Source: Escherichia coli (GTDB lineage: Bacteria; Pseudomonadota; Gammaproteobacteria; Enterobacterales; Enterobacteriaceae). Taken from it: DNA of 64,000 nucleotides. Below are positions 1 to 64,000 of this stretch, one piece after another. Position numbers and translations under genes: made by a program. Below the pieces are notes generated by a model. The model was not told the DNA's origin. It was given only the letters and a program-made list of their open reading frames with translations, and ran no database searches. Numbering within the stretch: position 1 is the stretch's first letter; each line of letters begins with the position of its first letter. Location of the stretch: NCBI RefSeq assembly GCF_044324875.1, contig NZ_CP172186.1. The stretch is one strand, 5' to 3'.

Positions 1-2
1 TT

Positions 3-101
3 CGTAAGGCATGGAACCACCTTGGCGAAAAGGTGGTTCTTATGGATGAACCTCAGACAGCGCTGGTCCAGGCTATTGCACGCTTCAAAGCGGAGGAGTA
101 A
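3..101 (+). CDS. C-terminal end of upstream gene, probably actin-like segregation ATPase (StbA/ParM-type), partial
   Basis: Frame 3 reads ...GEKVVLMDEPQTALVQAIARFKAEE then stop at 99-101, 3 bp before the ParR-like gene; identity inferred from position only. Confidence 0.4.
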   Translation, partial: RKAWNHLGEKVVLMDEPQTALVQAIARFKAEE

Positions 102-104
102 TCG

Positions 105-497
105 ATGTACGACGGCGAAGAAAGGAAAAAACTTTCACTCTACCTTCACCCGGAGGACTCTGCCGATTGTCTTGCACTGGCTGAAATCGAAACTGTTCCC
201 CGGAAAAAACGGGGGGAGTTATATCGGCAGGCTTTGATAACCGGCCTGATAATGCATCAGCTTGATGAGAGAATTCCCGCCGTGTTAACCGCGCTATTCA
301 CCAGAGAACTGAATGCGGATGAGGTCATTAGTCAGATTGCCAGGATAACAGGCTGGAAACCCTCCTCCGGTGATTTAAAAGAGGTACTGAAGGCGTTGGG
401 AGGGCTTCAGAGTACAGTTTCACCAGAACTCTCTCAGGATGACGGTGAACAGGCCCGTCTGAAAGCGGCTAGGGTGAAGATGCAAAACCTAATCTAA
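105..497 (+). CDS. stbB: ParR/StbB-like partition adaptor protein
   Basis: 130 aa; core ...RGELYRQALITGLIMHQLDERIPAVLTALFTRELNADEV... resembles ParR of R1/StbB of R100 as recalled. Confidence 0.65.
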   Translation: MYDGEERKKLSLYLHPEDSADCLALAEIETVPRKKRGELYRQALITGLIMHQLDERIPAVLTALFTRELNADEVISQIARITGWKPSSGDLKEVLKALGGLQSTVSPELSQDDGEQARLKAARVKMQNLI

Positions 498-652
498 AAA
501 AGTCTCGCTCCGTGAAACCTGCAAAATTTCTCGGGGTGTGCGGCTTAATTTTTAGATTTCCGCGTTTCCCGTCATTTGAGTCAATGGAGTGCTGGTTGAC
601 AGCTCCCTGCTCTGAAGGACGGGGATTCCCACATATGCAGCCAGATTTCCGG

Positions 653-760
653 CTAGTGTGGTTTCAGACGTTGTTCGATTTCATTCTGTAGCGCCTGAAG
701 TGTGCCTGATTTGAGGTTTTTTGTGCTCTGGCGGTCGAAAAGAATTTCAATGCGGATCAT
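653..760 (-). CDS. micro-ORF (35 aa, MIRIEILFDRQSTKNLKSGTLQALQNEIEQRLKPH) immediately downstream of a LexA box; possibly a longer gene broken by an in-frame TAG
   Basis: ATG at 758-760 (minus) preceded by AAGGGAG Shine-Dalgarno; below the ORF-track length cutoff; 23 further sense codons follow the TAG. Confidence 0.3.
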   Translation of the reverse strand: MIRIEILFDRQSTKNLKSGTLQALQNEIEQRLKPH

Positions 761-781
761 GTTCTCATCTCCCTTTTATTT

Positions 782-801
782 TACTGTGTATATATACAGT
801 A
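782..801. promoter_or_regulatory. LexA (SOS) box
   Basis: TACTGTGTATATATACAGTA = CTGT-N8-ACAG palindrome, near-perfect match to the E. coli LexA operator consensus. Confidence 0.6.
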
Positions 802-1153
802 TTCTAATAACTGAATCCACACACAGTCAAATGTCATTGTTGTGACTAAAAAACGCTCAATTCTCTGAGAGTGTGGCTGTATGCCTGCTGTGGACTGCTG
901 TGTCCAGCTTATCCACAGCATTTTGTGCACGGTTCTGTGGACAAAATACCTGGTTACCCAGGCCGTGCCGGCACGTTAACCGGGCTGCATCCGATGCAAG
1001 TGTGTCGCTGTCGCCGGCCTTCTCACCCGGTCACGTTTCGTCGTTCCTCCTCCACGAGCTGCGGCTTCGGGGCCGCACCTGCATTCGTATGCGGTCGCCC
1101 GGTTACAGGTGCGGCACGGCCTGATGGAGGCCGCATGTGAGAGGAGAATTCCC

Positions 1154-2080
1154 ATGCCAAACTGGTGCTCAAATCGTATGTATTTTTCTGGTGAACCGGC
1201 ACAGATTGCTGAGATTAAACGACTGGCCAGCGGTGCAGTCACACCGTTTTATCGCCGCGCCACAAATGAAGGTATTCAGCTGTTTCTGGCCGGAAGTGCC
1301 GGACTTCTGCAGACCACTGAAGATGTGCGGTTTGAACCATGTCCCGGACTGACGGCTGCCGGACGTGGCGTTGTATCGCCGGAGAATATCGCGTTCACCC
1401 GCTGGCTGACATACCTGCAGGACGGTGTACTGCTGGATGAGCAAAACTGCCTGATGCTGCATGAACTCTGGCTGCAGAGCGGTACTGGACAGCGTCGCTG
1501 GGAAGGATTACCGGACGATGTCAGGGATACCATCACCGCACTTTTCACCGCAAAAAGAGGTGACTGGTGTGGCTTCTGGAGTAACGAAGATGTATCGGTG
1601 TGGTGGAACCGTCTGTGTGACAACGTACTGCCGGAAAAAACCATGCCGTTTGACCTGCTGACGGTTCTGCCCACCCGCCTGGATGTTGAAGTGAATGGCT
1701 TTAACGGTGGTGTTCTGAACGGTGTTCCTTCTGCATATCACTGGTATACGGAACGGTATGGCGTGAAGTGGCCTGTGGGGTATGAGGTGAATATCAGTAA
1801 TCAGGGAGACAACTTCATTAAGGTGGATTTCGACACGCCGTGGTGTCAGCCGGAAAGCGACGTTATTGCAGAATTAAGCCGCCGTTTCAGCTGCACGCTG
1901 GAGCACTGGTATGCCGAACAGGGCTGTGATTTCTGTGGCTGGCAGTTGTATGAGCGCGGAGAGCTCGTTGATGTGCTGTGGGGGGAACTGGAATGGTCTT
2001 CCCCGACAGATGACGATGAGCTGCCGGAAGTCACCGGACCTGCGTGGATAGTCGACAATGTGGCGCATTATGGCGGATGA
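1154..2080 (+). CDS. leading-region hypothetical protein (possibly DUF1281-like)
   Basis: 308 aa from MPNWCSNRMYFSGEP; GAGGAG Shine-Dalgarno 8 nt upstream; start chosen inside the 1109..2080 ORF. Confidence 0.6.
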   Translation: MPNWCSNRMYFSGEPAQIAEIKRLASGAVTPFYRRATNEGIQLFLAGSAGLLQTTEDVRFEPCPGLTAAGRGVVSPENIAFTRWLTYLQDGVLLDEQNCLMLHELWLQSGTGQRRWEGLPDDVRDTITALFTAKRGDWCGFWSNEDVSVWWNRLCDNVLPEKTMPFDLLTVLPTRLDVEVNGFNGGVLNGVPSAYHWYTERYGVKWPVGYEVNISNQGDNFIKVDFDTPWCQPESDVIAELSRRFSCTLEHWYAEQGCDFCGWQLYERGELVDVLWGELEWSSPTDDDELPEVTGPAWIVDNVAHYGG

Positions 2081-2462
2081 AGTATGACGGAGACGGGCGG
2101 GCAACTGCCCGTTTCTTTTCCGGTAAAGGATGTCGCCATGCTCCTCTTTTTACTGCGCCGGCTGACGCGGCGCGGCATAAACGCTGCCTGTGGTCAGTGT
2201 CCCGCGTCCGGTGGGCACGGGACGGGCGCTTTTACCGCTCCCGGCTGGCGTCGGTGACAGTGTACGCCAGCCTGTCGCCCTTTTCTGATGAACGCCCTTC
2301 AAGCCGCTTTCGCGGCATAACCTTGCCGTCAAACAGACGACGGCTGCGGTATTCCACGGTCGGCCTGACCCGTTACCGGACGCGGTGAACAGCCCACAGG
2401 CAGCGGGGAACGGGCACCACAGGGGTGCCCTCCCGGTGCCCCCTGTAAGAGAAGGAGCTGTT

Positions 2463-3146
2463 ATGTCCCGTTTTATCCTGGGTGACTGCGTGCGTGTTAT
2501 GGCCACGATTCCTGATAACGCCATTGATTTCATATTAACCGATCCGCCATATCTCGTCGGTTTCCGTGACCGTTCCGGGCGCACCATTGCCGGTGACGTT
2601 AATGATGACTGGCTGCAACCGGCCTGTAATGAGATGTACCGCGTACTCAAAAAAGACGCGCTGATGGTCAGCTTCTACGGCTGGCACCGTATTGACCGCT
2701 TTATGGCGGCCTGGAAACGCGCCGGATTCAGCGTGGTTGGCCACCTGGTCTTCACCAAAAACTACACATCCAAATCTGCGTATGTCGCGTACCGCCACGA
2801 ATGCGCTTACATCCTGGCAAAGGGCAGTCCGGCCCGGCCCCGTAACCCGCTGCCGGATGTGCTGGGCTGGAAATATTCGGGCAACCGCCATCACCCGACG
2901 GAAAAGCCCGTTACCAGCCTGCAACCGCTGATTGAGAGCTTCACACATCCGAACGCGATTGTGCTGGATCCGTTTGCAGGCAGCGGTTCAACCTGCGTGG
3001 CCGCCCTTCAGTCCGGACGCCGGTATATCGGTATCGAGCTGCTTGAACAGTATCACCGTGCCGGACAGCAACGACTGGCCGCCGTGCAACGGGCCATGCA
3101 GCAGGGGGCCGCGAATGATAACTGGTTTATGCCGGAGGCTGCGTAA
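2463..3146 (+). CDS. orphan DNA methyltransferase (amino-methyltransferase, DPPY motif)
   Basis: 227 aa; ...FILTDPPYLVGF... catalytic motif and ...LDPFAGSGST... AdoMet-binding motif; GAAGGAG RBS; no adjacent restriction gene. Confidence 0.85.
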   Translation: MSRFILGDCVRVMATIPDNAIDFILTDPPYLVGFRDRSGRTIAGDVNDDWLQPACNEMYRVLKKDALMVSFYGWHRIDRFMAAWKRAGFSVVGHLVFTKNYTSKSAYVAYRHECAYILAKGSPARPRNPLPDVLGWKYSGNRHHPTEKPVTSLQPLIESFTHPNAIVLDPFAGSGSTCVAALQSGRRYIGIELLEQYHRAGQQRLAAVQRAMQQGAANDNWFMPEAA

Positions 3147-3368
3147 ATGAACTATGCCGGACACGAAAAACTTCGCGCCGACGTGGCGGAGGTGGCCAAT
3201 GCCATGTGCGACCTGCGTACAACCATGAATGAGATGGAGCGGCGGTACAGCTTTAATGCTGACACCCTGCCGGAACGTCTGGTGCGTCAGACGTTGTTTC
3301 GCGCAAACCGCCTCCTGATGGAGGCATATACCGAAATTCTGGAACTGGATTCCTGCTTCAAAGATTGA
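3147..3368 (+). CDS. hypothetical small protein, translationally coupled to the methyltransferase
   Basis: 73 aa; start overlaps methyltransferase stop (TAAATG). Confidence 0.45.
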   Translation: MNYAGHEKLRADVAEVANAMCDLRTTMNEMERRYSFNADTLPERLVRQTLFRANRLLMEAYTEILELDSCFKD

Positions 3369-3381
3369 GAAGGAGACGAGA

Positions 3382-3816
3382 ATGTACGGAACATGCGAAA
3401 CGCTATGCCGGGCGCTGGCAGCAAAGTATCCGGGAGATACGCCGCTGATGCTGGTTATCTGGTCCCCGGAAGAAATTCAGGCCCTCGCTGACGGAATGGA
3501 TATTTCCCTGTCCGATCATGAAATCAGGACTGTCCTGGCGCGGCTGGCGGACATCCCGGAAGACCAGCGGACTGAGTCCGGTATTTCTTCCGGCGTGGCG
3601 ATGGAGATTATCAGCAACGTGAGCGAAAACCGCCAGGTGACCGTCCCGGCTGAACTGCTGGCGTCCCTGATTCAGACCGCCGAACAGGCACTGTGGAAAC
3701 GTGAATGGGCCGCCCGTGATTACGGCCTCGCCGTCCCGGAATGCGTCACCCGCCGTCAGGCGGTGGTTAATCAGGCCCGCATCCTGCTGAAAAACAACCC
3801 ACACGAAAACGACTGA
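3382..3816 (+). CDS. leading-region hypothetical protein (paralog of 5518..5937)
   Basis: 144 aa; shares length, acidic character and a VTVPA motif with the 5518 ORF. Confidence 0.6.
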   Translation: MYGTCETLCRALAAKYPGDTPLMLVIWSPEEIQALADGMDISLSDHEIRTVLARLADIPEDQRTESGISSGVAMEIISNVSENRQVTVPAELLASLIQTAEQALWKREWAARDYGLAVPECVTRRQAVVNQARILLKNNPHEND

Positions 3817-3860
3817 TGTTATCGCCGCCTTCGGGCGGCGATTCAGGGAGACCATGAATC

Positions 3861-4631
3861 ATGAACAAAACGCTGAATGCACTGGTTTGTCACCACGCCC
3901 GTAACCTGCTGCTGGCGCAGGGCTGGCCGGAAGAGACGGATGTTGACCAGCGTAACCCGAAGTATCCGGGCTGGATCAGCATTTATGTTCTGCTGGATGC
4001 GCCCCGGCTGGCGACGTTACTTATCAACCGTCACGGCGGCGTACTGCCGCCGCTCCTGGCCTCCGCCATTCACAAACTGACCGGAACCGGGGCGGAAGTT
4101 GTACTGTCCGGCAGTCAGTGGCAGTCGCTGCCGGTACTTCCGGCAGACGGAACGCAGGTGTCTTTCCCGTATGCCGGAGAATGGCTGACCGAAGACGAAA
4201 TCAGGGCAGTTCTTGATGCAGTGCGCGATGCGGTACGCAGTGTCAGTTGCCGGGTGACAGAAGATGCGCGGCGTATCAGGGCGGCGCTGACCACAACCGG
4301 TCAGACGTTGCTGACCCGCCAGACGCGGCGCTTTCGCCTGGTTGTGAAGGAAAGCGATCACCCCTGCTGGCTCGATGAAGACGACGAAAACCTGCCCGTG
4401 GTGCTCGATGCCATCCTGAACCGGGGCGCTCGTTTTTCTTCGGTGGAAATGTATCTGGTCAGTGAGTGTGTGGAGCATATCCTGTCCAGTGGGCTGGCCT
4501 GCGATGTGCTGCGTATACCGGATGAACCGCCCCGCCGGTGGTTTGACCGTGGTGTTCTGCGGGAGGTGGTCCGGGAAGCCCGGGCCGAAATCCGCAGCAT
4601 GGCGGATGCCCTGGCAAAAATCCGGAAATGA
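3861..4631 (+). CDS. leading-region hypothetical protein
   Basis: 256 aa ORF, same strand and codon style as neighbours. Confidence 0.6.
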
Positions 4632-4687
4632 TGACGCTGGCGGGGAAAAATCTCCGCCTTTTCCAGCCGGTCCCCGGAAAGAGCAAA

Positions 4688-5040
4688 AGGATGTCGCCGC
4701 AGGCTCCGCTTTACTCGGCCATGCGGGGCATGGCCTTGTGGGTTTTCAGTTATGTGGCCTCAGCGTCGTGTGCGGGCTGTGCCGTGCCTCCATCGTAGCC
4801 GGGCTTCTGCGGGCGGGTTGCAAGGTAAGGTGAACCGCTGCGGTCACCCGGTCCCTCCTTCCCGTCTGCCGTGATTTTCCGGTCGTTCACCCGCTCAGAT
4901 TTCGCGGTCTCACCCTCCAACTCCCGCCAGCCGTGTGCGTCAGGCTGCGGCTTCCCTTGCGCCCTTGCAACCCTGCAGGCCCGGCAAAGATGGAGGCACG
5001 GCACCGCCCGGTGTCGCGGAATATGTGAACAACGGAGGAA
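4688..5040 (+). promoter_or_regulatory. single-strand-promoter-like structured element, family A copy 1 (upstream of klcA)
   Basis: ~350-bp GC-rich element with long-range inverted repeats (TGCCGTGCCTCCATC ... GATGGAGGCACGGCA), near-identical to 16918..17275. Confidence 0.5.
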
Positions 5041-5045
5041 ATCCC

Positions 5046-5471
5046 ATGCAGTATGCGAAACCTGTCACCCTGAACGTTGAAGAGTGCGACCGCCTTTCTT
5101 TTCTGCCTTACCTGTTTGGCAACGATTTTCTGTATGCCGAGGCGTATGTGTACGCGCTGGCGCAAAAAATGATGCCGGAATATCAGGGAGGCTTCTGGCA
5201 TTTCATCCGCCTGCCGGACGGTGGCGGTTACATGATGCCGGATGGCGACCGTTTTCATCTGGTCAACGGTGAAAACTGGTTTGACCGCACTGTGAGTGCT
5301 GATGCCGCAGGCATCATTGTTACGTCTCTTGTGATTAACCGCCAGTTGTGGCTGTACCACGACAGCGGGGATGCGGGACTGACACACCTGTACCGGATGC
5401 GTGATGCGCAGTTGTGGCGTCACATCGAATTTCACCCCGAATGCAACGCGATTTACGCGGCACTGGACTGA
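5046..5471 (+). CDS. klcA: antirestriction protein KlcA/ArdB family
   Basis: 141 aa from MQYAKPVTLNVEECDRLSFLPYLFGNDFLYAEAYVYALAQ..., recalled KlcA/ArdB signature. Confidence 0.75.
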   Translation: MQYAKPVTLNVEECDRLSFLPYLFGNDFLYAEAYVYALAQKMMPEYQGGFWHFIRLPDGGGYMMPDGDRFHLVNGENWFDRTVSADAAGIIVTSLVINRQLWLYHDSGDAGLTHLYRMRDAQLWRHIEFHPECNAIYAALD

Positions 5472-5517
5472 TTAACGGACGGGGCGGCAATGCCGCCCCT
5501 GTAAAGGAGACGAGAAC

Positions 5518-5937
5518 ATGTACTGTACTGTTAAAGAAATTATCCGCGAAGTGCTGAATACAGACGTGCCGGACAGTGAATGTGTTTTTGCCGTGGTGCT
5601 GACCCGCGGGGATGTGCGCCACATAGCCCGGGACTGGAACCTGTCAGACGATGAGCTGGAAACCGTCATGCAGCGGCTGGACGATGCTTTTGTATATGGC
5701 GCATGTGACAGAGTTGTTTCCGATATTGTCAATGAACTGATGGAGGAAAAGCGCGTAAACCGTCTTGTAACAGTTCCTGCGGTGCTGCTGGAAAAAGTGA
5801 TGGTGATGGCTGGTAGTGAAATTTATCGCCTCCATGCTGTAGGGAGCGAGAACGGGGGCGACGGTGACGCATTTGTCAGGGAAGAACGTGAGATTATGCG
5901 GGTAATGCGTCAGGCGCTGGACGGGGAGAACGGGTAA
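5518..5937 (+). CDS. leading-region hypothetical protein (paralog of 3382..3816)
   Basis: 139 aa; RBS GGAGACGAG. Confidence 0.6.
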   Translation: MYCTVKEIIREVLNTDVPDSECVFAVVLTRGDVRHIARDWNLSDDELETVMQRLDDAFVYGACDRVVSDIVNELMEEKRVNRLVTVPAVLLEKVMVMAGSEIYRLHAVGSENGGDGDAFVREEREIMRVMRQALDGENG

Positions 5938-6128
5938 TGAATATCAGCACGGAAACCCGCGAAATTCTGCGTAATTACAGGGCCGTGATTAATGCGCGGC
6001 GTCGTGAAATGGGGCAGAAACCGCTCACCACCGCGCAGATTGTTGATGAAATCTGTGATTTTGTGGCGAATCAGCAGGCGGTTTTCCTCGGTGGTCACTA
6101 TATCCTTCAGGGCAGCAGGCACAGGTGA
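5937..6128 (+). CDS. hypothetical small protein
   Basis: 63 aa, start overlaps previous stop. Confidence 0.35.
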   Translation: MNISTETREILRNYRAVINARRREMGQKPLTTAQIVDEICDFVANQQAVFLGGHYILQGSRHR

Positions 6129-6289
6129 TACAGGGGCAGGCGGTGGAGGCCGCCTGTCAGCCCGCGCGAAAACCCCTGGCAGGCTGGCGCCTGCCGGAAG
6201 GGATGCGGGCCACGCTGGCGCGTCGCCCGTTACCCTTCCTGTTGGTGACAGGCGTTGTTTCAGGAAGTACCTGTTACAGACCTGTCGTT

Positions 6290-6875
6290 AAAGAACCTTC
6301 TTACACATGCGCCCCTTCGGCTCCCGGCTGCCTGGCGGCATCCGGTCGTCAGGCCCGACTCCGACAGGCAGCTGCTGGCGCACCCGCCAGTCTCCGCCGA
6401 ACCCGCTGGCGCGGTTTCGGGCTGTCGCTACGGTCCGATGCGTGAAAACCCGGGCTTGCAGCGACCGTTCCGGTCGCGCCGCCTCTGTCGCGCCGTGACC
6501 TGCGCTCCCTGCACACCTGACGGTGTGTGAGGAAACTGCGCCTGATGGCGCAGCAGTCCTCCCTCCTGCCGCCACCTCTGCGGCCTGTTTCCCGCTGTGG
6601 ACTTTCCGGGGGGCAGACGTAACCCCCTCCCGTTCCATCTGTCCAGGGTGAGATGCACCGGCCACAAAATTTTTAGCCATGAACCCGGCAAAAAATTTTG
6701 CGTCCGCCCCCGGACAGCTGCCCCGTGAGGCGGTAAACGGGCCCCCATCGGAAAGGTCCACTGCGGGGAGAAACCCCTGTGAAGTGGACGGCAGGAGGAG
6801 CTTTCGCTCCTCTGAAGGGGCACATGAACGTCCCGTCGCCGGTATCCGGTTTATCTCACATCTTTCAGTCAGGAG
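6290..6875 (+). promoter_or_regulatory. single-strand-promoter-like structured element, family B copy 1 (upstream of ssb)
   Basis: ~580-bp GC-rich repeat also found at 17935..18505 and, 3' part only, 20990..21380; contains CCACAAAA(C/T)TTTT...GCGTC(C/T)GCCCCCGGACA(G/A)CTGCCCCGTG core. Confidence 0.5.
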
Positions 6876-6881
6876 GTTCTT

Positions 6882-9800
6882 ATGAGTGCACGTGGTATCA
6901 ACAAGGTCATCCTCGTCGGGGTGCGCCGTTGAAGCGCGGTGTTTTATGGAGTGTTGCCTGAAAAGCAACATGGCTTAGTGGTATAGCCATTGCATACTGT
7001 GGTTAGCCTTGCTTGGTAACAGGCTCGGAGATCCTGAAAAGGAGAGGTGAACATAGCATCCACAGAAAAGGGTGGTGAATATGGAAATCGTTATAAGTAT
7101 CACCATTCAATGCAAGATGTATATGGATAAACTGGGTTTGTTGAAGTCGAGATCTATGTGGGAAACAGGAAACCAATAACGCAGAACGATTGAAGCGTTA
7201 TTCCCGTACTAGCACAAGAAATCCGTCCGACGTTGATTGTGACCACTCTAACGGGCCAGCTATTGATGAAATAGTTAAACGATCGAAAGACATCCTAAGT
7301 ACATCGCATCTCCACACCGTGAAACTACGGGACTACCTAAACTGGATTTATACCCAGCATGGTAGCGGAGTCTCCATAGTACTCAAGGTCGGCCTGTAAT
7401 GGGTTCCGGCAGTCCGCATTATACGGAAGCAGCAAAGGTATAAATCAACCGGAAGGAAGATGAAAGCCTCACAGTGCTGCGGGGAAGGGAGACAGTTGTT
7501 AGATACATCAATCTCTAAGAGGAGGGTTAGCCAATGCTGCCTGATGAACTTGAGAAAAGATTAGATGGAATTGAGGATGCTTCAAAAAAAGGGTATCCAG
7601 TACGTAATCTATACAAAATTGCGTGTGAGCCCGGACTGTGGCTGCAAGCCTACGTGAATATACGGGCCAATGCAGGTGCACTGACTCAAGGTGTATCAAC
7701 AGATACCATTGATGGCTTTTCTATCGAAAGAGCAGAGAAGCTGGCAAAAACATTGCGGAGTAGAGAATACGTAGCGAAACCTGTACGCAGAGTTCAGATC
7801 CCAAAAAAGGACGGAAAAACCAGACCGCTGGGGATTCCAGGTGGAGACGATAAACTGGCGCAAGAAGTAGCAAGAATTATTCTGGAAAGGGTTTATGAAC
7901 CAGTATTCTCTGAACACTCTCATGGATTCAGACCAAAACGTTCGTGTGAAACTGCGCTCAGATCTATTCGTCCAGTCTGGAACGGAGTTAAATGGATCGT
8001 GGATGTTGATATCAAAGGTTTCTTTGACAATATCCCCCACAAACTATTGCTGAATACACTGGCAGAGAAAATTAAGGATAAGAATTTCCTGAAATTAATC
8101 GAACAGTGGCTGAAGGCAGGATATGTGGACAATTGGAAATACCATCGCTCATATTCTGGCACGCCACAAGGTGGGATAATTTCTCCCTTACTGGCAAATA
8201 TATACCTCGACAAACTGGACCGTTTTGTAGAACAGAATTTAATTCCTGCATATACAAGCGGTACAAAACGAAGAGCGAATCCAGATATGAACAGGCTGGC
8301 CCATAAGATTCATAAACTACGAAAGAAAGTAGACGGTATGGCAACTGATTCTGAATCAGAAAAAGAAGCCATAAAGAAAGAAATTGAACGACTGCTTGAA
8401 GAAAAACGTTCTATACCATCTCAGGTCATGAACGATCCAAACTTCAGGCGTATGTACTATGTTCGATATGCTGATGACTTCGTAATCGGTGTCATCGGCT
8501 CGAAGAAAGATGCTGAACATATATCAAGACAGGTCAGAAACTTTATTACTACTTCACTGGGATTGGAAGTTAATGAAGCAAAGACCAGGATCCGCCATAT
8601 CTCAGAAGGAGTTAATTTTTTAGGCTATGAAATCAGACAGGCAGATGCAAAGAAATTGCTGAAGCAGAAAATGCAAGGGCGGCACGCTCTCCGGAGATCC
8701 ACCACAGGAATTGTGCAGCTCTTCGTTCCTGACAATATAGCCGCTAAATTTTGTCACCAAAAGAAATATGGCTGTTATGAGAATGTGAAGGCTGTACATC
8801 GTTCAAGTCTACAAAATCTCAGTGAAGCTGAAATTGTTCTGACTTTCAACGCGGAAATGCGCGGATTGGCGAACTACTACAGTCTGGCGCTGGACATGAA
8901 ATATAAATTATCAAAATTATATTTCATATGGCAAATAAGCCTTTTTAAGACCCTGGCGAATAAACGACGTAGTTCAGTGAATAAAGTCGCCAAATCGCTA
9001 CGGCAAAATAATGGAGATCTGGCTATTACCGTTCAGGCCAAAAATGGATCCCGAAAGATTGAGGTTTTCAAACTCAAACATGTCAATCGCAACCGAACAA
9101 CGATTGTCGATACGGAACCGAGAACCGCACATATCACAACCCGCACAACAGAGATCATGCGTCGATTAGGGGCAAGGATCTGCGAGTATTGTGCGAAGAC
9201 TGGGCGCTGCGAAGTACATCATGTCAGAAAGCTAAAAGACCTGAAGAAAGGTCGTAAGGCCGGATATAAACCCAGCTTGTGGCAACTAATGATGATCGCA
9301 CGCCGCCGGAAAACGATGATTTTGTGCGCAAGTTGCCACGACAAGTTACATAGCGGAAAACTACCCGATTTGAGACAGGAAAAGGGAAGAATACTCCTGC
9401 AACCACCTGTCTCAAGCGGGGATTCTGCTAAATGAGTTTATCCCCAATAAGCTAGCAATGGAGAGCCGTATGCACTGAAAGGTGCACGTACGGTTCGGAG
9501 GGGGGGTAACGGTGATCTAACTCAAGATAAGCAGGACATATTCGCCATTTATCTTGAAAGACCACACGTACCCTACCCTACCGTCTGGGCAATGATCCGG
9601 AAGTCTGTTACATCCCCAACGGGGGCGCAGTGGCAAACCTGCAGGTCGCCACGTCAGAAAGCTGGCGCGACAAACAGACGGGGGAGATGCGGGAGCAGAC
9701 GGAATGGCACCGCGTGGTGCTGTTCGGCAAGCTCGCGGAAGTGGCTGGTGAATATCTGCGCAAGGGCGCGCAGGTCTACATCGAGGGGCAACTCCGTACC

Positions 9801-10064
9801 CGTAGCTGGGAGGATAACGGTATCACCCGTTACGTCACTGAAATTCTTGTTAAGACCACGGGCACCATGCAGATGCTGGGGAGTGCACCACAGCAGAACG
9901 CTCAGGCGCAACCGAAGCCTCAGCAGAATGGGCAGCCACAGAGTGCTGACGCGACGAAAAAAGGTGGCGCGAAAACGAAAGGCCGTGGACGTAAGGCCGC
10001 GCAGCCGGAGCCTCAGCAGCCGTCTGAACCCGCGTATGACTTCGATGACGACATTCCGTTCTAA
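6882..10064 (+). CDS. ssb: plasmid single-stranded DNA-binding protein, split by a group II intron (exon 1 6882..6920, exon 2 9582..10064)
   Basis: Exon 1 [13 protein letters not shown]; exon 2 [35 protein letters not shown]...DDIPF; exons are in frame and together match the plasmid SSB N-terminus. Confidence 0.8.
7534..9435 (+). CDS. group II intron-encoded reverse transcriptase/maturase with HNH endonuclease domain
   Basis: 633 aa; RT motifs [31 protein letters not shown]; C-terminal CEYC...HHV...CASCHDKLH zinc/HNH motif. Confidence 0.9.
   Translation: MLPDELEKRLDGIEDASKKGYPVRNLYKIACEPGLWLQAYVNIRANAGALTQGVSTDTIDGFSIERAEKLAKTLRSREYVAKPVRRVQIPKKDGKTRPLGIPGGDDKLAQEVARIILERVYEPVFSEHSHGFRPKRSCETALRSIRPVWNGVKWIVDVDIKGFFDNIPHKLLLNTLAEKIKDKNFLKLIEQWLKAGYVDNWKYHRSYSGTPQGGIISPLLANIYLDKLDRFVEQNLIPAYTSGTKRRANPDMNRLAHKIHKLRKKVDGMATDSESEKEAIKKEIERLLEEKRSIPSQVMNDPNFRRMYYVRYADDFVIGVIGSKKDAEHISRQVRNFITTSLGLEVNEAKTRIRHISEGVNFLGYEIRQADAKKLLKQKMQGRHALRRSTTGIVQLFVPDNIAAKFCHQKKYGCYENVKAVHRSSLQNLSEAEIVLTFNAEMRGLANYYSLALDMKYKLSKLYFIWQISLFKTLANKRRSSVNKVAKSLRQNNGDLAITVQAKNGSRKIEVFKLKHVNRNRTTIVDTEPRTAHITTRTTEIMRRLGARICEYCAKTGRCEVHHVRKLKDLKKGRKAGYKPSLWQLMMIARRRKTMILCASCHDKLHSGKLPDLRQEKGRILLQPPVSSGDSAK
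9461..9494 (+). ncRNA. group II intron domain V (catalytic hairpin)
   Basis: 34-nt hairpin GAGCCGTATGCAC-TGAAAG-GTGCACGTACGGTTC matching the domain V pattern. Confidence 0.65.
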
Positions 10065-10119
10065 CGAAAGACAGTGACAACCGCCCCGTCCAGTGCGGGG
10101 CATCACCGGAGAGATGAGG

Positions 10120-10353
10120 ATGAGCGAATATTTCAGAATACTTCAGGGACTGCCTGACGGTCCTTTTACCCGCAAACATGCCGAAGCCGTTGCCGCACAG
10201 TACCGGAATGTCTTTATCGAGGATGATCAGGGAACGCATTTTCGCCTGGTTGTCCGCAATAACAGTGGCCTGGTCTGGCGTACCTGGAATTTTGAGGACG
10301 GTGCCGGGTACTGGATGAACCATGCCATCCGTGATTTCGGCATTCTTAAGTAA
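10120..10353 (+). CDS. hypothetical small protein
   Basis: 77 aa from [10 protein letters not shown] (internal start of 10093..10353 ORF) after GGAGA RBS. Confidence 0.45.
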
Positions 10354-10416
10354 GAGAGGTGCCGGACGGGAACGCGTCCGGCAGACATACAACCATCCCG
10401 GTCAAAGGAGAAATAT

Positions 10417-12375
10417 ATGTCAGTTACAGAGTCTAAGACAAAAACGGAGCGTAAATCCAGCCGTAAACCTGCAAAAACGCAGGAAACCGTCCTGTCAGCC
10501 CTGCTGGCGCAGACGGAGGAAGTGAGCGTGCCGCTGGCCTCGCTGATTAAATCACCGCTGAATGTGCGCACGGTGCCGTATTCTGCGGAGTCTGTCAGCG
10601 AACTGGCGGACTCCATTAAAGGTGTCGGCCTGTTACAGAATCTGGTTGTTCATGCCCTGCCAGGTGACCGTTACGGTGTCGCCGCAGGCGGTCGCCGACT
10701 GGCTGCACTCAACATGCTGGCAGAGCGTGGCATCCTTACGGCTGACTGGCCTGTACGCGTGAAGGTTATTCCGCAGGAGCTGGCGACTGCCGCATCAATG
10801 ACTGAAAACGGTCATCGTCGGGATATGCACCCTGCTGAACAGATCGCCGGATTCCGCGCAATGGCGCAGGAAGGCAAAACACCTGAGCAGACTGGCGACC
10901 TGCTGGGCTATTCACCCCGCCACGTCCAGCGAATGCTGAAACTGGCAGACCTTGCACCCGTCATCCTTGATGCGCTGGCAGAAGACCGCATCACCACCGA
11001 ACACTGTCAGGCGCTGGCGCTGGAGAACGACACCGCGCGTCAGGTGCAGGTGTTTGAAGCCGCCTGCCAGTCAGGATGGGGCGGTAAACCGGATGTGCGG
11101 GTTATCCGCAACCTGATTACCGAAAGTGAAGTGGCGGTGGCGGGGAACAGTAAATTCCGCTTCGTGGGGGCTGATGCCTTCTCGCCAGACGAACTGCGCA
11201 CCGATTTGTTCAGCGATGACGGGGACGGTTATGTCGACCGCGTGGCGCTCGATGCCGCCCTGCTGGAAAAACTCCAGGCTGTCGCTGAACACCTTCGGGA
11301 AGCCGAAGGCTGGGAATGGTGCGCCGGGCGCATGGAGCCTGTCGGTGAGTGCCGTGAGGATGCCGGAACATACCGCTGTCTGCCGGAGCCGGAAGCGGTG
11401 CTGACGGAGGCGGAATACGAACGCCTGAACGAACTGATGACGCGTTACGACGCGCTGGAAAACCAGTGTGAGGAATCCGACCTGCTGGAAGCAGAAATGA
11501 AGCTGATGCGCTGCATGGCGAAGGTCAGAGCGTGGACGCCGGAGATACGTGCCGGAAGCGGTGTGGTGGTGTCCTGGCGTTATGGCAACGTATGTGTCCA
11601 GCGTGGTGTGCAGTTGCGCAGTGAAGATGACGCGACTGACGACGCTGACCGCACGGAACAGGTGCAGGAGAAAGCGTCAGTGGAGGAAATCAGCCTGCCG
11701 TTGCTGACGAAAATGTCCTCAGAGCGCACGCTGGCAGTCCAGGCGGCACTCATGCAGCAGCCGGACAAATCCCTGACACTGCTGGCATGGACGCTCTGCC
11801 TGAATGTGTTTGGCAGCGGGGCGTACAGTAAACCAGCACAAATCAGCCTGGAATGTGAACATTATTCGCTGACCAGCGATGCGCCATCGGGGAAGGAAGG
11901 TGCCGCATTCATGGCGCTGATGGCAGAAAAATCCCGTCTTGCAGCCCTGCTGCCGGAGGGATGGTCACGGGACATGACGACATTCCTGTCCCTCAGTCAG
12001 GAGGTGCTGTTATCCCTGCTCAGTTTCTGCACCGCATGCAGCCTTAACGGTGTCCAGACCCGTGAGTGTGGTCACACGTCACGCAGTCCGCTTGACTCGC
12101 TGGAAATCGCTATCGGATTCCACATGCGCGACTGGTGGCAGCCGACAAAAGCAAACTTCTTCGGACACCTGAAAAAGCCACAAATTATCGCAGCCCTGAA
12201 TGAGGCCGGACTGTCCGGTGCCGCACGGGACGCGGAGAAGATGAAGAAAGGTGATGCGGCTGAACATGCAGAGCACCATATGAAAGACAACCGCTGGGTT
12301 CCAGGCTGGATGTGTGCACCACATCCACAGACAGATGCCACTGAACGCACCGATAACCTGACTGATGCCGCCTGA
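10417..12375 (+). CDS. ParB/Srx-like nuclease-domain protein (large leading-region ParB-like protein)
   Basis: 652 aa; N-terminal ParB-like box ...VPLASLIKSPLNVRTVPY...GLLQNLVVHAL...GGRRLAALNML... Confidence 0.75.
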   Translation: MSVTESKTKTERKSSRKPAKTQETVLSALLAQTEEVSVPLASLIKSPLNVRTVPYSAESVSELADSIKGVGLLQNLVVHALPGDRYGVAAGGRRLAALNMLAERGILTADWPVRVKVIPQELATAASMTENGHRRDMHPAEQIAGFRAMAQEGKTPEQTGDLLGYSPRHVQRMLKLADLAPVILDALAEDRITTEHCQALALENDTARQVQVFEAACQSGWGGKPDVRVIRNLITESEVAVAGNSKFRFVGADAFSPDELRTDLFSDDGDGYVDRVALDAALLEKLQAVAEHLREAEGWEWCAGRMEPVGECREDAGTYRCLPEPEAVLTEAEYERLNELMTRYDALENQCEESDLLEAEMKLMRCMAKVRAWTPEIRAGSGVVVSWRYGNVCVQRGVQLRSEDDATDDADRTEQVQEKASVEEISLPLLTKMSSERTLAVQAALMQQPDKSLTLLAWTLCLNVFGSGAYSKPAQISLECEHYSLTSDAPSGKEGAAFMALMAEKSRLAALLPEGWSRDMTTFLSLSQEVLLSLLSFCTACSLNGVQTRECGHTSRSPLDSLEIAIGFHMRDWWQPTKANFFGHLKKPQIIAALNEAGLSGAARDAEKMKKGDAAEHAEHHMKDNRWVPGWMCAPHPQTDATERTDNLTDAA

Positions 12376-12429
12376 TGAACAACCACACCGCCCCGCCGGA
12401 GACGGGGCGGCAGCAAGGGAGATACCGTG

Positions 12430-12864
12430 ATGAAAACTGAACTGACCCTGAATGCCCTGCAGTCCATGAACGCACAGGAATATGAAGATATCCGTGCTGC
12501 GGGAAGCGATATGCGCCGTAATCTCACTCACGAGGTGATGCGTGAAGTGGACGCACCGGCTAACTGGATGATGAATGGCGAGTATGGCAGTGAGTTCGGG
12601 GGCTTTTTCCCCGTCCAGGTTCGTTTCACGCCAGCCCACGAACGTTTCCACCTGGCATTATGTTCGCCGGGAGACGTCTCTCAGCTCTGGATGCTGGTTC
12701 TGGTGAGTGGTGGTGGACAGCCTTTCGCCGTCGTTCAGGTGCAACATATCTTCACGCCTGTCGCGATCAGTCACACGCTGGCGCTCGCCGCGACACTTGA
12801 TGCGCAGGGATACAGTGTTAACGACATCATTCATATTTTGATGGCAGAAGGAGGTCAGGCATGA
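12430..12864 (+). CDS. psiB: plasmid SOS inhibition protein PsiB
   Basis: 144 aa [27 protein letters not shown]...[32 protein letters not shown]...; near-identical to recalled PsiB. Confidence 0.9.
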
Positions 12865-13071
12865 GCGCATGCAAAATGGCATCTGAATCGATCGCAGTTT
12901 GGCATTCGAATCGATCATGATTTGGCATCCATCTCCGATCACAGTTTGGCATCACAATCGATCACGATTTGGCATGCTTCCGATCATTGATTGGCATCCT
13001 GCCAGTCACTCCGGGAATTAACTCTTTTCACCACAGTCTCCATTGCCGTGTTTAAACCAGTGGAGACGTCA

Positions 13072-14637
13072 ATGTCCAGAAAGAGAAAATCCAGGAGCAC
13101 TATGGAAACCTGTTTTAAGATCCTTCAGCTCAAGTTCGACAAGAAGCTGACTAACCGTTGTATCGGACTGACGTTACACATCAGCGCCTCAACCGTTTTT
13201 GAGGTTCTTGCCCGCTTCAAAGCCTCTTCTCTGTCATGGCCATTACCTGCTGATATATCCCATGACACGCTGGAGAAACTCATTTTTCCGCCCAAAGACA
13301 CCTTTGCATCAGAGCTTGTAATGCCTGACATGTTGTACTTCGATACGGAAATGAGAAAACCAGGTGTGACGCGGCAACTGTTGTGGATGGAATACAAGGC
13401 ACAGGCGGGTAACAAAGCGATGGGATACTCGCACTTCTGCCGTTGCTACCGGGAGTGGAAAAAAACGCGACGTCTCTCCATGCGCCAGGAGCATCGTGCC
13501 GGCGAAAAGCTTTTTATCGACTTCTGTGGTCCTACGGTTCCTGTTATTAATCCGGACACCGGTGAGATACGCCGCGTGGCAATCTTCGTGGCCGTAATGG
13601 GGGCGTCCAACTATACCTACGTTGAAGCGTGCGAAGGTCAGGACATGATGTCATGGTTAAATGCCCACAGCCGTTGCCTGACCTTCCTGGGCGGCGTACC
13701 GAAGCTGCTCATCCCCGATAACCTCAGAAGCGCAGTGAAAAAGGCCGATCGATATGAGCCTGTCATCAACGACAGTTATCAGGCACTGGCTGAGCACTAT
13801 GGCACGGTTATCATCCCGGCCCGACCACGCAAACCTAAAGATAAACCAAAAGCAGAAAACGGCGTCCTCATCGTTGAACGATGGCTTCTTGCCCGCATCC
13901 GTAATGAAACCTTCCACACGCTCAGGGCGCTGAATGCGCGCCTTAGGGAGTTACTGACAGACATGAATAACCGGCCAATGAAGGGGTACGGCAATCAAAC
14001 CCGTGCAGAACGCTTCCGCATACTGGATGCGCCAGCACTCTCTCCGCTGCCTCTGGCACCTTATGAATACACGGAATACAAAGCTGTGAAGGTTGGCCCT
14101 GACTACCACGTTGAATATGCCCGTCACTGGTACTCCGTTCCACACGAACTGGTCGGTCAGCGTCTGTCACTGAAGGCGGGGCAGTCGGTGGTACAGCTCT
14201 GGCACAAGGGGCAGTGTGTGGCGCAACATCCGCGCAGCACACATGAATATAAACACACAACCAATCCGCTTCACATGCCAGAGCGCCACCGGCAGCACGG
14301 GACATGGACACCGGAACGCCTGATCGAGCAGGGAAAACGTACGGGCCCGTCCACAGGCCGGGTGGTTGAATCCATGCTGAAGGCAAAACCCCATCCGGAA
14401 CTGGCTTATCGTGCAGTTCTGGGGCTGCTGGCACTTCAGAAAAAATACGGCCCGGAACGGCTGGAAAAGGCCTGTTACGTTGCCCTGCACTATAACGCCC
14501 CTGACAGACGCTTTATCGACAATCTGCTGCGTCACCATCGGGAGAACCTGGAGCTTCCATTATCCCGCCAGGGCGAACAACATCCGGCATATGCTTCAGA
14601 GCATGAAAACCTGCGTGGTCCGGGCTACTACCACTGA
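13072..14637 (+). CDS. istA: IS21-family transposase IstA
   Basis: ~521 aa, HTH N-terminus and DDE integrase core; start chosen at MSRKRKS after GGAGACG RBS. Confidence 0.85.
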   Translation: MSRKRKSRSTMETCFKILQLKFDKKLTNRCIGLTLHISASTVFEVLARFKASSLSWPLPADISHDTLEKLIFPPKDTFASELVMPDMLYFDTEMRKPGVTRQLLWMEYKAQAGNKAMGYSHFCRCYREWKKTRRLSMRQEHRAGEKLFIDFCGPTVPVINPDTGEIRRVAIFVAVMGASNYTYVEACEGQDMMSWLNAHSRCLTFLGGVPKLLIPDNLRSAVKKADRYEPVINDSYQALAEHYGTVIIPARPRKPKDKPKAENGVLIVERWLLARIRNETFHTLRALNARLRELLTDMNNRPMKGYGNQTRAERFRILDAPALSPLPLAPYEYTEYKAVKVGPDYHVEYARHWYSVPHELVGQRLSLKAGQSVVQLWHKGQCVAQHPRSTHEYKHTTNPLHMPERHRQHGTWTPERLIEQGKRTGPSTGRVVESMLKAKPHPELAYRAVLGLLALQKKYGPERLEKACYVALHYNAPDRRFIDNLLRHHRENLELPLSRQGEQHPAYASEHENLRGPGYYH

Positions 14638-14653
14638 CAGAAGGAACAACAGT

Positions 14654-15409
14654 ATGAGTGATAACCTGTTAAACAAACTGACCCAACTGAAACTCCCGGC
14701 GATGGCCGGGAGCCTGATACGGCAGCGGGAAACGCCTCAGACCTACGACGAACTGTCGTTCGAGGAAAGGCTGACGCTGCTGGTTGATGACGAGCTTCTG
14801 AGCAGGGAAAACAGCCGTGTGGCACGGTTGAGAAAAAATGCCGGCCTGAAATACCAGGCAACACCGGAAGGGCTGCGCTATCCGGCCTCAAGAGGTCTGC
14901 GGGCTGAACAGATGAGAGAACTGCTGAACGGCCACTACATAACCCACAGGAAAAACCTGCTGATAACCGGTCCGACAGGATGTGGCAAGAGCTGGATAGC
15001 CAATGCGCTGGGCGAACAGGCATGTCGACAGAAACACAGCGTCCGGTACTGTAGAACCGGGCGATTACTGGAACAACTGGCTCAGGGACGTGTTGATGGC
15101 AGCTGGCTGAAATATCTGAAACAGTTGCAAAAAATACAGGTTCTAATCCTGGACGATCTGGGGCTGGAACAGTTAAGTAACGCCCAGTGTAATGACCTTC
15201 TGGAGCTCATAGAGGATCGTTACGGACAAAGCAGCACGATAGTGGTAAGCCAGTTCCCGGTAGATAAATGGCATGGTCTGATGGAGAACCCAACAACAGC
15301 AGATGCCATCCTGGACAGACTGGTACATAACTCACACCGAGTGGTCCTTCAGGGAGAGTCACTGAGGAAAAATCCCCCGGTAGTGGAAAGCAGCGAAAAA
15401 ACGCGTTAA
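14654..15409 (+). CDS. istB: IS21-family helper ATPase IstB
   Basis: 251 aa; Walker A LLITGPTGCGKSW, Walker B ILILDDLG. Confidence 0.9.
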   Translation: MSDNLLNKLTQLKLPAMAGSLIRQRETPQTYDELSFEERLTLLVDDELLSRENSRVARLRKNAGLKYQATPEGLRYPASRGLRAEQMRELLNGHYITHRKNLLITGPTGCGKSWIANALGEQACRQKHSVRYCRTGRLLEQLAQGRVDGSWLKYLKQLQKIQVLILDDLGLEQLSNAQCNDLLELIEDRYGQSSTIVVSQFPVDKWHGLMENPTTADAILDRLVHNSHRVVLQGESLRKNPPVVESSEKTR

Positions 15410-15509
15410 AAAGCGGTAGAAAAAGTTAAGTTCCCGGTTGATCGAATGGATGCGAATCGCTGATCGGACTTCGATGCCAATCCGTGATCGAATAGAGCGG
15501 AATACGCAA

Positions 15510-16225
15510 GCGCACGTTCACGGGCACTGATCCCCCTCAGCGCAGAACAACAGGCCGCTATGCAGGCTGTGGCTGTCACCGAACAACGTCGTCGTCAGGG
15601 ACGCACACTTTCAGCATGGCCTTATGCCACCGCTTTCTTTCGCTGCCTGAATGGCAGTCGCCGGATTTCGCTGACCGATCTCCGCTTTTTTGCCCCTGCG
15701 CTGACGAAGGAGGAATTTCATGGCAACCGTCTCCTGTGGCTGGCTGCAGTGGACAAACTGATTGAAAGTTTTGGTGAAGTCTGTGTTCTTCCCCTGCCAT
15801 CCGATGCGGGGCATCGTTTGTTCCCGTCCGTTCCTTTTCGTGAAGGTGAGCGGCGTCGTCAGAAAACCACGCTGACAGAGCAGAAATACAGCCGCCAGCG
15901 GGAACGTGAGGCAGAACGACGGGAACGGGAATACCAGACATGTTTTGCTCAGGCGCAGATTGACCTTGCGTTTCATACTCCCGCCACGGTCGGAAGCTGG
16001 TTGTCCCGCTGGTCTGGTGTTGTTGAGGAGCATGATCTGGAAACGATTTTCTGGGGGTGGTGCGGGCGTTTTCCATCACTGTCATCATTTGACCGGTTTT
16101 TCTGGCAGGAGGAACCACTCTGGCGGTTGATTTTTGAAGCCGGTGAGGCCGGTCGTGGTGCACCGGTACAGGTACGTGCACTTGAGCAGTGGATGATCCC
16201 GAACAAGCTGGAGAACGTAATATGA
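15510..16225 (+). pseudogene. psiA: plasmid SOS inhibition protein PsiA, separated from its first three codons (12861..12869) by the IS21-family insertion
   Basis: Joining ATGAGCGCA to the sequence after the IS gives MSARSRALIPLSAEQQAAMQAVAVTEQRRRQGRTLSAWPY..., matching PsiA. Confidence 0.8.
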
Positions 16226-16818
16226 TGAAATCAGACGAAAAATACCAGGTTCCCGCGTGGATGCGACCTCTGTTGCCGTTGCTCTGCAACACCGGGGAGA
16301 ACGATCCGGAAGAACTGCTGAATGATACAGAAACCACTGCCAGTGCGAATGTTGTCCGTTATGTGCTGATAGTTGCTGTGCGGTCGCAGGTTGATCTGCT
16401 GCAGCTTCTGTACAGGAAAGGGCTGTTGCGCACAGAGATACCAGGTGGCTTTTCACCGGAAGAAGCGCAGGAACTCCTGGATAATCTGGTGCGCAGCCAT
16501 ATCAGCAGGGCGCTGTCGGGTGAGCGAATGGCAGCCCGTGACAGGAATGCCGATCTGGCCTGGATTCGACAGCAACTGGTCGATGCCGCCTGGTTTGTCC
16601 GTGCCACACTGGAAGCGCATGGGATGAGCGTCGGAAATGAGAGTCCCCCTGCTCAGCCGGAGACAATGCCGGACATACAGACACGGGAACTGGTGATGTT
16701 GATCAAGCGACTGGCATCATCGCTGAAAGCGGTGAAACCGGACAGTTGTGTGGTGCGTGAAGCGCAGGACTGGCTGCGCGACAGAAAACTTGTGAGCATC
16801 ACGGATGTTCTTCGGTGA
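16222..16818 (+). CDS. leading-region hypothetical protein
   Basis: 198 aa from MMKSDEKYQ; start overlaps psiA stop. Confidence 0.55.
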   Translation: MMKSDEKYQVPAWMRPLLPLLCNTGENDPEELLNDTETTASANVVRYVLIVAVRSQVDLLQLLYRKGLLRTEIPGGFSPEEAQELLDNLVRSHISRALSGERMAARDRNADLAWIRQQLVDAAWFVRATLEAHGMSVGNESPPAQPETMPDIQTRELVMLIKRLASSLKAVKPDSCVVREAQDWLRDRKLVSITDVLR

Positions 16819-16917
16819 ACCAGTGGAGGTATGCTTGAGGAGCAGGGACATGCCGGCCATGATCGTTTCGTTCCAGGGGTGGTCTGGAGATCATGCGGCG
16901 TGTCCTCTGCACTCGCC

Positions 16918-17275
16918 GGAATAAGGACGTCGCCGCCGGCTCCGCTTTTACCCGGCCATGCGGGGCATGGCCTTGTGGGTTTTCAGCTCTGTGGCCTCAG
17001 CGTCGTGTGCGGGCTGTGCCGTGCCTCCATCGTAGCCGGGCTTCTGCGGGCGGGATGCAAGGTAAGATGAACCGCTGCGGTCACCCGGTCCCTCCTTCCC
17101 GTCTGCCGTGATTTTCCGGTCGTTCACCCGCTCAGATTTCGCGGTCTCACCCTCCAACTCCCGTCAGCCGTGCGCGTCGGGCTGCGGCTTTCCTTGCGCC
17201 CTTGCATCCCTGCAGGCCCGGCAAAGATGGAGGCACGGCACCGCCCGGTGTCGCAGAACATGTGACTATGGAGGA
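16918..17275 (+). promoter_or_regulatory. single-strand-promoter-like structured element, family A copy 2 (upstream of ardA)
   Basis: Near-identical to 4688..5040. Confidence 0.5.
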
Positions 17276-17282
17276 TTCGGGA

Positions 17283-17783
17283 ATGTCTGTTGTTGCACCT
17301 GCTGTATACGTTGGAACCTGGCACAAATATAACTGCGGAAGCATCGCCGGCCGCTGGTTTGACCTGACCACGTTTGATGATGAACGCGATTTTTTCGCCG
17401 CCTGCCGTGCCCTTCACCAGGATGAAACCGATCCGGAACTGATGTTTCAGGATTATGAGGGTTTCCCGGGGAATATGGCCTCTGAATGTCATATCAACTG
17501 GGCCTGGGTTGAAGGCTTCCGCCGGGCACGGGATGAAGGCTGCGAAGAGGCTTATCGTCTCTGGGTGGATGATACCGGTGAGACGGATTTTGACAGCTTC
17601 CGCGATGCCTGGTGGGGCGAGGCTGACAGTGAGGAGGCTTTTGCGGTTGAGTTCGTCAGTGATACCGGCCTGCTGGCTGACGTGCCGGAGACGGTGGCGC
17701 TCTATTTTGACTATGAGGCGTATGCGCGGGATTTATTCCTGGACTCCTTCACCTTTATTGACGGTCATGTGTTCCGTCGGTGA
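17283..17783 (+). CDS. ardA: antirestriction protein ArdA
   Basis: 166 aa MSVVAPAVYVGTWHKYNCGSIAGRWFDLTTFDDE...; acidic DNA-mimic, matches recalled ArdA. Confidence 0.9.
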   Translation: MSVVAPAVYVGTWHKYNCGSIAGRWFDLTTFDDERDFFAACRALHQDETDPELMFQDYEGFPGNMASECHINWAWVEGFRRARDEGCEEAYRLWVDDTGETDFDSFRDAWWGEADSEEAFAVEFVSDTGLLADVPETVALYFDYEAYARDLFLDSFTFIDGHVFRR

Positions 17784-17934
17784 TTTACTCCCCCGCTCCG
17801 GCGGGGGTATGGCCTGCCGGGCCGCCGGAAAACCCTGGCAGGCTTACGCCTGCCTGAAATACAGGAGGGCCGCGCCTGCGGCGCTGCCCTTCCTGCCCGT
17901 CATGGTGTGAGGCATTTTTCTGTTTTGTCGTTTC

Positions 17935-18505
17935 TGTTGTTCTGATGCCCGGAGGCGGGGACACCCTTCGGCTCCCGGCTGCCTGGCGGCATCCGGTCGT
18001 CGGCCCGACTCCGACAGGCAGCTGCTGGCGCACCCGCCAGTCTCCGCCGAACCCGCTGGCGCGGTTTCGGGCTGCCGCTACGGTCCGATGTCTGAAAAAC
18101 CAGGCCTGCAGCGACCGTTCCGGTCGCGCCGCCCCTGTCGCGCCGGAAACGGCGCTCCCTGCACACCTGACGGTGTGTAAGGCCACTGCGCCTGATGGCG
18201 CAGTCAACCCTTCCGCCGCCACCCCTGCGGCCTGTTTCCCGCTGTGGACTTTCCGGGGGCTGAAGCGGCCACAACACGGGGCAGCCGTCCAGGGGAGAGA
18301 TGTACCAGCCACAAAACTTTTTGCCGCAGGCGTCAAAAACTTTTGCGTCTGCCCCCGGACAACTGCCCCGTGCCGTGGCAGTCGCTGCCCCATCGGAAAG
18401 GTCCACTGCGGGGAGAAACCCCGAAGAAGTGGACGGCAGAAGGGGCTTTCGCCCCTCCGGGGGAGCAACCGGTCGGCCCGGCGACCTGATTCAGCAGAAG
18501 GAGAC
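17935..18505 (+). promoter_or_regulatory. single-strand-promoter-like structured element, family B copy 2
   Basis: Near-identical to 6290..6875. Confidence 0.5.
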
Positions 18506-18511
18506 GTTTTC

Positions 18512-18946
18512 ATGACAGTCAGCAGCACGATTTCCGTTTTTTGCCGAGACGGGGTGTTCCGTACCGTTTACTGCCACCTGCACGGTGAGCCGACCTGGAA
18601 CGGTCGCATCCTGCATACCCACTATGCCACCGGTCAGCTGGCCGAAGCCCTGGTTGAACACGGAGATATCCGTTGCCTCGGTCCCCGTTGCGACAAACCC
18701 GCCGGGCATACGCTTCAGAACCCGGTGGACGGTGTGACGGCTTATTACGGACGTGACAGTGGTTTCCGGATGGACAGTGAGGCGCGTGAGTACCGTTCTT
18801 TCAGGGAGGCTATTGCCACTGAAAGCACTGAAGAGGTGCGCTTCCATTATGTGTTCATCGACGGCTACTGGAAGGTGATGTACCGCACGCCGGAAGGCTG
18901 GAAGATGAAAGCGCTCGCGCTGGCACTGCGTCGCTGTCCGGAATGA
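18512..18946 (+). CDS. hypothetical protein directly downstream of a family-B element
   Basis: 144 aa from MTVSSTISVFCRDG; GAAGGAGACG RBS; the long 17945..18946 ORF upstream of this start is the repeat element read in frame. Confidence 0.6.
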   Translation: MTVSSTISVFCRDGVFRTVYCHLHGEPTWNGRILHTHYATGQLAEALVEHGDIRCLGPRCDKPAGHTLQNPVDGVTAYYGRDSGFRMDSEAREYRSFREAIATESTEEVRFHYVFIDGYWKVMYRTPEGWKMKALALALRRCPE

Positions 18947-19037
18947 AAAAAAGCAGGGCGATAAACCCTGCCTCTCTCCGCCGCTGCTTCCCGGCCAGGA
19001 AGAGCGGCAGTCATCAACAACATAAGGAGAAATATTT

Positions 19038-19304
19038 GTGAGACCATCAATTATCTTCGCAACCGCCGAGTATGTAAAGCGTCTGCGTGAAGAGTGCCTG
19101 CGGGAGAATAAACCCCTGCACCGCCATACCCGCTTCAGACGTCAGGAGCTGGCACAGGATGAGATTAACCCGGACGTCCTGGCGATGAGCGGTCATATCG
19201 CCAGACGCTGCAGTGAGCAGAAGCGGGTGCGTATCCCCGCCATGAAAGTCAGCGAATGGGGCCACCTGCTCCGCGCGCTTGAAATTGAACGGGTCTGTCA
19301 CTGA
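19038..19304 (+). CDS. hypothetical small protein (GTG start)
   Basis: 88 aa; AAGGAGA RBS 8 nt upstream. Confidence 0.4.
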   Translation: MRPSIIFATAEYVKRLREECLRENKPLHRHTRFRRQELAQDEINPDVLAMSGHIARRCSEQKRVRIPAMKVSEWGHLLRALEIERVCH

Positions 19305-19368
19305 TTAACCCTTGCCGTCTGCCTGTGCAGGCGGCAGGATACGTTCAGACATCTCACCAGGAGGAACC

Positions 19369-20247
19369 GTGAGTAAGAAGAAAAACACCACAACGCCCAC
19401 GCCGCATGATGCCGCGTTCCGGTCGTTCCTGGCGAATCCCGACGTTGCCAGGGATTTTCTGGAGTTGCATCTTCCTGCGGAGTACCGGCAGTTGTGCGAC
19501 CTGTCCACCCTGAAGCTGGAACCCGCCACCTTTGTTGAGCCGGACCTGCATCAGTACGCCAGCGATATCCTCTGGAGTGTGAAAACCACCGGGGGTGAAG
19601 ACGGCTATGTTTATACGCTCATCGAGCACCAGAGCACCGAAAATCTGTACATGCCTTTTCGCATGTTACGTTACAGTGTGGCGGCGATGCAGAGACATCT
19701 GGAGCAGCACAAAACGTTGCCACTGGTCATTCCGGTGCTGTTCTATCACGGTGAGCGCAGCCCGTACCCGTACAGCATGAACTGGCTGGACTGTTTTGAG
19801 AATCCGGCACTTGCGGCTAAAATATACACAAAGCCGTTTCCGCTGGTTGATATCACTGTCGTTGATGACAATGAAATCATGAACCATCGCCGGATGGCCG
19901 CACTGACGCTGCTGATGAAGCATATCCGCCATCGTGACATGATGGAGCTGCTGGACAAACTCCCGCAGGTCATGGTGGAAATTTCAGACGAGCAGGTGCG
20001 TGTTCTGATTCATTACATCGTTAACGCAGGGGACACTGTATCACCGGAATTTATGCGGGCGCTGGCCGAGCGCCTGCCGCAGCATGAGGATAAACTGATG
20101 ACAATCGCAGAACGTCTTGAGCAGAAAGGTGCGCTTGAAAAAGCCCTGGCCATTGCGCGTCAGCTTCAGAAAATGGGGATGACACCTGAGCAGATTAAGC
20201 AGGCCACCGGACTTTCCGAAGCTGAACTGAAAAAAGTCATTCACTGA
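19369..20247 (+). CDS. rpn: Rpn-family (YhgA-like, PDDEXK) recombination-promoting nuclease
   Basis: 292 aa from GTG after AGGAGG RBS; ...TPTPHDAAFRSFLANPDVARDFLELHLP...DILWSVKT...YTLIEHQSTENLYMPFRMLRYSVAAM... typical Rpn N-terminal nuclease domain. Confidence 0.8.
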   Translation: MSKKKNTTTPTPHDAAFRSFLANPDVARDFLELHLPAEYRQLCDLSTLKLEPATFVEPDLHQYASDILWSVKTTGGEDGYVYTLIEHQSTENLYMPFRMLRYSVAAMQRHLEQHKTLPLVIPVLFYHGERSPYPYSMNWLDCFENPALAAKIYTKPFPLVDITVVDDNEIMNHRRMAALTLLMKHIRHRDMMELLDKLPQVMVEISDEQVRVLIHYIVNAGDTVSPEFMRALAERLPQHEDKLMTIAERLEQKGALEKALAIARQLQKMGMTPEQIKQATGLSEAELKKVIH

Positions 20248-20259
20248 TGAGAGCATCAC

Positions 20260-20285
20260 AGCCCGGCAAAATGCCGGGCTTTTTG
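20260..20285 (+). terminator. intrinsic terminator after rpn
   Basis: AGCCCGGCA-AAA-TGCCGGGCT followed by TTTT. Confidence 0.5.
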
Positions 20286-20308
20286 CCAGCAGGAGCAGAG
20301 CAAACAGC

Positions 20309-20527
20309 ATGACGATTGCAGAACGTCTTATACAGAAAGGTTTCGACGAGGGTTTTAAAGAAGGTTTTAAACAAGGTTTTAAACAAGGTTTTAAACAAGG
20401 AGCTCTTGAAGTGGCGCGGGAAATAGCCTGCCGGCTTCGGGATATAGGCTGGTCGCCGGAACGGATTCAGGAGGTCACGGGACTTTCCGGTGAAGAACTG
20501 AAAAAGCTGTTTCCTGATGAGCAGTAG
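20309..20527 (+). CDS. free-standing Rpn C-terminal-tail (RpnS-like) small protein with GFKQ repeats
   Basis: 72 aa MTIAERLIQKGFDEGFKEGFKQGFKQGFKQGALEVAREIACRLRDIGWSPERIQEVTGLSGEELKKLF; parallels the last ~50 aa of the upstream Rpn (MTIAERLEQKGALEKALAIARQLQKMGMTPEQIKQATGLSEAELKKVIH); AGGAG RBS. Confidence 0.65.
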   Translation: MTIAERLIQKGFDEGFKEGFKQGFKQGFKQGALEVAREIACRLRDIGWSPERIQEVTGLSGEELKKLFPDEQ

Positions 20528-20557
20528 CCTGGCATTCAGCCAGGCTGTGAATCACGC

Positions 20558-20809
20558 TCACACATCCTCTGCCGTTTCCCCCAGTTCATTTTCCAGTCGC
20601 CTGATGATATCTGCCTTACGCATCCCCTGCATGTGAGGCAGCAGGTCACGGACTGAAAGTGCCTGGGTGGTCCTCCAGACGGTGACGTCCACCTGTTCCG
20701 CATTTTCCCAGGCGTGCCATGTTCTCTGCGTCACGCCAAATTCTCTGGCCGCTTTTTCGCGTGACCAGAGCATGCTTTTTCGCCAGATTCGCAGTTCCCA
20801 TCCGGTCAT
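20558..20809 (-). CDS. putative helix-turn-helix regulator
   Basis: 83 aa; ...WSREKAAREFGVTQRTWHAWE... HTH-like segment; AAGGTG RBS. Confidence 0.5.
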   Translation of the reverse strand: MTGWELRIWRKSMLWSREKAAREFGVTQRTWHAWENAEQVDVTVWRTTQALSVRDLLPHMQGMRKADIIRRLENELGETAEDV

Positions 20810-20823
20810 AAAACACCTTTGAA

Positions 20824-20908
20824 AAAGTGAAAAAACTTCACTTTATTTTATCATCACAATTGCCAAATCAGCGCGATAAATAAGTGTAAAAAAGTGAAGA
20901 AATTTCAC
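20824..20908. promoter_or_regulatory. two palindromic operator-like sites AGTGAA-N5-TTCACT
   Basis: AAAGTGAAAAAACTTCACTTT at 20824..20844 and AAAGTGAAGAAATTTCACTTT at 20890..20910, upstream of the minus-strand HTH gene. Confidence 0.45.
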
Positions 20909-20989
20909 TTTTTTTGGTTGTAAATGTCGTGCGGTTTTCTCTGTTTTCACCTGTGCGGGAGTGGTGTGCCAGTGACCACCACATGCCAT

Positions 20990-21380
20990 TGTTGTGCCGT
21001 CGTTTTTCTTCAGTCGCGCCGGATGCGGCGCTCCCTGCACACCTTACGGTGTGTAAGGCCACTGCGCCTGATGGCGCAGCTGCCTCTGCCTGTCTGCCGC
21101 CGCACTGCGGCCTGTTCTCCGCAGACGGACTTTCCGGGGGTACATACACGACCACATCCCGTTTCAGTCGTCCAGGGGAGAGATGTACCAGCCACAAAAC
21201 TTTTTGCCGCAGGCGTCAAAAACTTTTGCGTCTGCCCCCGGACAACTGCCCCGTGACGTGGTGAGCGTCCCCCGTCGGAAAGGTCCACTGCGGGGAAATC
21301 CCCGAAGACCCGGACGGCAGAAGGAGCTTCGCTCCTCCGGGAAATGACCTGGCTGACCCGGCAGTCGTGACGATGAGGAG
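20990..21380 (+). promoter_or_regulatory. single-strand-promoter-like structured element, family B copy 3 (3' two-thirds only)
   Basis: Matches the 3' part of 6290..6875 and 17935..18505. Confidence 0.45.
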
Positions 21381-21385
21381 ACAAT

Positions 21386-22237
21386 GTGATGAATCAGACT
21401 TTACCCACTGCTGACCTGAATACTGCCGGCACGACAGATGTTATTCCGTCTGTGGCTATCGACCGCATCATCGCGCAGCGTAACGAAGGTATTGCACTGT
21501 TCATGCAGGCGATGGAATGCCTGGCGACAGCGCGCAGGATTCTGCTCGATGCTTCCGGTGACATTTTTCTCTACGGGTTTGAAGACTGCGTGACTGACTC
21601 CGTTCGATGCATGGATAAACCGGAAGAAGCGAAAAGGAATATCACCCGTCTTGCCGACCGGAAAATCTGGGACCGCCTGATGACAGATACGGGCATGTAC
21701 ACCTTCATGAGTTCATGCCAGCGTGATGAGTGGAACAGCCAGCTGATGAGCGACACCTGTCCTGAAATCACCCTGGACAATGTACTGGCAACATTCCGCC
21801 ATCTTAATGCCAGCAAGATGCAGACATTTGAACAGGGACTGATTGATGTCTACCGGAAATTGTCATGGGATTACAGAACCAATAATCCCTGCCGTCTGGG
21901 CAAGAAAATCATTATTGAAAACCTGCTGTACCGCTGGAGTAACGGGCGTGTGACGCTGGACTGCAGCAGACGGGAGGCACTGGATGACCTGGTACGTCCG
22001 TTTTATCTGCTGGAGGGGCGCAACGTTCCTGACTTCAGGAACAGCATCGGGGCGCAGTATGGTGAATTTCTCAGGAACGGCGACAATGTCGGTAAGTTGT
22101 TAGAAGGGGAATATTTTACGGTGCGTGGCTACCAGAAAGGGACCGTACACATTGTCTTTAAGCGTTCTGACCTTGTTGAAAAACTGAATGATATTATTGC
22201 ACGGCATTATCCTGGTGCATTGCCGCCACGAGTCTGA
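21386..22237 (+). CDS. hypothetical protein directly downstream of a family-B element
   Basis: 283 aa; GAGGAG RBS; hairpin plus T-run at 22248..22280 follows. Confidence 0.6.
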   Translation: MMNQTLPTADLNTAGTTDVIPSVAIDRIIAQRNEGIALFMQAMECLATARRILLDASGDIFLYGFEDCVTDSVRCMDKPEEAKRNITRLADRKIWDRLMTDTGMYTFMSSCQRDEWNSQLMSDTCPEITLDNVLATFRHLNASKMQTFEQGLIDVYRKLSWDYRTNNPCRLGKKIIIENLLYRWSNGRVTLDCSRREALDDLVRPFYLLEGRNVPDFRNSIGAQYGEFLRNGDNVGKLLEGEYFTVRGYQKGTVHIVFKRSDLVEKLNDIIARHYPGALPPRV

Positions 22238-22322
22238 TTAAACAGAAAAGCCCTGGTATTTATGCCGGGGCTTTTTTTTCTGTAATCATCATAATCTCAG
22301 AACACGATGTGACATTGTCACA

Positions 22323-22664
22323 TCAATTGTTGTTCATATCGATGCCATCTTTCCTGCCTGAATCTGTCTTTTTAGGTGCTGTTTTAGAGGAAGAACGGCG
22401 GGATGTTTTTTTCGATTCTGCTTCCCGAATAATGTCACGAAGTGCCTTCTCTCCTACTTCATACCCTGCATTTTTGAGCGTGTCACGAATATCTGCCAGT
22501 GTATAACCCTTTGTCCTTACCAGGACAATAATGTCATCACGAATGGCATCAAGAAAATCACGCAATGTTTTCCGTTGAGCGGTGAGATCTGGCAATTCCG
22601 ATAAAGCAGCTTTTGCCAGCTGGATGTCATCATCTGAGTAAAATTTTTTAGAAGCCATTGGCAC
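22323..22664 (-). CDS. hypothetical protein with basic C-terminal tail, divergent from oriT
   Basis: 113 aa; K/R/S-rich tail ...KKTSRRSSSKTAPKKTDSGRKDG. Confidence 0.5.
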   Translation of the reverse strand: MPMASKKFYSDDDIQLAKAALSELPDLTAQRKTLRDFLDAIRDDIIVLVRTKGYTLADIRDTLKNAGYEVGEKALRDIIREAESKKTSRRSSSKTAPKKTDSGRKDGIDMNNN

Positions 22665-22699
22665 TTTCTCTCCGTTTAATCTTGAAGCCTGATTTTATC

Positions 22700-22885
22700 A
22701 TCAAAAACTGACTCCTGGCAGGGCTGCGCCCTGCCTCTGCCGTCTGCATAAGACTATGATGCACAAAAATAACAGGCTATAATGGCATGAAAAACGGGAC
22801 AGGATGTGTAATCGTATAACCGCGCACGCACGGCTATACGATTACCACCTGGTCAGGGCTTAGCCCCGACACCCCGGTAAGGAGC
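22700..22885. other. oriT: origin of transfer (oriT) region upstream of nikA
   Basis: Intergenic region with inverted repeat GTAATCGTATA...TATACGATTAC (22810..22848) and hairpin GGCAGGGC-TGC-GCCCTGCC; location immediately 5' of nikA. Confidence 0.65.
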
Positions 22886-22890
22886 AGACC

Positions 22891-23223
22891 ATGAGTGAGA
22901 AGAAAACCCGAAGTGGCAGTGAGAAACGGCAAAAGAATGTCCTCATTGCTGTTCGTTTTTCACCAGAAGAGGCTGAGATTGTTAAAGAAAAGGCAGAAAA
23001 AAACGGACTGACAGTTTCAACTCTGATAAGAAAAACTGTGCTGGGAAAACAGATAAATGCCCGCATTGATGAAGATTTTTTGAAAGAGCTGATGCGTCTT
23101 GGTCGCCTGCAGAAGCATCTGTTTGTGGAAGGAAAACGCACGGGAGATAAAGAGTATGCAGAGGTTCTCGTTGCTATTACAGAACTTGCTAATACTCTGC
23201 GAAGAGATTTAATGGGACGCTGA
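22891..23223 (+). CDS. nikA: relaxosome accessory protein NikA (ribbon-helix-helix)
   Basis: 110 aa, size and position as in IncI1 oriT operon; NVLIAVRFSPEEAEIVKEKA... RHH-like. Confidence 0.8.
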   Translation: MSEKKTRSGSEKRQKNVLIAVRFSPEEAEIVKEKAEKNGLTVSTLIRKTVLGKQINARIDEDFLKELMRLGRLQKHLFVEGKRTGDKEYAEVLVAITELANTLRRDLMGR

Positions 23224-23234
23224 GATAATCGCTG

Positions 23235-25937
23235 ATGAATGCCATCATTCCGAAAAAAAGACGCGACGGAAAGTCTTCTTTTGAAGACCTGATTGCGTAC
23301 ACCTCAGTGCGGGATGATGTGCCGGAAGATGAACTCAGACCAGACACGGAAGTGAAAGGTGAGGTTCCGCACCGGAATCGCTTCAGACGTCTTGTTGATT
23401 ATGCAACACGTCTGCGTAATGAAAAATTTGTTTCCCTGATTGATGTGATGAAAGACGGCAGTCAGTGGGTGAATTTCTATGGTGTGACCTGCTTTCATAA
23501 CTGTTTGTCTCTTGAATCTGCGGCTGAAGAAATGCAGAAAGCAGCAGACCTTGCTTATTTTTCCAAAGATGATACAGATCCTGTTTTTCACTATATTCTC
23601 TCCTGGCCTGCGCACGAAAGTCCGCGTTCTGAGCAGCTTTTTGACTGTGTGCGTCACACCCTGAAATCCCTTGAGCTGTCAAAACATCAGTATGTGGCAG
23701 CCGTTCATACAGACACGGATAACCTGCATGTACATGTTGCAGTGAATCGTGTCCACCCTGAAACCGGCTATATCAATTGCCTTCCGTGGAGCCAGGAAAA
23801 ACTCAGCCGTGCATGTCGTGAACTTGAACTTAAGCACGGATTCGCGCCGGATAATGGCTGCTTTGTGCATGCACCCGGCAACCGTATTGTGCGCAAAACA
23901 GCGCTGGTACGTGAGCGCCGTAATGCCTGGCGACGCGGGAAAAAGCAGACGTTCAGGGAATATATTGCTCAGATGTCGATTGCCGGGCTGCGTGAAGAGC
24001 CTGCACAGGACTGGTTATCTTTGCATAAACGGCTGGCCAGCGATGGTCTGTATATCACGATGCAGGAAGGGGAACTGGTGGTGAAGGATGGCTGGGACAG
24101 AGCGCGGGAAGGTGTTGCACTCAGTTCGTTCGGACCGTCATGGACAGCTGAAAAACTGGGGCGGAAACTGGGGGAATATCAGCCTGTACCGACAGATATT
24201 TTCAGTCAGGTGGGGACACCCGGTCGTTATGATCCGGAAGCCATAAACGTTGATATCCGGCCGGAAAAAGTGGCAGAAACGGAGAGTCTGAAACAGTACG
24301 CCTGCCGTCACTTTGCTGAACGCTTACCGGCAATGGCGCGCAATGGTGAACTGAAAAGCTGCCTGGCTGTACACCGTACTCTGGCAGAGGCGGGATTATG
24401 GATGGGGATCCAGCACGGGCATCTGGTACTGCATGATGGATTTGATAAACAACAGACACCAGTACGTGCAGACAGTGTGTGGCCGTTGTTAACGCTGGAA
24501 AATATCAGAAAACTGAATGGCGGCTGGCAGTCTGTACCGAAGGATATTTTTACTCAGGTTGTACCACAAAGTCGCTTTAGTGGGCATCGAATGGATATGC
24601 ATCCGGTCAGTGATCATGAATGGCACAGAATGAGAACAGGGGCTGGCCCACAGGGGGCAATTAAGCGGGAGATTTTCTCTGACAAAGAGAGTCTGTGGGG
24701 ATATGCAGTCAGCCATTGTGCCCGTGATATTCAGTACATGATCTCTGAAGGGCGCTTTAGCTGGCAGAACTGCCATGAACTGTTTGCCCGCAGTGGACTG
24801 ATGTTACAGAAACTGCATCATGGTCTTGTGATTGTGGATGCGTTTAATCATGACCAGACACCGGTTAAAGCCAGCAGCATTCATCCGGATTTGACTTTGT
24901 CCAGAGCAGAGCCGCAGGCCGGGCCATTTGAAATTGCAGCGGCGGATATTTTCGATCGGGTGAAGCCTGAAAGCCGTTATAACCCTGATATGGCTGTCAG
25001 TGACAGTAAGGAACCCGGGTTTAAACGGGATCCTGAATTGCGCCGCCGTCGTCGTGAAACCCGTGCAGCTGCGCGGGAAGATTTGCGTGCGCGTTACCTT
25101 GCATGGAAGGAGCACTGGCGTAAACCCGATTTACGTTACGGCGAACGGTTACGGGAAGTTCATGCTGCCTGCCGCCGGCGCAAGGCGCATATCCGCGTAC
25201 AGTTCAGGGATCCGCAAGTGCGTAAGCTGCATTACCATATTGCGGAAGTGCAGCGAATGCAGGCGCTGATCAGGCTGAAGGAAAGCGTCAGGGAAGAGCG
25301 ACTGTCGCTGATGGCGGAAGGTAAGTGGTACCCGCTGTCTTACAGGCAGTGGGTGGAGCAGATGGCGGTTCAGGGGGATTCTGCTGCTGTATCTCAGTTA
25401 CGTGGATGGAATTATCGCGACAGAAGGAATGATGAGGTGCTTTTAACCACGCCTCAACGCTGTGTGGTTCTTTGTGAACCAGGCTCCACCCCGATTCACA
25501 GGGATATCGGTGGCATGGTGGCGACTTTGCAGCGTAATGGCAGTGTGCGTTTCCGTGATGCGACAACAGGAGAGTACGTCTGTACAGATTATGGTGATCG
25601 CGTTGTTTTCAGCAACAGTGCCGATAACAAAACACTGAAGAAAAGGATGGTCAGGGTGTCCAGTGTGCTTTTTGCAAGGGATCCCCGAATGGGGTTTGAG
25701 CCGGAAGGTCAGGATGCACAATTTAACCGTATGTTTGCTGATATGGTTGCGTGGAAAAACGTGCAGCGGGATGAGCGTAAGGGGCACTACAGGATAAGTC
25801 GTTCTGATGTTGATCAACTGAGGGTCAGTAGTGAAAAACGTTTTCGTGATTATCTTAAAGGGCGTGATACTGAATCACACACTTACCATCATGCAACGGA
25901 TGAAAATAAGTGGGAGCCGCCATCACCGGGGATGTAA
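23235..25937 (+). CDS. nikB: relaxase NikB (MOBP-type)
   Basis: 900 aa; N-terminal relaxase domain with HxDTDNLHVHVAVNRV histidine motif. Confidence 0.85.
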   Translation: MNAIIPKKRRDGKSSFEDLIAYTSVRDDVPEDELRPDTEVKGEVPHRNRFRRLVDYATRLRNEKFVSLIDVMKDGSQWVNFYGVTCFHNCLSLESAAEEMQKAADLAYFSKDDTDPVFHYILSWPAHESPRSEQLFDCVRHTLKSLELSKHQYVAAVHTDTDNLHVHVAVNRVHPETGYINCLPWSQEKLSRACRELELKHGFAPDNGCFVHAPGNRIVRKTALVRERRNAWRRGKKQTFREYIAQMSIAGLREEPAQDWLSLHKRLASDGLYITMQEGELVVKDGWDRAREGVALSSFGPSWTAEKLGRKLGEYQPVPTDIFSQVGTPGRYDPEAINVDIRPEKVAETESLKQYACRHFAERLPAMARNGELKSCLAVHRTLAEAGLWMGIQHGHLVLHDGFDKQQTPVRADSVWPLLTLENIRKLNGGWQSVPKDIFTQVVPQSRFSGHRMDMHPVSDHEWHRMRTGAGPQGAIKREIFSDKESLWGYAVSHCARDIQYMISEGRFSWQNCHELFARSGLMLQKLHHGLVIVDAFNHDQTPVKASSIHPDLTLSRAEPQAGPFEIAAADIFDRVKPESRYNPDMAVSDSKEPGFKRDPELRRRRRETRAAAREDLRARYLAWKEHWRKPDLRYGERLREVHAACRRRKAHIRVQFRDPQVRKLHYHIAEVQRMQALIRLKESVREERLSLMAEGKWYPLSYRQWVEQMAVQGDSAAVSQLRGWNYRDRRNDEVLLTTPQRCVVLCEPGSTPIHRDIGGMVATLQRNGSVRFRDATTGEYVCTDYGDRVVFSNSADNKTLKKRMVRVSSVLFARDPRMGFEPEGQDAQFNRMFADMVAWKNVQRDERKGHYRISRSDVDQLRVSSEKRFRDYLKGRDTESHTYHHATDENKWEPPSPGM

Positions 25938-26005
25938 AAATCATGTAGACAGGGTGATTAAATCACCGTAATGTGTCCTCGTTGTGTATACATTATGGGG
26001 GAGAT

Positions 26006-26254
26006 ATGCGAACACAGGTGACACTGCAAAAATGGGGCAACAGTATTGCTCTCCGGTTAACCGGAAATCTGAAAACCGTGCCGGGTTTTTCGGCAGGAGA
26101 TGTGGTTGATGTGGAAATCAGTGAGAAAGGATTGATCGTGGAAAAACCGGTGAGACCTCGTCTTACAGAGGCTGTATTGCTTGCGGGGCTGACGCCATTT
26201 TCCGCGCATGCAGATGAAGCTGCCACTCTTCTTGATAAGGAGAGTGAGTTCTGA
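26006..26254 (+). CDS. MazE/PemI-like antitoxin (AbrB/SpoVT fold)
   Basis: 82 aa MRTQVTLQKWGNSIALRL...; immediately precedes and overlaps the toxin gene. Confidence 0.7.
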   Translation: MRTQVTLQKWGNSIALRLTGNLKTVPGFSAGDVVDVEISEKGLIVEKPVRPRLTEAVLLAGLTPFSAHADEAATLLDKESEF

Positions 26255-26598
26255 TGTTTGTTCCAAAGCGTGGTGATATTTGCTGGCTTGATTTTGAACC
26301 CCAAAAAGGAAAAGAAATTGGCAAATATCGTCCGGCATTAATCCTGTCCCATGAGCAATATAATCGTTTAACAGGGCTTGTCATATGCTGCCCTGTCAGT
26401 ACGAGTATCCGGGGCGCTCCAACAGAGGTTCCTGTTACTAATCTCGATGCACCAAGTGTGGTGGCCACAACGCTCATACAGACACTTGACTGGCGGCAAA
26501 GGCAAGTGCGTTTAATTACGGAAGCAGAAGAGGGCGTATTTGATGAGGTGCTTGAGAGAGTGATCACTCTGATTGGTGGTGAACATTTACTGAAGTGA
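26254..26598 (+). CDS. MazF/PemK-family endoribonuclease toxin
   Basis: 114 aa ...KRGDICWLDFEPQKGKEIGKYRPALILS...GLVICCPVSTS... PemK-like. Confidence 0.75.
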   Translation: MFVPKRGDICWLDFEPQKGKEIGKYRPALILSHEQYNRLTGLVICCPVSTSIRGAPTEVPVTNLDAPSVVATTLIQTLDWRQRQVRLITEAEEGVFDEVLERVITLIGGEHLLK

Positions 26599-26600
26599 AG

Positions 26601-26854
26601 GAGCCTGTTTAAGATTCTGTGTAAATGCCTTTCTCAGAAGTGACCGTCCAGGCGGTCACCGAACTCGATAATAAAGCGGCTCATTGCCATTCGCCAGTCC
26701 TTCAACGGCATCGTCCATTTCCGGGACGCAGACTGGATTGCCAGCCACACCACTTTTTTCACCGAGTCGTCTGTCGGGAACACTTTACGCTTTTTGATCG
26801 CATGGCGGATCACGCTGTTTAGCGACTCGATGGCATTCGTCGTATAGATCACTT
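26601..26854 (-). mobile_element. IS256-family element, right-end fragment with transposase C-terminus
   Basis: 72-aa ORF 26634..26852 ...TNAIESLNSVIRHAIKKRKVFPTDDSVKKVVWLAIQ... typical IS256-family Tnp C-terminus. Confidence 0.7.
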
Positions 26855-28144
26855 TGAACCGCCCCGGAAATCCTGGAGACTAAACTTCCTGAGAAAGATG
26901 TAAACAGGATGACTAAAAATACTCGTTTTTCCCCCGAAGTCCGTCAACGGGCAGTTCGTATGGTTCTGGAAAGCCAGGGCGAATATGACTCACAATGGGC
27001 GGCAATTTGTTCCATTGCTCCAAAGATTGGCTGTACGCCAGAGACCCTGCGTGTCTGGGTTCGCCAGCATGAGCGGGATACCGGGGGCGGTGATGGTGGG
27101 CTCACCACCGCTGAACGTCAGCGTCTGAAAGAGCTGGAACGCGAAAATCGTGAACTGCGCCGCAGTAACGATATCCTTCGCCAGGCTTCCGCTTATTTTG
27201 CGAAGGCGGAGTTCGACCGCCTCTGGAAAAAATAATGCCACTGCTGGATAAGCTGCGTGAGCTGCAGTGAGCTGCATATTGCCCCGTCAACGTATTACCA
27301 CTGTCAGCAACAGCAGCATCATCCTGATAAACGCAGCGCCCGTGCGCAGCGTGATGACTGGCTGAAGAAAGAGATACAGCGCGTATACGATGAAAATCAC
27401 CAGGTGTACGGTGTGCGTAAAGTCTGGCGTCAGTTGTTACGGGAAGGTATCAGAGTGGCCAGATGCACTGTGACACGTCTTATGGCGGTTATGGGTTTTG
27501 CCGGTGTTCTCCGGGGTAAAAAGGTCCGCATTACCGTCAGCCGGAAAGCCGTTGCCGCAGGCGACCGCGTAAACCGTCATTTCGTGGCAGAACGTCCTGA
27601 CCAGCTGTGGGTGGCTGATTTTACTTACGTCAGCACATGGCAGGGCTTTGTTTATGTGGCGTTCATCATTGATGTGTTTGCCGGATACATCGTGGGATGG
27701 CGGGTCTCCTCGTCCATGGAAACGACATTCGTGCTGGATGCACTGGAGCAGGCGTTGTGGGCCCGTCGTCCGTCTGGCACCATCCATCACAGCGATAAAG
27801 GCTCTCAGTATGTATCGCTGGCCTACACGCAGCGGCTTAAGGAAGTCGGATTACTGGCATCAACAGGGAGCACAGGCGACTCGTATGACAACGCGATGGC
27901 GGAGAGCATCAATGGTCTTTACAAGGCGGAGGTAATACACCGTAAGAGCTGGAAAAACCGGACAGAAGTGGAGCTGGCTACACTCACGTGGGTGGACTGG
28001 TATAACAATCGACGATTGCTGGAAAGGCTGGGCCATACTCCCCCGGCAGAAGCAGAAAAAGCTTATTATGCTTCCATCGGAAACAATGATCTGGCAGCCT
28101 GAGTTCACAGACAAAACATTCTCCAGGAAACCCGGGGCGGTTCA
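26855..28144 (+). mobile_element. IS629/IS1203-like IS3-family element, copy A (small internal deletion, frameshifted orfB)
   Basis: Ends TGAACCGCCCCGG...CCCGGGGCGGTTCA; orfA 26909..27235, orfB remnant 27257..28102; ~20 bp missing at orfA/orfB junction relative to copy C. Confidence 0.85.
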
Positions 28145-28603
28145 GTTTTGCCATTCTACAACCTGCTCCATCACGGCATCGGTAACCTTTGATATCAGTG
28201 CCGGTGAAACATCTGCGTCATACAGTTCTTTGAACGCAGCGGCTATCTCACGGGTGGTCATCCCTTTGGCATACAACGAGAGGATCTGGTTATCCATCCC
28301 GGTAATACGGGTCTGATTTTTCTTTACCAGTTGTGGTTCGAAGGTACCGTCACGATCGCGCGGAGTACGCAGTTCCAGTGGACCGTCGCCTGTGATAACG
28401 GTCTTTGTGGAATAACCGTTGCGGGAGTTAGCTCCTGGTCTGGACTGATTTTTCTCATACCCAAGATGGTGTGTCATCTCTGCATTGAGAGCGGCTTCAA
28501 CGCTGAGCTTTTTCAGCAGCCGATCAAACTGACTGAGGTCTTCAGGGGTTTTGAGGTTTTTGGCCAGTTCGTTAGCCAGAGCCTGTAACTGTTTTTCGTC
28601 CAT
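28142..28603 (-). pseudogene. IS256-family transposase, N-terminal 153 aa (interrupted by IS629 copy A)
   Basis: MDEKQLQALANELAKNLKTPEDLSQFDRLLKKLSVEAALNAEMTHHLGYEKNQ...; middle ~175 codons absent. Confidence 0.75.
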
Positions 28604-28689
28604 AAATTAACCTTCATTTGATGCTGGATTGAACATATCAAAATCAGGCAATTACACAAATCTATGTACAGGCTCTTCCGCTGGCTGGC

Positions 28690-28935
28690 TCACCTGCGTC
28701 GCGCCGGCTGCCAGGTAAACGTGTTCTCTGCGGCACGATACGCTTTTGTTCGTTGAGCCTTTGCGGTTCTCGCTTTGCGCTCTGCCCGAATCATTCTCAA
28801 AACTTTTACACGCACTTTTCTCTTAACTTCCCGTGGCAGTTCATCCCTGCCGGACAACTTTAACTGTGCAGCCTGTGCGGCATAAGCATCGTTGATACGC
28901 TTACGTTCTGCTTCCGTCAGTTTCATCCAAGACAT
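28690..28935 (-). CDS. hypothetical highly basic small protein (cargo of the IS256-bounded insertion)
   Basis: 81 aa; strong AGGAGGA RBS 5 nt upstream of ATG. Confidence 0.45.
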   Translation of the reverse strand: MSWMKLTEAERKRINDAYAAQAAQLKLSGRDELPREVKRKVRVKVLRMIRAERKARTAKAQRTKAYRAAENTFTWQPARRR

Positions 28936-29073
28936 AATTCCTCCTGGTGACTTATCCGTGTTATGTCTTTAATCTGTATCCCCTTCGTTGCTATGCCTCC
29001 GGGATATCAGGTATTACCTTTCGAAGAATTTTATAAAAAACCACCTGTGCAGAGGGAAAGAGTGGATTTGCCC

Positions 29074-29979
29074 CTATATTTCCAGACATCTGTTATCACT
29101 TAACCCATTACAGGCCCGCTGCCGCAGATATTCCCGTGGCGAGCGATAACCCAACGCACTATGCGGATGCCATTCGTTATAATGCTCGAACGCCTCTGCA
29201 AGGTTCTTTGCTGCCGTTAACCCGTCTGGTTTGGGCATGACACTGATGTAGTCACGCTTTATCGTTTTCACGAAGCTCTCTGCTATGCCGTTACTCTCCG
29301 GACTCCGCACCGCCGTGTTCTTCGGTTCAAGCCCCAACATCCGGGCAAACTGCCGTGTTTCATTAGCCCGGTAGCATGAACCATTATCCGTCAGCCACTC
29401 TACTGGAGACGCCGGAAGCTCGTTGCCGAAGCGGCGTTCCACCGCTCCCAGCATGACGTCCTGTACTGTTTCACTGTTGAAGCCGCCCGTAGTGACCGCC
29501 CAGTGCAGTGCCTCACGGTCACAGCAGTCCAGCGCGAACGTGACTCGCAGTTTTTCTCCGTTATCACAGCGGAACTCGAACCCGTCAGAGCACCATCGCT
29601 GATTACTTTCTTTCACAGCCACTCTGCCGGTATGTGCCCGTTTCGATGGCGGTACAGCGGTTTTTCGCTCAAGCAACAGCGCATTCTGGCGCATGATCCG
29701 GTAAATACGTTTGGCATTGATCGCAGGCATACCATCAAGTTCTGTTTGTCTGCGAAGCAGCGCCCATACCCGACGATAACCATATGTGGGTAGCTCTCCG
29801 ATAACATGGTGTATACGGCGAAGCACATCCGTATCATCCGTGTGACGGCTGCGGCGGCCGTCCTTCCAGTCATCGGCTCGTCTGAGAATGACGTGCAACT
29901 GCGCACGCGACACCCGGAGACAACGGCTGACGAAGCTTACTCCCCATCCCCGGGCAATAAGGGCGCGTGCGCTATCCAC
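29074..29979 (-). CDS. insD: IS2 InsD (OrfB transposase)
   Basis: 301 aa DDE transposase ...[26 protein letters not shown]... Confidence 0.9.
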
Positions 29980-30347
29980 TTTTTTGCTCGCCCATATTCA
30001 ACGGCTTCTTTAAGGAGTTCATTTTCCATCGTTTTTTTGCCGAGCAGACGCTGGAGTTCTTTAATCTGCTTCATGGCGGCAGCAAGTTCAGAGGCAGGAA
30101 CGATCTGTTCTCCGGCAGCCACAGCAGTAAGACTTCCCTCCTGGTATTGCTTACGCCAGAGAAATAGCTGGCTGGCTGCCACACCATGTTGCCGGGCAAC
30201 AAGGGAGACCGTCATTCCCGGTTCAAAGCTCTGCTGAACGATAGCGATCTTTTCCTGTGTAGTACGCCGTCTGCGTTTCTCCGGCCCTAAGACATCAATC
30301 ATCTGTTCTCCAATGACTAGTCTAAAAACTAGTATTAAGACTATCAC
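29937..30347 (-). CDS. insC: IS2 InsC (OrfA)
   Basis: [53 protein letters not shown]... Confidence 0.9.
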
Positions 30348-30394
30348 TTATTTAAGTGATATTGGTTGTCTGGAGATTCAGGGGGCCAGTCTAA

Positions 30395-31981
30395 AGAGTA
30401 AGGAACTTACTGATTCATTTAATATTATTATCCATCAATAACTGAGCATACAAAAAAATAACAAAACTCTGACACAGATACAACCAGCTCTCTCTATATC
30501 AGACTGACATTCTTCTCAAAAAGAGGCGTGTTCTGGAACACGGAACAGAAGCAATGAACATTGTAGACAGAAACACACTCTGTTTTTTACACGAGGATAT
30601 ATGTCGGGAAAATCAGGCAGAAGAAATTAAAGGACTTTGTGCATACAAAGGGAAAGCGCGTTTCCGGTGCACCATATTAGATATTATCCCTGCTACAAAC
30701 ACCAGAGACGCGCTCATAACTCTTCTAGCGTAAAATATCCTTTCAGGCAAGGAAAAGGTCGTGATACAGAATCACGACCTTAATTTTATCGAAAACACGG
30801 ATTTTAGTATGCACATGACTGTACTCCTCAGGAGTACAGGGAAATCATAATCAGTAACAAAAACACCCGGCAACAAAAATTTAACGCGTTTACGCTATTT
30901 TTGTGACAAATATTGCAAATATGGAATCACTGTATTTTTACTGCAACAAAATCTGGTTGATCCACAGGCGGATCCGGGGTAAAAAATTATCCGGAATGTT
31001 TCTGCGTGGTGTGGTAAAACCTCTAGCCGGATTGCCTTTGCAGCAACGCAGGAACATTCCATCCTTTATCAGTACTCCTGACGCTGTAAAGACCTGGCTG
31101 ATGCAGACAGGACTGCTGATATCGAATCAAAGCTTTCTCATTTTTTCGCGTACACAAAATAAAACAAATCAGGCAATTCCTTACACTCCCCCTCTAAAAT
31201 TGAGGGTTTTTTTTTACCATATAAATTACTTGCACAGCTTTTAAAAAAATTGCAAATCTTTACTGTAGTGTCGGGCTTCATGTAGCTCAACAGGGCATGG
31301 ACTAAAAAGAAGTAAACCCATCTTTTATCTCCCTGATATGGGGGTCTTTGTGGCATAAAGAATTCCTTGAATTATTATTTTGATCATATCAACATGAAAA
31401 GAATAATACTCTGACTTTTGATTTCCAGTGCCAGATATAAAATCAAATTCACTGTAAATATCACATAATGATATCTGGCTGCCCCCAGTCACTTCCTGTA
31501 TTCAGCCACACATATAAGCCCCCTGAATTTCCTTGTGGTTTTTATGTGATAAAAACCACAAGGAAACGATGGTTGAAATAATATTTAAAATGTGAAAGAT
31601 ATCACCCGTAGAATTTTTCAATCCGACACTCCATAGAATGGACCTTTAAGATTTAATCCTCATCATGTATGAGGATTTTTTTTCTGGCAGACAAAAATAT
31701 CTTTTCAGCAATCCCTGTTCAGTTCCGGTTCTGGTGACTCTGGAAGAGGTATTGTTACACGCTATAACCTGCCGGAATGACTCAGGTCCGTTCATCTCTG
31801 ATACCATTAAAAGAAGCATTAAGCACATTCTGAGCGCCTCTTACAGAAGAAGCGGAACGCGTTCCTGGCTCCTGTTGCATAATCTTACTAACCCCATGGT
31901 TTTCTTGACTGCCAGAAACGCGCCCACAGTTTTTTTAGCCTGTCTCCGGTTCCTTGTCTAGAATACTGTTGATTTTTTGTT
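30395..31981. other. AT-rich non-coding segment with three plus-strand intrinsic terminators and a 13-bp-arm palindrome
   Basis: No convincing ORF; hairpin+T-run at ~30760..30790, ~31188..31218, ~31663..31693; palindrome CCTTGTGGTTTTT-ATGTGAT-AAAAACCACAAGG ~31530..31565. Confidence 0.5.
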
Positions 31982-33163
31982 TGAACCGCCCCGGGTTTCC
32001 TGGAGAGTGTTTTATCTGTGAACTCAGGCTGCCAGATCATCGTTTCCGATGGAAGCATAATAAGCTTTTTCTGCTTCTGCCGGTGGGATATGGCCCAGCC
32101 TTTCCAGCAATCGTCGATTGTTATACCAGTCCACCCACGTGAGTGTGGCCAGCTCCACTTCTGTCCGGTTTTTCCAGCTCTTACGGTGTATTACCTCCGC
32201 TTTGTAAAGGCCATTGATGCTCTCCGCCATCGCGTTGTCATACGAGTCACCAGTACTTCCTGTTGATGCCAGTAATCCGGCTTCCTTAAGCCGCTGTGTG
32301 TAGGCCAGCGATACATACTGAGAACCTTTATCACTGTGATGGACTGTGCCGGACGGTCGACGGGCCCATAACGCCTGCTCCAGAGCATCCAGCACGAATG
32401 TCGTTTCCATAGACGATGAGACCCGCCACCCCACGATGTATCCGGCAAACACATCAATGATGAACGCCACATAGACGACCCCCTGCCATGTGCTGACGTA
32501 AGTAAAATCAGCCACCCACAACTGGTCAGGACGTTCTGCCACAAACTGACGGTTTACGCGGTCGCCTGCGGCAACGGCTTTCCGGCTGACGGTAGTGCGG
32601 ACCTTTTTACCCCGGAGAACACCGGCAAGTCCCATAACCGCCATGAGGCGCGCCACTGTACATCTGGCTACCCTGATTCCTTCCCGTAACAACTGACGCC
32701 AGACTTTACGCACACCGTATACCTGATGATTCCCATCGTATACGCGCAGTATCTCTTTCTTCAGCCAGTCATCGCGCTGCGCACGGGCACTGCGTTTATA
32801 AGGATGATGTCGCTGTTGCTGACAGTGGTAATACGTTGACGGGGCAATATGTAGTTCACTGCATACCGGTCCGACCCCGTACAGCTTACGCAGCTTATCC
32901 AGCAGTGGCATCACTTTTTCCAGAGGCGGTCGAACTCCGCCTTCGCAAAATAAGCGGAAGCCTGGCGAAGGATATCGTTACTGCGGCGCAGTTCACGATT
33001 TTCACGTTCCAGCTCTTTCAGACGCTGACGTTCAGCGGTGGTGAGCCCGCCATCACCGCCTCCGGTATCCCGCTCATGCTGGCGTACCCAGACACGCAGG
33101 GTCTCTGGCGTACAGCCAATCTTTGGAGCAATGGAACAAATTGCCGCCCACTGTGAGTCATAT
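31982..33163 (-). mobile_element. IS629/IS1203-like element, copy B, 5'-truncated
   Basis: orfB 32024..32914 intact; orfA loses its first ~30 codons at the junction with the IS66-family element. Confidence 0.8.
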
Positions 33164-33193
33164 GTAAGCGACTCGTCAGAACCGTATTGATAT

Positions 33194-34765
33194 TTACTGA
33201 GAGCTCAGATCAACTTTCCAGGGCAACAGATCGCGTACCCGGTTTGCCGGCCAGTCCTGGATATGTTCAATGACGTAACGCAGCCACTTTTCTGGCTCCA
33301 CATTGTTCAGACGGCATGTGCCGATCAGCGAGTACAACACCGCCGCATGTTCACCACCGCTGTCGGAACCCGCGAACATCCAGTTTTTCCGGCCTACGGC
33401 CACTCCCCGTAAGGCGTTCTCTGCGATGTTGTTGTCGATTTCCACCCAGCCATTACTGCAGTACACGTTCAGTGCATCCCACTGTTTCAGCAGGTATGCG
33501 AACGCTTTTGCCGTATCTGAGTGACGCGACAGTGTTTTCATCTGTTGCTGTATCCAGTCATACAGTGACTGCATCAGTGGCGCGGCTCTGGCTTTTCTTG
33601 CCGCCAGACGCTGTTCTGCTGAACAGCCCCGGACCTCTGCCTCGATGGCATACAGTTCACCGATACGCTGCAGGGCTTCCGTGGTGATGTAGGTGGGCGC
33701 TCTTGCATGCACATCGTGGATTTTTCTCCGGGCATGAGCCATACACGCGGCTTCCGTTATTCTGCCGGATTCGTATAACGCCCGGTAACCACCGTAAGCA
33801 TCGGCCTGAAGCACACCGCTGTAACCGGCCAGGTGATTTTGTGGATGGATACCTTTCCGGTCCGGACTGTACGCGAACCAGACCGCCGGGGGCATCTGTG
33901 AACCGGCGTTACGGTCATCACGGACGTAGACCCACAGCCGGGCTGTCCGGGTTTTACCGCTGCCCGGCTCCTGGACCGGGACGGGGATATCATCAGCATG
34001 GACTTTACCGGGCATCAGCACATACTGGCGCAGGACGTCATACAGCGGCTCCAGCAGTTCAGCAACAGCACCTGTCCAGCGCCCCAGTGTGGCACGGCTC
34101 AGCTCCACTCCCTGACGACGGTATATTTCTGACTGGCGGTATAACGGCAGATGGTCTGCATATTTCCCGGTGACAACATGGGCCAGAAGCCCCGCTCCGG
34201 CATAACTGCGTGCAATGGGTTTTGAAGGTACTGGTGCCTGCACGATATGGTCGCACCGGCAACAGGCCTGTTTCGGACGTTGTGTTTCGATAACCTTAAA
34301 GGCGCTGCTGATAAGCTCCAGTTGCTCTGACACATCACATCCCAGAGAACTGAGTTCACCACCACAGGCAGGACAGCATTCCTCTTCCGGCCGGATAACC
34401 CGGGTTTCACGGGGAAGTGAGGCCGGTAACGGTTTACGGGCTGAAGACTGGCGCAGGGCGGATGGCAGTACCGGGTCATATTGCTCACCCAGCGTTTCCG
34501 CCATTTCTTCCTGAAGTGCGCTGATTCGCTCCTGTGCTTCCTGTATCTGCCGTTCGGTTTTTGCACGAAGTTTTTCTGAGCTTTTACCGAACTGCATACG
34601 TTGCAGTTTCGCAACCAGCGCCTTCAGCCGGTTGATTTCGGAAGCATAAGCCGCCACCCGCTGTGAGAGCAGGCGGTTGTATTCAGCCATCTGGCGGATG
34701 GTGTCCTGTTGCGTCTGCAACAGTGCCCGCAGGCGGGCGTTCTCATGAGCAAGTGAGGTGTCCAT
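33194..34765 (-). CDS. IS66-family transposase (TnpC)
   Basis: 523 aa with leucine-zipper N-terminus and CPACGG zinc motif, typical IS66 TnpC. Confidence 0.85.
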
Positions 34766-34784
34766 ATCCTCACTTTACAACGGG

Positions 34785-35132
34785 TTATATGCGGATTCCA
34801 GCGCGTTCCGTTCGTTTCGGGTGCTTCCAGTTGATACCTTCAAGAAGCATGGATAACTGAGCCGGAGTAAGGTGCACCTTGCCGTCACGGGTGACTGGCC
34901 AGACGAAGCGGCCCCGCTCCAGGCGTTTGGTGAAGAGGCACAGTCCGTCACTGTCAGCCCACAACACTTTTATCTGGTCACCCCGGCGTCCGCGGAAGAT
35001 GAACAGGTGTCCGGAGAACGGGTCATCCTTCAGGACGTTCTGAACTTTTGATGCCAGGCCGTTAAAGCCATTTCGCATATCGGTGATACCTGCAACCAGC
35101 CAGATACGCGAACCTGCAGGGAGAGATATCAT
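34785..35132 (-). CDS. IS66-family TnpB (orf2)
   Basis: 115 aa MISLPAGSRIWLVAGITDMRNGFNGLA... Confidence 0.85.
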   Translation of the reverse strand: MISLPAGSRIWLVAGITDMRNGFNGLASKVQNVLKDDPFSGHLFIFRGRRGDQIKVLWADSDGLCLFTKRLERGRFVWPVTRDGKVHLTPAQLSMLLEGINWKHPKRTERAGIRI

Positions 35133-35809
35133 CAGTGGCTGCTCCCTTTTATTTCGCGGATAAGTGTCTGTAATAACGCCGGCGTCAGTTTACCTTTAAG
35201 CCTGAGAGTTCCGGCCGGCAGAACCAGCTCACAACACAGACTGTCGGACGGTGTATTTATCTGCTCTGGTTCCTGTGCGGGGGCCGGGATTTTATTATCC
35301 GGCTCCGGCGTTAACGTCACGGGAAGCAGTGCCGGCATATTTTTTCCGGAAGGCAGCAGGCCACCTTTCCGGTATTGATGGCGCCAGTTGAAGAGCAGGT
35401 TATCGTTGATTCCGTTTTCCCGGGCGATCTGCGCCACACAGGCTCCGGGCTGCAGTGACTGCTCCACTAAGGCGATTTTAAACTCATAAGGGAAGTTGGG
35501 CCGCCGGGGACGTTTTTTTACCACGGGGGCTTCGGATATAACGGTGCTTTCAGGACGTACGACTGGTACCGTGGAAAATTGTCCGTAAAGGCAGGCATCA
35601 AGTTCCTGCTCCGACATGCCTGCGGGCAAAGGCCACGAAAGGCCAGCTCTCCGAAAGCGCACGAACATACTACAAACTGTTGATTTTGGTACACCCAGGC
35701 GACGCCCGGCCACAACCCGGGGTAAATGTTCTTCAAAGTGAAGACGTAAAGCTTCAGTGATCCAGGTCCGGTGTTTCATACGATAGTGTCCATTAAAAAT
35801 GATGGACAT
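35132..35809 (-). CDS. IS66-family orf1 (TnpA-like HTH protein); start uncertain
   Basis: First ORF of the three-gene IS66 arrangement. Confidence 0.7.
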   Translation of the reverse strand: MSIIFNGHYRMKHRTWITEALRLHFEEHLPRVVAGRRLGVPKSTVCSMFVRFRRAGLSWPLPAGMSEQELDACLYGQFSTVPVVRPESTVISEAPVVKKRPRRPNFPYEFKIALVEQSLQPGACVAQIARENGINDNLLFNWRHQYRKGGLLPSGKNMPALLPVTLTPEPDNKIPAPAQEPEQINTPSDSLCCELVLPAGTLRLKGKLTPALLQTLIREIKGSSH

Positions 35810-35855
35810 TATTTTTGTAGAGCCGGAGGAAACAGACCAGACGGTTTAAATGAGC

Positions 35856-36042
35856 CGGTTACTTCCCGACAGACGACTCGGTGAAAAAAGTGGTGTGGCT
35901 GGCAATCCAGTCTGCGTCCCGGAAATGGACGATGCCGTTGAAGGACTGGCGAATGGCAATGAGCCGCTTTATTATCGAGTTCGGTGACCGCCTGGACGGT
36001 CACTTCTGAGAAAGGCATTTACACAGAATCTTAAACAGGCTC
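35856..36042 (+). mobile_element. IS256-family element, second right-end fragment (inverted relative to 26601..26854)
   Basis: Reverse complement of 26601..~26785 including transposase 3' end. Confidence 0.7.
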
Positions 36043-36086
36043 AAGTGAAGCTAAGCACACAATCAATTCAGGTCTTTGACATCCTC

Positions 36087-36151
36087 CATCTTAACTTCCA
36101 AAGGGTACTCCCGCCGACATAAGGCGGGAGTACCCTTTGGAAGTTAAGATG
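36087..36151. repeat. perfect 29-bp inverted repeat with 7-bp loop
   Basis: CATCTTAACTTCCAAAGGGTACTCCCGCC-GACATAA-GGCGGGAGTACCCTTTGGAAGTTAAGATG; flanked by 13-bp direct repeats TTGACATCCTCCA at 36076 and 36254. Confidence 0.6.
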
Positions 36152-36296
36152 GAAAACCGACATAAGAACCCTCTGTTATCCTGAAACTCTTATATTTATA
36201 TAACTTGTGAAGGCGTTATGCACACAACCAATCTTCGCAAAGTCGGCGTCTCGTTGACATCCTCCACGCCCTGACGAATGTGGAGGAATGTCAATA

Positions 36297-38570
36297 TTAA
36301 TGTCCGGGCCACTCCTGTTGTTCAGTGACGTGATGTGATATTTCTTCTTTAGCTGTAGCCTCATTCTGGAGGTTTGAAGTAAATATACGCTCCATTGTTT
36401 GTGCAACCGATGGTGGCATTTTTTCTTCCACACGTTCCTCTTCCGGACAACTCTGTGTGATATAGCATACGTGCCGTTCTTCCCGGGATGTGGTATTGAT
36501 GATGTGAACTGCCTTGTTCCACAGGCTGTTTCCCCGGGCAGAGATATCTGTATCATATTGCGGAAGCAGATCCAGCGATGTTTGTGTTTCGTTAAGCTGC
36601 TTCTGGAAGGTATCGATGATACGGTAAGGCTCTGTACGGTTTTTACGACGTTTACGGGATGGTTTTGCTGTCAGTACACCAATAATGCTGCTGACATGCT
36701 CCGGTGTGGGAAAACGGCGCTGCACTGTCCTGGGGACGAGACGGCGGAGACGCTCCAGGCGGGGGGCTTCAACGGAAATATAGCGGTTGATGACCACCGG
36801 ATCACTGTCGCAACTTTTCTCGCTGTCCGGAATATACACAGAGGCTGACGGCACCACATCCCCCTGGAAAACGGTAAAGAACTCACCGGCATTCAGTCTG
36901 ATCAAATCCTGCACGTCGATTTTGCTTTCCATCTGGATGGTGATCTGGTTACCGTCCACCCAGGACTCACCCATCACACCATCGTGGCGCTGCAGGCTGC
37001 CCATTCTGGCCCGAGCCTCTTCACCGGCGGCATTTTTCACCGTTCTTGCCGTTTTGTCGTCACTGACAATGCGTCCGGCGAATTTGGTGCCGGCGTTCTG
37101 CATCAGTGTGGCGGTGTTGGTGGCGGAGGTCTGCCCTTCAATTCGCTCCTGATCCTGCGCCATCATTATCAGGGAAAACTCCAGTGAACGTACCTGGGTG
37201 GCCTCCACAGCAATGCGGTCTGTGTAGTAGGCACCGACTTCGTCAAGGATACAGATATAGGGGAAGCGGCCTTTGTATTTTTTTACTTCCAGGGTCTGTG
37301 CGTCTGTGCCTTCCAGGCGGTAGCCCAGGTCACGGGCGAGGATCATGCTCTGCTGGGTGATGAACATACGACCGAGTGCCGACGTGGTATGGGCTGATGT
37401 GTCCAGTGCGGGGATCATCACAATCAGAATTCGGTCGCTGTGGATACTGTCGCGAATATCGATGTCGCCGGCATCTGCCGCAAAGACGTCCCCGAAGGTT
37501 TCGGCAAAGGTTGTGAATGTTTCCGAGAACTGACCGGAGAGATAAGCATGCTGTTTACGGGGCTCCTCAGTCCAGGCTGACGGCGTTCTCACCAGTGACA
37601 TATCGAATCCCGGAACGTCCTGCAGGTAATTTCTCAGTGGTGCGATGGCTTCTTCCGGCCACTGGTCATCAAGCCCACGGCAATAGAGTTTTGCCATACC
37701 TTCCAGCGTCATATGCTCCCGTAACATCTGCAGGGACATGGTTTTTCTTTCCCGGACGCACCAGAATTTTGTGCCAAAGACCAGGGCTTTGTTCATGGCT
37801 ATCGCCCGTGACTGCCATTCACCCCCCTGAACGTTCTGGGGAAGCATGGACTGCATGGTTTCGGCGGTGAAGGCTTCGGTGCTGAATGCGAACGGGTTCC
37901 AGGTGTTTGACTGTGGGCGGGATTTTTCGCCGCTCTGAATGATTTCACTGCGGGATTTTCCGCCGTTCATGAAGTTGATGACCTCGATATCATCCTCCCG
38001 GCCAAAACGTCGGGAGAGATACCAGATTGTCCTCGTGGTATCGTTCTGTGCCTTTCCGTCAACAAAGGTAAAGCCTCTTCCCCAGCAGAGAGGGTTGAGC
38101 AGCCAGGCAAAGGTGGTTTCTGTTTTACCGCCACCGGTGGTGGAAAAAAATATGATATGCCGGGTGAGGTCATCCATGCTCAGCCAGAGCTCACGACCGA
38201 TATCGTTGATACGGCGGTAACCGACATAAAAAATCCCCCGTGCGGGGGATGTTTCATCTGCTTCATACTGAAACAGGGTGGGCCAGAAGCTGAAGAGGCT
38301 TCGCCTGACCTTTCTGTCCTGGGAGGGGTCATCAAGGCTGAGCGTCATGGGCATACGCAGGGGGCATCGCCAGCGTTGCAGCGTGAATATCACGGAGGTG
38401 ACCAGGGTGAACAGCAGACAGACAGGAAGGGCCAGTGGCCATATCAGGGCCGTAATGATACTGCCGGCCAGACACAGACCAATGATGTTCAGGTTGTGCA
38501 GTGCATTCCACAGCGGGTTTCCCCAGGCCGTGCGGTGTATGAGGTCAGGATTAACGTGATGCTGGCTCAT
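36297..38570 (-). CDS. trbC: TrbC, conjugative coupling-type ATPase (N-terminal membrane segments, Walker A)
   Basis: 757 aa; ...FFSTTGGGKTET... Walker A; size/order as IncI1 trbABC. Confidence 0.8.
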   Translation of the reverse strand: MSQHHVNPDLIHRTAWGNPLWNALHNLNIIGLCLAGSIITALIWPLALPVCLLFTLVTSVIFTLQRWRCPLRMPMTLSLDDPSQDRKVRRSLFSFWPTLFQYEADETSPARGIFYVGYRRINDIGRELWLSMDDLTRHIIFFSTTGGGKTETTFAWLLNPLCWGRGFTFVDGKAQNDTTRTIWYLSRRFGREDDIEVINFMNGGKSRSEIIQSGEKSRPQSNTWNPFAFSTEAFTAETMQSMLPQNVQGGEWQSRAIAMNKALVFGTKFWCVRERKTMSLQMLREHMTLEGMAKLYCRGLDDQWPEEAIAPLRNYLQDVPGFDMSLVRTPSAWTEEPRKQHAYLSGQFSETFTTFAETFGDVFAADAGDIDIRDSIHSDRILIVMIPALDTSAHTTSALGRMFITQQSMILARDLGYRLEGTDAQTLEVKKYKGRFPYICILDEVGAYYTDRIAVEATQVRSLEFSLIMMAQDQERIEGQTSATNTATLMQNAGTKFAGRIVSDDKTARTVKNAAGEEARARMGSLQRHDGVMGESWVDGNQITIQMESKIDVQDLIRLNAGEFFTVFQGDVVPSASVYIPDSEKSCDSDPVVINRYISVEAPRLERLRRLVPRTVQRRFPTPEHVSSIIGVLTAKPSRKRRKNRTEPYRIIDTFQKQLNETQTSLDLLPQYDTDISARGNSLWNKAVHIINTTSREERHVCYITQSCPEEERVEEKMPPSVAQTMERIFTSNLQNEATAKEEISHHVTEQQEWPGH

Positions 38571-39669
38571 TGTGATTATCCTCGGTATCTGTGGCTTTCA
38601 GGAACAGGCTGACGGTAGTGGCGTCTTTCAGGATGCCGGACGGCAGGTGCCAGCCGGTATCGGATAACACCCATGGGGTACCGCCAAAACCGAACTGGCG
38701 GAAAGCCTGGTTATTGACATCGATGGCAGCACGAGCAGCGGTCAGACACTTTTCATCCGGTGCAGCCGGTGCATCGCCGGTGGGTGCCATACCACCGTCT
38801 GCGGAATACAGCTGATGCCATCCGGTCGCCCGTTTTTGTGCGTCCGGTTCACACAGCAGTGGCGCAGTCCGGTTTGTGCTGGCCTCTCCGCCGATTACGG
38901 AGACCGGATAAATCACCACGCTGAATTCCCGGGCCAGTTGCTTAAGCGCGGGCTCCAGAAGACGGCAGTTGATGCATGCGGGGTCAAGGAAGGCGTAGAG
39001 TGTGCGTTCATGACCAGTGGAGAGATTAATGGTGAACATACCCCGGTCCGCGTTGCGTTTAAGTACAGTGGCCAGATTACGGCGGGCTTCAGCGACCAGA
39101 GTATTTTTGTCTGCTGTTATCGCCGGGGTAGCGGATGTCTCCTGCATTTCCTGTGATGCCGGGTGAACGATTTCATTTTTCGTCTCTGACGGGGCTACTG
39201 ACCGGACAATTTCCTTGTCGATGTGTAATGGTGCTGTTTCTGTTACGGATTCTGTGACAGGTACCCTGAGAGGGGAATCGCTGTCCGGTTTCAGTAAAAT
39301 ATATCCGGCTGTTACCGCTGTCAGAAGTGCCAGCACTAATCCTGCACCGTATATCAGCCCTCTCATGAAGCTGGTTTTCCGGGCAGGAAGTTCTGCATAT
39401 GCCGCGCTCAGACAGCTGTCAATCGCGGAGAGCATTCTGCCGATGTGATGTCCGGGACGTTCAGTATCAACGGTATCAACAAGCAGTGTTTCGGTTATTT
39501 CACGAAAAGGGGTGCTGAAGGACAGGTGCATCAGCCTGTTATTACGGTTAATCAGTGCGCCCAGTTCTGTAACCGGCAGGATGGCAATAACCTCCTGACC
39601 ACCGTCAGGGTACAGGGCGGTCAGGGACAGGTGTTTATTGTTCAGTGTTGCAGTGTAGCGGATGGTCAT
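38551..39669 (-). CDS. trbB: TrbB, thioredoxin-fold (DsbC-like) conjugation protein
   Basis: 372 aa; C-x-x-C motif PACINCRLL. Confidence 0.75.
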   Translation of the reverse strand: MTIRYTATLNNKHLSLTALYPDGGQEVIAILPVTELGALINRNNRLMHLSFSTPFREITETLLVDTVDTERPGHHIGRMLSAIDSCLSAAYAELPARKTSFMRGLIYGAGLVLALLTAVTAGYILLKPDSDSPLRVPVTESVTETAPLHIDKEIVRSVAPSETKNEIVHPASQEMQETSATPAITADKNTLVAEARRNLATVLKRNADRGMFTINLSTGHERTLYAFLDPACINCRLLEPALKQLAREFSVVIYPVSVIGGEASTNRTAPLLCEPDAQKRATGWHQLYSADGGMAPTGDAPAAPDEKCLTAARAAIDVNNQAFRQFGFGGTPWVLSDTGWHLPSGILKDATTVSLFLKATDTEDNHNEPASR

Positions 39670-40982
39670 TGTGCTTTTTCCTTGTCGGCGGGATGCTGTT
39701 TTTCGGTGGTTTCGGTGGTTTCGGTGGTTTCGGTGGTTTCGGTGGTTTCGGTGGTTTCGGTGGTTTCACCAGTGTCAGTGTCTTCGTCGTTATCATGGCG
39801 GCGGGGTATCACGTCATCCGTGAGTGACCAGCGGGTCCTGATCTGACGTTTACGATCGCGATCTGGCTGAGGTTCGTCCCATATCAGGCCCAGCCCCAGC
39901 ATGTCCCGTCGAAGCCCTTCAATGGCCTCTTCCACACAGGGTTCCGGGCAGGGGAGGCCGAGACGGCTGGCTTCATTTTCTGCCCGGGCAACGGCCACCA
40001 CGCCGGCCCCTTCGATGAAGCCTTTTGTGGTGTTTGCCCGGTGAAGGGCATAGAAGAGCGTCCGGTCAACGCCCTTGAGCCACAGCCAGTTCGGAGGCGT
40101 CAGGCGCAAATCATGTGCGTAAAGCCAGACCAGACCGCTGCGAACGTAACGGTGCTGCCTGAGCCACTTTTGTGCGCCTTCTGTTTTGATGACCCGGATA
40201 AAGGCGTTTCTGGCCAGTGAATACACCGGCGTGCTGAAACGCCCCTGGTCCCGTTTACTTTTGAGCCTGCAGGAGAGATTGAGGTTGTTCATCAGGGCTA
40301 CCGCTGCTTTCCGGTCACCGAGGAAGAACTGCAGGCCAAAGATGGCAAAGAGCGCTTTTTCATGTGGGGCCATGTCTTTCCAGCTGGTCAGTGGTTGCCC
40401 CAGTTGCGCCATGAAGCACTGGCGTGTGGACGCAACATCGAGCTGCATGTTGCGGATAAGGTTGTTCTGCTCCACAAAGGCTTCGGGGGTTAGTGCGACA
40501 CGGCGCTCGGGACGTTTTTGTCCGTGGAAGAGTCTGTTGTTGTCTCCGTCAGCCAGAACGGGGGCGATCGCCGGTGACAGAGCTGAAAAAATATGGGGCA
40601 GTGTGTGGATATTCAGTGGCCTGCGGGTAAAACGGGGCTGGGCCGGATGGTGAAACCACATCCACAGAAAGCCGAATGTCATGGGAAGCAGAATCAGCCA
40701 GAGGATCCCCACTGTCCGGGACATAACATCCAGCCACTGGCTGAAAGTGATGGTTGCCGCGTTGTTAGCAGTGATGGCCAGCAGGTTGTAACGGGGGACG
40801 GCAAAGTTGTGAAAGGGCCCCCAGTCAATCATGCCCCACAGTGTGTGCAGGATCAGGCAGGAGGCGAAGACGATTTCAGGTAAAAAGCGCCAGATGATAA
40901 TCGCAAAGAGCAGGCATATGGCACCGACGATATACCATATAGCCATTGGATCTTCGGCGGCAGACGTCTGTTGGTAAGACAC
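39666..40982 (-). CDS. trbA: TrbA conjugation protein with C-terminal TET repeat
   Basis: 438 aa, N-terminal membrane segments; ends ...TGETTETTETTETTETTETTETTEKQH... Confidence 0.75.
   Translation of the reverse strand: MSYQQTSAAEDPMAIWYIVGAICLLFAIIIWRFLPEIVFASCLILHTLWGMIDWGPFHNFAVPRYNLLAITANNAATITFSQWLDVMSRTVGILWLILLPMTFGFLWMWFHHPAQPRFTRRPLNIHTLPHIFSALSPAIAPVLADGDNNRLFHGQKRPERRVALTPEAFVEQNNLIRNMQLDVASTRQCFMAQLGQPLTSWKDMAPHEKALFAIFGLQFFLGDRKAAVALMNNLNLSCRLKSKRDQGRFSTPVYSLARNAFIRVIKTEGAQKWLRQHRYVRSGLVWLYAHDLRLTPPNWLWLKGVDRTLFYALHRANTTKGFIEGAGVVAVARAENEASRLGLPCPEPCVEEAIEGLRRDMLGLGLIWDEPQPDRDRKRQIRTRWSLTDDVIPRRHDNDEDTDTGETTETTETTETTETTETTETTEKQHPADKEKAQ
39700..39770. repeat. tandem 9-bp repeat (GGTTTCGGT x ~7) inside trbA
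   Basis: Visible tandem array; encodes the TET repeat on the minus strand. Confidence 0.8.
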
Positions 40983-41438
40983 GGGGATTCCTCCATAGAT
41001 GAATGGATAAATTTCGGGATTAAGTCGGGTGGCATGAATGCGAATCAGCGCCGGTAATAACCGGACAGGAATGAATTCAACAGGACATTTTTACAGAGAA
41101 GAGCGAACGGCAGAAGGTGGTGGGAGACAGGTACAAAAAAACCGACTGGTGAGGCCGGTTTTTTTGCGATTCCGGGGTGGAGTTGGTGGCTCTGACCGGA
41201 GGAAGTCTCTTTTCAGCTAACAATGAGAGAGCTGTTGTGACAGGCAATGTAAGAGTAAGCAGCAGTGATTTCCTCCATTGACGGAGAAACGGATGATTAA
41301 CCTGTTAATCATCGTTCTCAGGGCGGTTGTTGCTGTGGCTAACGCAGTGATAGCTCTCCGGGAACTGGTTGACTGATAATCCCGGAAACGTACTTAAGGG
41401 CAGAGGGTCACCTCCTTCTGCCCTTTAACAAAATATGC

Positions 41439-41615
41439 TCAGGTTAAAAATCGAAAACCTTCCTGCACTTCCTGTGCCTGTTCCCGTGAGCCAAACATGA
41501 GCCGGCTTTTACCCGGAACTCCCCAGGAAATATATTCTACATCCACCCACCATTTTCCGTATTCTTCATACGGTCCGGATATCACTTTAGTGACAAATGC
41601 ATCAATCAGGTTCAT
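41439..41615 (-). CDS. hypothetical small protein (58 aa) not in the ORF track
   Basis: MNLIDAFVTKVISGPYEEYGKWWVDVEYISWGVPGKSRLMFGSREQAQEVQEGFRFLT; GAAAGGTG RBS; IS21-family copy 2 lies ~70 bp upstream. Confidence 0.3.
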   Translation of the reverse strand: MNLIDAFVTKVISGPYEEYGKWWVDVEYISWGVPGKSRLMFGSREQAQEVQEGFRFLT

Positions 41616-41785
41616 TTTTACACCTTTCTGTTATTCTGCTTATTACGACCAGCAGACAGCAAATATTAAAAATAACGCGGCGGTAATGCGTATTCCGCTC
41701 TATTCGATCACGGATTGGCATCGAAGTCCGATCAGCGATTCGCATCCATTCGATCAACCGGGAACTTAACTTTTTCTACCGCTTT

Positions 41786-42541
41786 TTAACGCGTTTTTTC
41801 GCTGCTTTCCACTACCGGGGGATTTTTCCTCAGTGACTCTCCCTGAAGGACCACTCGGTGTGAGTTATGTACCAGTCTGTCCAGGATGGCATCTGCTGTT
41901 GTTGGGTTCTCCATCAGACCATGCCATTTATCTACCGGGAACTGGCTTACCACTATCGTGCTGCTTTGTCCGTAACGATCCTCTATGAGCTCCAGAAGGT
42001 CATTACACTGGGCGTTACTTAACTGTTCCAGCCCCAGATCGTCCAGGATTAGAACCTGTATTTTTTGCAACTGTTTCAGATATTTCAGCCAGCTGCCATC
42101 AACACGTCCCTGAGCCAGTTGTTCCAGTAATCGCCCGGTTCTACAGTACCGGACGCTGTGTTTCTGTCGACATGCCTGTTCGCCCAGCGCATTGGCTATC
42201 CAGCTCTTGCCACATCCTGTCGGACCGGTTATCAGCAGGTTTTTCCTGTGGGTTATGTAGTGGCCGTTCAGCAGTTCTCTCATCTGTTCAGCCCGCAGAC
42301 CTCTTGAGGCCGGATAGCGCAGCCCTTCCGGTGTTGCCTGGTATTTCAGGCCGGCATTTTTTCTCAACCGTGCCACACGGCTGTTTTCCCTGCTCAGAAG
42401 CTCGTCATCAACCAGCAGCGTCAGCCTTTCCTCGAACGACAGTTCGTCGTAGGTCTGAGGCGTTTCCCGCTGCCGTATCAGGCTCCCGGCCATCGCCGGG
42501 AGTTTCAGTTGGGTCAGTTTGTTTAACAGGTTATCACTCAT
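41786..42541 (-). CDS. istB: IS21-family IstB (copy 2)
   Basis: Protein identical to copy 1 IstB. Confidence 0.9.
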   Translation of the reverse strand: MSDNLLNKLTQLKLPAMAGSLIRQRETPQTYDELSFEERLTLLVDDELLSRENSRVARLRKNAGLKYQATPEGLRYPASRGLRAEQMRELLNGHYITHRKNLLITGPTGCGKSWIANALGEQACRQKHSVRYCRTGRLLEQLAQGRVDGSWLKYLKQLQKIQVLILDDLGLEQLSNAQCNDLLELIEDRYGQSSTIVVSQFPVDKWHGLMENPTTADAILDRLVHNSHRVVLQGESLRKNPPVVESSEKTR

Positions 42542-42557
42542 ACTGTTGTTCCTTCTG

Positions 42558-44123
42558 TCAGTGGTAGTAGCCCGGACCACGCAGGTTTTCATGCTCTGAA
42601 GCATATGCCGGATGTTGTTCGCCCTGGCGGGATAATGGAAGCTCCAGGTTCTCCCGATGGTGACGCAGCAGATTGTCGATAAAGCGTCTGTCAGGGGCGT
42701 TATAGTGCAGGGCAACGTAACAGGCCTTTTCCAGCCGTTCCGGGCCGTATTTTTTCTGAAGTGCCAGCAGCCCCAGAACTGCACGATAAGCCAGTTCCGG
42801 ATGGGGTTTTGCCTTCAGCATGGATTCAACCACCCGGCCTGTGGACGGGCCCGTACGTTTTCCCTGCTCGATCAGGCGTTCCGGTGTCCATGTCCCGTGC
42901 TGCCGGTGGCGCTCTGGCATGTGAAGCGGATTGGTTGTGTGTTTATATTCATGTGTGCTGCGCGGATGTTGCGCCACACACTGCCCCTTGTGCCAGAGCT
43001 GTACCACCGACTGCCCCGCCTTCAGTGACAGACGCTGACCGACCAGTTCGTGTGGAACGGAGTACCAGTGACGGGCATATTCAACGTGGTAGTCAGGGCC
43101 AACCTTCACAGCTTTGTATTCCGTGTATTCATAAGGTGCCAGAGGCAGCGGAGAGAGTGCTGGCGCATCCAGTATGCGGAAGCGTTCTGCACGGGTTTGA
43201 TTGCCGTACCCCTTCATTGGCCGGTTATTCATGTCTGTCAGTAACTCCCTAAGGCGCGCATTCAGCGCCCTGAGCGTGTGGAAGGTTTCATTACGGATGC
43301 GGGCAAGAAGCCATCGTTCAACGATGAGGACGCCGTTTTCTGCTTTTGGTTTATCTTTAGGTTTGCGTGGTCGGGCCGGGATGATAACCGTGCCATAGTG
43401 CTCAGCCAGTGCCTGATAACTGTCGTTGATGACAGGCTCATATCGATCGGCCTTTTTCACTGCGCTTCTGAGGTTATCGGGGATGAGCAGCTTCGGTACG
43501 CCGCCCAGGAAGGTCAGGCAACGGCTGTGGGCATTTAACCATGACATCATGTCCTGACCTTCGCACGCTTCAACGTAGGTATAGTTGGACGCCCCCATTA
43601 CGGCCACGAAGATTGCCACGCGGCGTATCTCACCGGTGTCCGGATTAATAACAGGAACCGTAGGACCACAGAAGTCGATAAAAAGCTTTTCGCCGGCACG
43701 ATGCTCCTGGCGCATGGAGAGACGTCGCGTTTTTTTCCACTCCCGGTAGCAACGGCAGAAGTGCGAGTATCCCATCGCTTTGTTACCCGCCTGTGCCTTG
43801 TATTCCATCCACAACAGTTGCCGCGTCACACCTGGTTTTCTCATTTCCGTATCGAAGTACAACATGTCAGGCATTACAAGCTCTGATGCAAAGGTGTCTT
43901 TGGGCGGAAAAATGAGTTTCTCCAGCGTGTCATGGGATATATCAGCAGGTAATGGCCATGACAGAGAAGAGGCTTTGAAGCGGGCAAGAACCTCAAAAAC
44001 GGTTGAGGCGCTGATGTGTAACGTCAGTCCGATACAACGGTTAGTCAGCTTCTTGTCGAACTTGAGCTGAAGGATCTTAAAACAGGTTTCCATAGTGCTC
44101 CTGGATTTTCTCTTTCTGGACAT
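42558..44123 (-). CDS. istA: IS21-family IstA (copy 2)
   Basis: Protein identical to copy 1 IstA. Confidence 0.85.
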   Translation of the reverse strand: MSRKRKSRSTMETCFKILQLKFDKKLTNRCIGLTLHISASTVFEVLARFKASSLSWPLPADISHDTLEKLIFPPKDTFASELVMPDMLYFDTEMRKPGVTRQLLWMEYKAQAGNKAMGYSHFCRCYREWKKTRRLSMRQEHRAGEKLFIDFCGPTVPVINPDTGEIRRVAIFVAVMGASNYTYVEACEGQDMMSWLNAHSRCLTFLGGVPKLLIPDNLRSAVKKADRYEPVINDSYQALAEHYGTVIIPARPRKPKDKPKAENGVLIVERWLLARIRNETFHTLRALNARLRELLTDMNNRPMKGYGNQTRAERFRILDAPALSPLPLAPYEYTEYKAVKVGPDYHVEYARHWYSVPHELVGQRLSLKAGQSVVQLWHKGQCVAQHPRSTHEYKHTTNPLHMPERHRQHGTWTPERLIEQGKRTGPSTGRVVESMLKAKPHPELAYRAVLGLLALQKKYGPERLEKACYVALHYNAPDRRFIDNLLRHHRENLELPLSRQGEQHPAYASEHENLRGPGYYH

Positions 44124-44408
44124 TGACGTCTCCACTGGTTTAAACACGGCAATGGAGACTGTGGTGAAAAGAGTTAATTCCCGGAGTGACTGGCAGGATG
44201 CCAATCAATGATCGGAAGCATGCCAAATCGTGATCGATTGTGATGCCAAACTGTGATCGGAGATGGATGCCAAATCATGATCGATTCGAATGCCAAACTG
44301 CGATCGATTCAGATGCCATTTTGCAGGTAAAAATGGCAATTTTTTTCATGCTGTATTTTTGCCATTTATTTTCTTTGAAATGGTTTTTTTCTTCATATCA
44401 GCAAATAA

Positions 44409-44876
44409 TTATTTCTTATTCTGTTTTCTCCAGGTCCATGGTGGTACCGGATTTTTATCTGCCCATAATCCCCGCTTCAGGGCGCGGGCATCACGCTGGA
44501 GCGGCGGGAGAGTATAGTCATTATTGTAGTCCGGGTACACCCAGGCAGCGCCGTTACGGACCTGCCAGCGATTTGCTTCTGTGCCGTCAGCGGTATAGAC
44601 CCGGCCGAGAATACGGCCATACCTGTCTGTCTGCGCGTATTGCACGGTTACGGGCTTTCCGGCCACCAGGTCCTTCAGCTGAGTGGCTGACCAGCGTCCA
44701 AAGGGCTGTTTCTTTTCCGGTGCATCAATATTAGCCAGACGGACCCTGACAGGCTTTTTGTCCTGTAATATTTCCAGCGTATCACCATCAAGAACGCGGA
44801 TGACGTGCCCCTGAATCTGTGCGGCACAGAGAGAAGCGGAAAAAATAATGGTGAGTGAAAAGATATATTTTATCAT
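44409..44876 (-). CDS. nuc: secreted thermonuclease-type (SNase-like) endonuclease
   Basis: 155 aa, signal peptide MIKYIFSLTIIFSASLCAA, ...RVLDGDTLEI...RVRLANIDAPE... SNase motifs. Confidence 0.8.
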   Translation of the reverse strand: MIKYIFSLTIIFSASLCAAQIQGHVIRVLDGDTLEILQDKKPVRVRLANIDAPEKKQPFGRWSATQLKDLVAGKPVTVQYAQTDRYGRILGRVYTADGTEANRWQVRNGAAWVYPDYNNDYTLPPLQRDARALKRGLWADKNPVPPWTWRKQNKK

Positions 44877-44978
44877 TTCATCGTCTCCTTTTTATTTATG
44901 AAAACAGGTGCAATTAATATTGCGAAATAATAACGTTCAGGTGTGTTTTTTTTGGCAGTGTGATACTTCACGCAGGGC

Positions 44979-45659
44979 ATGAATTCCAGTACGCTGATAT
45001 CCGTGATGATACGGCAACAGATATCCGGTGACGGTATGCAGGAACATATTGATTATCAGATTGAGAAATATCAGTTCAGGGCCAGGAATGAGTCACCGCG
45101 ACTGATGCGCCAGTGGGAAGATGTCATGCGTGAATGCCGTGATACCGGAGCAGGAGCCAGGGAGCGGCTGCGGATTGCCTTACTTAATGTTGATTATGTG
45201 ACCAGTTTTGAACTGCCGTTTCGTCTGCTGTTAACCCGGACACCGCAGATGATTGACAGCGTGCGGCGGGAATGGCAGCTCAGCCAGAAAAAAGTCGTAT
45301 TCAATGAGCGGCAGCGGGGATGTGTATACAGTCTGCAGAATGACTTATCCGGCGTGCCGGATAGCTTCAGTTACAGTCTTGCGACGCGAATACGGCGGGT
45401 GGACAGCTATGGCATGACGACGCGTTGTTTCACTGATATAGCCGGGCAGGTTAAAGCCCCGACAGCACGGCTGAAACTGGCGCTGGAAAGCGGGTTAATT
45501 GTCACCGCGCTGGATGGTCTGTTCTGGCTTGGTATTCAGCGTATTGCCGCAGATGTGCAGCGGCTGCGTCAGTCCGGAATGACAATCATCACCCGGGATG
45601 TTGAGGTCTCAGACTCGCTGACCGGAACCACACGGGTTGTTTCCGGGTACAGACTTTGA
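44979..45659 (+). CDS. hypothetical protein; start uncertain
   Basis: 226-aa ORF. Confidence 0.5.
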   Translation: MNSSTLISVMIRQQISGDGMQEHIDYQIEKYQFRARNESPRLMRQWEDVMRECRDTGAGARERLRIALLNVDYVTSFELPFRLLLTRTPQMIDSVRREWQLSQKKVVFNERQRGCVYSLQNDLSGVPDSFSYSLATRIRRVDSYGMTTRCFTDIAGQVKAPTARLKLALESGLIVTALDGLFWLGIQRIAADVQRLRQSGMTIITRDVEVSDSLTGTTRVVSGYRL

Positions 45660-45860
45660 TTTATGCAACAAAGTATCGCAGCGTCGAATATGAGCTATGG
45701 CCAGATTTTTGTTAATCGTGGTTGTTGCAACATGTAAGGCGAATGACCACACTATTCTGGTACGCTCGTAATCACGCTGAAATTCTGCTTCCTGTCCTGC
45801 CGTGATGAGTTCCGACCAGGACATACGGCGAAGTGTATGTCTGTCAGTAATATCCGTCAT
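45609..45860 (-). CDS. hypothetical small protein
   Basis: 83 aa, start overlaps previous stop. Confidence 0.4.
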   Translation of the reverse strand: MTDITDRHTLRRMSWSELITAGQEAEFQRDYERTRIVWSFALHVATTTINKNLAIAHIRRCDTLLHKSKSVPGNNPCGSGQRV

Positions 45861-46072
45861 GAGCTCTCAGCCTCCTCCTTCGTATTTCCGTCAGAAACAC
45901 AAACGCCCCGCAGAGAAAATTCGCCAACATTCTCCTTTTTAATGGCGCGCAATGCATCGCGGCAGGCCCGTTCGGTATGAAAGGCCTGGCTGTGCACCGC
46001 CAGTGTGGGCTGACGGGCATCACCGGAAGAGACATTAAAGGGCGATGAAAGCCAGAAAATCAGTAGCCACAT
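45857..46072 (-). CDS. hypothetical small exported protein
   Basis: 71 aa, hydrophobic N-terminus MWLLIFWLSSPF. Confidence 0.45.
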   Translation of the reverse strand: MWLLIFWLSSPFNVSSGDARQPTLAVHSQAFHTERACRDALRAIKKENVGEFSLRGVCVSDGNTKEEAESS

Positions 46073-46075
46073 GCG

Positions 46076-46459
46076 TCACACCTCGTCCTTTTTATGCGGG
46101 TATCTGGACAGAATATTGAGCGCCTGTAATGGCGCTTCATGCATTTCACGGATACAACGGGCATCGGTGATATTTTCCCGGTAATGTGTGGTTTCCAGCA
46201 TCATATGATGCATATGGAGCATCCGGGCCAGGGCTGCGCGGAGTTCTTCAATATGTTGTTCATGGGAATGCTGGCGGGGCTGTATCCGGCAGAGAGGGAT
46301 AACCTCCACATCATCCGGGTGCGCGCGAAGCCACGCGTCAGTGACTGCAATGTCGTCAGTGTAAAACCATGTGCCGGATGTCCCGTTGGCCAGAAAACGC
46401 ATTTTCCAGGCTTCTGGGGTGGCGGTTGTGTTGTTATCTTTCATGGTGCCACCACTCAT
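46076..46459 (-). CDS. hypothetical protein
   Basis: 127 aa. Confidence 0.5.
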   Translation of the reverse strand: MSGGTMKDNNTTATPEAWKMRFLANGTSGTWFYTDDIAVTDAWLRAHPDDVEVIPLCRIQPRQHSHEQHIEELRAALARMLHMHHMMLETTHYRENITDARCIREMHEAPLQALNILSRYPHKKDEV

Positions 46460-46647
46460 TCAACAGGCTTAATGCTGTCCAGGCGCAGTCTGCTCAGACT
46501 GTCGTGGCTGCCACAGCGGCGTCCAGTGCTTTTGCTGTAGCACTCCTGCCCCCTGATACACCATGCCGTTGGCGTTTCGTAGAGGCTGACACGTCGGGTT
46601 TTATCTTTAATGATGAGAAGCCCGGTGTGAGTTTTTGTCTTTTTCAT
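46456..46647 (-). CDS. hypothetical small protein (first ORF of a four-ORF overlapping minus-strand string)
   Basis: 63 aa; stop overlaps next start. Confidence 0.35.
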   Translation of the reverse strand: MKKTKTHTGLLIIKDKTRRVSLYETPTAWCIRGQECYSKSTGRRCGSHDSLSRLRLDSIKPVE

Positions 46648-46991
46648 CGGTGGGGTACAAACGCAGAAATTTTGTTGTCATTACATCATCAGTTTTAGCC
46701 TGCAGAGACGCTGAAAAATCAGCGTTTTCAGACCCTGTTCAGGTTAGTGAATATTCTTGCCTGGCCTTTCGGCAATATCAATCCCCTGATGTGTGCACAC
46801 GTAGTCACTTTCCGGCTTTATTTCTGTCCCTGACACAAAATACGTGGTGGCATGAAAAGGATTGTGGCGGACAGGAAAACGATTAGAATAGCGGCGGGCG
46901 CTTGAGGCTGTATGCCGAAAGCGTTTTGTGGACGGCATGTAGCAGAAAGCCCCAGGCGATTTTTTTATCAATCAACCCAGGGCCCACTGTA

Positions 46992-47195
46992 ATGCCTAGA
47001 CAACATTATAGTAGCCCGATGACGGCCGAAAGGCAATGGAGGGGCTGCGATGCCACAACGAACGTTTTTAATGATGTTAATCGTCGTCTGTGTGACGATA
47101 CTGTGTTTTGTCTGGATGGTGAGGGATTCGCTTTGCGGATTTCGTATCGAGCAGGGAAATACGGTGCTTGTGGCAACGTTAGCCTACGAAGTTAA
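46992..47195 (+). CDS. pndC: possible PndC (mok-like overlapping reading frame); start uncertain
   Basis: Alternate frame overlapping almost all of pndA, as in hok/mok-type loci. Confidence 0.35.
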   Translation: MPRQHYSSPMTAERQWRGCDATTNVFNDVNRRLCDDTVFCLDGEGFALRISYRAGKYGACGNVSLRS

Positions 47196-47202
47196 ACGTT
47201 AA
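47050..47202 (+). CDS. pndA: Hok/Gef-family post-segregational killing toxin PndA
   Basis: 50 aa MPQRTFLMMLIVVCVTILCFVWMVRDSLCGFRIEQGNTVLVATLAYEVKR; below ORF-track cutoff, read directly. Confidence 0.8.
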   Translation: MPQRTFLMMLIVVCVTILCFVWMVRDSLCGFRIEQGNTVLVATLAYEVKR

Positions 47203-47339
47203 CGGGCAACACGGCGGTAGAGAATCTGCCGCCGGATTGTTGCGAAGGCTGACCTCAATGCGCCTTGTTTGTCTTTTTTACCGGACGACTGCTGGTTGCT
47301 GCTGTCCGGCAGCTATTATTTTTTCCGTCCTGTGCGTCA

Positions 47340-47555
47340 TCAATTATGACAGTCGCTCTCATTTAGTTGTCTCTGGTTAGATGTATTATTATATATTTTC
47401 GGGGTAATTCGATAAAAGTTATCCACTTCAGCACCAGACTGAATGATATATGCAATAAGATCTAAACGATGAATCTCGTATCGTGTACGTAACTCCATTA
47501 TTTCACGCCATGGAGTACCATGTCGTGCTGGAAAATTGCTGCGGGATTCAGACAT
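47340..47555 (-). CDS. hypothetical small protein in AT-rich spacer
   Basis: 71-aa ORF only. Confidence 0.25.
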   Translation of the reverse strand: MSESRSNFPARHGTPWREIMELRTRYEIHRLDLIAYIIQSGAEVDNFYRITPKIYNNTSNQRQLNESDCHN

Positions 47556-47759
47556 GATTTTATCTTTATGTTTTCTAGGTACTGCCTTGAGTGTGTGGAT
47601 ATGATAATTATTTATAATGATATTGTTATCTTTTATAGATAACTGATATGCAGAATTGTATTGATTTTGTCTACAGTGGGCAAGACAGTGCTAAGAATTT
47701 GTGGGGAAAACATAGAGACTCCATGCTGCGTCCTGAGATAGACGGCAGACAGGCATTCT

Positions 47760-47800
47760 GCCTGAAAAGAAAAAGCCGGTTCAGAGAAAACCGGCTGACG
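47760..47800 (-). terminator. intrinsic terminator after excA
   Basis: Minus-strand hairpin AGCCGGTTTTCTCTGAACCGGCT followed by T-run. Confidence 0.5.
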
Positions 47801-47828
47801 GATTATCGTCTAACAGTTGATAGCTACC

Positions 47829-48476
47829 TCAAAATACTTCTGCAACAGGAACACCGGCAACTTTTTCCCACTCTTTAACCCGATACCGGATCATCTGTGG
47901 GAAACGTTCCTTGTACTCATATCCACGTGCAGCCATGGTGTGCATGGTGTTGGCCAGCGTCCTTGCTGAGATGCCGGAGATCTCAAGAGGAATCATCGGC
48001 AGACTCACATAGGTGGTGTGGATTTCCAGCTTGCCGTCCTCAGCAACCGTGCGGGTAAAGTTGTGAATATCCAGACCAATCACATCCATCACATTGTTTG
48101 GATAAATACGCACATACAGCATGGTGCCGTTTTTAATGTCGATCCCGAAATAACAACTCTTCGAGAATGACAGTTGCTCATAATCGCTGGTCGGCGCAAA
48201 GGGACTGCTTTCTTTTATCTGCTGAACAACCTGCTGGACTTTCTTTTTCTTCGCCCTGGTTCTTAGATATAGCCAGAGTAATGGGAGGATAATCAGCGTT
48301 GAACATCCATATGTTATCATATAGATATTAGGGGAGGAGTATCTGGCGTAGCTAATACTTAATGTACCTAATATTGCATATATTAATAGGAATGGTATTC
48401 CAATAATAAAATAAGCATTGCGGATCAGGTAATAATATGCCCACCAGGAAGGATATCTGTTTTTTGTTGTACTCAT
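47829..48476 (-). CDS. excA: entry-exclusion inner-membrane protein ExcA
   Basis: 215 aa, membrane-embedded N-terminal half, position after traY as in IncI1. Confidence 0.7.
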   Translation of the reverse strand: MSTTKNRYPSWWAYYYLIRNAYFIIGIPFLLIYAILGTLSISYARYSSPNIYMITYGCSTLIILPLLWLYLRTRAKKKKVQQVVQQIKESSPFAPTSDYEQLSFSKSCYFGIDIKNGTMLYVRIYPNNVMDVIGLDIHNFTRTVAEDGKLEIHTTYVSLPMIPLEISGISARTLANTMHTMAARGYEYKERFPQMIRYRVKEWEKVAGVPVAEVF

Positions 48477-48563
48477 AATAAACCTCCATATTCACCTGAA
48501 TGTATTTTAATCTCTTCAGGTGAATATGGCAATGGTATTTTAGTGGTTTTTCGATATTTTCAT

Positions 48564-50723
48564 TTATTGTTTTATTCCGTCTTTATCATCTCTATTAATA
48601 TTTTTCAGTTTTTCTTCACGAACGCCAGGTGTTCTGCGCATATTGGTATTACCTCCGGCAATAATATCTTTGACGGATGAAACCATATTCCCCAGCATAT
48701 TAACACCGTCACGTCCGCCCAGAAAATTAATCACATGGTCAGGCAGATAAGCCTGAAGCGCAAAAACGGCCGCAACCAGCGTGGTACAGACTCGGGCATA
48801 AATCAGCAAAAATCCTGCCATGCTGAATAGCCCCGTCAGGGAGTCTGTCTGTACATTGGCCAGTGCAGCTCCAAACAACGAATTTAGAATGGTTCCGGCA
48901 GCAATGATAGCGACTGACGCAAAGAAGAACCCGAATACCATCAGCAGCGGTCTGATCATGCTGTCTATCAGGTAGATGTAACCGTAAGCGGCCCGGCTTC
49001 CCCGGTCCTGGCTTGTTCCCAGGTGGGTGGCCGCCCAGAGGGGGCCAGCAGCACATCCAATCAGCACGCTGACTATCCAGTTACCAATGCCGGTCATCCA
49101 GAAGATAAACGGAATAAACGGCAGGTAAATGGATAACGAAAAGCCGGCACAGAACAGCAAAAACAGCAGGAAGTAGAGCGGTGGAGCGGCTGCTTCCATA
49201 AAAGCCTTTGCAGCCTCAGGTAAGCCCGTAACGGTATTAACCAGCCGACCAAAAATGGAGTTGCTGCCGGCAGTCGAAAGCACCCTGACTGTGGTATAAC
49301 CCGCCCAGATGCTTTCAGTAATGCCCATAGTGTAATCACCGATATTTTTCATTTTTATCAGTGGGTTTAGTTGGTCAGTGGTTGTGCCGGTTTTTGTAAA
49401 GATTGTTGCTACATTATTTGTAAGTTCTACTCCAGGAATTGAACTTAAAATAGCACTTTGCGGATCGTTACTGCCTGCGCTGTTATATTCATTTGCTGAT
49501 TTTAATGTTCCCAGTGCAGGAGTATACGTTGAGTTCTGTAGCTGTGCCTGGTAAGCCCCCTTGACTTCCTTCAGGAACTCCGTATCCCCGGCTTCGCCCA
49601 GTGACGAGACGCCACTCACAGTAGGAGCGCGGTTGGCCAGGTCTTCCAGTCGCTGGTTGGCGGTGGCAAAGGTCTGGTACCAGGCGCCCAGGGCAACCCA
49701 GCCGTAGGTGGTCAGGTAGGATTTCAGCTGCTCCCTGCGCTCAGTTTCTGCGTTATCTGCCGGCAACGCCTTCTGCACCGTTTCTTCATACCGGTTGGCA
49801 GCCTGCTGAATACGGCTTTCAATATCCGGCAGGTTGCCGTTACCCGTGTCGCGTCGGGTCCGGTACGCTGACACAAATTCCTGCGCCGCGCTGTCCAGGT
49901 CACGGAGCATGGTATCCATGGCGGAGCGCTGTGCCGTCAGAACCCCCTGATATTCCGTTTCAATGAAGGGATTGAAAAAATGGGCCAGCGCGGACTGCTT
50001 GTTACTGCCGTTTCCTTTCACGGAGAGACTCACACTCCCGCAGGTGGCGCTGCCATTTGAGACGGTGACGGTATATCTGCCATTCTCTGTCCGTGAGGAT
50101 TCGCTCATGGGCGGCGTTGATGAACGTGCGGTACGGTTAAAGTCATCGAGGCCCGTATTCATGGCGTGTTTGCACAGTTCCATCTCCAGTATTCCCCGTG
50201 CTGCCGTGCGGGTGGAGACATGTACTGGCTGTACGGTCATTGAATAGCCTTCAGCGATGTTTTCTGCCGCTGTCTGAACCATGATATTGGCGGAACCGAT
50301 GCCCATGATGGATGCGCCCCACAGCATGACCAGTTGTGCCAGACTCCAGCCGGAAGCGGTGGGCACAATCATCATAAAACCGCTCACAATACTGAGCATT
50401 CCGACGACGTCCCGTCCGTTGTTAAAGACATTGCCCTGGTGTCCCGTGCGGACAGCATGACGGATACCAATAAACAGAAACCAGACTATCCCCATCGTGG
50501 CGATAATTGCGTTAAACACCATGAACAGGTTGCCAATGATGGTGTTGCTGCTGGCTGTCAGGGGATTTGTGACCACATCACCAAAAATGGTGACCAGTGC
50601 CTGGCGCGACAGGTCATCCGGATTGGTGGCGGCACTCACAATGTCCTGATAGGTGACGAAAGCCTGTGCAGGTACGGCAGCCAGCGCCAGACCTGCACTC
50701 AGTGCTCTGGGTATGATTTTCAC
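48564..50723 (-). CDS. traY: TraY polytopic membrane protein (IncI1 transfer)
   Basis: 719 aa, multiple hydrophobic segments; order traU-V-W-X-Y-excA. Confidence 0.75.
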   Translation of the reverse strand: MKIIPRALSAGLALAAVPAQAFVTYQDIVSAATNPDDLSRQALVTIFGDVVTNPLTASSNTIIGNLFMVFNAIIATMGIVWFLFIGIRHAVRTGHQGNVFNNGRDVVGMLSIVSGFMMIVPTASGWSLAQLVMLWGASIMGIGSANIMVQTAAENIAEGYSMTVQPVHVSTRTAARGILEMELCKHAMNTGLDDFNRTARSSTPPMSESSRTENGRYTVTVSNGSATCGSVSLSVKGNGSNKQSALAHFFNPFIETEYQGVLTAQRSAMDTMLRDLDSAAQEFVSAYRTRRDTGNGNLPDIESRIQQAANRYEETVQKALPADNAETERREQLKSYLTTYGWVALGAWYQTFATANQRLEDLANRAPTVSGVSSLGEAGDTEFLKEVKGAYQAQLQNSTYTPALGTLKSANEYNSAGSNDPQSAILSSIPGVELTNNVATIFTKTGTTTDQLNPLIKMKNIGDYTMGITESIWAGYTTVRVLSTAGSNSIFGRLVNTVTGLPEAAKAFMEAAAPPLYFLLFLLFCAGFSLSIYLPFIPFIFWMTGIGNWIVSVLIGCAAGPLWAATHLGTSQDRGSRAAYGYIYLIDSMIRPLLMVFGFFFASVAIIAAGTILNSLFGAALANVQTDSLTGLFSMAGFLLIYARVCTTLVAAVFALQAYLPDHVINFLGGRDGVNMLGNMVSSVKDIIAGGNTNMRRTPGVREEKLKNINRDDKDGIKQ

Positions 50724-50797
50724 GGTAACTCCGGAACCGAAGGGGATGCCCGGGCATCAGCCCCCGGAATGAGGAAAAGAAATTGCAGACCGGACGG

Positions 50798-51367
50798 TCA
50801 GTACTGCCGGTGGGTAATGGCCAGCCATGTGGCCTGTTTCCAGCCGTGCCGGGCCTGCAGGTAATCGGGGAAGGTGCCCTGTTCGTCCTCGCTGACCCGC
50901 CGTTCATTCAGCTGCCAGAGGCGGTATGACGCAATCAGGGCTTTTGAGGCACACAGTGCTGCAATGGTGCTCATCAGTAACAGGCAGACCAGGATACGTA
51001 TCAGGGTGATGACCGGCAGTGCGGTGGCCGCAAGGGCCATACCACACAGCAGAAGTACCGGTATCATCATCAGCCAGAATCCTGTCCGCCAGAACATCCT
51101 GCGACGTCGCAGACGCCGGTCCAGTTCGTCGACCGTCAGTCCGCTGGCCCTGACCGCTTCCTCCCAGGTCATACAGACCGGACTCTCCGGTTGCCGGTCG
51201 GGCATGAGGCGCTTCAGGCGCGTTTTATGCTGGTCCAGCATATGGCGGCAGCTGCGCAGCATCCAGCGGGTTTCTGCCAGTGGTGCGAACAGATTTATCC
51301 CTATATCACCGATGCGGCGGAGACGGGGGGCCGGTTTTTTTTCGTCGATGCTGTTGTCGTCTTTCAT
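50798..51367 (-). CDS. traX: TraX
   Basis: 189 aa membrane protein, synteny. Confidence 0.65.
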   Translation of the reverse strand: MKDDNSIDEKKPAPRLRRIGDIGINLFAPLAETRWMLRSCRHMLDQHKTRLKRLMPDRQPESPVCMTWEEAVRASGLTVDELDRRLRRRRMFWRTGFWLMMIPVLLLCGMALAATALPVITLIRILVCLLLMSTIAALCASKALIASYRLWQLNERRVSEDEQGTFPDYLQARHGWKQATWLAITHRQY

Positions 51368-52569
51368 CTTACGCTCCCCTGGCTCATGGCCTGTGACAGT
51401 TCGCCAAGGCGCTGTCCGTAATACTGCCGTGCGGCCAGCGCAAGTTGCTGCCCGGCGATAACGTTACCCTGACGAATCTGCTCTTTCAGGTCGTTCATCT
51501 GCCAGTTCAGCAGGGCGGTGGTGCGCAGCAGTTCACGGAGAAGGTTATCGCCTTCCATGCCCTGCAGATCCTGCTGCCAGTCGGTGTTTGCATAGCGTCT
51601 GCCGGCTTCAAAGGCCTCAAACTCCCGCTGGCTCATGTGACCACGGGTGCGGGCCTCTGATGATGCGGTCCGGTCAAAATATGCCGCAGCGGATGGTGAC
51701 TGCAGGGCTTCAGTCAGCGCTCCACGGGTGGCCTCATTAGGGGTGCTGTCAGCTATCAGTGACAGTTGCGGATGAGAGGCGGCATCGATGATGCCGTTGT
51801 ATTCATTCTGCAGGCCCACATACGTGCGCCCGGTCTGTGTTCCCACTTCACCTTTCCCCGGGGCACGACCCGCTGACGGTCTGGCGGTGTTTTTCATGTA
51901 AGCCGTGGCAGCATCAATCTGTTTCTGATCCCAGGTGAGGGCGGCAGGGGTATCTGCTGTGCCTGCACCCTGATAGAGCGATCGCACCTGGCTGTCTCCG
52001 CCCGGCAGCTCGCCCACGGCAGGGCAGACATCGGTTCCGCCAAAGCGGGCATATTCAGCTTCCGTGCAGTAACCGGCATGAATGCCTGCACTGTCATATG
52101 CCTCGCGGGTTGGTGAGTCTGCTGCCCGGGAGAGACGTTCACGGATGAGTTTACTGCTGACGCCTCCTCCCTGACTCAGACGTGCAGCCGCAGACGCTGC
52201 TGCACGGCGACTTTCAGCTGCAACTCCGGAGGCGGATTCACTGCAGATGGAGTCCGGCACGCTGAAGCTCTTCCGGGCTTCCTCAAGCCGGCGGGTTTCA
52301 TTACTGAATATCATCTGCTGACGGGTGGCCTGCCCATCCTGTGCGATGACAGAGGCCAGCTTCTCTGAACTCTGGTTGATGGCTGTGCCGGTGGCTGTCT
52401 GCATACGGACCATCTCTGCCATCACGCCCTGAATGGCGGCCAGCTCCGGCATGATTTGTGTGGTGACAGGCTGGCTGGCCACTACGGTCACAGAATAGGC
52501 GTGGGTGGACGGGATAACCGCACAGCCTACCAGGAGTGCAAGCAGTGTGGTTGCTGGTTGTCTTTGCAT
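51364..52569 (-). CDS. traW: TraW lipoprotein
   Basis: Start set at MQRQPATTLLALLVGCAV (lipobox LVGC); the longer upstream extension is less likely. Confidence 0.7.
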   Translation of the reverse strand: MQRQPATTLLALLVGCAVIPSTHAYSVTVVASQPVTTQIMPELAAIQGVMAEMVRMQTATGTAINQSSEKLASVIAQDGQATRQQMIFSNETRRLEEARKSFSVPDSICSESASGVAAESRRAAASAAARLSQGGGVSSKLIRERLSRAADSPTREAYDSAGIHAGYCTEAEYARFGGTDVCPAVGELPGGDSQVRSLYQGAGTADTPAALTWDQKQIDAATAYMKNTARPSAGRAPGKGEVGTQTGRTYVGLQNEYNGIIDAASHPQLSLIADSTPNEATRGALTEALQSPSAAAYFDRTASSEARTRGHMSQREFEAFEAGRRYANTDWQQDLQGMEGDNLLRELLRTTALLNWQMNDLKEQIRQGNVIAGQQLALAARQYYGQRLGELSQAMSQGSVR

Positions 52570-53147
52570 TCTTTTTTCTCCGTTTTCAGGGGATACAGGA
52601 TGTCTGGTACGCGGTGACTGTGTGATTCCGGCAGCGGAGCCAGCGGGAAACACTGGAAGCGGCGCGTGATCCATCCCTGACGGTTACGGTTATCGATGAG
52701 CGTGAAGGTACGACGCTTCACGCGTTTCAGTGTCGGGGTGTCGCTTTCCATGACCGGCCAGTCTCCGGCTGTGAGTGCCGGTGTGCCGGGGACATCCGGC
52801 CACAGCCAGGTGTTGTCAGACATCAGCGCCGTGAGAGGCGAGGGCAGAAGCCAGTGAATGACATGCTGTATATCAAAAGGCGGTCGCTCCGGCACGTTAA
52901 CCTGCCAGGTGGCCGTTGTTATCAGCGTGCCTGTCTCTCCGGGCAGGGCCAGGCGAATACCACTCATCTCCCCGTCAGCCCGTCTGTCACTGGCAAAAAT
53001 GACCCGGGGATTGGGGGACGGTCGCAGTGTGAAGCAGGCGGACGGCAGGGTGAAGCTGAAACTGTCACCGTCCACGCGCAGCGTTTTCAGGAAGACCTGT
53101 CCCCGTGCAGGACGCCGGCAGCGGGGAGTGATGTGTATGCTGTACAT
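52527..53147 (-). CDS. traV: TraV
   Basis: 206 aa, synteny. Confidence 0.65.
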   Translation of the reverse strand: MYSIHITPRCRRPARGQVFLKTLRVDGDSFSFTLPSACFTLRPSPNPRVIFASDRRADGEMSGIRLALPGETGTLITTATWQVNVPERPPFDIQHVIHWLLPSPLTALMSDNTWLWPDVPGTPALTAGDWPVMESDTPTLKRVKRRTFTLIDNRNRQGWITRRFQCFPLAPLPESHSHRVPDILYPLKTEKKECKDNQQPHCLHSW

Positions 53148-56100
53148 CAGAGGTGATATCCCTGCTTACGGATGAGTTCCGCAGCCAGATCATGGATGAC
53201 GTTTTCACTGTCATGTGTACGGGCGCGGTGTTCTATCAGTGAGGTGGCTGAACCACGGGGAAAGTTTTCTGCCAGGATCTGGCGTGCCCGCAGTGACCCG
53301 AGCTCCTGCGTCAGCGCACGTCTCAGGGCGCTGTCTTTGGGTGAGGAATTCAGAGCCCACAGCTCCAGTGGACCGAGAGTGAATTTCAGGATCCGGGCCA
53401 GCGTACCGTTTTTTACACGGAACACAGCCAGTACCGGGACACCGCTGCCATCCGGTGCAGCCCCTTCCGGCATTTTCAGAAAGCGCCGCAGGGTGACTTC
53501 AGGGACACCAAAATTATCCCGCAGAAACGGAATTTCGTCAGGGCGGTAACGCAGCAACCAGAGGGTGTTGGCGGATTTGAGAACTGCCGGTGGATAGTCC
53601 TGCAGTAGCTGGGTGCTCAGCACTGTGCGTATCCCGAACTTACGCTGCTCCAGCTCCTGGGTGTCCAGGGCTTCCCAGATGAAGTTGATCCCTTTTGCAT
53701 TGTGCAGTTCGTCATAGACTTTGGTCTTGACCTCCTGATCAAGCTGTTCAATGCGGCGGAAAATCACCTCATGGTAGCGTGGGTCGAGATTTTTCCGTAT
53801 TTCCTCCTGATACTGCGGCAGGACAAAATCCCCGCCGGCGATTTGTCCTGCCAGCAGGTACATGATGCCGGTGCGCAGACGCCCGGCAGGTGTCTTGTCA
53901 CCGGCCACATTGTTCAGATCAACGGCCACAACGCGGGTGTCGGGGCTGAGCATAAACCGGGTACAGCCGGACATCATCGGGTAGTCACTGTGTCCCTGAT
54001 CGAGGGCACGGCGGATGTAGTCCAGTAACAATTCTGCTGAGTTATCGCGCTGAACTGTGCCGAACACATCCCGGATGGATGGCTGTCCCAGCAGGGCGGA
54101 CATTTCAGCCAGCAGGGGCATGGCCTGGTAGTGTGCCCGCTGGGCTGCGGGGATATTGCCAGCCATATGCAGCATGTCCCTGATTTCAAACCAGGTGGCA
54201 GCATTCCACCATCCAGAGTCATGTTGTTCTGCGATGCCACTCTCTTCCAGGGCGAGATCCACAAGGGGCTCTGTTCCTGCACGGTACAGTCTGGGGTTGT
54301 TTTCGCCATACTCCCTGAAGGCCAGATCCACCAGGTTGCTTATGATTTGCCGGGTGTCACCGGGATTACAGGGCTGACCGGTGCCGGTATCCACGCACAG
54401 TGCGCAGAGTACAGATACCATGAAGTTCTTTTCCGGGGTGGCGGGTTTTTTAGCACCGTACATCACATCAAACAGGTTACGGGTGTGTTCCGGATCATTG
54501 CTCAGAATGATCCCCACGGCTTCGTCCTTTCTCTGCTCCGGCAGGCTGTCACGGATAAGCTGTACCAGTCCCTGTGCACTGAATCCCTTGTCGATATAGG
54601 CAATGAAAGGCAGGTTCTTCTGGGCTGAGGCTATCTGGATCTCCGACAGTGCGTTGATGAGTACCGATTTGCCCAGACCGGGTGCGCCGGGCGTCAGTTC
54701 CGTGTGCTTGTTCTGTTGTGACGATGCCAGTGCGACCTCCCATGCAGAGCCGTCCTCGGTGTGCATCATCAGATTTCCCTGTCCCCGCCAGACAGAGCCT
54801 GCCCTGTTCAGGGGAAACAGGGAAAGGGCGTGTGAAAGGGGCGGGTAAAGGGGGATCGGGCCGGAGCTGTGGGAGGCTGCCAGAACCGTGTTCACCCAGG
54901 CACGTCTCGGATCACCGAAGGTGGTGGTGGTGCCGCATACCCCCCAGCCTTCCAGCGCAGATTTCAGGAGAGCCTGGTTACGGGTACAGACTTCCCGGCT
55001 GTTTCCCCATGTGGTGGCAACAATGGTCATGATACAGACCGGATCATGTTTGTTGATGTCATTCAGCATCATCACCGAGTCATACATGGGCCGGAGAGGG
55101 GAAATAAAGCTGCTGTAGGTTAGCAGGGTTTTCTTGACTCCAAGCGCCTTCATGCCGCCGGGCATCAGATCCATCCGGATACGCCAGGGGATTGCGCGGG
55201 GCACATCCCTGACCAGCTGGTTGAATGTCCGCAGATTCTGGGGTGGCAGGGTAATGGCGACCATACCGTGCCAGAGGTCACCGGCCTTTATCAGGCTGCC
55301 GTGTGTTTCAGGCTGTGTGGTGAATAACTGCAGATTCAGCGACGGTGCGTGGAATACAGAGGTATCCTCGCCCTGTCGCCAGCCGGCAGGACGGGCATCT
55401 TCAGGCAGATGAGGCTGCCATACTGCAGGTGTGCTGTTGCGCTCCAGTTGACGGCGGATTTCCCGTCCCACTTCATGAATATCCATCAGGCGAACCAGCA
55501 GACCATCAGAATCATGTGTCAGGGCCTGCTCCAGCGTGTCCAGAAAGGCGTCATGCCGTATTTTGAGTGCGGAAAGTGTCCAGCGCCATGGATCCTGCGC
55601 AAATCGGGCTGGCGGAGCGTGTTCAGCGAGTTTCCTGATACGGGTCTGGTGGTCCTTGCGATCGGTCCGGCTCAGCAGTTCTTCAGAGCTCCAGACGGTC
55701 AGCCAGCAGCGTTCCCGGACAAGCCAGGGGGTGAGGGTGGTGACTTTTTCATCCAGAACGTCCTGAAGCAGGATCCCCGTACGTGCGATGGATTTTCGCT
55801 GGGGTAAGAGCATGGCTTCGATTTCATCCCTTCCACGCTCCGGATCGCGTTCGAAAACAAAACTGATTTTGTGACCGGTGTTTTTATAGGCAGTGTTCAT
55901 TCGCTCTGCCAGCGCTGTAATCAGTGATTCCAGTGTGCCGGGGGCTGTCAGGTCCGGGTTTTCATCCATTTCTTTCAGGGCACCGCTGATTTCAAAGACG
56001 GAAAGGTAATACCCCTGTTTTGTGGTGGCAATGTAGGGGGCTTTCAGCCAGGGGCGGCGTTCGCGGTCCTGTTGGTCCAGACCGATGACGGTGTGCAGAT

Positions 56101-56203
56101 CACAGTAATCGGGGAAGAATGCGGAAACGGAATACCGTGACAGGGTACTGATACAGTCTTCAATGGCAAAAATAATGCGGTTGATATTCATGGCATGGAG
56201 CAC
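53147..56203 (-). CDS. traU: TraU, large ATPase of the IncI1/Dot-Icm-type secretion system
   Basis: 1018 aa; Walker A ...GAPGLGKSV... Confidence 0.8.
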   Translation of the reverse strand: MLHAMNINRIIFAIEDCISTLSRYSVSAFFPDYCDLHTVIGLDQQDRERRPWLKAPYIATTKQGYYLSVFEISGALKEMDENPDLTAPGTLESLITALAERMNTAYKNTGHKISFVFERDPERGRDEIEAMLLPQRKSIARTGILLQDVLDEKVTTLTPWLVRERCWLTVWSSEELLSRTDRKDHQTRIRKLAEHAPPARFAQDPWRWTLSALKIRHDAFLDTLEQALTHDSDGLLVRLMDIHEVGREIRRQLERNSTPAVWQPHLPEDARPAGWRQGEDTSVFHAPSLNLQLFTTQPETHGSLIKAGDLWHGMVAITLPPQNLRTFNQLVRDVPRAIPWRIRMDLMPGGMKALGVKKTLLTYSSFISPLRPMYDSVMMLNDINKHDPVCIMTIVATTWGNSREVCTRNQALLKSALEGWGVCGTTTTFGDPRRAWVNTVLAASHSSGPIPLYPPLSHALSLFPLNRAGSVWRGQGNLMMHTEDGSAWEVALASSQQNKHTELTPGAPGLGKSVLINALSEIQIASAQKNLPFIAYIDKGFSAQGLVQLIRDSLPEQRKDEAVGIILSNDPEHTRNLFDVMYGAKKPATPEKNFMVSVLCALCVDTGTGQPCNPGDTRQIISNLVDLAFREYGENNPRLYRAGTEPLVDLALEESGIAEQHDSGWWNAATWFEIRDMLHMAGNIPAAQRAHYQAMPLLAEMSALLGQPSIRDVFGTVQRDNSAELLLDYIRRALDQGHSDYPMMSGCTRFMLSPDTRVVAVDLNNVAGDKTPAGRLRTGIMYLLAGQIAGGDFVLPQYQEEIRKNLDPRYHEVIFRRIEQLDQEVKTKVYDELHNAKGINFIWEALDTQELEQRKFGIRTVLSTQLLQDYPPAVLKSANTLWLLRYRPDEIPFLRDNFGVPEVTLRRFLKMPEGAAPDGSGVPVLAVFRVKNGTLARILKFTLGPLELWALNSSPKDSALRRALTQELGSLRARQILAENFPRGSATSLIEHRARTHDSENVIHDLAAELIRKQGYHL

Positions 56204-56526
56204 TCCGGTAAGGATGAATCATCACGGTCTGATATTTTTTGATGCCACAGCAGGGGATGTGGCATGAAAAAACAGCAGAGGAAATAAATAATCTGTTGAG
56301 GGACAGGTGCGTATTTCTGTGTGATTACAGTAAATAATAAAAATGTAATAAGGTGGAAACACGCTGTCAGCTTAGTGAATTTACAGGCGGATAAGTGATT
56401 TTATTAATATGTACAACAATAGATTTTCTTCTTTTATTTTGTATAAATACCGGTGGGACATAAAAGAAACGGAGACTGCAGAGACAGAGATGAAGGGGTT
56501 CTACGCCGGAACCGCCGAAATTTCCG

Positions 56527-56769
56527 TTACCCTAGTTTTAGGCCGGCGACCAACTCATCTAAATCAATAATTTCATTACTGTTTTGAAAGGTATAATGGC
56601 CGTTCAGTAAAATGTGTTGCCAGGCCACCGGTGATATCCGAGTTAGAGCATCAATGCCTTTAGTATTGCCTTCCGCTTCCAGTCGCTCTAGTAATCGTGA
56701 CAGGATCGCTGAGTTGTAGTAGATGATTGCATTGGAAATTAACCGACCACATTGGTTGCTGATTTCCAA
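56527..56769 (-). pseudogene. tnpA: Tn3-family transposase TnpA, C-terminal fragment ending inside the IR
   Basis: ...ISPVAWQHILLNGHYTF... typical Tn3-family TnpA C-terminus. Confidence 0.75.
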
Positions 56770-56842
56770 TGCAATGTCATTTTTTCCTGTTAATTCCTTC
56801 TTTCCACCTACTTTGGCTATTGCAGCACGTAACTGGTGGTAG

Positions 56843-57120
<278 letters not shown>

Positions 57121-57148
57121 TAAACTCCCTGAGAAAGAGGTAAACAGA

Positions 57149-57475
57149 ATGACTAAAAATACTCGTTTTTCCCCCGAAGTCCGTCAGAGGGCGATTCGTA
57201 TGGTTCTGGAAAGTCAGGGCGAATATGACTCACAGTGGGCGGCAATTTGTTCCATTGCCCCAAAGATTGGCTGTACACCGGAGACTCTGCGTGTCTGGGT
57301 ACGCCAGCATGAGCGGGATACCGGAGGCGGTGATGGCGGGCTCACCACCGCTGAACGTCAGCGTCTGAAAGAGCTGGAACGTGAAAATCGTGAACTGCGC
57401 CGCAGTAACGATATCCTTCGCCAGGCTTCCGCTTATTTTGCGAAGGCGGAGTTCGACCGCCTCTGGAAAAAGTGA
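57149..57475 (+). CDS. IS629 OrfA
   Basis: 108 aa [41 protein letters not shown]... Confidence 0.9.
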
Positions 57476-58362
57476 TGCCACTGCTGGATAAGCTGCGTAA
57501 GCTGTACGGGGTCGGACCGGTATGCAGTGAACTACATATTGCCCCGTCAACGTATTACCACTGTCAGCAACAGCGACATCATCCTGATAAACGCAGTGCC
57601 CGTGCGCAGCGCGATGACTGGCTGAAGAAAGAGATACTGCGCGTATACGATGGGAATCATCAGGTATACGGTGTGCGTAAAGTCTGGCGTCAGTTGTTAC
57701 GGGAAGGAATCAGGGTAGCCAGATGTACAGTGGCGCGCCTCATGGCGGTTATGGGACTTGCCGGTGTTCTCCGGGGTAAAAAGGTCCGCACTACCGTCAG
57801 CCGGAAAGCCGTTGCCGCAGGCGACCGCGTAAACCGTCAGTTTGTGGCAGAACGTCCTGACCAGTTGTGGGTGGCTGATTTTACTTACGTCAGCACATGG
57901 CAGGGGGTCGTCTATGTGGCGTTCATCATTGATGTGTTTGCCGGATACATCGTGGGGTGGCGGGTCTCATCGTCTATGGAAACGACATTCGTGCTGGATG
58001 CTCTGGAGCAGGCGTTATGGGCCCGTCGACCGTCCGGCACAGTCCATCACAGTGATAAAGGTTCTCAGTATGTATCGCTGGCCTACACACAGCGGCTTAA
58101 GGAAGCCGGATTACTGGCATCAACAGGAAGTACTGGTGACTCGTATGACAACGCGATGGCGGAGAGCATCAATGGCCTTTACAAAGCGGAGGTAATACAC
58201 CGTAAGAGCTGGAAAAACCGGACAGAAGTGGAGCTGGCCACACTCACGTGGGTGGACTGGTATAACAATCGACGATTGCTGGAAAGGCTGGGCCATATCC
58301 CACCGGCAGAAGCAGAAAAAGCTTATTATGCTTCCATCGGAAACGATGATCTGGCAGCCTGA
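57472..58362 (+). CDS. IS629 OrfB (DDE transposase)
   Basis: 296 aa; ...[13 protein letters not shown]...[10 protein letters not shown]...[15 protein letters not shown]... Confidence 0.9.
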
Positions 58363-58425
58363 GTTCACAGATAAAACACTCTCCAGGAAACCCGGGGCGG
58401 TTCAAAACGTCAGCCACATCACAAA

Positions 58426-60271
58426 ATGGTAGCTGTTCATAGAATCGCGTCTCTTTTGCCTTATTACGATTGACAACGGGTTTATGCCAAGTCAGCTTCT
58501 GCGTTTCTCTATCGTATATCACATGCTTCAACTTTCCCTGTTTTAGCTCGCGGTTGAATGCTTTCCATTGTCGATGCAGTTCAGACTCCAACTTCTTTAG
58601 TTGTGTTTTGATCGGCTTGTGCAAAAATGGGATATTCATTTCAGCCAGCACCGTCGCCTTTTTTCCTTCTGGTACCAGTTCATCAGAAAGATGACGATGA
58701 CGGAGACTGTTATTGAGGTGGAATTCACCTGCCTGAAAGCGTTTTCTAATCTGTCGGTAGAGCCAGAACTCATAGCGCCCAGCATTCAGTCCAATGACTT
58801 CGCCACTCTCATCAAACTCTAGCAAATACGGGCGTAATCGTTTGGGTAATGTTCCCTTTGGGCATTCTGTTAGTGGTCGCTGCGAAAGCGTCTGCTTTTT
58901 ACTGAATACCACCTTAAGCCAGTTCATGGCTTTTACCCACGGACTATCGCTGACTACACTGTTGAGGTCGAGCGACAGAAATAATGGTCGAAGGTGACGC
59001 CGGATTAATCCGGTCATACCATCGACAGCTTGCCACTGTAATGCCAGTTTGCTGACGGGTTTTACGCTCATACGCTGAGCGGTGGTTTGCAGTGTCTCCC
59101 GTGGCATAATCTTCCACGCTCTACGGCGCACTTCGCCAAAGGTGGTAAAGTCTGAGACACTATCATCAACATAAAGAGACAGCAGTCGTCCGATCTTAGG
59201 CGTTTCACGCCGGTGTTTTTCTTGAACGTCAACCAGAAGCTGCTTAGCTACACGGCGACTCTCATCCTCGATCTTTTTCAAATGGAAAAACATGGCTTCC
59301 ACCAAGTTATCGCTGAACTGACGATAACGAACCCATGCATAACACAGCAGATAAAGACGCGCCTGCTCGGGTTTCAGTTGACGCAGATCGTAAACGGTAT
59401 AGAAATTTGCCAGACTCGCGTAGTACAACAGGTTTTGCTGAGAAATATTCAGTGTAGGTAAAATATTGCAGGCTTTATGGTGCAGTGCTTCCAAAATGGT
59501 TCGTTTTTCCCTTTCTTGGGTCATCTGTCGCCATCCGAAGTCTCGGGCATCTTGCCTGAGAATGGCAAGGCGGGAAAGAGTTTCATCGCGTTCAATCAGC
59601 TTGTTCAAATGAGCAATAGTCGCGTCATCGAGTTGTTCCGTTAAAATATGTCCTAATCTTTGTCTTTCATTAGAAAGGACTTTGCTGACTAGCTCTTGAA
59701 GTGTGGTATAGCCGGGTCTGATAATTTTGTTCTCGTTGAGCCAGATAATTAGCTCTGTGGCAACAAATCCGGGAGTGATATCGCGGTGAACAATATGGAC
59801 AGCTTGTTGTTCAACCAATGAAGACAATGCTGAGGACCATGGACGATAATTATACAATTTGAATATTTTTTCTCGCTGAGCATAGCGTTCATATTTAGAG
59901 GGCGATTGAAGTGGAATTGACTCTCCAGGAAAATAACGACTCAGGATAAAGTTGCAGTCGTCCAAGACATCATGCCAATTGAAATGAAAAAACAGACTTT
60001 TAGCTTTAAAGTAAGCAATCTGCAGAATGCAACAAAGCTGCGCATGAAGCCCTTTTCGACTGTTGACTAACGCTAACTCCGATTCATCCAGAACCAAAAA
60101 CTCTAATTGTTGTGCATCATCGAAATCAGGGAGGCCATAGAGAGCTTCTTGTTCAGCATTACTTAATACCGCTAGTCGTTCACTTTTACCAGCGGCTTTA
60201 CCACCACTTACCATCTTGCCCCCCGAAATTAATGTCCGTAAGAGGATCGTTAAGCGGACAGTAATAACCAC
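58426..60271 (-). pseudogene. tnpA: Tn3-family TnpA, N-terminal portion (truncated by IS insertions)
   Basis: ~615 aa of TnpA-like sequence; the ORF-track protein 58244..60271 reads on into IS629. Confidence 0.7.
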
Positions 60272-60362
60272 TTTTATAATCCGCCTATTTATTAGGCTGA
60301 CGTTGTCTCATATAACTGGTACGATATCAATCTCTTTTATCCCCCCTTAAACGTACATTAAT

Positions 60363-60938
60363 ATGACTGGAATCAAGATTGGCTATGCTCGTTGCTCCAC
60401 AGACCAACAAGACCTAACTGCCCAGATAGATGCGCTGATAAATCTAGGCATTTCCACTGACAGGATCTATACAGACAAAGGACTGACTGGTTCAAACCGA
60501 CAGAGGCCGGGCCTAGAACAGGCGCTTGCAGCGGTTCGAGAGGGAGATACGCTAGTTGTTCCAAAACTAGATCGTTTAGCCCGTTCAGTACCTGATGCAA
60601 GAGGTATTGCTGATATCCTACAAGCTCGAGGAGCGAAACTCGCTCTAGGGGACAGTATCTATGATCCAACAGACCCGATGGGGAAAATGTTCTTCAATAT
60701 TCTTGCTACTTTTGCAGAGTTTGAAGGAGACCTTATTCGACTACGAACTAAAGAGGGGATGGCTGTTGCCCGTTCAAAGGGAAAATTGAAAGGAAAACAG
60801 CCTAAATTATCTGAAAAACAACAAAAAGAACTATGCCGTATGCGTGATACTGGCCAGTACTCTATCAGCGATCTAGCGGAACTATTTACCGTCTCGCGTG
60901 CAACGGTTTATCGAACACTTTCACGAGGACAAAAATGA
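60363..60938 (+). CDS. tnpR: Tn3-family resolvase (serine recombinase) TnpR
   Basis: 191 aa; MTGIKIGYARCSTDQQDLTAQ... catalytic Ser region, C-terminal HTH; divergent from tnpA with ~90-bp res-like spacer. Confidence 0.9.
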   Translation: MTGIKIGYARCSTDQQDLTAQIDALINLGISTDRIYTDKGLTGSNRQRPGLEQALAAVREGDTLVVPKLDRLARSVPDARGIADILQARGAKLALGDSIYDPTDPMGKMFFNILATFAEFEGDLIRLRTKEGMAVARSKGKLKGKQPKLSEKQQKELCRMRDTGQYSISDLAELFTVSRATVYRTLSRGQK

Positions 60939-61149
60939 CCGATTTAACTACACAGCAACATCTAGTAAAAATTGTCCATGATTATGCCTGCCCTCAAAAG
61001 GGTCATGGACAGTCCATCAAAGGTTCAAATGGATTACATCTGCATTCAATACCCAGATTACTTCCGCTTTGCTAAATGGATAGAACGGTTGGCGTAGGGT
61101 ATTGTTGATGGTGTAATTAAAGTTCCTAAAGATCATTAAAATATCAGAT

Positions 61150-61188
61150 CGGAAATTTAGGCGGTTCCGGCGTAGAACCCAGAACCCC
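61150..61188. repeat. internal degenerate copy of the Tn3-family terminal IR
   Basis: CGGAAATTTAGGCGGTTCCGGCGTAGAACCCAGAACCCC: same orientation as the right IR, with one substitution and a 7-bp duplication. Confidence 0.65.
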
Positions 61189-61197
61189 TTATCCGAA

Positions 61198-62061
61198 TTA
61201 TTGTTCAGTTAACTTCATTTCGACAAGTAAAGGTAAATGATCTGAGACAGATGCATATGGCTTACTTTCAGGGGTCGCTCTATCTGACGGTTTAGGAATA
61301 TATACATCTTTAATGTCCCATTTTTGAGCATTTGATGTAAGTATATAATCAATTTTCCTGTCTGGATTCCATGATGGTGCCGTGTACTTCAATTCCTTAT
61401 CAGTGTCATTGAACCATGCTGTTAAATCCAAGTACTCTGTTGATTGAGGTGGTAAATTAAGATCACCCACTATAATTGGAAGTGCATTTTTAAACTGCCA
61501 AGAAGAGAATTTTGTTTGAAGAGTTCTTACTTGCTCTGCTCGTAATGGCTGCGTAGTGAAGTCCAAATGAGTAGTTACTAACATAACAGGCGCAGGATAA
61601 TTAGGGACATCAACTTCTACAGCACAGGCCGCTCTTTGCTCCGCACCTTTGATGTTAGGTAGTTCCATCCTTTTACTCAATTTCAAATCATACTTAGACA
61701 GTACTGCTGTACCATATTCCCCACCATCATGATCTATAGCCTTGCAGAAGTAATAATTCATTCCCAACTTATTAGCTATATACTCTGCTTGATTGACTGG
61801 GTTAGAACCCTCTTTACTAAAGTTCTTACCAGAACGCCTAGTCATGTTATCAACTTCTTGCAGTCCAATAATATCAACATTCATTTTACGAATTGCTTCT
61901 ACAATGGCATCAGTACTCCCCATTCTAGAGGCCATTATGTTATATGACCCAACACGAATACTATCGGTATCTGCTGGACCATCCATGAGGCGATCAGAAG
62001 CTAAAGTTGAAGAGGAAAGAACTATAAACCCTATAACCGCAGCAATGCTTGTTAATTTCAT
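61198..62061 (-). CDS. secreted endonuclease/exonuclease/phosphatase (EEP, DNase I-like fold) family protein
   Basis: 287 aa; signal peptide MKLTSIAAVIGFIVLSSSTLA; ...VGSYNIM...IIGLQEVD...TTHLD...VGDLN...SDHLPL... EEP motifs; visibly AT-rich gene. Confidence 0.7.
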   Translation of the reverse strand: MKLTSIAAVIGFIVLSSSTLASDRLMDGPADTDSIRVGSYNIMASRMGSTDAIVEAIRKMNVDIIGLQEVDNMTRRSGKNFSKEGSNPVNQAEYIANKLGMNYYFCKAIDHDGGEYGTAVLSKYDLKLSKRMELPNIKGAEQRAACAVEVDVPNYPAPVMLVTTHLDFTTQPLRAEQVRTLQTKFSSWQFKNALPIIVGDLNLPPQSTEYLDLTAWFNDTDKELKYTAPSWNPDRKIDYILTSNAQKWDIKDVYIPKPSDRATPESKPYASVSDHLPLLVEMKLTEQ

Positions 62062-62067
62062 TTGGAT

Positions 62068-62389
62068 TTGCCCCTATATTTCCAGATACCTGTTATCACT
62101 TAACCCATTACTGGCTTGCTGCCGTAGATATTCCCGTGGCGAGCGATAACCCAGTGCACTATGCGGATGCCATTCGTTATAATGCTCGAACGCCTCTGCA
62201 AGGTTCTTTGCTGCCGTTAACCCGTCTGGTTTGGGCATGACACTGATGTAGTCACGCTTTATCGTTTTCACGAAGCTCTCTGCTATGCCGTTACTCTCCG
62301 GACTCCGCACCGCCGTGCTCTTCGGTTCAAGCCCCAACATCCGGGCAAACTGCCGTGTTTCATTAGCCCGGTAGCATGAACCATTATCC
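62068..62389 (-). mobile_element. IS2 3'-end fragment
   Basis: IS2 right terminus TGGATTTGCCCCTATATTTCCAG and InsD C-terminal ~104 codons. Confidence 0.8.
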
Positions 62390-62936
62390 GTCATCCATAT
62401 CACCACGTCAAAGGGTGACAGCAGGCTCATAAGACGCCCCAGCGTCGCCATCGTGCGTTCACAGAATACGTGCGCAACAACCGTCTTCCGGAGCCTGTCA
62501 TACGCGTAAAACAGCCAGCGCTGGCGCGATTTAGCCCCGACATAGCCCCACTGTTCGTCCATTTCCGCGCAGACGATGACGTCACTGCCCGGCTGTATGC
62601 GCGAGGTTACCGACTGCGGCCTGAGTTTTTTAAGTGACGTAAAATCGTGTTGAGGCCAACGCCCATAATGCGGGCAGTTGCCCGGCATCCAACGCCATTC
62701 ATGGCCATATCAATGATTTTCTGGTGCGTACCGGGTTGAGAAGCGGTGTAAGTGAACTGCAGTTGCCATGTTTTACGGCAGTGAGAGCAGAGATAGCGCT
62801 GATGTCCGGCGGTGCTTTTGCCGTTACGCACCACCCCGTCAGTAGCTGAACAGGAGGGACAGCTGATAGAAACAGAAGCCACTGGAGCACCTCAAAAACA
62901 CCATCATACACTAAATCAGTAAGTTGGCAGCATCAC
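62390..62936 (-). mobile_element. IS1 5' fragment (insA plus start of insB) fused to the IS2 fragment
   Basis: InsA 62607..62882 [39 protein letters not shown]...; InsB N-terminus reads in frame into IS2 InsD; IS1 terminus ...GGCAGCATCACC. Confidence 0.8.
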
Positions 62937-63228
62937 CCGCGAATTATTAAATAAATACCATGGGCTCTCTCGTATTAGCCAAAAATTAAGGCAAAAAGGC
63001 TCGAGACCTTAGTAATAGAACAAGAGCTTGAAGATACCGATGTCAATTGGTTTGAGACGTGCCTTAAAGCAAAAGAAAAAAGTTTGGCAGCAGCTTCCCC
63101 CAAAATCAGAGTTAGAAAACAAAGATGATTCGTGACCTTCTATATTAAGGTCACTCGTTATCAATGATATTAGAGTGCATAAGCAAATAGAAAGAACATA
63201 CCAGTCAATTACTTATACTTTCTTTGAC

Positions 63229-63678
63229 TCAATGTCGGAAATTTCGGCGGTTCCGGCGTAGAACCCCATGAAGTTGTTTTCTCCGTTTCCTTAATGAAAA
63301 TTCAGCCAGAGGCGCAGCAGGATGATTATGTAGTGCACTTAATGCCCTGTTGAACTGAAGTATTCCGGCAATATCCATCCATGAGAGATATTTATCGACG
63401 CTCACTGTGACGGTGATGCAGTCATGGGTACGGGATTTTTCATGAATTTCTGCAGCCAGAAAGAGCAGCCAGCCGCCGTTAAATGCCGGGTGGCGGAGAA
63501 TGAACCGGGCAATCTCTTTTTCAACTCCATCAGGCGGAATATCGTCCGTCAGTGTCCGGATAATAAAGTGCCGGAATGCATCAGCGGTGAACTGATATGC
63601 GGCAGAGAGGGTATCCATTTTTGTTCCTCTGTAAGTTGAGAGGGCCGGCAGAACGTCACCGGCACCGGTGTGTGTCAC
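63229..63678 (-). CDS. hypothetical backbone protein whose 3' end is displaced by the Tn3-family insertion
   Basis: ORF reads from backbone across the IR outer boundary (63267) and terminates inside the IR. Confidence 0.4.
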   Translation of the reverse strand: MTHTGAGDVLPALSTYRGTKMDTLSAAYQFTADAFRHFIIRTLTDDIPPDGVEKEIARFILRHPAFNGGWLLFLAAEIHEKSRTHDCITVTVSVDKYLSWMDIAGILQFNRALSALHNHPAAPLAEFSLRKRRKQLHGVLRRNRRNFRH

Positions 63679-63974
63679 ATGACGTACTTTTTGTCAGGAA
63701 ACGAATCCGGCAGCAGGATAAGCGCCACACCGTCCATTTTCTCCCGCAACATTTGACGCTGTGCCGGCGGCCAGCGGCGCAGTGCATCAGCAAAATCCGC
63801 CGGACGCCAGGTGCGAAATTTCTCCTCAACGGCCAGGCGGTTCTGTACCAGGGCATTCAGTACGGCCCGTCCCTGTCTGACTCGCTTACGCTCATCGCTG
63901 AAAATTTCCTTCAGTGCCCGTGCATTGAGAGCAACTACCGAGGCCGGATGCAAATCAGGGAGCCAGACCATCAC
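63675..63974 (-). CDS. hypothetical backbone protein
   Basis: 99-aa ORF ending 4 bp before the next start; may continue beyond the window. Confidence 0.4.
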   Translation of the reverse strand: MMVWLPDLHPASVVALNARALKEIFSDERKRVRQGRAVLNALVQNRLAVEEKFRTWRPADFADALRRWPPAQRQMLREKMDGVALILLPDSFPDKKYVM

Positions 63975-64000
63975 CCCCTGTGCGGCAGCGTAGCCGTTCA

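Follow-up and report, generated by a model that had tools for sequence, protein, structure and literature searches.

We propose that positions 596-830 of the 64-kb stretch of DNA analysed here (the window) are the decayed 5' end of a plasmid impCAB operon, in which a deletion came first and a nonsense codon was added later; we put the probability of this reading at roughly 0.93. The impCAB operon encodes a DinI-like modulator and a UmuD'2C-type translesion polymerase. What the window holds is the known imp operator and a pseudogene fragment of a known gene, and it is nothing new in kind. Our additions are modest: the precise junction at which impC is broken off and the insertion sequence (IS) right-end fragment to which it is joined, which account for the annotations of a "59-aa hypothetical protein" in related plasmids.

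The imp operator and the truncated impC gene

The LexA operator of the E. coli type is a 20-nt palindrome, TACTG(TA)5CAGTA, with an invariant CTGT-N8-ACAG core. The sequence TACTGTGTATATATACAGTA at 782..801, which reads TACTGTATATATACACAGTA toward impC, agrees with the consensus TACTGTATATATATACAGTA at 19 of 20 positions, and nowhere else in the 64 kb is there a site with three or fewer mismatches to that consensus. Its CTGT-N8-ACAG core is unchanged across six aligned relatives. On the IncI1 plasmid pTF2, the orthologous operator TACTGTATATACATACAGCA is found 21 nt upstream of impC, and its heterology index (HI) is 1.60 (PMC12211044); the box in the window is closer to the consensus than that of pTF2 (1 mismatch vs 2). 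A secondary, weak LexA-like site, AACTGAATCCACACACAGTC at 809..828, is verbatim the second imp site of pTF2, which lies 48 nt upstream of impC with an HI of 13.49 (PMC12211044). In an SOS-constitutive strain, ImpC of pTF2 was increased 21-fold and ImpA 9-fold (PMC12211044). The assignment of the 782..801 box as the primary LexA (SOS) operator of the imp operon is therefore supported by its orthology to a published imp operator. The earlier note had called this box a textbook SOS operator, a description that holds for its single mismatch, its uniqueness in the 64 kb and its orthology alike.

Both sites overlap a predicted imp promoter on the minus strand (801..830), which consists of a -35 hexamer TTGACT at 830-825, an 18-nt spacer and a -10 hexamer TAGAAT at 806-801. 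This promoter matches the consensus at 10 of 12 positions and is the sole sigma-70-like site found in 450-1200. The secondary site overlaps the -35 hexamer. With the -10 hexamer placed at 806-801, the primary box would start at the last base of that hexamer and cover the start-site region, and thus overlaps the core promoter as predicted from consensus. Since the primary box is nearer to the consensus and the secondary site is present verbatim, LexA presumably still represses the imp promoter.

Downstream of the operator, a ribosome-binding site AAGGGAG can be read from the sequence at 769..775 on the minus strand, 8 nt upstream of an ATG at 760-758, which in turn is 21 nt from the edge of the LexA box. 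The AAGGGAG is kept in five of six aligned relatives and is AAGGAAG in the sixth. The minus-strand open reading frame (ORF) then comprises 35 codons (MIRIEILFDRQSTKNLKSGTLQALQNEIEQRLKPH) followed by a TAG at 655-653, beyond which exactly 23 codons remain open (PEIWLHMWESPSFRAGSCQPALH) up to a TGA at 583-581. The earlier note had described just this arrangement, with an ATG about 20 bp from the box, the AAGGGAG, 35 codons, a TAG and 23 further open codons, and each element was found in its place. It had also judged the peptide hydrophilic and unlike TisB or DinQ, which agrees with its GRAVY of -0.71 and with a best 19-residue window of -0.28, none being hydrophobic. The near-identical RefSeq plasmid pLH50-c-A carries no annotation at this position, and an Rfam search of 400-1200 at a permissive threshold gave no match to an RNA family.

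The ORF begins as impC does. In a blastn comparison with the intact IncI1 locus L003, homology stops at window position 633, which corresponds to L003 4128, and a tblastn search of the 64-kb window with ImpC placed residues 1-43 at 760..632 and at no other place. The impC remnant (633..760, minus strand) thus comprises the first ~124-128 nt, or codons 1 to 41-43, of the DinI-like impC gene. When the read-through peptide was used in tblastn against 72,556 plasmids, 2,636 records were matched; in over 2,000 plasmids, its residues 1-43 align with ~95% amino acid identity to a product annotated as a "DinI-like family protein", and the match ends there. In the intact Salmonella plasmid pSL476_91, the operator lies between the DUF1281 gene, which reads away from it on one side, and the genes impC (82 aa), impA (umuD) and impB (Y-family polymerase), which read away from it on the other and are met by parR and parM from the opposite direction. 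The window from 2200 to 633 aligns to pSL476_91 with 95.5% identity, and the alignment ends at impC nt 128. Within the first 25 kb of the window, matches to other I-complex plasmids likewise begin no earlier than 633. Taking the impC homology together with the same operator in the intact locus, we identify the micro-ORF as a stump from the 5' end of impC, and the LexA box as the imp operator. Neither ImpA nor ImpB (E <= 0.01), nor the C-terminal half of ImpC, was found by tblastn against the whole 64 kb, and the stump is not followed by impA and impB as it would be in an impCAB operon.

The stump falls well short of a DinI domain. Intact ImpC matches the Pfam DinI family PF06183 over residues 19-79 with an E value of 1e-17, and E. 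coli DinI (PDB 1GHH) with an E value of 7e-6. Against the NCBIfam DinI model, the stump reaches 14.5 and 19.8 bits (E 0.036 and 0.00078), below the cutoff of 111 bits. A complete domain takes up ~63 model positions in a protein of ~80 aa; the ORF of the window has 35 residues, and the homology ends at codon 41-43. Eight DinI residues have been reported as necessary for stabilisation of the RecA filament, namely L13, L21, E24, E69, W71, D76, W77 and F78 (PMC9926225). In our alignment with DinI, the last five of these map to ImpC 71-79, beyond the junction, and the C-terminal RecA-contact region that they make up is missing from the stump. The descent from impC is clear both from the sequence and from the orthologous position between the same flanks; with the domain incomplete, the stump is a pseudogene fragment of a DinI family member and not a member itself. 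More than 80% of I-complex plasmids retain impCAB, which is under purifying selection and is toxic when overexpressed (PMC10286972), and the lineage of the window is among the I-complex minority without it.

The junction, its carriers and the TAG allele

At the junction, impC is fused to a 37-nt segment (596..632, minus strand) that formed the extreme right end of a TnpB (IS200/IS605-type) element; it ends in TCAA at 596 and has a decayed subterminal hairpin with two mismatches. This segment is 89-92% identical to copies in loci L008 and L010 and to DNA that directly follows an intact tnpB in locus L011. The 37-nt sequence is found in plasmids of Klebsiella, Citrobacter and Salmonella bongori; in the Citrobacter plasmid the match is directly 3' of an intact gene for "RNA-guided endonuclease TnpB", and in the Klebsiella plasmid it is 3' of a TnpB C-terminal fragment. 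Agreement among three independent copies breaks off after GGGAGCAGTCAA, and the right end of the element is therefore placed there. No tnpB was found anywhere in the 64 kb, and neither a left end nor tnpA was found in the window, so that of a TnpB element with its gene and both ends the window has the right-end 37 nt alone.

The sharp end of homology at 632/633 could itself be taken for an IS terminus, a reading that we rejected, the true IS end being the TCAA at 596. Because the intact copies run on into tnpB, 632/633 is instead the endpoint of a deletion, and because the window has CATATG where intact impC has CGTATA, the breakpoint can be placed only within 632-637. Between the IS end and the partition module lies a 32-nt filler (564..595), which presumably flanked the IS right end originally; the TGA at 583-581, where the 59-codon ORF of relatives terminates, falls within it. 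No source for this filler was found in L003 or in the Klebsiella IncFII plasmid L006. Its sole outside match, to psiA (window 562-599, 38 nt, 89.5%, E 1e-4), overlaps the IS end and was judged uninformative. A further candidate, in which 564-632 would be a divergent 3' end of impB, was suggested by a faint likeness between GIPVLQS in the minus frame and the ImpB tail WRDIPLARLG; it was rejected, as there is no ImpB similarity at E <= 0.01 and the right end of a TnpB element matches instead.

The same junction is present in 188-199 PLSDB plasmids (~190) and in 122 of 5,426 complete E. coli genomes. Its carriers have a chimeric 59-codon ORF, which is open in ~190 plasmids and which, in its TAC version, appears in RefSeq as a 59-aa "hypothetical protein" or "impC protein" (WP_000618107.1 and relatives). 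In the window this ORF is interrupted at 653..655 (minus strand) by a secondary nonsense mutation, TAG in place of the TAC for Tyr36, base 653 of the window being C where its relatives have G. In the alignment, the TAG occurs in the window and in pLH50-c-A alone, and the remaining four relatives read TAC; over 400-1150, pLH50-c-A and the window are 99.9% identical. An exact 60-mer with the TAG was found in 3 of 72,556 plasmid records, which are also all the records of that collection at >=99%; the other fully covered records among the 30 listed are one base off this 60-mer (98.3%). An 86-mer with the TAG was found in 2 records of complete E. coli genomes. With the junction common to ~190 plasmids and the TAG present in 3 records, the TAG is a late, rare and secondary change in an already truncated gene. 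The three TAG plasmids were typed as IncK2/Z, IncFIA/FIB/FIC and IncFIA, and the occurrence of one allele on IncK2/Z and IncF backbones indicates that the par-impC' block moves between backbones.

These results divide the second of the two possibilities raised in the earlier note, that of a recently inactivated SOS-regulated gene. An SOS gene was indeed inactivated here; the lesion was the deletion shared by ~190 plasmids, and the TAG on which the suggestion had turned came later, in three records. Homologues do carry a sense codon at the TAG, namely TAC for Tyr36, yet these 59-aa homologues are products of the truncated chimera too.

From these comparisons we suggest a plausible history. A TnpB-type IS in the same orientation as imp would have sat between the imp operon and a convergent parMR module. 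One illegitimate deletion would then have joined impC nt ~124-128 to a point 37 nt from the IS right end, taking with it the body of the IS together with at least 1.8 kb of imp sequence, namely impC codons ~43-82 and the whole of impA and impB. The chimeric 59-codon ORF would have arisen in this way from ~43 ImpC codons and 16 codons of non-coding IS and flank DNA, and the junction may then have spread with the par module to IncK, IncZ, IncI-gamma and IncF backbones. In the sublineage of the window, a later C-to-G change would have turned the Tyr36 codon TAC into TAG and left 35 codons. The imp promoter, both LexA operators, the ribosome-binding site and impC codons 1 to ~41-43 would be what survives of the operon. 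This orphan promoter would still be bound and repressed by LexA, and a short transcript would appear upon DNA damage; its product would be inert as a DinI or ImpC protein, while imp-dependent UV protection and mutagenesis would be lost. A direct ancestor, having this par allele, the TnpB element and an intact impCAB, was not found in PLSDB, where the records covering 430-640 or 545-640 are all junction carriers or match on the par side alone; the single deletion and the original position of the IS are therefore inferred.

Of separate note, a truncated TnpB element of the same type adjoins a decayed umuC-like gene, of which a DUF4113 fragment and frameshifted pieces can be recognised, in the Klebsiella sequence NZ_CP084169.1 (L008 1674-2226 and 2553-2951). 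This is a second instance of this IS type beside a broken SOS-polymerase operon, on an unrelated plasmid.

The value of the proposed history is practical, in annotation, phenotype and tracing, and none of it is conceptual. The 59-aa "hypothetical protein" and "impC protein" entries of ~190 plasmids would be the products of a chimeric pseudogene and would not constitute a protein family. Plasmids of this lineage lack the imp translesion polymerase and should not give the UV protection and SOS mutagenesis that are typical of most I-complex plasmids. Finally, the junction between impC nt ~128 and the TnpB right end can serve as a marker for tracing recombination of the par module across IncK, IncZ, IncI-gamma and IncF plasmids.

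The partition module and other readings of the locus

The imp remnant is convergent with a ParR-like partition gene (105-497, plus strand), which together with a 66-nt downstream spacer occupies 105..563. The gene is located downstream of parM and is annotated as a "plasmid partitioning/stability family protein" in relatives; the partition module that the earlier note had placed next to the micro-ORF is thus in place. Window positions 480-563 are 94% identical to the par-downstream sequence of the Klebsiella IncFII plasmid L006, and 431-563, comprising the 3' end of parR and the 66 nt, is common to Klebsiella IncFII plasmids with the same par allele. In contrast, blastn of the par module to the left of 633 gave no similarity to the parMR of pSL476_91, and the allele differs from that of IncI1. 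As the par allele is shared with Klebsiella IncFII and not with IncI1, 632/633 is also a mosaic boundary between backbones.

One observation counts against a reading of the locus as simple decay: the promoter, operator, ribosome-binding site and start codon are intact in ~190 carriers, which could reflect either recency or retained use. Retained use might take the form of a co-opted promoter. After the deletion, the orphan SOS promoter lies ~260 nt from the stop of the convergent parR, and the minus strand from 760 to 497 has no predicted intrinsic terminator of the canonical kind. DNA damage might then drive an antisense or read-through RNA over parR and parM, carrying an omega-RNA-like IS fragment, and so tie partition to the SOS response. 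Junction carriers have kept the promoter and operator, and the junction always travels with this par allele, a constant company that such a link, if true, could explain. Physical linkage explains it as well, and since intact plasmids already have imp and par in convergent order, the geometry is inherited rather than selected. In addition, the predicted fold of the minus-strand RNA has an AU-rich hairpin and a U-run across the parR stop, which may terminate transcription. We consider such a co-option very unlikely.

Retained use might otherwise reside in the peptide, and the first possibility raised in the earlier note was an SOS-induced small protein. The 35-aa peptide, or the 59-aa version of its relatives, would in that case be functional, for example as a partial DinI mimic that modulates RecA. 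The promoter, the LexA box, the strong ribosome-binding site and the ATG are all intact, the 59-codon ORF is open in ~190 plasmids, and the stump retains the counterparts of DinI L13, L21 and E24. What was found instead is the N-terminal stump of the 82-aa ImpC, and residues 44-59 are translated from a non-coding IS end. Only three of the eight RecA-contact residues remain in the stump, along with less than half of the Pfam DinI domain, and half a domain of a small alpha/beta fold would be unlikely to fold. Changes in the ORF are also tolerated: codon 36 is a nonsense codon in three plasmids, and the non-synonymous changes in the 59-codon ORF include N15K and an alteration of the tail from FRAGS to FRVRS (CP082556). 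Because the tail is IS-derived, the contact residues are mostly lost, and nonsense and non-synonymous changes are tolerated, we regard a functional small protein as even less probable than co-option.

That the palindrome is a chance LexA-like sequence without a regulatory role has a negligible probability: the minimal CTGT-N8-ACAG core does occur 4 times in the window against 1.15 expected, so that weak matches arise by chance, the core alone is not discriminating and only the full palindrome is informative, but none of 100 dinucleotide shuffles gave the full 20-mer match or any site with three or fewer mismatches, and the position of the box relative to the promoter and impC is that of the published imp operator. 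We therefore retain the decayed impCAB operon as the preferred reading.

Several other features of the window were seen along the way and are recorded here in their own right. The untranslated interval 835-1155, from the imp promoter to the DUF1281 gene (1154-2080, plus strand), has a single-stranded DNA fold that beats shuffled sequences (z -5.7 on the plus strand and -4.9 on the minus strand) and contains an imperfect inverted repeat, 959-1002 and 1076-1123, that is ~80% complementary over 49 nt. Given its leading-region context, this structure could be a single-strand promoter or an initiation structure; it shows no sequence relationship to repeats elsewhere in the window. Direct repeats of 60-200 nt form families with 80-97% identity at 6352-6838, 18002-18483 and 21013-21261; two copies are separated by ~11.65 kb, and a third follows after another 2.9 kb. 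A separate 300-nt repeat occupies 4710-5009 and 16947-17246. These leading-region repeats may be regulatory elements. At 9461-9581 (plus strand), Rfam detects the catalytic domain of a group II intron with 67 bits, in a region for which the annotation of related plasmids lists group II intron reverse transcriptases (ltrA). The plasmid nearest to the window, pLH50-c-A, covers only 79% of the first 25 kb, so the two may not have the same intron content.

Of additional note, an Rfam match to AgrB, an antisense RNA of the dinQ/agrB type, at 41133-41220 (minus strand, 51.8 bits) suggests a DinQ-like toxin locus. The dqlB LexA site reported on pTF2 was not found in the 64-kb window. A full-length sok antitoxin RNA, of the hok/sok post-segregational killing system, was detected by Rfam at 46896-47052 (plus strand). 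ALIL pseudoknots, which are frameshift signals of the IS3 family, were found at 27190-27276 (plus strand), 32840-32956 (minus strand) and 57430-57546 (plus strand), and the equal scores and inverted orientation of the last two suggest a segment bounded by ISs.

Comparison with known systems

The impCAB operon was reportedly described from the I-complex plasmid TP110 by Lodwick et al. in 1990 and from the Shigella virulence plasmid by Runyen-Janecky et al. in 1999. With the impCAB loci of pTF2 and pSL476_91, the window shares its promoter, both LexA sites (primary and secondary) and the ribosome-binding site; its first ~41-43 impC codons are ~95-100% identical at the nucleotide level, and here too they are flanked by the DUF1281 gene and a parMR module. 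The differences are that the last ~40 codons of impC, impA and impB are gone and an IS right-end fragment is in their stead, that the par module is a different allele, and that there is an extra TAG at codon 36.

Relative to E. coli DinI (PDB 1GHH, 7YWA; PF06183), the stump corresponds approximately to residues 1-40, and both genes are regulated by LexA; unlike DinI, the stump is without the C-terminal E69, W71, D76, W77 and F78 that are needed for binding to the RecA filament. The type I toxins TisB and DinQ likewise have a short ORF downstream of a LexA box. These toxins are hydrophobic membrane peptides under antisense RNA control, whereas the peptide of the window is hydrophilic, has no membrane-spanning segment of the kind that defines them, and is ImpC in sequence. 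With IS200/IS605 TnpB elements, finally, the window shares the terminal 37 nt of the right end, up to the closing TCAA; in contrast to such elements, it has no tnpB, tnpA or left end, and its hairpin carries two mismatches.

Follow-up and report, generated by a model that had tools for sequence, protein, structure and literature searches.

The genes considered here lie on the + strand of the window, the 64,000-nucleotide stretch of Escherichia coli DNA (contig NZ_CP172186.1) that was analysed, and comprise a DUF1281 gene followed by two operons. The first consists of a DNA methyltransferase gene (MTase), orf73, a DUF1380 gene (DUF1380a) and orf256, and the second of klcA, a second DUF1380 gene (DUF1380b) and orf63. 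Three structured non-coding stretches (approximately 875-1153, 2081-2462 and 4632-5045) divide the genes into separate transcription units. No sigma-70-like promoter was detected on the + strand between positions 500 and 7000. The dN/dS ratio is below 0.55 for each ORF, and all seven companion ORFs of the methyltransferase are under purifying selection. The ORFs, motifs and MTase/orf73 junction listed in a preliminary description of this DNA were all recovered at the positions given there.

The DUF1281 gene (1154..2080, +; Api92-like, YfdA, YubB) encodes an acidic protein of 308 residues (pI 4.4), its ATG being preceded by GAGAGGAG. It matches DUF1281 (E=3e-49) and DUF1281_C (E=5e-15) in Pfam as well as PDB entry 2IJR (E=8e-51), and since the alignment with this solved homologue begins at residue 3, the start at 1154 is supported over the shorter RefSeq start. 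The gene is frameshifted in F and intact in the window, with a dN/dS of 0.19-0.28. The hyperconserved structured DNA immediately 5' of it (875..1153, −) shows 97-99% identity in comparisons of the window, pESBL, F and L008; beyond it on the upstream side, the sequence of F is unrelated. It folds into a long hairpin (z=-5.2) and contains a DnaA box, TTATCCACA, at 909-917 with an inverted near-copy at 936-944, and we regard it as a candidate additional ssDNA promoter or priming site.

The region between DUF1281 and the methyltransferase (2081..2462, −) corresponds to the class-3 ssDNA promoter region ssp3, a hairpin of the transferred strand driving the methylase operon in the recipient, for which promoter and start site have been mapped in pESBL and F (PMC12672017). 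The window, pESBL and F agree here with a mean column identity of 97%, and the DNA fold is pronounced (z=-5.8). Compensatory changes occur in 10 of the 89 consensus pairs, a covariation that derives from two clades, so that each compensatory pair represents approximately one event. The structure is strand-biased, with 46 G:T pairs on the − strand against 3 on the + strand, and the − (transferred) strand folds more stably than the + strand in each of 9 sequences. A 103-residue hypothetical protein annotated by RefSeq over this hairpin (2077-2388) lacks codon-position bias (23/19/18 substitutions) and is not retained in distant loci.

The gene at 2463..3146 (+) encodes an orphan beta-class N6-adenine DNA methyltransferase of 227 residues, the orthologue of M.EcoGIX (96% identity; 92% to F), known as YfeA in F and YfbB in R64. 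Family membership is evident from Pfam N6_N4_Mtase (PF01555, E=1e-37) and NCBIfam NF010253 (489 bits, cut-off 244). An orphan DPPY methyltransferase in a leading region had been proposed earlier, and this holds: TDPPY (residues 25-29) and DPFAGSGST (residues 169-177) are intact, arguing against a catalytically dead enzyme, and PADLOC detects no restriction-enzyme-like protein among the neighbours, none of which carries an annotation for an unrelated function. The dN/dS of the gene is 0.10-0.14. M.EcoGIX of pESBL acts specifically on single-stranded DNA, in which it sets m6A promiscuously in the SAY context (PMC4288162, PMC7736820). The recipient produces it from the single strand that enters, and the enzyme methylates that same strand, which is thereby shielded from restriction (PMC7736820). 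Hence, the suggestion that such a methylase pre-methylates incoming DNA is right as to protection, which has been shown for M.EcoGIX (PMC4288162, PMC7736820), but not as to mechanism, the enzyme being a product of the entering strand itself (PMC7736820).

The MTase stop codon (TAA, 3144-3146) directly abuts the ATG of orf73 (gcgTAAATGaac; 3147..3368, +; 73 residues; YfeB, YubE, phrog_4830), and 21 related loci have TAAATG, TAATG or TGATG at this point, a conservation indicating that this translational coupling is not due to chance. The gene was found in at least 5000 plasmids; its product matches no entry in PDB or in the local Pfam library. Downstream lie DUF1380a (3382..3816, +; 144 residues, acidic, all-helical and therefore not a methylase) and orf256 (3861..4631, +; YchA, YffB, YubG, NgrC family), an alpha/beta protein with a confident structure model that has no structural neighbour in PDB. 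All 19 loci recovered, which come from Klebsiella, Enterobacter, Raoultella, Yersinia, Lelliottia, Salmonella, Citrobacter and others, have MTase, orf73, DUF1380a and orf256 in this order and with the stop/start coupling, although these loci were retrieved via DUF1380 relatives and cannot show whether the MTase exists without DUF1380a. The block order stays invariant while the companions diverge to 40-60% identity.

The second operon is preceded by the class-2 ssDNA promoter region ssp2 (4632..5045, −; fold z=-5.2). Within it, 4710-5009 recurs with 97% identity at 16947-17246, just 5' of ardA (17283-17783), which fits the klcA/ardA promoter pair of PMC12672017. In F, ssp2 also constitutes a UvrD-resolved roadblock to complementary-strand synthesis (preprint 10.64898/2026.01.09.698686). 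Putative -35/-10 elements and start sites of the window promoters are assigned by homology. The first gene, klcA (5046..5471, +; ardB-type anti-restriction, YfgB of F), is 98% identical to F, has a dN/dS of 0.04-0.14, and matches KlcA (2KMG, E=2e-18), ArdB (2WJ9, E=2e-8) and the PHROG anti-restriction family (E=7e-21). It is followed by DUF1380b (5518..5937, +; 139 residues, very acidic, pI 4.5; YcjA, YcgC, YubJ), which among close plasmids evolves faster than any other gene of the set, at only 80-82% identity to the F and pESBL copies (dN/dS 0.26-0.29). The paralogy of the two DUF1380 proteins, noted already in the preliminary description, is borne out by BLASTP (29% identity over 111 residues, E=3e-7) and by hhalign (95% probability, E=4e-8), whose alignment is confined to residues 1-105. 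A second coupled pair, absent from the earlier account, is DUF1380b/orf63 (TAATG, 5935-5939), the start of orf63 (5937..6128, +) overlapping the DUF1380b stop. This small basic protein is 97% identical to F and pESBL and has no significant match in the local Pfam library. At the oriT-proximal border, outside the present finding, a repeat at 6150..6850 (−), putatively of class 1 (Frpo/ssi-type) judged by position after PMC12672017, starts the next early operon (ssb), from which it is parted by a group II intron in the window; further copies of its repeat families D2-D15 lie at 18002-18483 and 21013-21329.

The region is 100% identical to NZ_CP100501.1, an E. coli IncK2/Z plasmid (MOBP, MPF_I), with which it shares gene order on through ssb, psiB, psiA and ardA to nikA/nikB. 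It occurs at ≥90% identity in at least 5000 enterobacterial plasmids, and the order and orientation of its genes agree with pESBL and F. In Samuel et al. 2024, these families rank with the largest of the leading region. Those of MTase, DUF1380a, KlcA and DUF1281 have median positions 21, 19, 16 and 22 from oriT, in each case on the transcribable strand; families 11, 10 and 14 there (positions 20, 18 and 15) are probably orf73, orf256 and DUF1380b, as matched by name and position. We are therefore dealing with a region that is already known, of leading-region methylase and anti-restriction operons, comprising two early-expression operons, each with a published ssDNA promoter 5' of it. Methylase activity and protection, recipient-side expression, promoters with start sites and the ssp2 roadblock were demonstrated by others on 92-98% identical orthologues; the present analysis adds the orthology, the operon layout, the covariation and strand bias of the hairpin, purifying selection on every ORF, and the synteny and coupling of the four-gene block.

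Taken together, we consider it very likely that the interval belongs to an I-complex (IncK2/Z-like) conjugative plasmid, as the oriT-distal portion of the leading region that enters the recipient first and single-stranded, and that it operates through early operons expressed from ssDNA promoters, M.EcoGIX-type protection, KlcA and independent companions. All these genes would have the transferred strand as their template, and the long hairpins of that strand would have promoter activity only as long as it is single-stranded, with ssp3 driving MTase to orf256 and ssp2 driving klcA to orf63. The M.EcoGIX orthologue would place m6A promiscuously (SAY) on the entering strand, so that many restriction sites would be hemimethylated after second-strand synthesis and escape cleavage, and KlcA would block type I restriction. 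We infer that orf73, DUF1380a/b, orf256, orf63 and DUF1281 likewise act early, as proteins of establishment or anti-defence with host targets, rather than as subunits needed for methylation; the companions have no fold or sequence match to a characterised anti-defence protein.

The preliminary description had instead viewed orf73 and the DUF1380 pair as specificity or regulatory partners of the MTase, i.e. a multi-subunit orphan methylase system, which we judge unlikely. The coupling in 21 of 21 loci and the invariant block order despite companion divergence would also fit partners, rare in-frame orf73-DUF1380a fusions exist in databases, and Fomenkov et al., unable to keep purified M.EcoGIX active, suspected a missing partner. 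However, the lone cloned M.EcoGIX ORF modifies SAY sites in vivo and enzyme from a cell-free system methylates ssDNA (PMC7736820), the ORFs beside M.BceJIII, of the same activity, are unrelated, DUF1380b is part of the klcA operon and missing from most of the distant loci, DUF1380 copies number 1 to 4 per locus, and the fusions are single database entries. A role in specificity is thus not supported, whereas orf73 may have a regulatory or stabilising role. It is improbable that one or more of orf73, DUF1380a and orf256 offset a liability of the methylase, m6A drawing type IV/Mrr-like nucleases and slowing PolI-dependent replication, by inhibiting nucleases or limiting the enzyme. EcoKMrr indeed restricts M.EcoGIX-expressing plasmids 10- to 10,000-fold, M.EcoGIX reduces plasmid copy number and M13 yield, and the companions are co-transcribed and tightly linked with the MTase, with isoelectric points of 4.7 (DUF1380a), 5.1 (orf73, mildly acidic) and 6.3 (orf256, near neutral) on the same side, but this reading is inferential, none of the companions resembles a known type IV inhibitor, and no homologues accompany M.BceJIII on pBCJ2315. 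That orf73, orf63 and the ORF at 2077-2388 are artefacts of annotating GC-rich DNA is highly improbable, for although the first two lack matches in the local Pfam library and the third has the features described above, orf73 (dN/dS 0.11-0.33, dS up to 1.5) and orf63 (0.05-0.29) keep length, frame and start wherever present, and orf73 matches its own PHROG family (E=3e-34).

Among known systems, the methylase operon has its closest counterparts in the M.EcoGIX operon of IncI1 pESBL (NC_018659) and yfeA-yffB of F, with the same gene order, spacing and orientation. Identities to pESBL and F are 96/92% for the MTase, 96/77% for orf73, 95/94% for DUF1380a and 95/94% for orf256, and approximately 97% for the promoter DNA upstream, whereas the replicon backbone differs, being IncK2/Z-like with parM/stbB upstream instead of impCAB (pESBL) or sopAB (F). 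Behind ssp2, F and pESBL likewise carry klcA (97-98% identical), a DUF1380b homologue and orf63, and the klcA promoter repeat is common to ardA in all three. More distant is M.BceJIII of Burkholderia cenocepacia pBCJ2315, 62% identical to the window MTase, for which methylation of ssDNA at SAY has likewise been published (PMC7736820). Its surroundings, which include a ParB-like gene, also resemble a leading region, but its 3' ORFs (168, 55 and 62 residues) are unrelated to orf73, DUF1380 and orf256 and lack stop/start coupling. One of the closest relatives with a solved structure (5HEK, E=8e-12) is DpnA of Streptococcus pneumoniae DpnII, a small N6-adenine methylase of the beta class that shields incoming single-stranded transforming DNA against restriction. 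It is GATC-specific, competence-induced and part of a complete restriction-modification cassette, in contrast to the orphan, promiscuous, plasmid-borne window enzyme. Finally, Frpo/ssi of F and ColIb-P9 are, like the window's hairpins, long imperfect transferred-strand structures 5' of leading-region operons, active only before second-strand synthesis (PMC12672017); ssp3 and ssp2 represent the newer classes 3 and 2, which share no sequence similarity with Frpo (PMC12672017), and the putative class-1 copy lies just outside, at approximately 6150-6850.

Based on ORF listing and direct reading of the sequence, all genes named in the preliminary description are in place, and its account of the interval was accurate overall. 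The DUF1281 ORF (1154..2080, 308 aa) lies ahead of the methyltransferase gene MTase (2463..3146, 227 aa, with the motifs TDPPY and DPFAGSGST), the ATG of orf73 (3147..3368, 73 aa) directly follows the MTase TAA, and DUF1380a (3382..3816, 144 aa) and orf256 (3861..4631, 256 aa) come next. Further along are klcA (5046..5471), DUF1380b (5518..5937, 139 aa) and orf63 (5937..6128, 63 aa), the ATG of the latter overlapping the TAA of DUF1380b. Positions 1000-6300 of the window are 100% identical to the E. coli plasmid pLH50-c-A (NZ_CP100501.1; IncK2/Z, MOBP, MPF_I), and the region recurs at 90% identity or more in at least 5000 records of plasmids from Escherichia, Klebsiella, Salmonella and Shigella. 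As the same strand continues, in the window and in NZ_CP100501.1, with ssb, a DUF905 gene, a ParB-like gene, psiB, psiA, ardA and finally nikA/nikB, the interval represents the oriT-distal end of a conjugative leading region.

MTase contains the catalytic motif IV (TDPPY, residues 25-29) as well as the SAM-binding motif I (FAGSGST, residues 171-177), motif IV being N-terminal to motif I as in the beta class. It matches Pfam N6_N4_Mtase (PF01555, E=1e-37) and aligns to CcrM, RsrI, DpnA and MboIIA, with CcrM, RsrI and the ssDNA methylase DpnA as closest solved relatives. The score against NCBIfam NF010253 is 489 bits over the full length (curated cut-off 244 bits), placing the sequence within M.EcoGIX/PRK13699, and the identity is 96% to M.EcoGIX of the IncI1 plasmid pESBL and 92% to YfeA of F. 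MTase is oriented as ssb, psiB, ardA and nikAB. Its location is also that of the M.EcoGIX type, i.e. in the leading region, with the transferred strand as template and downstream of an ssDNA promoter, since the orientation is as in pESBL, the promoter region is 97% conserved and its hairpin covaries. Judged from its sequence, MTase is a known enzyme of the M.EcoGIX type. In recipients with EcoGIII or EcoRI, M.EcoGIX gives pESBL up to 1000-fold protection (PMC4288162). It acts on single-stranded DNA only, promiscuously at SAY and on one strand, an activity on record only for M.EcoGIX and M.BceJIII of the Burkholderia cenocepacia plasmid pBCJ2315, and its m6A renders DNA sensitive to EcoKMrr (PMC7736820). 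The absence of a restriction partner was borne out: none of the seven neighbours matches an endonuclease in PADLOC, NCBIfam or the Pfam nuclease models, the arrangement is thus not a type II restriction-modification system, and the orphan methylase recurs in thousands of plasmids. The proposed protection of incoming DNA holds as a general interpretation; pre-methylation does not, as the enzyme acts in the recipient and on the single strand that is entering.

The non-coding stretches, folded as the transferred (-) strand, are far more stable than shuffled controls at 2081-2462 (z=-5.8), 4632-5045 (z=-5.2) and 840-1153 (z=-5.2), so that a long conserved hairpin of the transferred strand is present upstream of the operon for class 3 (z -5.8) and class 2 (z -5.2) alike. 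The class-3 region ssp3 (2081-2462), ahead of MTase, shares 97% mean column identity with its pESBL and F counterparts, in which the class-3 ssDNA promoter of the M.EcoGIX operon has been mapped, with pESBL start sites determined by 5' RACE (PMC12672017). From this identity we infer corresponding -35/-10 elements and ssDNA-only start sites in the window. Within the class-2 region ssp2 (4632-5045), ahead of klcA, positions 4710-5009 are 97% identical to 16947-17246, just upstream of ardA (17283-17783), a repeat that matches the published class-2 pair before klcA and ardA (PMC12672017). In F, ssp2 is also a UvrD-resolved barrier to complementary-strand synthesis, prolonging early expression (preprint 10.64898/2026.01.09.698686). 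A scan of the + strand between 500 and 7000 with the sigma-70 consensus returned no promoter.

New in this analysis is further support for the class-3 hairpin, from covariation and strand preference. Nine versions from two clades were aligned on a consensus structure of 89 pairs; 10 of these are maintained by changes on both sides, each counting as roughly one event given the two clades, and hardly any are disrupted. Of 801 cells, 792 pair on the - strand (46 as G:T), compared to 749 on the + strand (3 as G:T), a count biased by derivation of the structure on the - strand. Folded independently, the - strand is the more stable in all nine sequences, by about 2-7 kcal/mol. RefSeq annotates a "hypothetical protein" (103 aa, 2077-2388) on this hairpin, with an ATGA overlap with the DUF1281 stop. 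We rejected it as a coupled gene, as its substitutions show no preference for any codon position and the distant clade does not maintain the ORF; it is probably an annotation artefact and not a gene.

Other non-coding elements were noted in the surroundings. Upstream of DUF1281, the window, pESBL, F and an Escherichia sp. contig share a 280-nt non-coding stretch (875-1153 in the window) at 97-99% identity, although F has unrelated DNA on its upstream side. This stretch forms a long hairpin (z=-5.2) and contains a perfect DnaA box, TTATCCACA, at 909-917 with an inverted near-copy at 936-944. As it is not one of the six ssDNA promoters described in pESBL, it is a candidate for an additional one, or for a priming site. 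Perfect GC-rich hairpins without a T-run occupy the DUF1380a/orf256 gap (3821-3842) and the klcA/DUF1380b gap (5478-5500), and two related loci (L011 and L021) have a similar one between orf73 and DUF1380a; they may act on transcript stability or as ssDNA structures. Beyond orf63, a group II intron (7534-9581; reverse transcriptase ORF 7534-9435, Rfam RF00029 9461-9581) has inserted between a class-1 Frpo/ssi-type repeat (about 6150-6850) and ssb (9592-10077), and may separate ssb from its ssDNA promoter; NZ_CP100501.1, with an identical backbone, is free of it. One overlapping ORF pair (548 aa and 332 aa), which presumably represents an insertion sequence, is found in inverted copies at 12991-15409 and 41786-44204. 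One of the two is located within the leading region, between the positions of psiB and psiA, and three 45-nt direct repeats (12866-12980) immediately precede the copy at 12991-15409.

The genes accompanying the methylase are real genes under purifying selection and tightly linked to it. A scan for DUF1380 relatives, with one genome per species, yielded 19 loci titled Klebsiella, Enterobacter, Raoultella, Yersinia pestis, Lelliottia, Salmonella arizonae, Citrobacter, Intestinirhabdus and Entomohabitans, a few of which are mislabelled assemblies. The order MTase-orf73-DUF1380a is kept in 19/19, a set that, ascertained via DUF1380, is uninformative on methylases occurring without DUF1380a; orf256 follows in 18, and the contig of the remaining locus (1,337 bases) stops inside DUF1380a. 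At the MTase/orf73 junction, the E. coli-type clade has TAAATG and the distant clade TAATG or TGATG; in the latter, identities are 84-85% for the methylase, 49-75% for orf73, 55-58% for DUF1380a and 38-61% for orf256. The presence of klcA, DUF1380b and orf63 is more variable across loci. Pairwise dN/dS stays below 0.55 for every gene, i.e. MTase 0.10-0.14, orf73 0.11-0.33, DUF1380a 0.15-0.37, orf256 0.17-0.51, klcA 0.04-0.14, DUF1380b 0.26-0.29 and orf63 0.05-0.29. Among plasmids, orf73 occurs in two allele classes (93-100% and about 79% identity). Against F (5851-6069 of that locus), orf73 at 3147-3368 has a dS of 0.90 and the flanking DUF1380a one of 0.07, a contrast that suggests recombination between leading-region alleles within the operon. 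The distant clade also has an extra conserved ORF between DUF1281 and the class-3 promoter (L021 4296-5054, L022 1950-2594, L023 4330-5088), of 126 aa in L021 and L023, with no equivalent in the window.

Scans of NCBIfam, PHROGs, PADLOC and Pfam (a local version without PF27407) assigned no functional family to orf73, orf256 or orf63, and sequence searches of the PDB gave nothing significant for orf73, DUF1380a and orf256. For a modelled companion, Foldseek against AFDB50 matched only members of the protein's own uncharacterised family; orf256 is predicted with confidence, in a model without known structural relative. Two fusion entries, P0003 and P0012, join orf73 and DUF1380a in frame (217 and 194 aa, on a single contig each), and PF27407, a newer Pfam family, is recorded on their orf73 part. 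DUF1281 corresponds to the structural-genomics protein Api92 (2IJR, E=8e-51; PF06924 E=3e-49, PF18406 E=5e-15). DUF1281, both DUF1380 proteins and KlcA are acidic (pI 4.4-5.1). No functional study turned up in the literature under DUF1380, DUF1281 or the yfe/yff/yub gene names. In the family listing of Samuel et al. 2024, MTase (family 8), DUF1380a (7), KlcA (9) and DUF1281 (27), at median oriT positions 21, 19, 16 and 22, are among the largest families of leading regions and listed as uncharacterised; families 11, 10 and 14 of that listing (positions 20, 18, 15), likewise given as uncharacterised, are, from database names and position, probably orf73, orf256 and DUF1380b.

The two proteins of about 140 aa are indeed paralogous, though distantly so: they are 29% identical (BLASTP E=3e-7), and the profile-profile comparison by hhalign joins residues 1-105 at 95% probability (E=4e-8). 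DUF1380a matches PF07128 at E=1e-52, and of 15 aligned members, 11 reach E<=0.001 and 14 reach E<=0.1; DUF1380b is connected to the family through DUF1380a, by the BLASTP and hhalign matches. In Supplementary Table 1 of Samuel 2024, DUF1380 families are labelled "adenine-specific methyltransferase", names transferred from UniProt. The AF2 model of DUF1380a argues against this label: it predicts six helices (pLDDT 81) without strands of three or more residues instead of a Rossmann-type SAM-binding fold, its structural matches are generic helical hairpins only, and NCBIfam, PHROGs, PADLOC and Pfam contain no methylase family that DUF1380a matches. In Citrobacter werkmanii (L023, 6001-9515), one leading region holds four DUF1380 paralogues with the starts MYGT or MYCT, one of them in the interval from DUF1380a to orf256. 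The family multiplies and diverges independently of the methylase.

KlcA is homologous to the solved structures 2KMG (E=2e-18) and 2WJ9 (E=2e-8) over nearly its full length and to a PHROG anti-restriction family (E=7e-21). Since type I systems are the described targets of the KlcA/ArdB family, an effect of ssp2 on transfer into type II recipients may have a cause other than KlcA, which would point to DUF1380b or orf63. Such an effect exists in F: without ssp2, transfer into an EcoGIII (type II) recipient drops 36-fold, and ssp3 in place of ssp2 restores it. Inhibition of type I restriction has been reported for R64 ArdB and is ascribed by inference to F YfgB (preprint 10.64898/2026.01.09.698686).

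With respect to the methylase, orf73 could have a stabilising or regulatory role, and the companions could serve to offset the sensitivity to Mrr and the replication cost that promiscuous m6A entails. We consider it rather unlikely that orf73, DUF1380a and orf256 form a conserved accessory module of the ssDNA methylase instead of being free-standing effectors; such a module might tether the enzyme to the entering strand or PolI, limit it to the brief single-stranded phase, or neutralise m6A-dependent (type IV) restriction and the replication cost. If true, orf256 would combine a fold without solved structural neighbour with a new anti-defence or regulatory activity. The suggestion that orf73 and the DUF1380 proteins are partners of the methylase is largely unsupported. 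The invariant MTase/orf73 coupling, the synteny and the two rare in-frame fusions are in its favour. Against a role in specificity or catalysis, M.EcoGIX cloned as one ORF modifies SAY sites in vivo and methylates ssDNA when made cell-free, unrelated ORFs follow M.BceJIII (62% identical, same activity), DUF1380b belongs to the other operon and DUF1380 copies range from one to four.

In conclusion, the module is already in the literature and hence no new kind of system; its value is as a pointer to the companions, five to six very abundant, conserved and early-expressed proteins. Their families are among the most abundant uncharacterised ones of leading regions; thousands of clinical resistance plasmids carry these genes, whose expression in pESBL and F is switched on within minutes of transfer. 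Purifying selection, the invariant four-gene translationally coupled block with the methylase and the orf256 model render the companions well suited to studies by deletion and of interactions, and the widespread database label of DUF1380 proteins as adenine methyltransferases is called into question. Gene order and orientation in pESBL (IncI1) and F (IncF) are as in the window, and the system corresponds to the early operons described for M.EcoGIX and klcA in the leading regions of IncI and IncF plasmids.

Follow-up and report, generated by a model that had tools for sequence, protein, structure and literature searches.

Five copies of two structured repeat families lie immediately 5' of genes in a 64,000-nt stretch of Escherichia coli DNA (hereafter the window), which raises the question of whether these repeats are promoters that become active on the incoming single strand during conjugation, as the initial annotation had proposed, and which genes they would serve.

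Two repeat families in a conjugative leading region

The window comes from an IncK2/Z (I-complex) plasmid of E. coli and represents its leading region; it shares 99.4% identity with pLH50-c-A and is collinear with ColIb-P9 and pESBL. The origin of transfer lies on the minus strand:

22790-22850, minus strand: oriT core, an inverted repeat followed by CACATCCTG^T

The nick probably falls between 22800 and 22799 of the minus strand, given that the motif at ~22800 matches the established IncP/IncI nick-region consensus. The leading-region genes are all on the plus strand, and the position of the nick motif on the minus strand makes this strand both the transferred (T) strand and the template of the leading genes. 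The repeats, in order of position, are as follows:

4687-5039, minus strand: Family A copy 1 (A1), class 2 (ssp2-type), 5' of a klcA/ardB-type antirestriction gene (ATG at 5046)
6313-6483, minus strand: upstream extension outside the published ssi core, common to B1 and B2
6484-6815, minus strand: Family B copy 1 (B1) core, class 1, orthologue of ColIb-P9 ssi3/Frpo3, 5' of ssb (ATG at 6882)
16923-17275, minus strand: Family A copy 2 (A2), class 2, 5' of ardA (17283-17783)
18134-18461, minus strand: Family B copy 2 (B2) core, class 1, orthologue of ColIb-P9 ssi2/Frpo2, 5' of a 144-aa ORF (18512-18946)
21010-21341, minus strand: Family B copy 3 (B3), complete core, class 1, orthologue of ColIb-P9 ssi1/Frpo1, 5' of a DUF4942 gene (21386-22237)

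Both families and all five copies are thus present essentially where the initial annotation had placed them, with a similarity far beyond chance, and a self-comparison of the 64-kb window revealed no further Family A or B copies. The two Family A copies share 94.9% identity over 354 nt (E = 3e-159). B1 and B2 match at 86.4% over 501 nt (6313-6812 and 17964-18457), so that the similarity spans ~500 bp and not the ~580 bp given initially, and B3 (21010-21341) is 80-85% identical to the other B copies over ~333 nt. This third copy had been described as partial; it is in fact a complete ssi core of ~330 nt and lacks only the ~170-nt upstream extension, which in B2 occupies 17964-18133. A module at 6425-6520 within the extension region of B1 is highly conserved among IncF and IncI plasmids.

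The remaining descriptive claims hold. The elements have a GC content of 0.63-0.68, and each Family A copy contains inverted 32-nt arms 174 nt apart (4773-4804/4979-5010 in A1 and 17010-17041/17216-17247 in A2). The downstream genes are likewise those initially assigned, namely a klcA-type gene, ssb, ardA, the 144-aa ORF and the gene for the 283-aa DUF4942 protein; when the 144-aa and 283-aa products were searched against NCBIfam and Pfam, DUF4942 in the latter was the only match. Each copy is followed within 7-70 nt by a ribosome-binding site and start codon; for Family A, 7 nt separate its end from the ATG at 5046 or 17283. The class 1 elements lie 1.5-16 kb from the nick, and their downstream genes have the T strand as template. 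At Rfam gathering thresholds no family covers the repeat elements, and matches elsewhere in the window comprise sok, ALIL, a group II intron and AgrB.

Counterparts in ColIb-P9, pESBL and F

The Family B cores correspond, in the T-strand sense, to Frpo1/2/3 (ssi1-3) of ColIb-P9 (Samuel et al. 2024, Suppl. file 4), and they occupy the same three sites, before DUF4942, the 144-aa ORF and ssb. Class 1 comprises these ColIb-P9 elements together with Frpo1 (ssiD) and Frpo2 of F (Masai & Arai 1997; Bates et al. 1999; Couturier et al. 2023; Wen et al. 2025), and gene positions are equivalent in ColIb-P9, pESBL and F. Identity to the pESBL orthologues is 93-99.5%, whereas identity to F Frpo is partial (70-80% outside a 70-nt module); the hairpin architecture, with an A/T-rich apex, a paired CTGGAC and a bulged CATYT, is common to Family B and F Frpo1/2. 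We find no essential difference between Family B and known class 1 elements; in the window, the ssi3/ssb operon contains an intron and an IS21-family element (see below).

Family A is homologous to the candidate Frpo'4 of Samuel et al. 2024, and its positions match those of the class 2 single-stranded DNA promoters 5' of klcA and ardA (Wen et al. 2025, PMC12672017). In ColIb-P9 and pESBL, too, klcA and ardA each have a counterpart on their 5' side, and in F the counterpart (ssp2) precedes yfgB. The overall hairpin is the same as in known class 2 elements, with shared motifs GCCGTG...CCGGGC, GACCGGGTGA, TTG, GCCCGGYTAnnnT and GGCACGGC. Identity to pESBL is about 89-90%, and the block between the candidate -35 and -10 boxes is a different allele.

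The function of these orthologues has been established experimentally. In pESBL transconjugants, transcription starts of class 1, 2 and 3 promoters, including the counterparts of all five repeats, were mapped by 5'-RACE, and RNA-seq showed their induction (Wen et al. 2025, PMC12672017); deletions of Frpo1/2 abolish early expression (Couturier 2023); and an anti-CRISPR under Frpo control is effective only when placed on the T strand of the leading region (Samuel 2024). Given this orthology, together with the T-strand folding and covariation described below, the five repeats are very probably single-stranded DNA promoters of a conjugative leading region, in line with the Frpo/ssi-type reading of the initial annotation. 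The finding is correct but ordinary, since the repeats are hairpin promoters that, like their gene assignments, have already been published.

Frpo was originally isolated as the priming signal ssiD, and ssp1/Frpo transcripts prime conversion in vivo, while at the class 2 hairpin of F (ssp2) complementary-strand synthesis stalls at the stem end until UvrD acts (2026 preprint, bioRxiv 10.64898/2026.01.09.698686, which reports both the ssp2 roadblock and ssp1 priming). These observations could suggest that the repeats serve mainly in single-strand initiation and replication control, with Family B supplying RNA primers and Family A forming a roadblock that times duplex conversion, and are not promoters. 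We consider this very improbable. Priming or roadblock roles and a promoter role are not mutually exclusive, deletion of the elements abolishes downstream expression, and transcription start sites map inside them (Couturier 2023; Wen et al. 2025); moreover, purely priming or stalling elements would not need to sit so regularly just before a ribosome-binding site and start codon. By analogy with the promoters studied in the related plasmids, the alleles of this plasmid are expected to start transcription, with zygotic induction, and to act in priming and as roadblocks.

Strand-specific folding and candidate promoter boxes

The fold check proposed with the initial annotation was carried out, and in all five copies the fold of the transferred strand is more favourable than that of the plus strand. 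The Family B cores reach dG values of -104 to -119 kcal/mol on the T strand, with z scores of -8.9 to -11.6, and are 16-18 kcal/mol more stable there than on the plus strand; over all Family B folds the z scores against dinucleotide shuffles range from -8.9 to -12.6. For Family A the T-strand fold has a dG of -91 to -92 kcal/mol and z scores of -4.4 to -4.9 against dinucleotide shuffles, with an advantage of 4-7 kcal/mol. Mirroring the same fold architecture onto the plus strand costs 20-27 kcal/mol. A GC-corrected sliding fold scan recovers all three B copies and a further hairpin, C3 (see below); in its fixed 300-nt windows Family A reaches z scores of only about -1.2 to -1.9, and the sliding scan alone would therefore miss this family.

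The stems also covary. In Family A, both partners have changed in 22 of 80 pairs, where shuffles give 7.0 +/- 2.0 and slid controls 2-7; in class 1 the same is true for 15 of 36 consensus pairs.

The two classes differ in how far promoter boxes can be recognized in the stem, where the initial annotation had anticipated both -35 and -10 hexamers. A scan of all elements on both strands for TTGACA-N16-19-TATAAT with at least 8/12 matches yielded no hexamer pair, and no duplex sigma-70 promoter-like site with at least 9/12 matches is present on the plus strand in or beside any element. The strict scan missed the class 2 boxes because these match the consensus at only 8/12 positions with a bulged 20-nt spacer; they were recognized solely through conservation in alignments. 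The predicted features of the two class 2 hairpins are:

4773-5010, minus strand: A1 promoter hairpin, with candidate -35 TTGCAA at 4818-4823 and candidate -10 TACGAT at 4792-4797
17010-17247, minus strand: A2 promoter hairpin, with candidate -35 at 17055-17060 and candidate -10 at 17029-17034

All bases of the -35 TTGCAA are paired; those in the middle of the -10 TACGAT are unpaired. TTG and TAnnnT, both on the non-template arm, are invariant in all eight aligned class 2 sequences, and from these alignments the candidate class 2 boxes appear weak but phylogenetically invariant. The duplex version of class 2 reads AAAGAT with a 15-nt spacer. In A1, transcription is predicted to start at ~4997-4999, on the template arm.

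The spacers on the non-template and template arms measure 20 and 15 nt in the window but 15 and 19-20 nt in pESBL, ColIb-P9 and F, and the -10 is TACGAT in the window's allele versus TAAGAT in these three plasmids. As read from the alignments, class 2 comprises two alleles, and the additional nucleotides that separate -35 from -10 fall on one arm of the stem in the first and on the other arm in the second. Such opposite-arm bulges suggest that the conserved feature is the geometry of a bulged helix and not the linear spacer. Among PLSDB records, 1390 carry the window's allele, which is therefore common. Its spacer differs from that of the allele with a mapped start site, and its promoter activity is accordingly putative.

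In Family B, the paired CTGGAC(A) and the A/T-rich apex are conserved in class 1, and the former is a candidate -35-like box, whereas no recognizable conserved -10 hexamer was found in class 1, the corresponding position being an internal loop of variable sequence. Reconstituted boxes can be recognized for both hexamers in Family A; in Family B the paired CTGGAC is a candidate -35 only. The main hairpin of B1 spans ~6562-6798, with the apex at 6665-6705 and the paired TGGACA (candidate -35) at 6640-6645; those of B2 and B3 span ~18208-18444 and ~21090-21321. A TTGACG on the 5' arm of F Frpo was also considered as a -35 and ruled out, as it is absent from the IncI-type copies.

Strand preference and covariation also bear on whether the repeats could be passive products of duplication or gene conversion, or structures acting at the RNA level in the mRNA, such as terminators or 5'-UTR elements. 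Both Family A copies of one plasmid carry the same allele while orthologues differ, which points to gene conversion, and the 5' part of A1 includes a terminator-like hairpin on the plus strand (4722-4740). The folding advantage, however, is on the minus strand and not on the mRNA strand, the long stem has been kept through compensatory changes, and IncF, IncI1 and IncK plasmids all retain the elements next to the same genes. Furthermore, were transcription to start where predicted, on the 3' side of the stem, the mRNA would include just a single arm of this class 2 hairpin. This explanation is therefore highly improbable.

Additional hairpins, an interrupted operon and timing of expression

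The initial annotation offered the copy-to-gene assignment as a guide to which genes are expressed earliest in the recipient. Its five assignments stand, but the guide is incomplete, because two extra hairpins are present and two mobile elements disrupt the operon that follows B1:

959-1123, minus strand: hairpin D, a short diverged relative of class 2, 5' of a DUF1281 gene (start at 1154 or 1178)
2181-2405, minus strand: hairpin C3, candidate for the published class 3, immediately 5' of an M.EcoGIX-type methylase gene (2463-3146)
6921-9581, plus strand: group II intron, splitting ssb after codon 13, inside the B1-driven transcript
12870-15508, plus strand: IS21-family element (istA, istB), in codon 3 of psiA, in the same operon as ssb

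C3 folds strongly and is 98% identical to pESBL and 95% identical to F; the methylase gene that it precedes is orthologous to M.EcoGIX, the gene behind the published class 3 promoter (ssp3). A hypothetical-protein ORF at 2077-2388 overlaps C3 and is doubtful: it is frameshifted in F, and two stem pairs change compensatorily. Hairpin D has TTGCAT-N15-TAACGT on the non-template arm, with a mismatched -10 and the same invariant arms as class 2. It could, judging by these features, represent a previously undescribed seventh single-stranded DNA promoter. Alternatively, hairpin D could itself be the published class 3, in which case class 3 would be a relative of class 2 and the hairpin at 2181-2405 would be the undescribed element. 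A total of seven T-strand promoter-type hairpins in this leading region, compared with six published for pESBL and five in the initial annotation, is accordingly a tentative count that we regard as somewhat doubtful.

With ssb and psiA both interrupted by mobile elements, the ssi3-driven operon is probably impaired.

In the proposed mechanism, the minus strand would enter the recipient 5' end first, from the nick near 22800, so that B3, at ~1.46 kb from the nick, is the first single-stranded DNA promoter to enter. Each element on the incoming strand would fold into a long imperfect hairpin whose stem rebuilds a duplex -35 box and a partly mismatched -10 box, which would leave the -10 already half melted. 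Host sigma-70 RNA polymerase could then bind the hairpin, transcribe its 5' arm and continue into the downstream operon, until synthesis of the complementary strand flattens the hairpin and switches the promoter off. Transcripts from Family B (Frpo/ssi, class 1) may also prime complementary-strand synthesis, and a stall at class 2 elements, as in F, would prolong the single-stranded interval.

The value of the window is confirmatory only, in that its elements and gene assignments agree with experiments on pESBL, ColIb-P9 and F. Through such hairpin promoters, anti-restriction, SOS-inhibition and single-stranded DNA-binding functions are timed to the first minutes after transfer; the promoters are therefore of interest for understanding how resistance plasmids become established after entering a new host.

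Repeat families, gene order and the transferred strand

The initial annotation described two repeat families in five copies, each upstream of a leading-region gene, and read them as Frpo/ssi-type single-strand promoters. Both families are borne out by alignment: Family A occurs at 4687-5039 and 16923-17275 (94.9% identity over 354 nt), with 32-nt arms lying 174 nt apart in both copies, and Family B at 6313-6812 and 17964-18457 (86.4% over 501 nt), with a third copy at 21010-21341 (80-85% over ~333 nt). This third copy had been called partial; the whole ~330-nt core is present there and only the upstream extension is absent. No further copies of either family were found in the whole 64 kb window.

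Thousands of enterobacterial conjugative plasmids match the window, the nearest being E. coli pLH50-c-A (99.4%), which types as IncK2/Z, MOBP and MPF_I. The genes listed below lie collinear with those of ColIb-P9 and pESBL and, from klcA to psiB, with those of F.

Gene order from ~1 kb to ~26 kb
DUF1281, a doubtful ORF, DNA methylase, three small genes
klcA-type antirestriction gene, three small genes
ssb, DUF905, ParB-like gene, psiB, psiA, one ORF
ardA, 144-aa ORF, two small ORFs, rpn
HTH gene (opposite strand), DUF4942
mobC (opposite strand), oriT, nikA, nikB

In the mobC-nikA gap, the minus strand carries an inverted repeat followed by CACATCCTG^T, which we take to be an IncP/IncI-type nick region. 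Because this region is read on the minus strand, the minus strand is the transferred strand (T strand); it therefore exits oriT toward lower coordinates and is the template for every plus-strand leading gene. This assignment is supported by the position of ColIb-P9 Frpo1 in AJ238399 (1459-1787), which equals the distance of the third B copy from the window nick.

Two smaller features were also noticed. An AT-rich 26-nt inverted repeat at 20822-20913, which may be an operator region, sits between the third B copy and the divergently oriented HTH regulator gene on the minus strand (20558-20809). The first 33 nt (20309-20341) of the small ORF at 20309-20527, which follows rpn, repeat an rpn-internal segment (20098-20130) at 85% identity.

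Published counterparts and folding

Samuel et al. list ColIb-P9 Frpo1, Frpo2 and Frpo3 in a supplementary table; read in the T-strand sense, these are the counterparts of the B3, B2 and B1 cores, respectively. A computational candidate in the same table, Frpo'4, is plainly homologous to Family A, with which the weaker candidates Frpo*1 and Frpo*3 also align. Wen et al. 2025 (PMC12672017), using RNA-seq and 5' RACE in pESBL transconjugants, distinguish three classes: ssi1-3 together with the Frpo elements form class 1, a pair of similar hairpins preceding klcA and ardA forms class 2, and a hairpin preceding M.EcoGIX is class 3; start sites are reported for all six promoters. Couturier et al. 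2023 saw early expression lost on deletion of Frpo1/2. Family A is thus class 2 and Family B class 1, and the interpretation in the initial annotation is the published one.

Identity of the five copies to pESBL
B1, before ssb: 98.8%
B2, before the 144-aa ORF: 93.1%
B3, before DUF4942: 99.5%
A1, before klcA: 89.2%
A2, before ardA: 89.9%

ColIb-P9 and pESBL match the window in having three B and two A copies, located before the same genes. In F, Family A occurs once, 5' of the klcA homologue, and the other two elements are Frpo2 (5' of ssb) and Frpo1 (5' of ygeA). In a 2026 preprint (bioRxiv 10.64898/2026.01.09.698686), the class 2 copy of F is named ssp2; its hairpin also stalls complementary-strand synthesis, which is primed by ssp1/Frpo transcripts, until resolved by UvrD.

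Folding of the transferred strand, the check proposed with the initial annotation, gave a stable hairpin for all five copies. Under DNA parameters, each of them is far more stable than its dinucleotide shuffles, and the T strand is always the more stable, by 4-7 kcal/mol in Family A and 16-18 kcal/mol in the B cores; mirroring the T-strand architecture on the plus strand loses 20-27 kcal/mol. Among eight class 2 sequences (two each from the window and ColIb-P9, one from F and three metagenomic candidates), both sides had changed in 22 of 80 consensus pairs, against 7.0 +/- 2.0 for column shuffles and 2-7 for structures slid by 1-3 columns. For class 1 the figure was 15 of 36 pairs in a ten-sequence alignment. 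A plus-strand search within and next to every element found no duplex sigma-70-like site scoring 9/12 or better. Orthologues, published start sites, T-strand folding and covariation all support the single-strand promoter reading.

Promoter anatomy of the two classes

In the class 2 T-strand hairpin, the 3' arm is the acting non-template strand, on which TTG, then GCCCGGY, TAnnnT and GGCACGGC are kept in all eight sequences.

Promoter hexamers of A1
4818-4823, T strand: -35, TTGCAA, fully paired
4792-4797, T strand: -10, TACGAT, central bases unpaired

In duplex form the -10 site reads AAAGAT with a 15-nt spacer. Judged from sequence, a paired -35, a part-unpaired -10 and this duplex reading would suit a promoter active only as a folded single strand. 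Starts are predicted ~7 nt beyond the -10, near 4997-4999 (A1) and 17234-17236 (A2), which would give leaders of roughly 48 nt with a GGAGG ribosome site.

In the window allele, found in 1390 plasmid records, the non-template spacer is 20 nt long and bulged at two places, with 15 nt on the template arm, whereas ColIb-P9, F, pESBL and a further hairpin, D (959-1123), have 15 nt on the non-template and 19-20 nt on the template arm; the extra nucleotides thus lie on opposite arms. Both window copies (4773-5010 and 17010-17247) share one allele of the -35/-10 spacer block, and the ColIb-P9, F and pESBL orthologues share another. That the two copies of a plasmid have the same allele points to gene conversion, a case of concerted evolution. 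The Family A repeat opens with ~85 nt that hold a plus-strand terminator-like hairpin (4722-4740; GGCCATGC-GGG-GCATGGCC, then a T-rich run) that probably ends the upstream operon, making the repeat a terminator-plus-promoter cassette.

The class 1 hairpin has an A/T-rich, UP-like apex, a conserved unpaired CATYT and a paired CTGGAC(A) that is likely the -35. The -10 is expected in an internal loop of variable sequence; no class 1 hexamer pair reached at least 8/12, and the -10, not recognisable by sequence, rests on published mapping. The upstream extension, common to B1 and B2, falls outside what was published as the cores. It includes a ~96-nt module just upstream of both cores (6425-6520 and 18075-18170), absent from B3; more than 5000 plasmid records contain it at 90% identity or higher, usually in two or three copies per plasmid. 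Between F and the window this module is more conserved than the promoter hairpin proper. The functional Frpo2 construct of Samuel et al. does not contain it.

Insertions downstream of B1 and additional hairpins

Two insertions set the window apart from pLH50-c-A, both within the operon driven by B1.

Insertions in the B1 operon
6921-9581: group II intron, 2661 bp, after codon 13 of ssb
7534-9435: ltrA of the intron
9461-9581: domain V Rfam match
12870-15508: IS21-family element, 2639 bp, in codon 3 of psiA
12991-14637 and 14411-15409: istA and istB

The assignment of B1 to ssb depends on splicing: the intron lies inside the expected ssi3-type transcript of the interrupted gene, and SSB can be made only if it splices. 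The IS21-family element disrupts psiA; its flanks overlap by 6 bp, and its terminal repeats account for the direct repeats at 12866-12980.

Two T-strand hairpins further upstream had been missed, each 95-98% identical in F, ColIb-P9 and pESBL. The first, C3 (2181-2405), lies directly 5' of the M.EcoGIX-type methylase gene, has a z of about -6 and shows two compensatory pairs (2321/2349 and 2416/2426) among these relatives. An annotated Arg-rich hypothetical ORF (2077-2388) overlaps C3 and is doubtful because it is frameshifted in F. Hairpin D lies 5' of the DUF1281 gene, itself frameshifted in F; it is ~70 nt shorter than class 2 but aligns with all invariant class 2 blocks, with TTGCAT-N15-TAACGT and a mismatched -10. 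Presumably one of the two is the published class 3, probably C3, and the other would be undescribed.

Both the observation of the repeats and their interpretation have been published before, and experiments on near-identical orthologues support them. What may be new is confined to the extra class-2-like hairpin, the two class 2 spacer alleles and the unexplained conserved module.

What the first reader, a model, noticed from the sequence alone, without database searches (positions are those of the whole stretch)
6882..10064. Group II intron with RT/maturase/HNH ORF splitting the plasmid ssb gene after codon 13
ssb reads [13 protein letters not shown], then 2661 bp beginning GTGCGCC with a 633-aa RT-maturase-HNH ORF and a domain V hairpin, then resumes in frame with [21 protein letters not shown]. 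ssb is among the first genes expressed in the recipient, so its product here depends on accurate splicing of transferred DNA. The insertion also lies directly downstream of a single-strand promoter copy, raising the question whether the intron targets transferred or replicating single-stranded DNA.
Basis: seen in the sequence. Interest (0 to 1): 0.6.

Follow-up and report, generated by a model that had tools for sequence, protein, structure and literature searches.

The report
Mobile group II intron inside ssb

Summary
A 2661-nt group II intron occupies 6921-9581. Exon 2 (9582-10064) resumes in frame and gives a 173-aa SSB ending DFDDDIPF. The intron has GUGCG...AC ends, an Rfam domain V/VI hit, and a domain I-III fold backed by covariation. 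It encodes an intact 633-aa RT/maturase/HNH protein closest to LtrA, so it is mitochondrial-like class IIA.

It is not new. The same protein (WP_000936285.1) and a 99.3% identical intron lie in ssb of pEC958, whose single group II intron is published as E.c.I11. Copies occur on 514 PLSDB plasmids and in 8% of complete E. coli genomes. Empty sites exist on thousands of plasmids.

Co-resident IncF and IncI plasmids carry 100% identical introns in flanks only 72-88% identical, which indicates recent retrohoming.

Relatives with 50-84% protein identity, from Xenorhabdus to Chloroflexota, sit at the same ssb codon. Their exon-binding loops covary with each host's exon sequence.

An ssDNA promoter-like repeat does lie just upstream. 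However, the transferred strand is the antisense of the target, so incoming single-stranded DNA cannot be the substrate.

Verdict: real, functional-looking, already known; moderate interest.

The parts
6313..6812 (+). ssi/Frpo-like repeat, first of three direct copies in the leading region. Its core imperfect inverted repeat is about 6562-6798. It is the presumed single-stranded-DNA promoter of the ssb operon, active on the - (transferred) strand.
   Evidence: Copies at 17964-18457 (86%) and 21010-21337 (80%), and a self-inverted match 6562-6798. The - strand folds at -113 kcal/mol, z = -8.9. ssi3 is listed as the Frpo homologue directly upstream of ssb in IncI plasmids (supplement of PMC10104558). 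Promoter activity was not tested here.
6882..6920 (+). ssb exon 1, 13 codons ([13 protein letters not shown]). It contains IBS2 (6910-6913, UCCU) and IBS1 (6914-6920, CGUCGGG).
   Evidence: pairing analysis.
6921..9581 (+). Group II intron, 2661 nt, class ML/IIA, equal to E.c.I11 (IncI-type variant). G+C is 44% against 59% in the flanks.
6926..7330 (+). Ribozyme domain I.
   Evidence: Consensus fold of 8 relatives; coordinates mapped from alignment A3.
7167..7170 (+). EBS2 (AGGA), in an internal loop of domain I. It pairs with exon positions -8 to -11.
   Evidence: Each loop pairs better with its own exon than with other exons; permutation fraction 2e-4.
7224..7232 (+). delta (CG, 7224-7225) followed directly by EBS1 (UCCGACG, 7226-7232), in the terminal loop of hairpin 7213-7241. 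EBS1 pairs with exon -1 to -7 and delta with exon 2 positions +1 and +2.
   Evidence: 7/7 and 2/2 pairs with the window's own exons. Covaries with exons across relatives, permutation fraction 5.6e-4. Two of the 18 differences from the IncF variant fall in EBS1.
7333..7365 (+). Ribozyme domain II (short hairpin).
7370..7493 (+). Ribozyme domain III.
7506..7525 (+). Weakly supported stem at the start of domain IV, spanning the ORF's Shine-Dalgarno sequence (GGAGG). It is in the position of the protein-binding site DIVa of Ll.LtrB.
   Evidence: Helix 35: 4 pairs, none with changes on both sides. The role is inferred by analogy with Ll.LtrB.
7534..9435 (+). Intron-encoded protein, 633 aa. It has an RT domain (YADD at 312), a maturase/X domain and a C-terminal HNH endonuclease (CEYC...HH...CASCH). 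It is identical to WP_000936285.1.
9463..9496 (+). Ribozyme domain V.
   Evidence: Rfam RF00029 alignment.
9499..9579 (+). Ribozyme domain VI, with the bulged branch-point A at 9575, 7 nt from the 3' splice site.
   Evidence: Rfam RF00029 alignment; sequence check.
9582..10064 (+). ssb exon 2 (codons 14-173 plus stop). delta' is CG at 9582-9583.

Best explanation
This is an intact, recently acquired copy of the mobile group II intron E.c.I11 (mitochondrial-like class, IIA structure), retrohomed into its cognate site in the plasmid ssb gene.

Proposed mechanism. Each step is inferred from the anatomy and from the well-studied relative Ll.LtrB unless marked as shown.
1. ssb is transcribed as a precursor carrying the intron. 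In a fresh transconjugant this would start at the ssi/Frpo-type promoter on the incoming strand.
2. The 633-aa protein is translated from domain IV, binds the intron and helps it fold.
3. The intron excises as a lariat using the branch A at 9575. This joins codon 13 to codon 14 and gives mRNA for a full-length SSB.
4. The lariat-protein particle finds empty ssb sites on double-stranded DNA by pairing EBS2, EBS1 and delta with the sense strand. The pairings are shown here by complementarity and covariation.
5. The particle reverse-splices into that strand, the HNH domain nicks the opposite strand a few bases downstream, and the RT copies the intron.
6. Because plasmid ssb is dispensable for transfer (published), the site is a low-cost harbour.

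Because the site encodes the conserved N-terminal SSB motif (V/I)G|xLGxxPE, it recurs in many ssb genes of mobile elements. This would explain why a whole clade of these introns lives at this one codon.
For: Ribozyme:
- GUGCG 5' end and AC 3' end.
- Domains V/VI score 67.4 bits and end on the splice site.
- The domain I-III fold has 170 pairs, 95.3% of cells paired against 38-41% when partners are slid, and 84 pairs with changes on both sides against 12-18 when slid.

Protein:
- RT, X and HNH domains.
- TIGR04416 at 310.7 bits, above its cutoff of 300.
- LtrA is the best solved relative, E = 5.5e-119 over the full length.
- YADD and the HNH cysteines and histidines are present.
- All 7 ORF differences between the two circulating variants are synonymous.

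Target pairing:
- EBS1 7/7, EBS2 4/4 and delta 2/2 with the window's own exons.
- Across 10 loci each intron pairs best with its own exon; permutation fractions are 2e-4 and 5.6e-4.

Mobility:
- 514 plasmids carry the intron and 432 have the same ssb junction.
- At least 1627 plasmids have the empty site, one with 100% identical flanks.
- In strains SA186 and Ec-FL1-1X an IncF and an IncI plasmid in the same cell carry 100% identical introns, while the flanking 600 nt are 72% and 88% identical.

Splicing competence over time:
- In the eight loci read on both sides that have an SSB exon 2 (L002, L003, L004, L005, L008, L091, L092, L103) and in the pair L006/L007, which share one IEP and each supply one side, the exons join in frame to an SSB at the same codon. 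L009 shows only the 3' side and L010 and L102 only an ssb exon 1. IEP identity ranges from 50 to 84%.

Identity:
- pEC958's only ltrA is the same protein and lies in ssb. Its intron differs from the window's at 18 of 2661 nt. The pEC958 paper names its single intron E.c.I11.
Against: - No transcript or splicing data exist for this element in anything I could search, so splicing and retrohoming are inferred.
- No Rfam D1-D4 model matches domain I-IV even at E <= 1. I attribute this to those models not covering this class, but that is an assumption.
- All enterobacterial copies are >=98.4% identical where full-length copies were sampled. Intact exons on these plasmids are therefore too recent to prove selection for splicing, especially as plasmid ssb is dispensable (PMC9849209).
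- Several copies tolerate 1-3 mismatches in IBS1: pEC958 at -1 and -4, and the Xenorhabdus copy, whose EBS1 fits the enterobacterial exon better than its own. RNA pairing alone therefore does not define the site.
- The two co-resident pairs share the same IncF lineage, so they may reflect one cross-family event and not two.
Confidence: 0.9

Rival explanations
1. The intron is a dead insertion. ssb on this plasmid is simply a disrupted pseudogene, as the RefSeq annotation implies, and nothing is spliced.
For: PGAP annotates exon 1 as an 'incomplete' ssb pseudogene and exon 2 as a separate, N-terminally shortened ssb. Plasmid ssb is dispensable for conjugation, so disruption would be tolerated. 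Decayed copies exist, either 5'-truncated at an IS1 end or split by IS3-family elements.
Against: The ORF is full length and its only differences between variants are synonymous. The catalytic domain V, the branch A and the exon-binding sites are intact. The intron has clearly moved recently, and movement requires prior splicing to form the lariat particle. In distant relatives the exons remain in-frame SSB genes. The PGAP calls reflect a pipeline that does not model bacterial introns.
Confidence: 0.06
2. The intron specifically invades single-stranded DNA made during conjugation. The substrate would be either the incoming transferred strand in the recipient or the retained strand in the donor. 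Its position next to the ssDNA promoter would reflect that.
For: The insertion is 70 nt downstream of an ssi/Frpo-like repeat. Nearly all carriers are conjugative plasmids, 454 of 514. Published work on Ll.LtrB shows that endonuclease-independent retrohoming can use nascent strands at replication forks (my own knowledge, not checked here). In the donor, the retained + strand, which does carry the target, is transiently single-stranded during transfer (PMC9849209).
Against: The relaxase gene nikB is at 23235-25937 on the + strand, downstream of the leading genes. The transferred strand is therefore the - strand, the template of ssb, as published for leading-region genes. The IBS2-IBS1-delta' sequence is on the + strand, so the incoming strand carries only its complement and cannot pair with the EBS loops. 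The protein keeps a complete HNH endonuclease, the hallmark of double-strand target use. Relatives occupy the same ssb codon in unrelated elements, which points to recognition of ssb itself; those elements were not scanned for ssi-like repeats. The donor-strand version is not excluded.
Confidence: 0.1
3. The wide distribution reflects vertical inheritance and homologous recombination of a whole ssb::intron segment between plasmids, not intron mobility.
For: Leading regions are conserved and recombine. The IncF flanks in SA186 and Ec-FL1-1X are 100% identical to each other, showing clonal spread of an intron-bearing plasmid. Two sequence classes, 100% and 99.3%, dominate.
Against: Identity drops from 100% to 72% (upstream) and 88% (downstream) exactly at the intron ends between co-resident IncF and IncI plasmids. 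The same intron variant sits in at least two distinct IncF ssb alleles with different junction sequences (GTAGGA|CGC and GTCGGT|CGT). Empty alleles with 100% identical flanks exist. Clonal spread certainly contributes to the counts but cannot create these junctions.
Confidence: 0.05

Closest known systems
E.c.I11, the group II intron of E. coli ST131 plasmid pEC958 (named in PMC4398462 with the naming style of the bacterial group II intron database)
   Same: The intron-encoded protein is identical (WP_000936285.1), the intron length is the same (2661 nt) and it sits at the same position inside ssb. The DNA is 99.3% identical, 18 differences.
   Different: The window carries the variant that predominates on IncI-type and poultry-associated plasmids. 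It differs from the pEC958/IncF variant at two EBS1 bases (T306C, G309T), among others. The paper only lists the intron and does not mention that it lies in ssb. I could not open the database entry itself.
Ll.LtrB of Lactococcus lactis plasmid pRS01, and the related introns that target a conserved site in relaxase genes of Gram-positive conjugative elements (Staddon et al. 2004, cited in PMC3522654)
   Same: Same class: LtrA is the closest solved protein, E = 5.5e-119 over the full length. Same domain order (RT, X, D, En). Same IIA-type recognition, with EBS2, EBS1 and an adjacent delta. Same lifestyle: it sits inside a conserved DNA-processing gene of a conjugative element, at a site conserved across elements.
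   Different: The host gene is ssb and not the relaxase. ssb is dispensable for transfer, whereas the relaxase is essential, so splicing is not coupled to transfer in the same obligatory way. The hosts are Proteobacteria, Chloroflexota and Actinomycetota. Splicing and mobility have been shown experimentally for Ll.LtrB and not for this intron.
Other group II introns of enterobacterial plasmid leading regions: the 2343-bp intron of pHN7A8/FII-33 plasmids (PMC8765060) and the intron in yffB of p1ESBL (PMC10104558)
   Same: They are group II introns that have colonised the leading or backbone region of IncF and IncI plasmids, and they serve as lineage markers.
   Different: They are different elements. 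The pHN7A8 intron is 2343 bp and lies in a 77-aa hypothetical ORF. The p1ESBL intron lies upstream of ssi3 on the opposite strand, leaves ssb intact, and was modelled on a IIB-type protein (6me0). Neither interrupts ssb.
Endonuclease-less introns such as RmInt1, which rely on replication-fork single strands
   Same: They are mobile group II introns with strong site specificity for sequences in mobile elements.
   Different: RmInt1-type proteins lack the D and En domains and depend on nascent lagging strands. This protein has a complete HNH domain, so nothing in its anatomy requires a single-stranded target.

Membership tests
Group II intron (self-splicing ribozyme and retroelement) | Conserved 5' GUGYG and 3' AY boundary sequences | tested here: met
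   GUGCG at 6921-6925 and AC at 9580-9581. The same ends occur in every relative read in full.
Group II intron (self-splicing ribozyme and retroelement) | Catalytic domain V, and domain VI with a bulged branch-point adenosine | tested here: met
   Rfam RF00029 at 67.4 bits (gathering score 40), covering model positions 1-77 of 77. The match ends at the 3' splice site, and the bulged A is at 9575.
Group II intron (self-splicing ribozyme and retroelement) | Structured domains I-III upstream of the ORF | tested here: met
   No Rfam D1-D4 model matches. The consensus fold of 8 relatives has 170 pairs, 95.3% paired against about 40% when slid, and 84 pairs with changes on both sides against 12-18 when slid; none of 500 shuffles reached the observed covariation score. 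The structure was predicted from the same alignment, which favours it somewhat.
Group II intron (self-splicing ribozyme and retroelement) | Exon-binding sites complementary to the flanking exons | tested here: met
   EBS1 7/7, EBS2 4/4 and delta 2/2. Own-exon against other-exon permutation tests give 2e-4 and 5.6e-4.
Group II intron (self-splicing ribozyme and retroelement) | Intron-encoded reverse transcriptase/maturase in domain IV | tested here: met
   RVT_1, Intron_maturas2 and AI2M-like HNH domains. TIGR04416 scores above its curated cutoff.
Group II intron (self-splicing ribozyme and retroelement) | Accurate splicing of the host transcript and retrohoming into empty sites | not testable with these tools
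   Indirect evidence only: empty and occupied alleles with identical flanks, and identical introns in divergent flanks of co-resident plasmids.
Mitochondrial-like (ML) class with IIA RNA structure | The protein groups with LtrA and the yeast aI1/aI2 type, including a C-terminal En domain | tested here: met
   LtrA (5g2x) is the best PDB match by a wide margin: 401 bits against <=166 bits for IIB and IIC proteins. The Pfam families are the AI2M-like HNH and Intron_maturas2. No formal phylogeny was made.
Mitochondrial-like (ML) class with IIA RNA structure | 3' exon recognised by delta, directly 5' of EBS1, and not by a separate EBS3 | tested here: met
   The two bases 5' of EBS1 pair with +1 and +2. 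They change from CG to UU where exon 2 starts with AA instead of CG.
E.c.I11 (named intron) | Sequence identity with the catalogued element | tested here: inconclusive
   The window intron is 99.3% identical to the only group II intron of pEC958, and the protein is identical. The name rests on one sentence of PMC4398462. The database record itself could not be consulted.
Frpo/ssi single-stranded-DNA promoter (for the upstream repeat) | Leading-region repeat that folds as a long hairpin on the transferred strand, upstream of early genes that use that strand as template | tested here: met
   Three direct copies, each upstream of + strand leading genes, with a hairpin z of -8.9. ssi3 is annotated at this position in IncI plasmids.
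Frpo/ssi single-stranded-DNA promoter (for the upstream repeat) | Reconstituted -35/-10 boxes and transcription from single-stranded DNA | not tested
   I did not map the boxes, and promoter activity cannot be tested with these tools.

The most novel reading that the evidence does not exclude
A clade of LtrA-like group II introns has specialised, across at least three phyla, on one codon boundary of ssb genes carried by conjugative and integrative elements. On enterobacterial plasmids this places the intron as the first transcribed sequence behind the conjugation-activated single-stranded-DNA promoter.

Intron RNA and protein would then be made in a burst each time the plasmid enters a new cell. 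That is exactly when resident plasmids with empty ssb sites become available, so conjugation would drive intron spread.

The 2.7-kb insert and the need for splicing would also delay or dampen the early SSB and PsiB pulse during the few minutes the plasmid is single-stranded.

The clade-level site specialisation is shown here. Whether it is unpublished is uncertain. The coupling to zygotic induction and any effect on early gene expression are untested.
Probability: 0.3. Interest if true: 0.65.

Novelty: already known. Interest (0 to 1): 0.4.

Why it matters
In itself this is a routine, catalogued mobile intron, and the main practical lesson concerns annotation. RefSeq records split this gene into an ssb pseudogene fragment, ltrA and a shortened ssb. 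Surveys of leading-region genes will therefore miscount ssb on about 8% of E. coli genomes.

Three points give it some wider value.

1. It is a natural Gram-negative counterpart of the Ll.LtrB-relaxase system. An intron lineage is tied to one conserved codon of a DNA-processing gene on mobile elements, with visible co-variation between the exon-binding loops and each host's codon usage. This offers a clean system for studying how introns retarget.

2. The essential chromosomal ssb keeps 10 of the 13 pairing positions yet is never invaded in 5426 genomes. That gives a simple test case for what protects housekeeping genes.

3. The intron sits directly behind a promoter that fires only on incoming single-stranded DNA. 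This makes it easy to test whether intron expression and spread are tied to conjugation, and whether the intron taxes the early anti-SOS programme.

Tried and rejected
1. Rfam D1-D4 group II models on 6400-9700 at E <= 1 gave no hit beyond domain V/VI. I replaced this test with covariation in relatives.

2. I first took the 'putative group II intron' that made new junctions during experimental evolution of IncI plasmids (PMC10104558) as direct evidence that this intron moves. Its supplement shows a different intron: in yffB, on the opposite strand, upstream of ssi3, with ssb intact. I dropped it.

3. The group II intron of pHN7A8/F33 plasmids is 2343 bp and lies in another ORF. It is not this element.

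4. The survey of group II introns in Enterobacteriales (PMC3522654) does not mention an ssb site or E.c.I11.

Only 2 of those 80 loci have an SSB gene nearby, and there it ends just upstream of the intron and is not split at codon 13. The census of the ssb clade therefore rests on 12 single look-ups.

6. I looked for insertion into the chromosomal ssb with a chimeric junction query and found none in 5426 genomes.

7. I tried to list the 9 chromosomal copies by sampling the ranking. None was sampled, so their sites remain unknown.

8. Full-text searches for a group II intron in ssb found no description of the ssb insertion. Subscription journals are not covered.
Full report
**The observation**

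- ATG at 6882 opens 13 codons ([13 protein letters not shown]) that end at 6920.
- The next 2661 nt begin GTGCGCC and end CCCTAC at 9581.
- The frame resumes at 9582 with [21 protein letters not shown] and runs to a stop at 10062-10064.
- The joined exons give a 173-aa SSB with the canonical acidic tail DFDDDIPF.
- The insert has 44% G+C against 59% in 2 kb on either side.
- The only long ORF inside it is 7534-9435, 633 aa.

**Is it a group II intron?**

Rfam's group II model (RF00029, domains V and VI) matches 9461-9581 at 67.4 bits against a gathering score of 40. The match covers the whole model and ends exactly on the proposed 3' splice site. The bulged branch adenosine is at 9575. None of Rfam's D1-D4 models matches the 5' part, even at E <= 1, so I tested that part by comparison.

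Eight related introns were aligned over the 5' 613-628 nt. They give a consensus fold of 170 pairs in 35 helices.
- 95.3% of cells are paired, against 38-41% when the 3' partners are slid by 1-3 columns.
- 84 pairs change on both sides, against 12-18 in the slid controls.
- None of 500 shuffles reaches the observed covariation score.

In window coordinates the fold gives domain I at 6926-7330, domain II at 7333-7365 and domain III at 7370-7493. A weakly supported stem over the ORF's ribosome-binding site lies at 7506-7525.

The ORF has reverse-transcriptase, maturase and AI2M-like HNH domains. It passes NCBI's curated group II RT/maturase model at 310.7 bits, cutoff 300. It keeps the YADD and the HNH cysteine and histidine motifs. 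Its best solved relative is LtrA of Ll.LtrB, E = 5.5e-119 over the full length, far ahead of IIB and IIC proteins. The intron is therefore of the mitochondrial-like class with IIA-type RNA.

**Exon recognition**

In the window copy, the terminal loop of hairpin 7213-7241 reads CG-UCCGACG (7224-7232).
- UCCGACG pairs with the last seven bases of exon 1 (CGUCGGG), 7 of 7 with one G-U.
- The preceding CG pairs with the first two bases of exon 2.
- AGGA at 7167-7170, in an internal loop, pairs with exon positions -8 to -11.

These assignments do not rest on this one sequence. Across ten loci whose exons differ, each intron's loops pair better with its own exon than with the others' exons. Permutation fractions are 2e-4 for EBS2/IBS2 and 5.6e-4 for EBS1 plus delta.

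Examples: the base opposite -6 is C where the exon has G and U where it has A. Delta is CG where exon 2 starts CG and UU where it starts AA. The Chloroflexota copy has AGCAU opposite AUGCU. Delta lying directly 5' of EBS1 is the IIA arrangement.

**What it is called and how common it is**

The intron is present on 514 plasmids of PLSDB: Escherichia 458, Salmonella 24, Klebsiella 22, Shigella 9 and Enterobacter 1. Of these, 454 are conjugative. It is also in 436 of 5426 complete E. coli genomes, almost always on plasmids.

RefSeq annotates the ORF as ltrA, WP_000936285.1, in every record I opened. Plasmid pEC958 of ST131 carries this protein between an ssb fragment and ssb. Its intron differs from the window's at 18 of 2661 positions. 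The paper on pEC958 states that the plasmid has one group II intron, E.c.I11. The element is therefore already catalogued. I could not open the database entry, and that paper does not say the intron lies in ssb.

Two variants circulate.
- One is 100% identical to the window and was seen mostly on poultry-associated and IncI-type plasmids.
- The other is 99.3% identical and common on human IncF plasmids.
- They differ at 18 bases. The 7 inside the ORF are all synonymous, and two fall in EBS1.

RefSeq does not model the split gene. Exon 1 is either unannotated or called an incomplete pseudogene, and exon 2 is called as a shortened ssb.

**Evidence that it moves**

The joined exon sequence, 200 nt on each side, is found uninterrupted at 100% identity in NZ_CP100501.1. 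At least 1627 plasmids cover >=80% of it, and more than 5000 plasmids carry a related ssb. The exon 1-intron junction is found on 432 plasmids.

The same intron sits in at least three different junction sequences:
- GTCGGG|CGTCTGGGC on IncI-type plasmids;
- GTAGGA|CGCCTGGGA on one IncF allele;
- GTCGGT|CGTCTGGGA on another IncF allele.

The most telling case comes from two strains: SA186 (human urine) and Ec-FL1-1X (broiler chicken). In each, an IncF plasmid and an IncI plasmid share the cell. Both carry introns 100% identical to the window's, while the 600 nt upstream are 72% identical and the 600 nt downstream 88% identical. Identity collapses exactly at the intron ends, which is the signature of retrohoming and not of recombination. 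The IncF flanks of the two strains are identical to each other, so this may represent one cross-family event that then spread clonally.

Decay also occurs. Many large APEC-type plasmids keep only the last 594 nt of the intron, cut at an IS1 end, with exon 1 lost. Other copies are split by IS3-family elements.

**A lineage tied to one codon of ssb**

The closest relatives of the protein have 84, 75, 74, 72, 67 and 66% identity. [quoted passage not shown]

Reading the junctions shows the same arrangement each time. Exon 1 ends ...NKV(I/T)(L/I)(V/I)G, and exon 2 starts (N/H/R)(L/V)G followed by xxPE. The insertion is in phase 0, and the joined product is an SSB wherever both sides were available.

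The pattern continues further out.
- A copy from Ktedonobacteraceae (Chloroflexota), 54% identity, joins MLNKIMLIG to NLGKDPEL.
- A metagenomic copy at 50% identity joins MATVNQVTLIG to NLGKDPEV.
- A Rubrobacter copy at 53% has an SSB-like exon 1 (MRSVLKVILIG), but its exon 2 is not recognisable.

Where neighbours are visible they are typical of integrative or conjugative elements: AcaB, topoisomerase III, a lytic transglycosylase, RadC and DUF3150. They are not the chromosomal uvrA-ssb locus.

Two relatives in the same identity range sit elsewhere. One is in a Rad52-family gene and one is inside the RT gene of another group II intron.

More distant members of the class, <=49% identity in 80 loci from a genome-wide scan, do not share the site.

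The nearest published parallel is the conserved relaxase site of Ll.LtrB-type introns in Gram-positive conjugative elements (Staddon et al. 2004, cited).

**The chromosomal gene**

The essential ssb of E. coli K-12 has nearly the same site. EBS2 would pair 4 of 4 and EBS1 6 of 7, but delta 0 of 2, because exon 2 starts AA and not CG. Position -1 is also mismatched. A chimeric query of chromosomal exon 1 joined to the intron finds no such junction in any of 5426 genomes. Whether this reflects target discrimination or loss of such cells cannot be told from sequence.

**The single-strand promoter and the ssDNA question**

Region 6313-6812 recurs at 17964-18457 and 21010-21337, in the same orientation, each upstream of + strand leading-region genes. 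Its core is a long imperfect inverted repeat that folds far better than shuffled controls, z = -8.9. In IncI plasmids the element at this position is annotated as ssi3, the Frpo homologue. I did not map promoter boxes.

Downstream on the + strand lie a ParB-like gene, an IS21-family insertion, psiA and then the MOBP relaxase at 23235-25937. The leading genes therefore point towards oriT. The transferred strand is the - strand, the template for ssb. This is the published rule for leading-region genes (PMC9849209 and PMC11541004).

A group II intron reverse-splices into the strand that carries IBS2-IBS1-delta', which is the + strand. The strand that enters the recipient therefore holds only the complement of the target and cannot be the substrate. 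This is an inference from strand polarity, not an experiment. The retained + strand in the donor is transiently single-stranded during transfer and remains a formal possibility. However, the intact HNH domain means nothing in the element requires it.

The proximity to the promoter is most simply explained by ssb being the first gene of that operon.

**Consequences**

These points are inferred.
- Published work shows that Frpo2 drives ssbF within minutes of entry, that the promoter shuts off on conversion to double-stranded DNA after about 3 minutes, and that deleting Frpo2 or ssbF does not measurably lower transfer.
- An intron here is therefore cheap for the plasmid.
- It would be transcribed first in every new host.
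- It would add 2.7 kb and a protein-dependent splicing step ahead of SSB, and ahead of the downstream genes if they share the transcript.
- Whether this produces a conjugation-linked burst of intron spread, or blunts the early SSB and PsiB pulse, is the interesting open question and is directly testable.

**Verdict**

The finding is real and correctly interpreted. The element is an ordinary, catalogued, apparently active IIA group II intron. The suggestion that it targets incoming single-stranded DNA is not supported. The added value of this analysis is the clade-wide fidelity to one ssb codon, with co-varying exon-binding sites. I did not find this described in the literature available to me.

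Noticed in passing
window 9606-9608: This ssb allele has TGT (Cys) at codon 22, where pJIE139, the IncF alleles and chromosomal SSB have CGT/CGC (Arg) in the conserved DPEVRY motif. An intron-less plasmid (NZ_CP100501.1) shares the TGT, so the change is not linked to the intron.
   Followed up: partly
window 17964-18457 and 21010-21337: These are two further direct copies (86% and 80%) of the ssi/Frpo-like repeat that precedes ssb, giving three copies in the leading region as in ColIb-P9 (ssi1-3).
   Followed up: partly
window 12991-15409 (+) and 41786-44204 (-): Two IS21-family elements with the same ORF pattern (548-aa and 332-aa ORFs) lie in inverted orientation. The first sits between the ParB-like gene and psiA. 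psiA (15560-16225) matches its profile only from position 19, so the IS probably cut into the psiB-psiA region.
   Followed up: no
window 23235-25937; also 36297-38570 and 48564-50723: A MOBP relaxase (NikB-like), TrbC and DotA/TraY homologues place the window on an IncI-complex conjugative plasmid. oriT should lie just upstream of the relaxase operon, at about 22.3-23 kb.
   Followed up: partly
window 27190-27276, 32840-32956, 57430-57546; 46896-47052; 41133-41220: Rfam finds three ALIL frameshift pseudoknots (IS3-family elements; two are identical and in opposite orientation), a sok antitoxin RNA and an AgrB-like antisense RNA.
   Followed up: no
L002 (Xenorhabdus budapestensis NIBS01000026.1) 3380-6052: The 84%-related intron keeps an EBS1 that fits the enterobacterial plasmid exon (7.5 of 9) better than its own exon (5 of 9). 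This suggests a recent jump from a plasmid-type ssb into a mismatched site. A Hachiman-type gene pair (HamA plus a helicase) lies just downstream.
   Followed up: partly
L094 768-2618 and L095 (metagenome contigs): A 55%-related intron is inserted inside the reverse-transcriptase gene of a second group II intron, at the PQGG|ISP motif, so this is an intron within an intron. Another relative (L093) splits a Rad52/Rad22-family gene.
   Followed up: partly
L098 (NZ_CP126929.1), and 7 further plasmid records sampled: Only the last 594 nt of the intron remain, abutting an IS1 end, with ssb exon 1 deleted. This truncated form recurred in 8 of the 60 records sampled.
   Followed up: partly
L097, L101 (RefSeq records of IncF plasmids): PGAP annotates exon 1 as an 'incomplete' ssb pseudogene and starts the exon 2 CDS a few bases after the intron. 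It also calls short 'frameshifted ssb' pseudogenes 64 nt upstream of the ssb start codon and again further along the leading region.
   Followed up: no
E. coli genome collection: Nine chromosomal copies of the intron, and one genome with eight copies (strain R2, spread over several plasmids), were reported. The chromosomal insertion sites were not located, but none is in the chromosomal ssb.
   Followed up: partly
L077 (Halanaerobiales MAG) 2577-2834 and L049 (Aneurinibacillus) 2707-2922: Two distant class members (about 40% identity) have an SSB gene whose matched part (SSB residues 6-93 and 6-80) ends about 70 nt and at least as far upstream of where the intron should start. The intron may lie late in ssb or downstream of it, so this could be a second, different association with ssb.
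   Followed up: no
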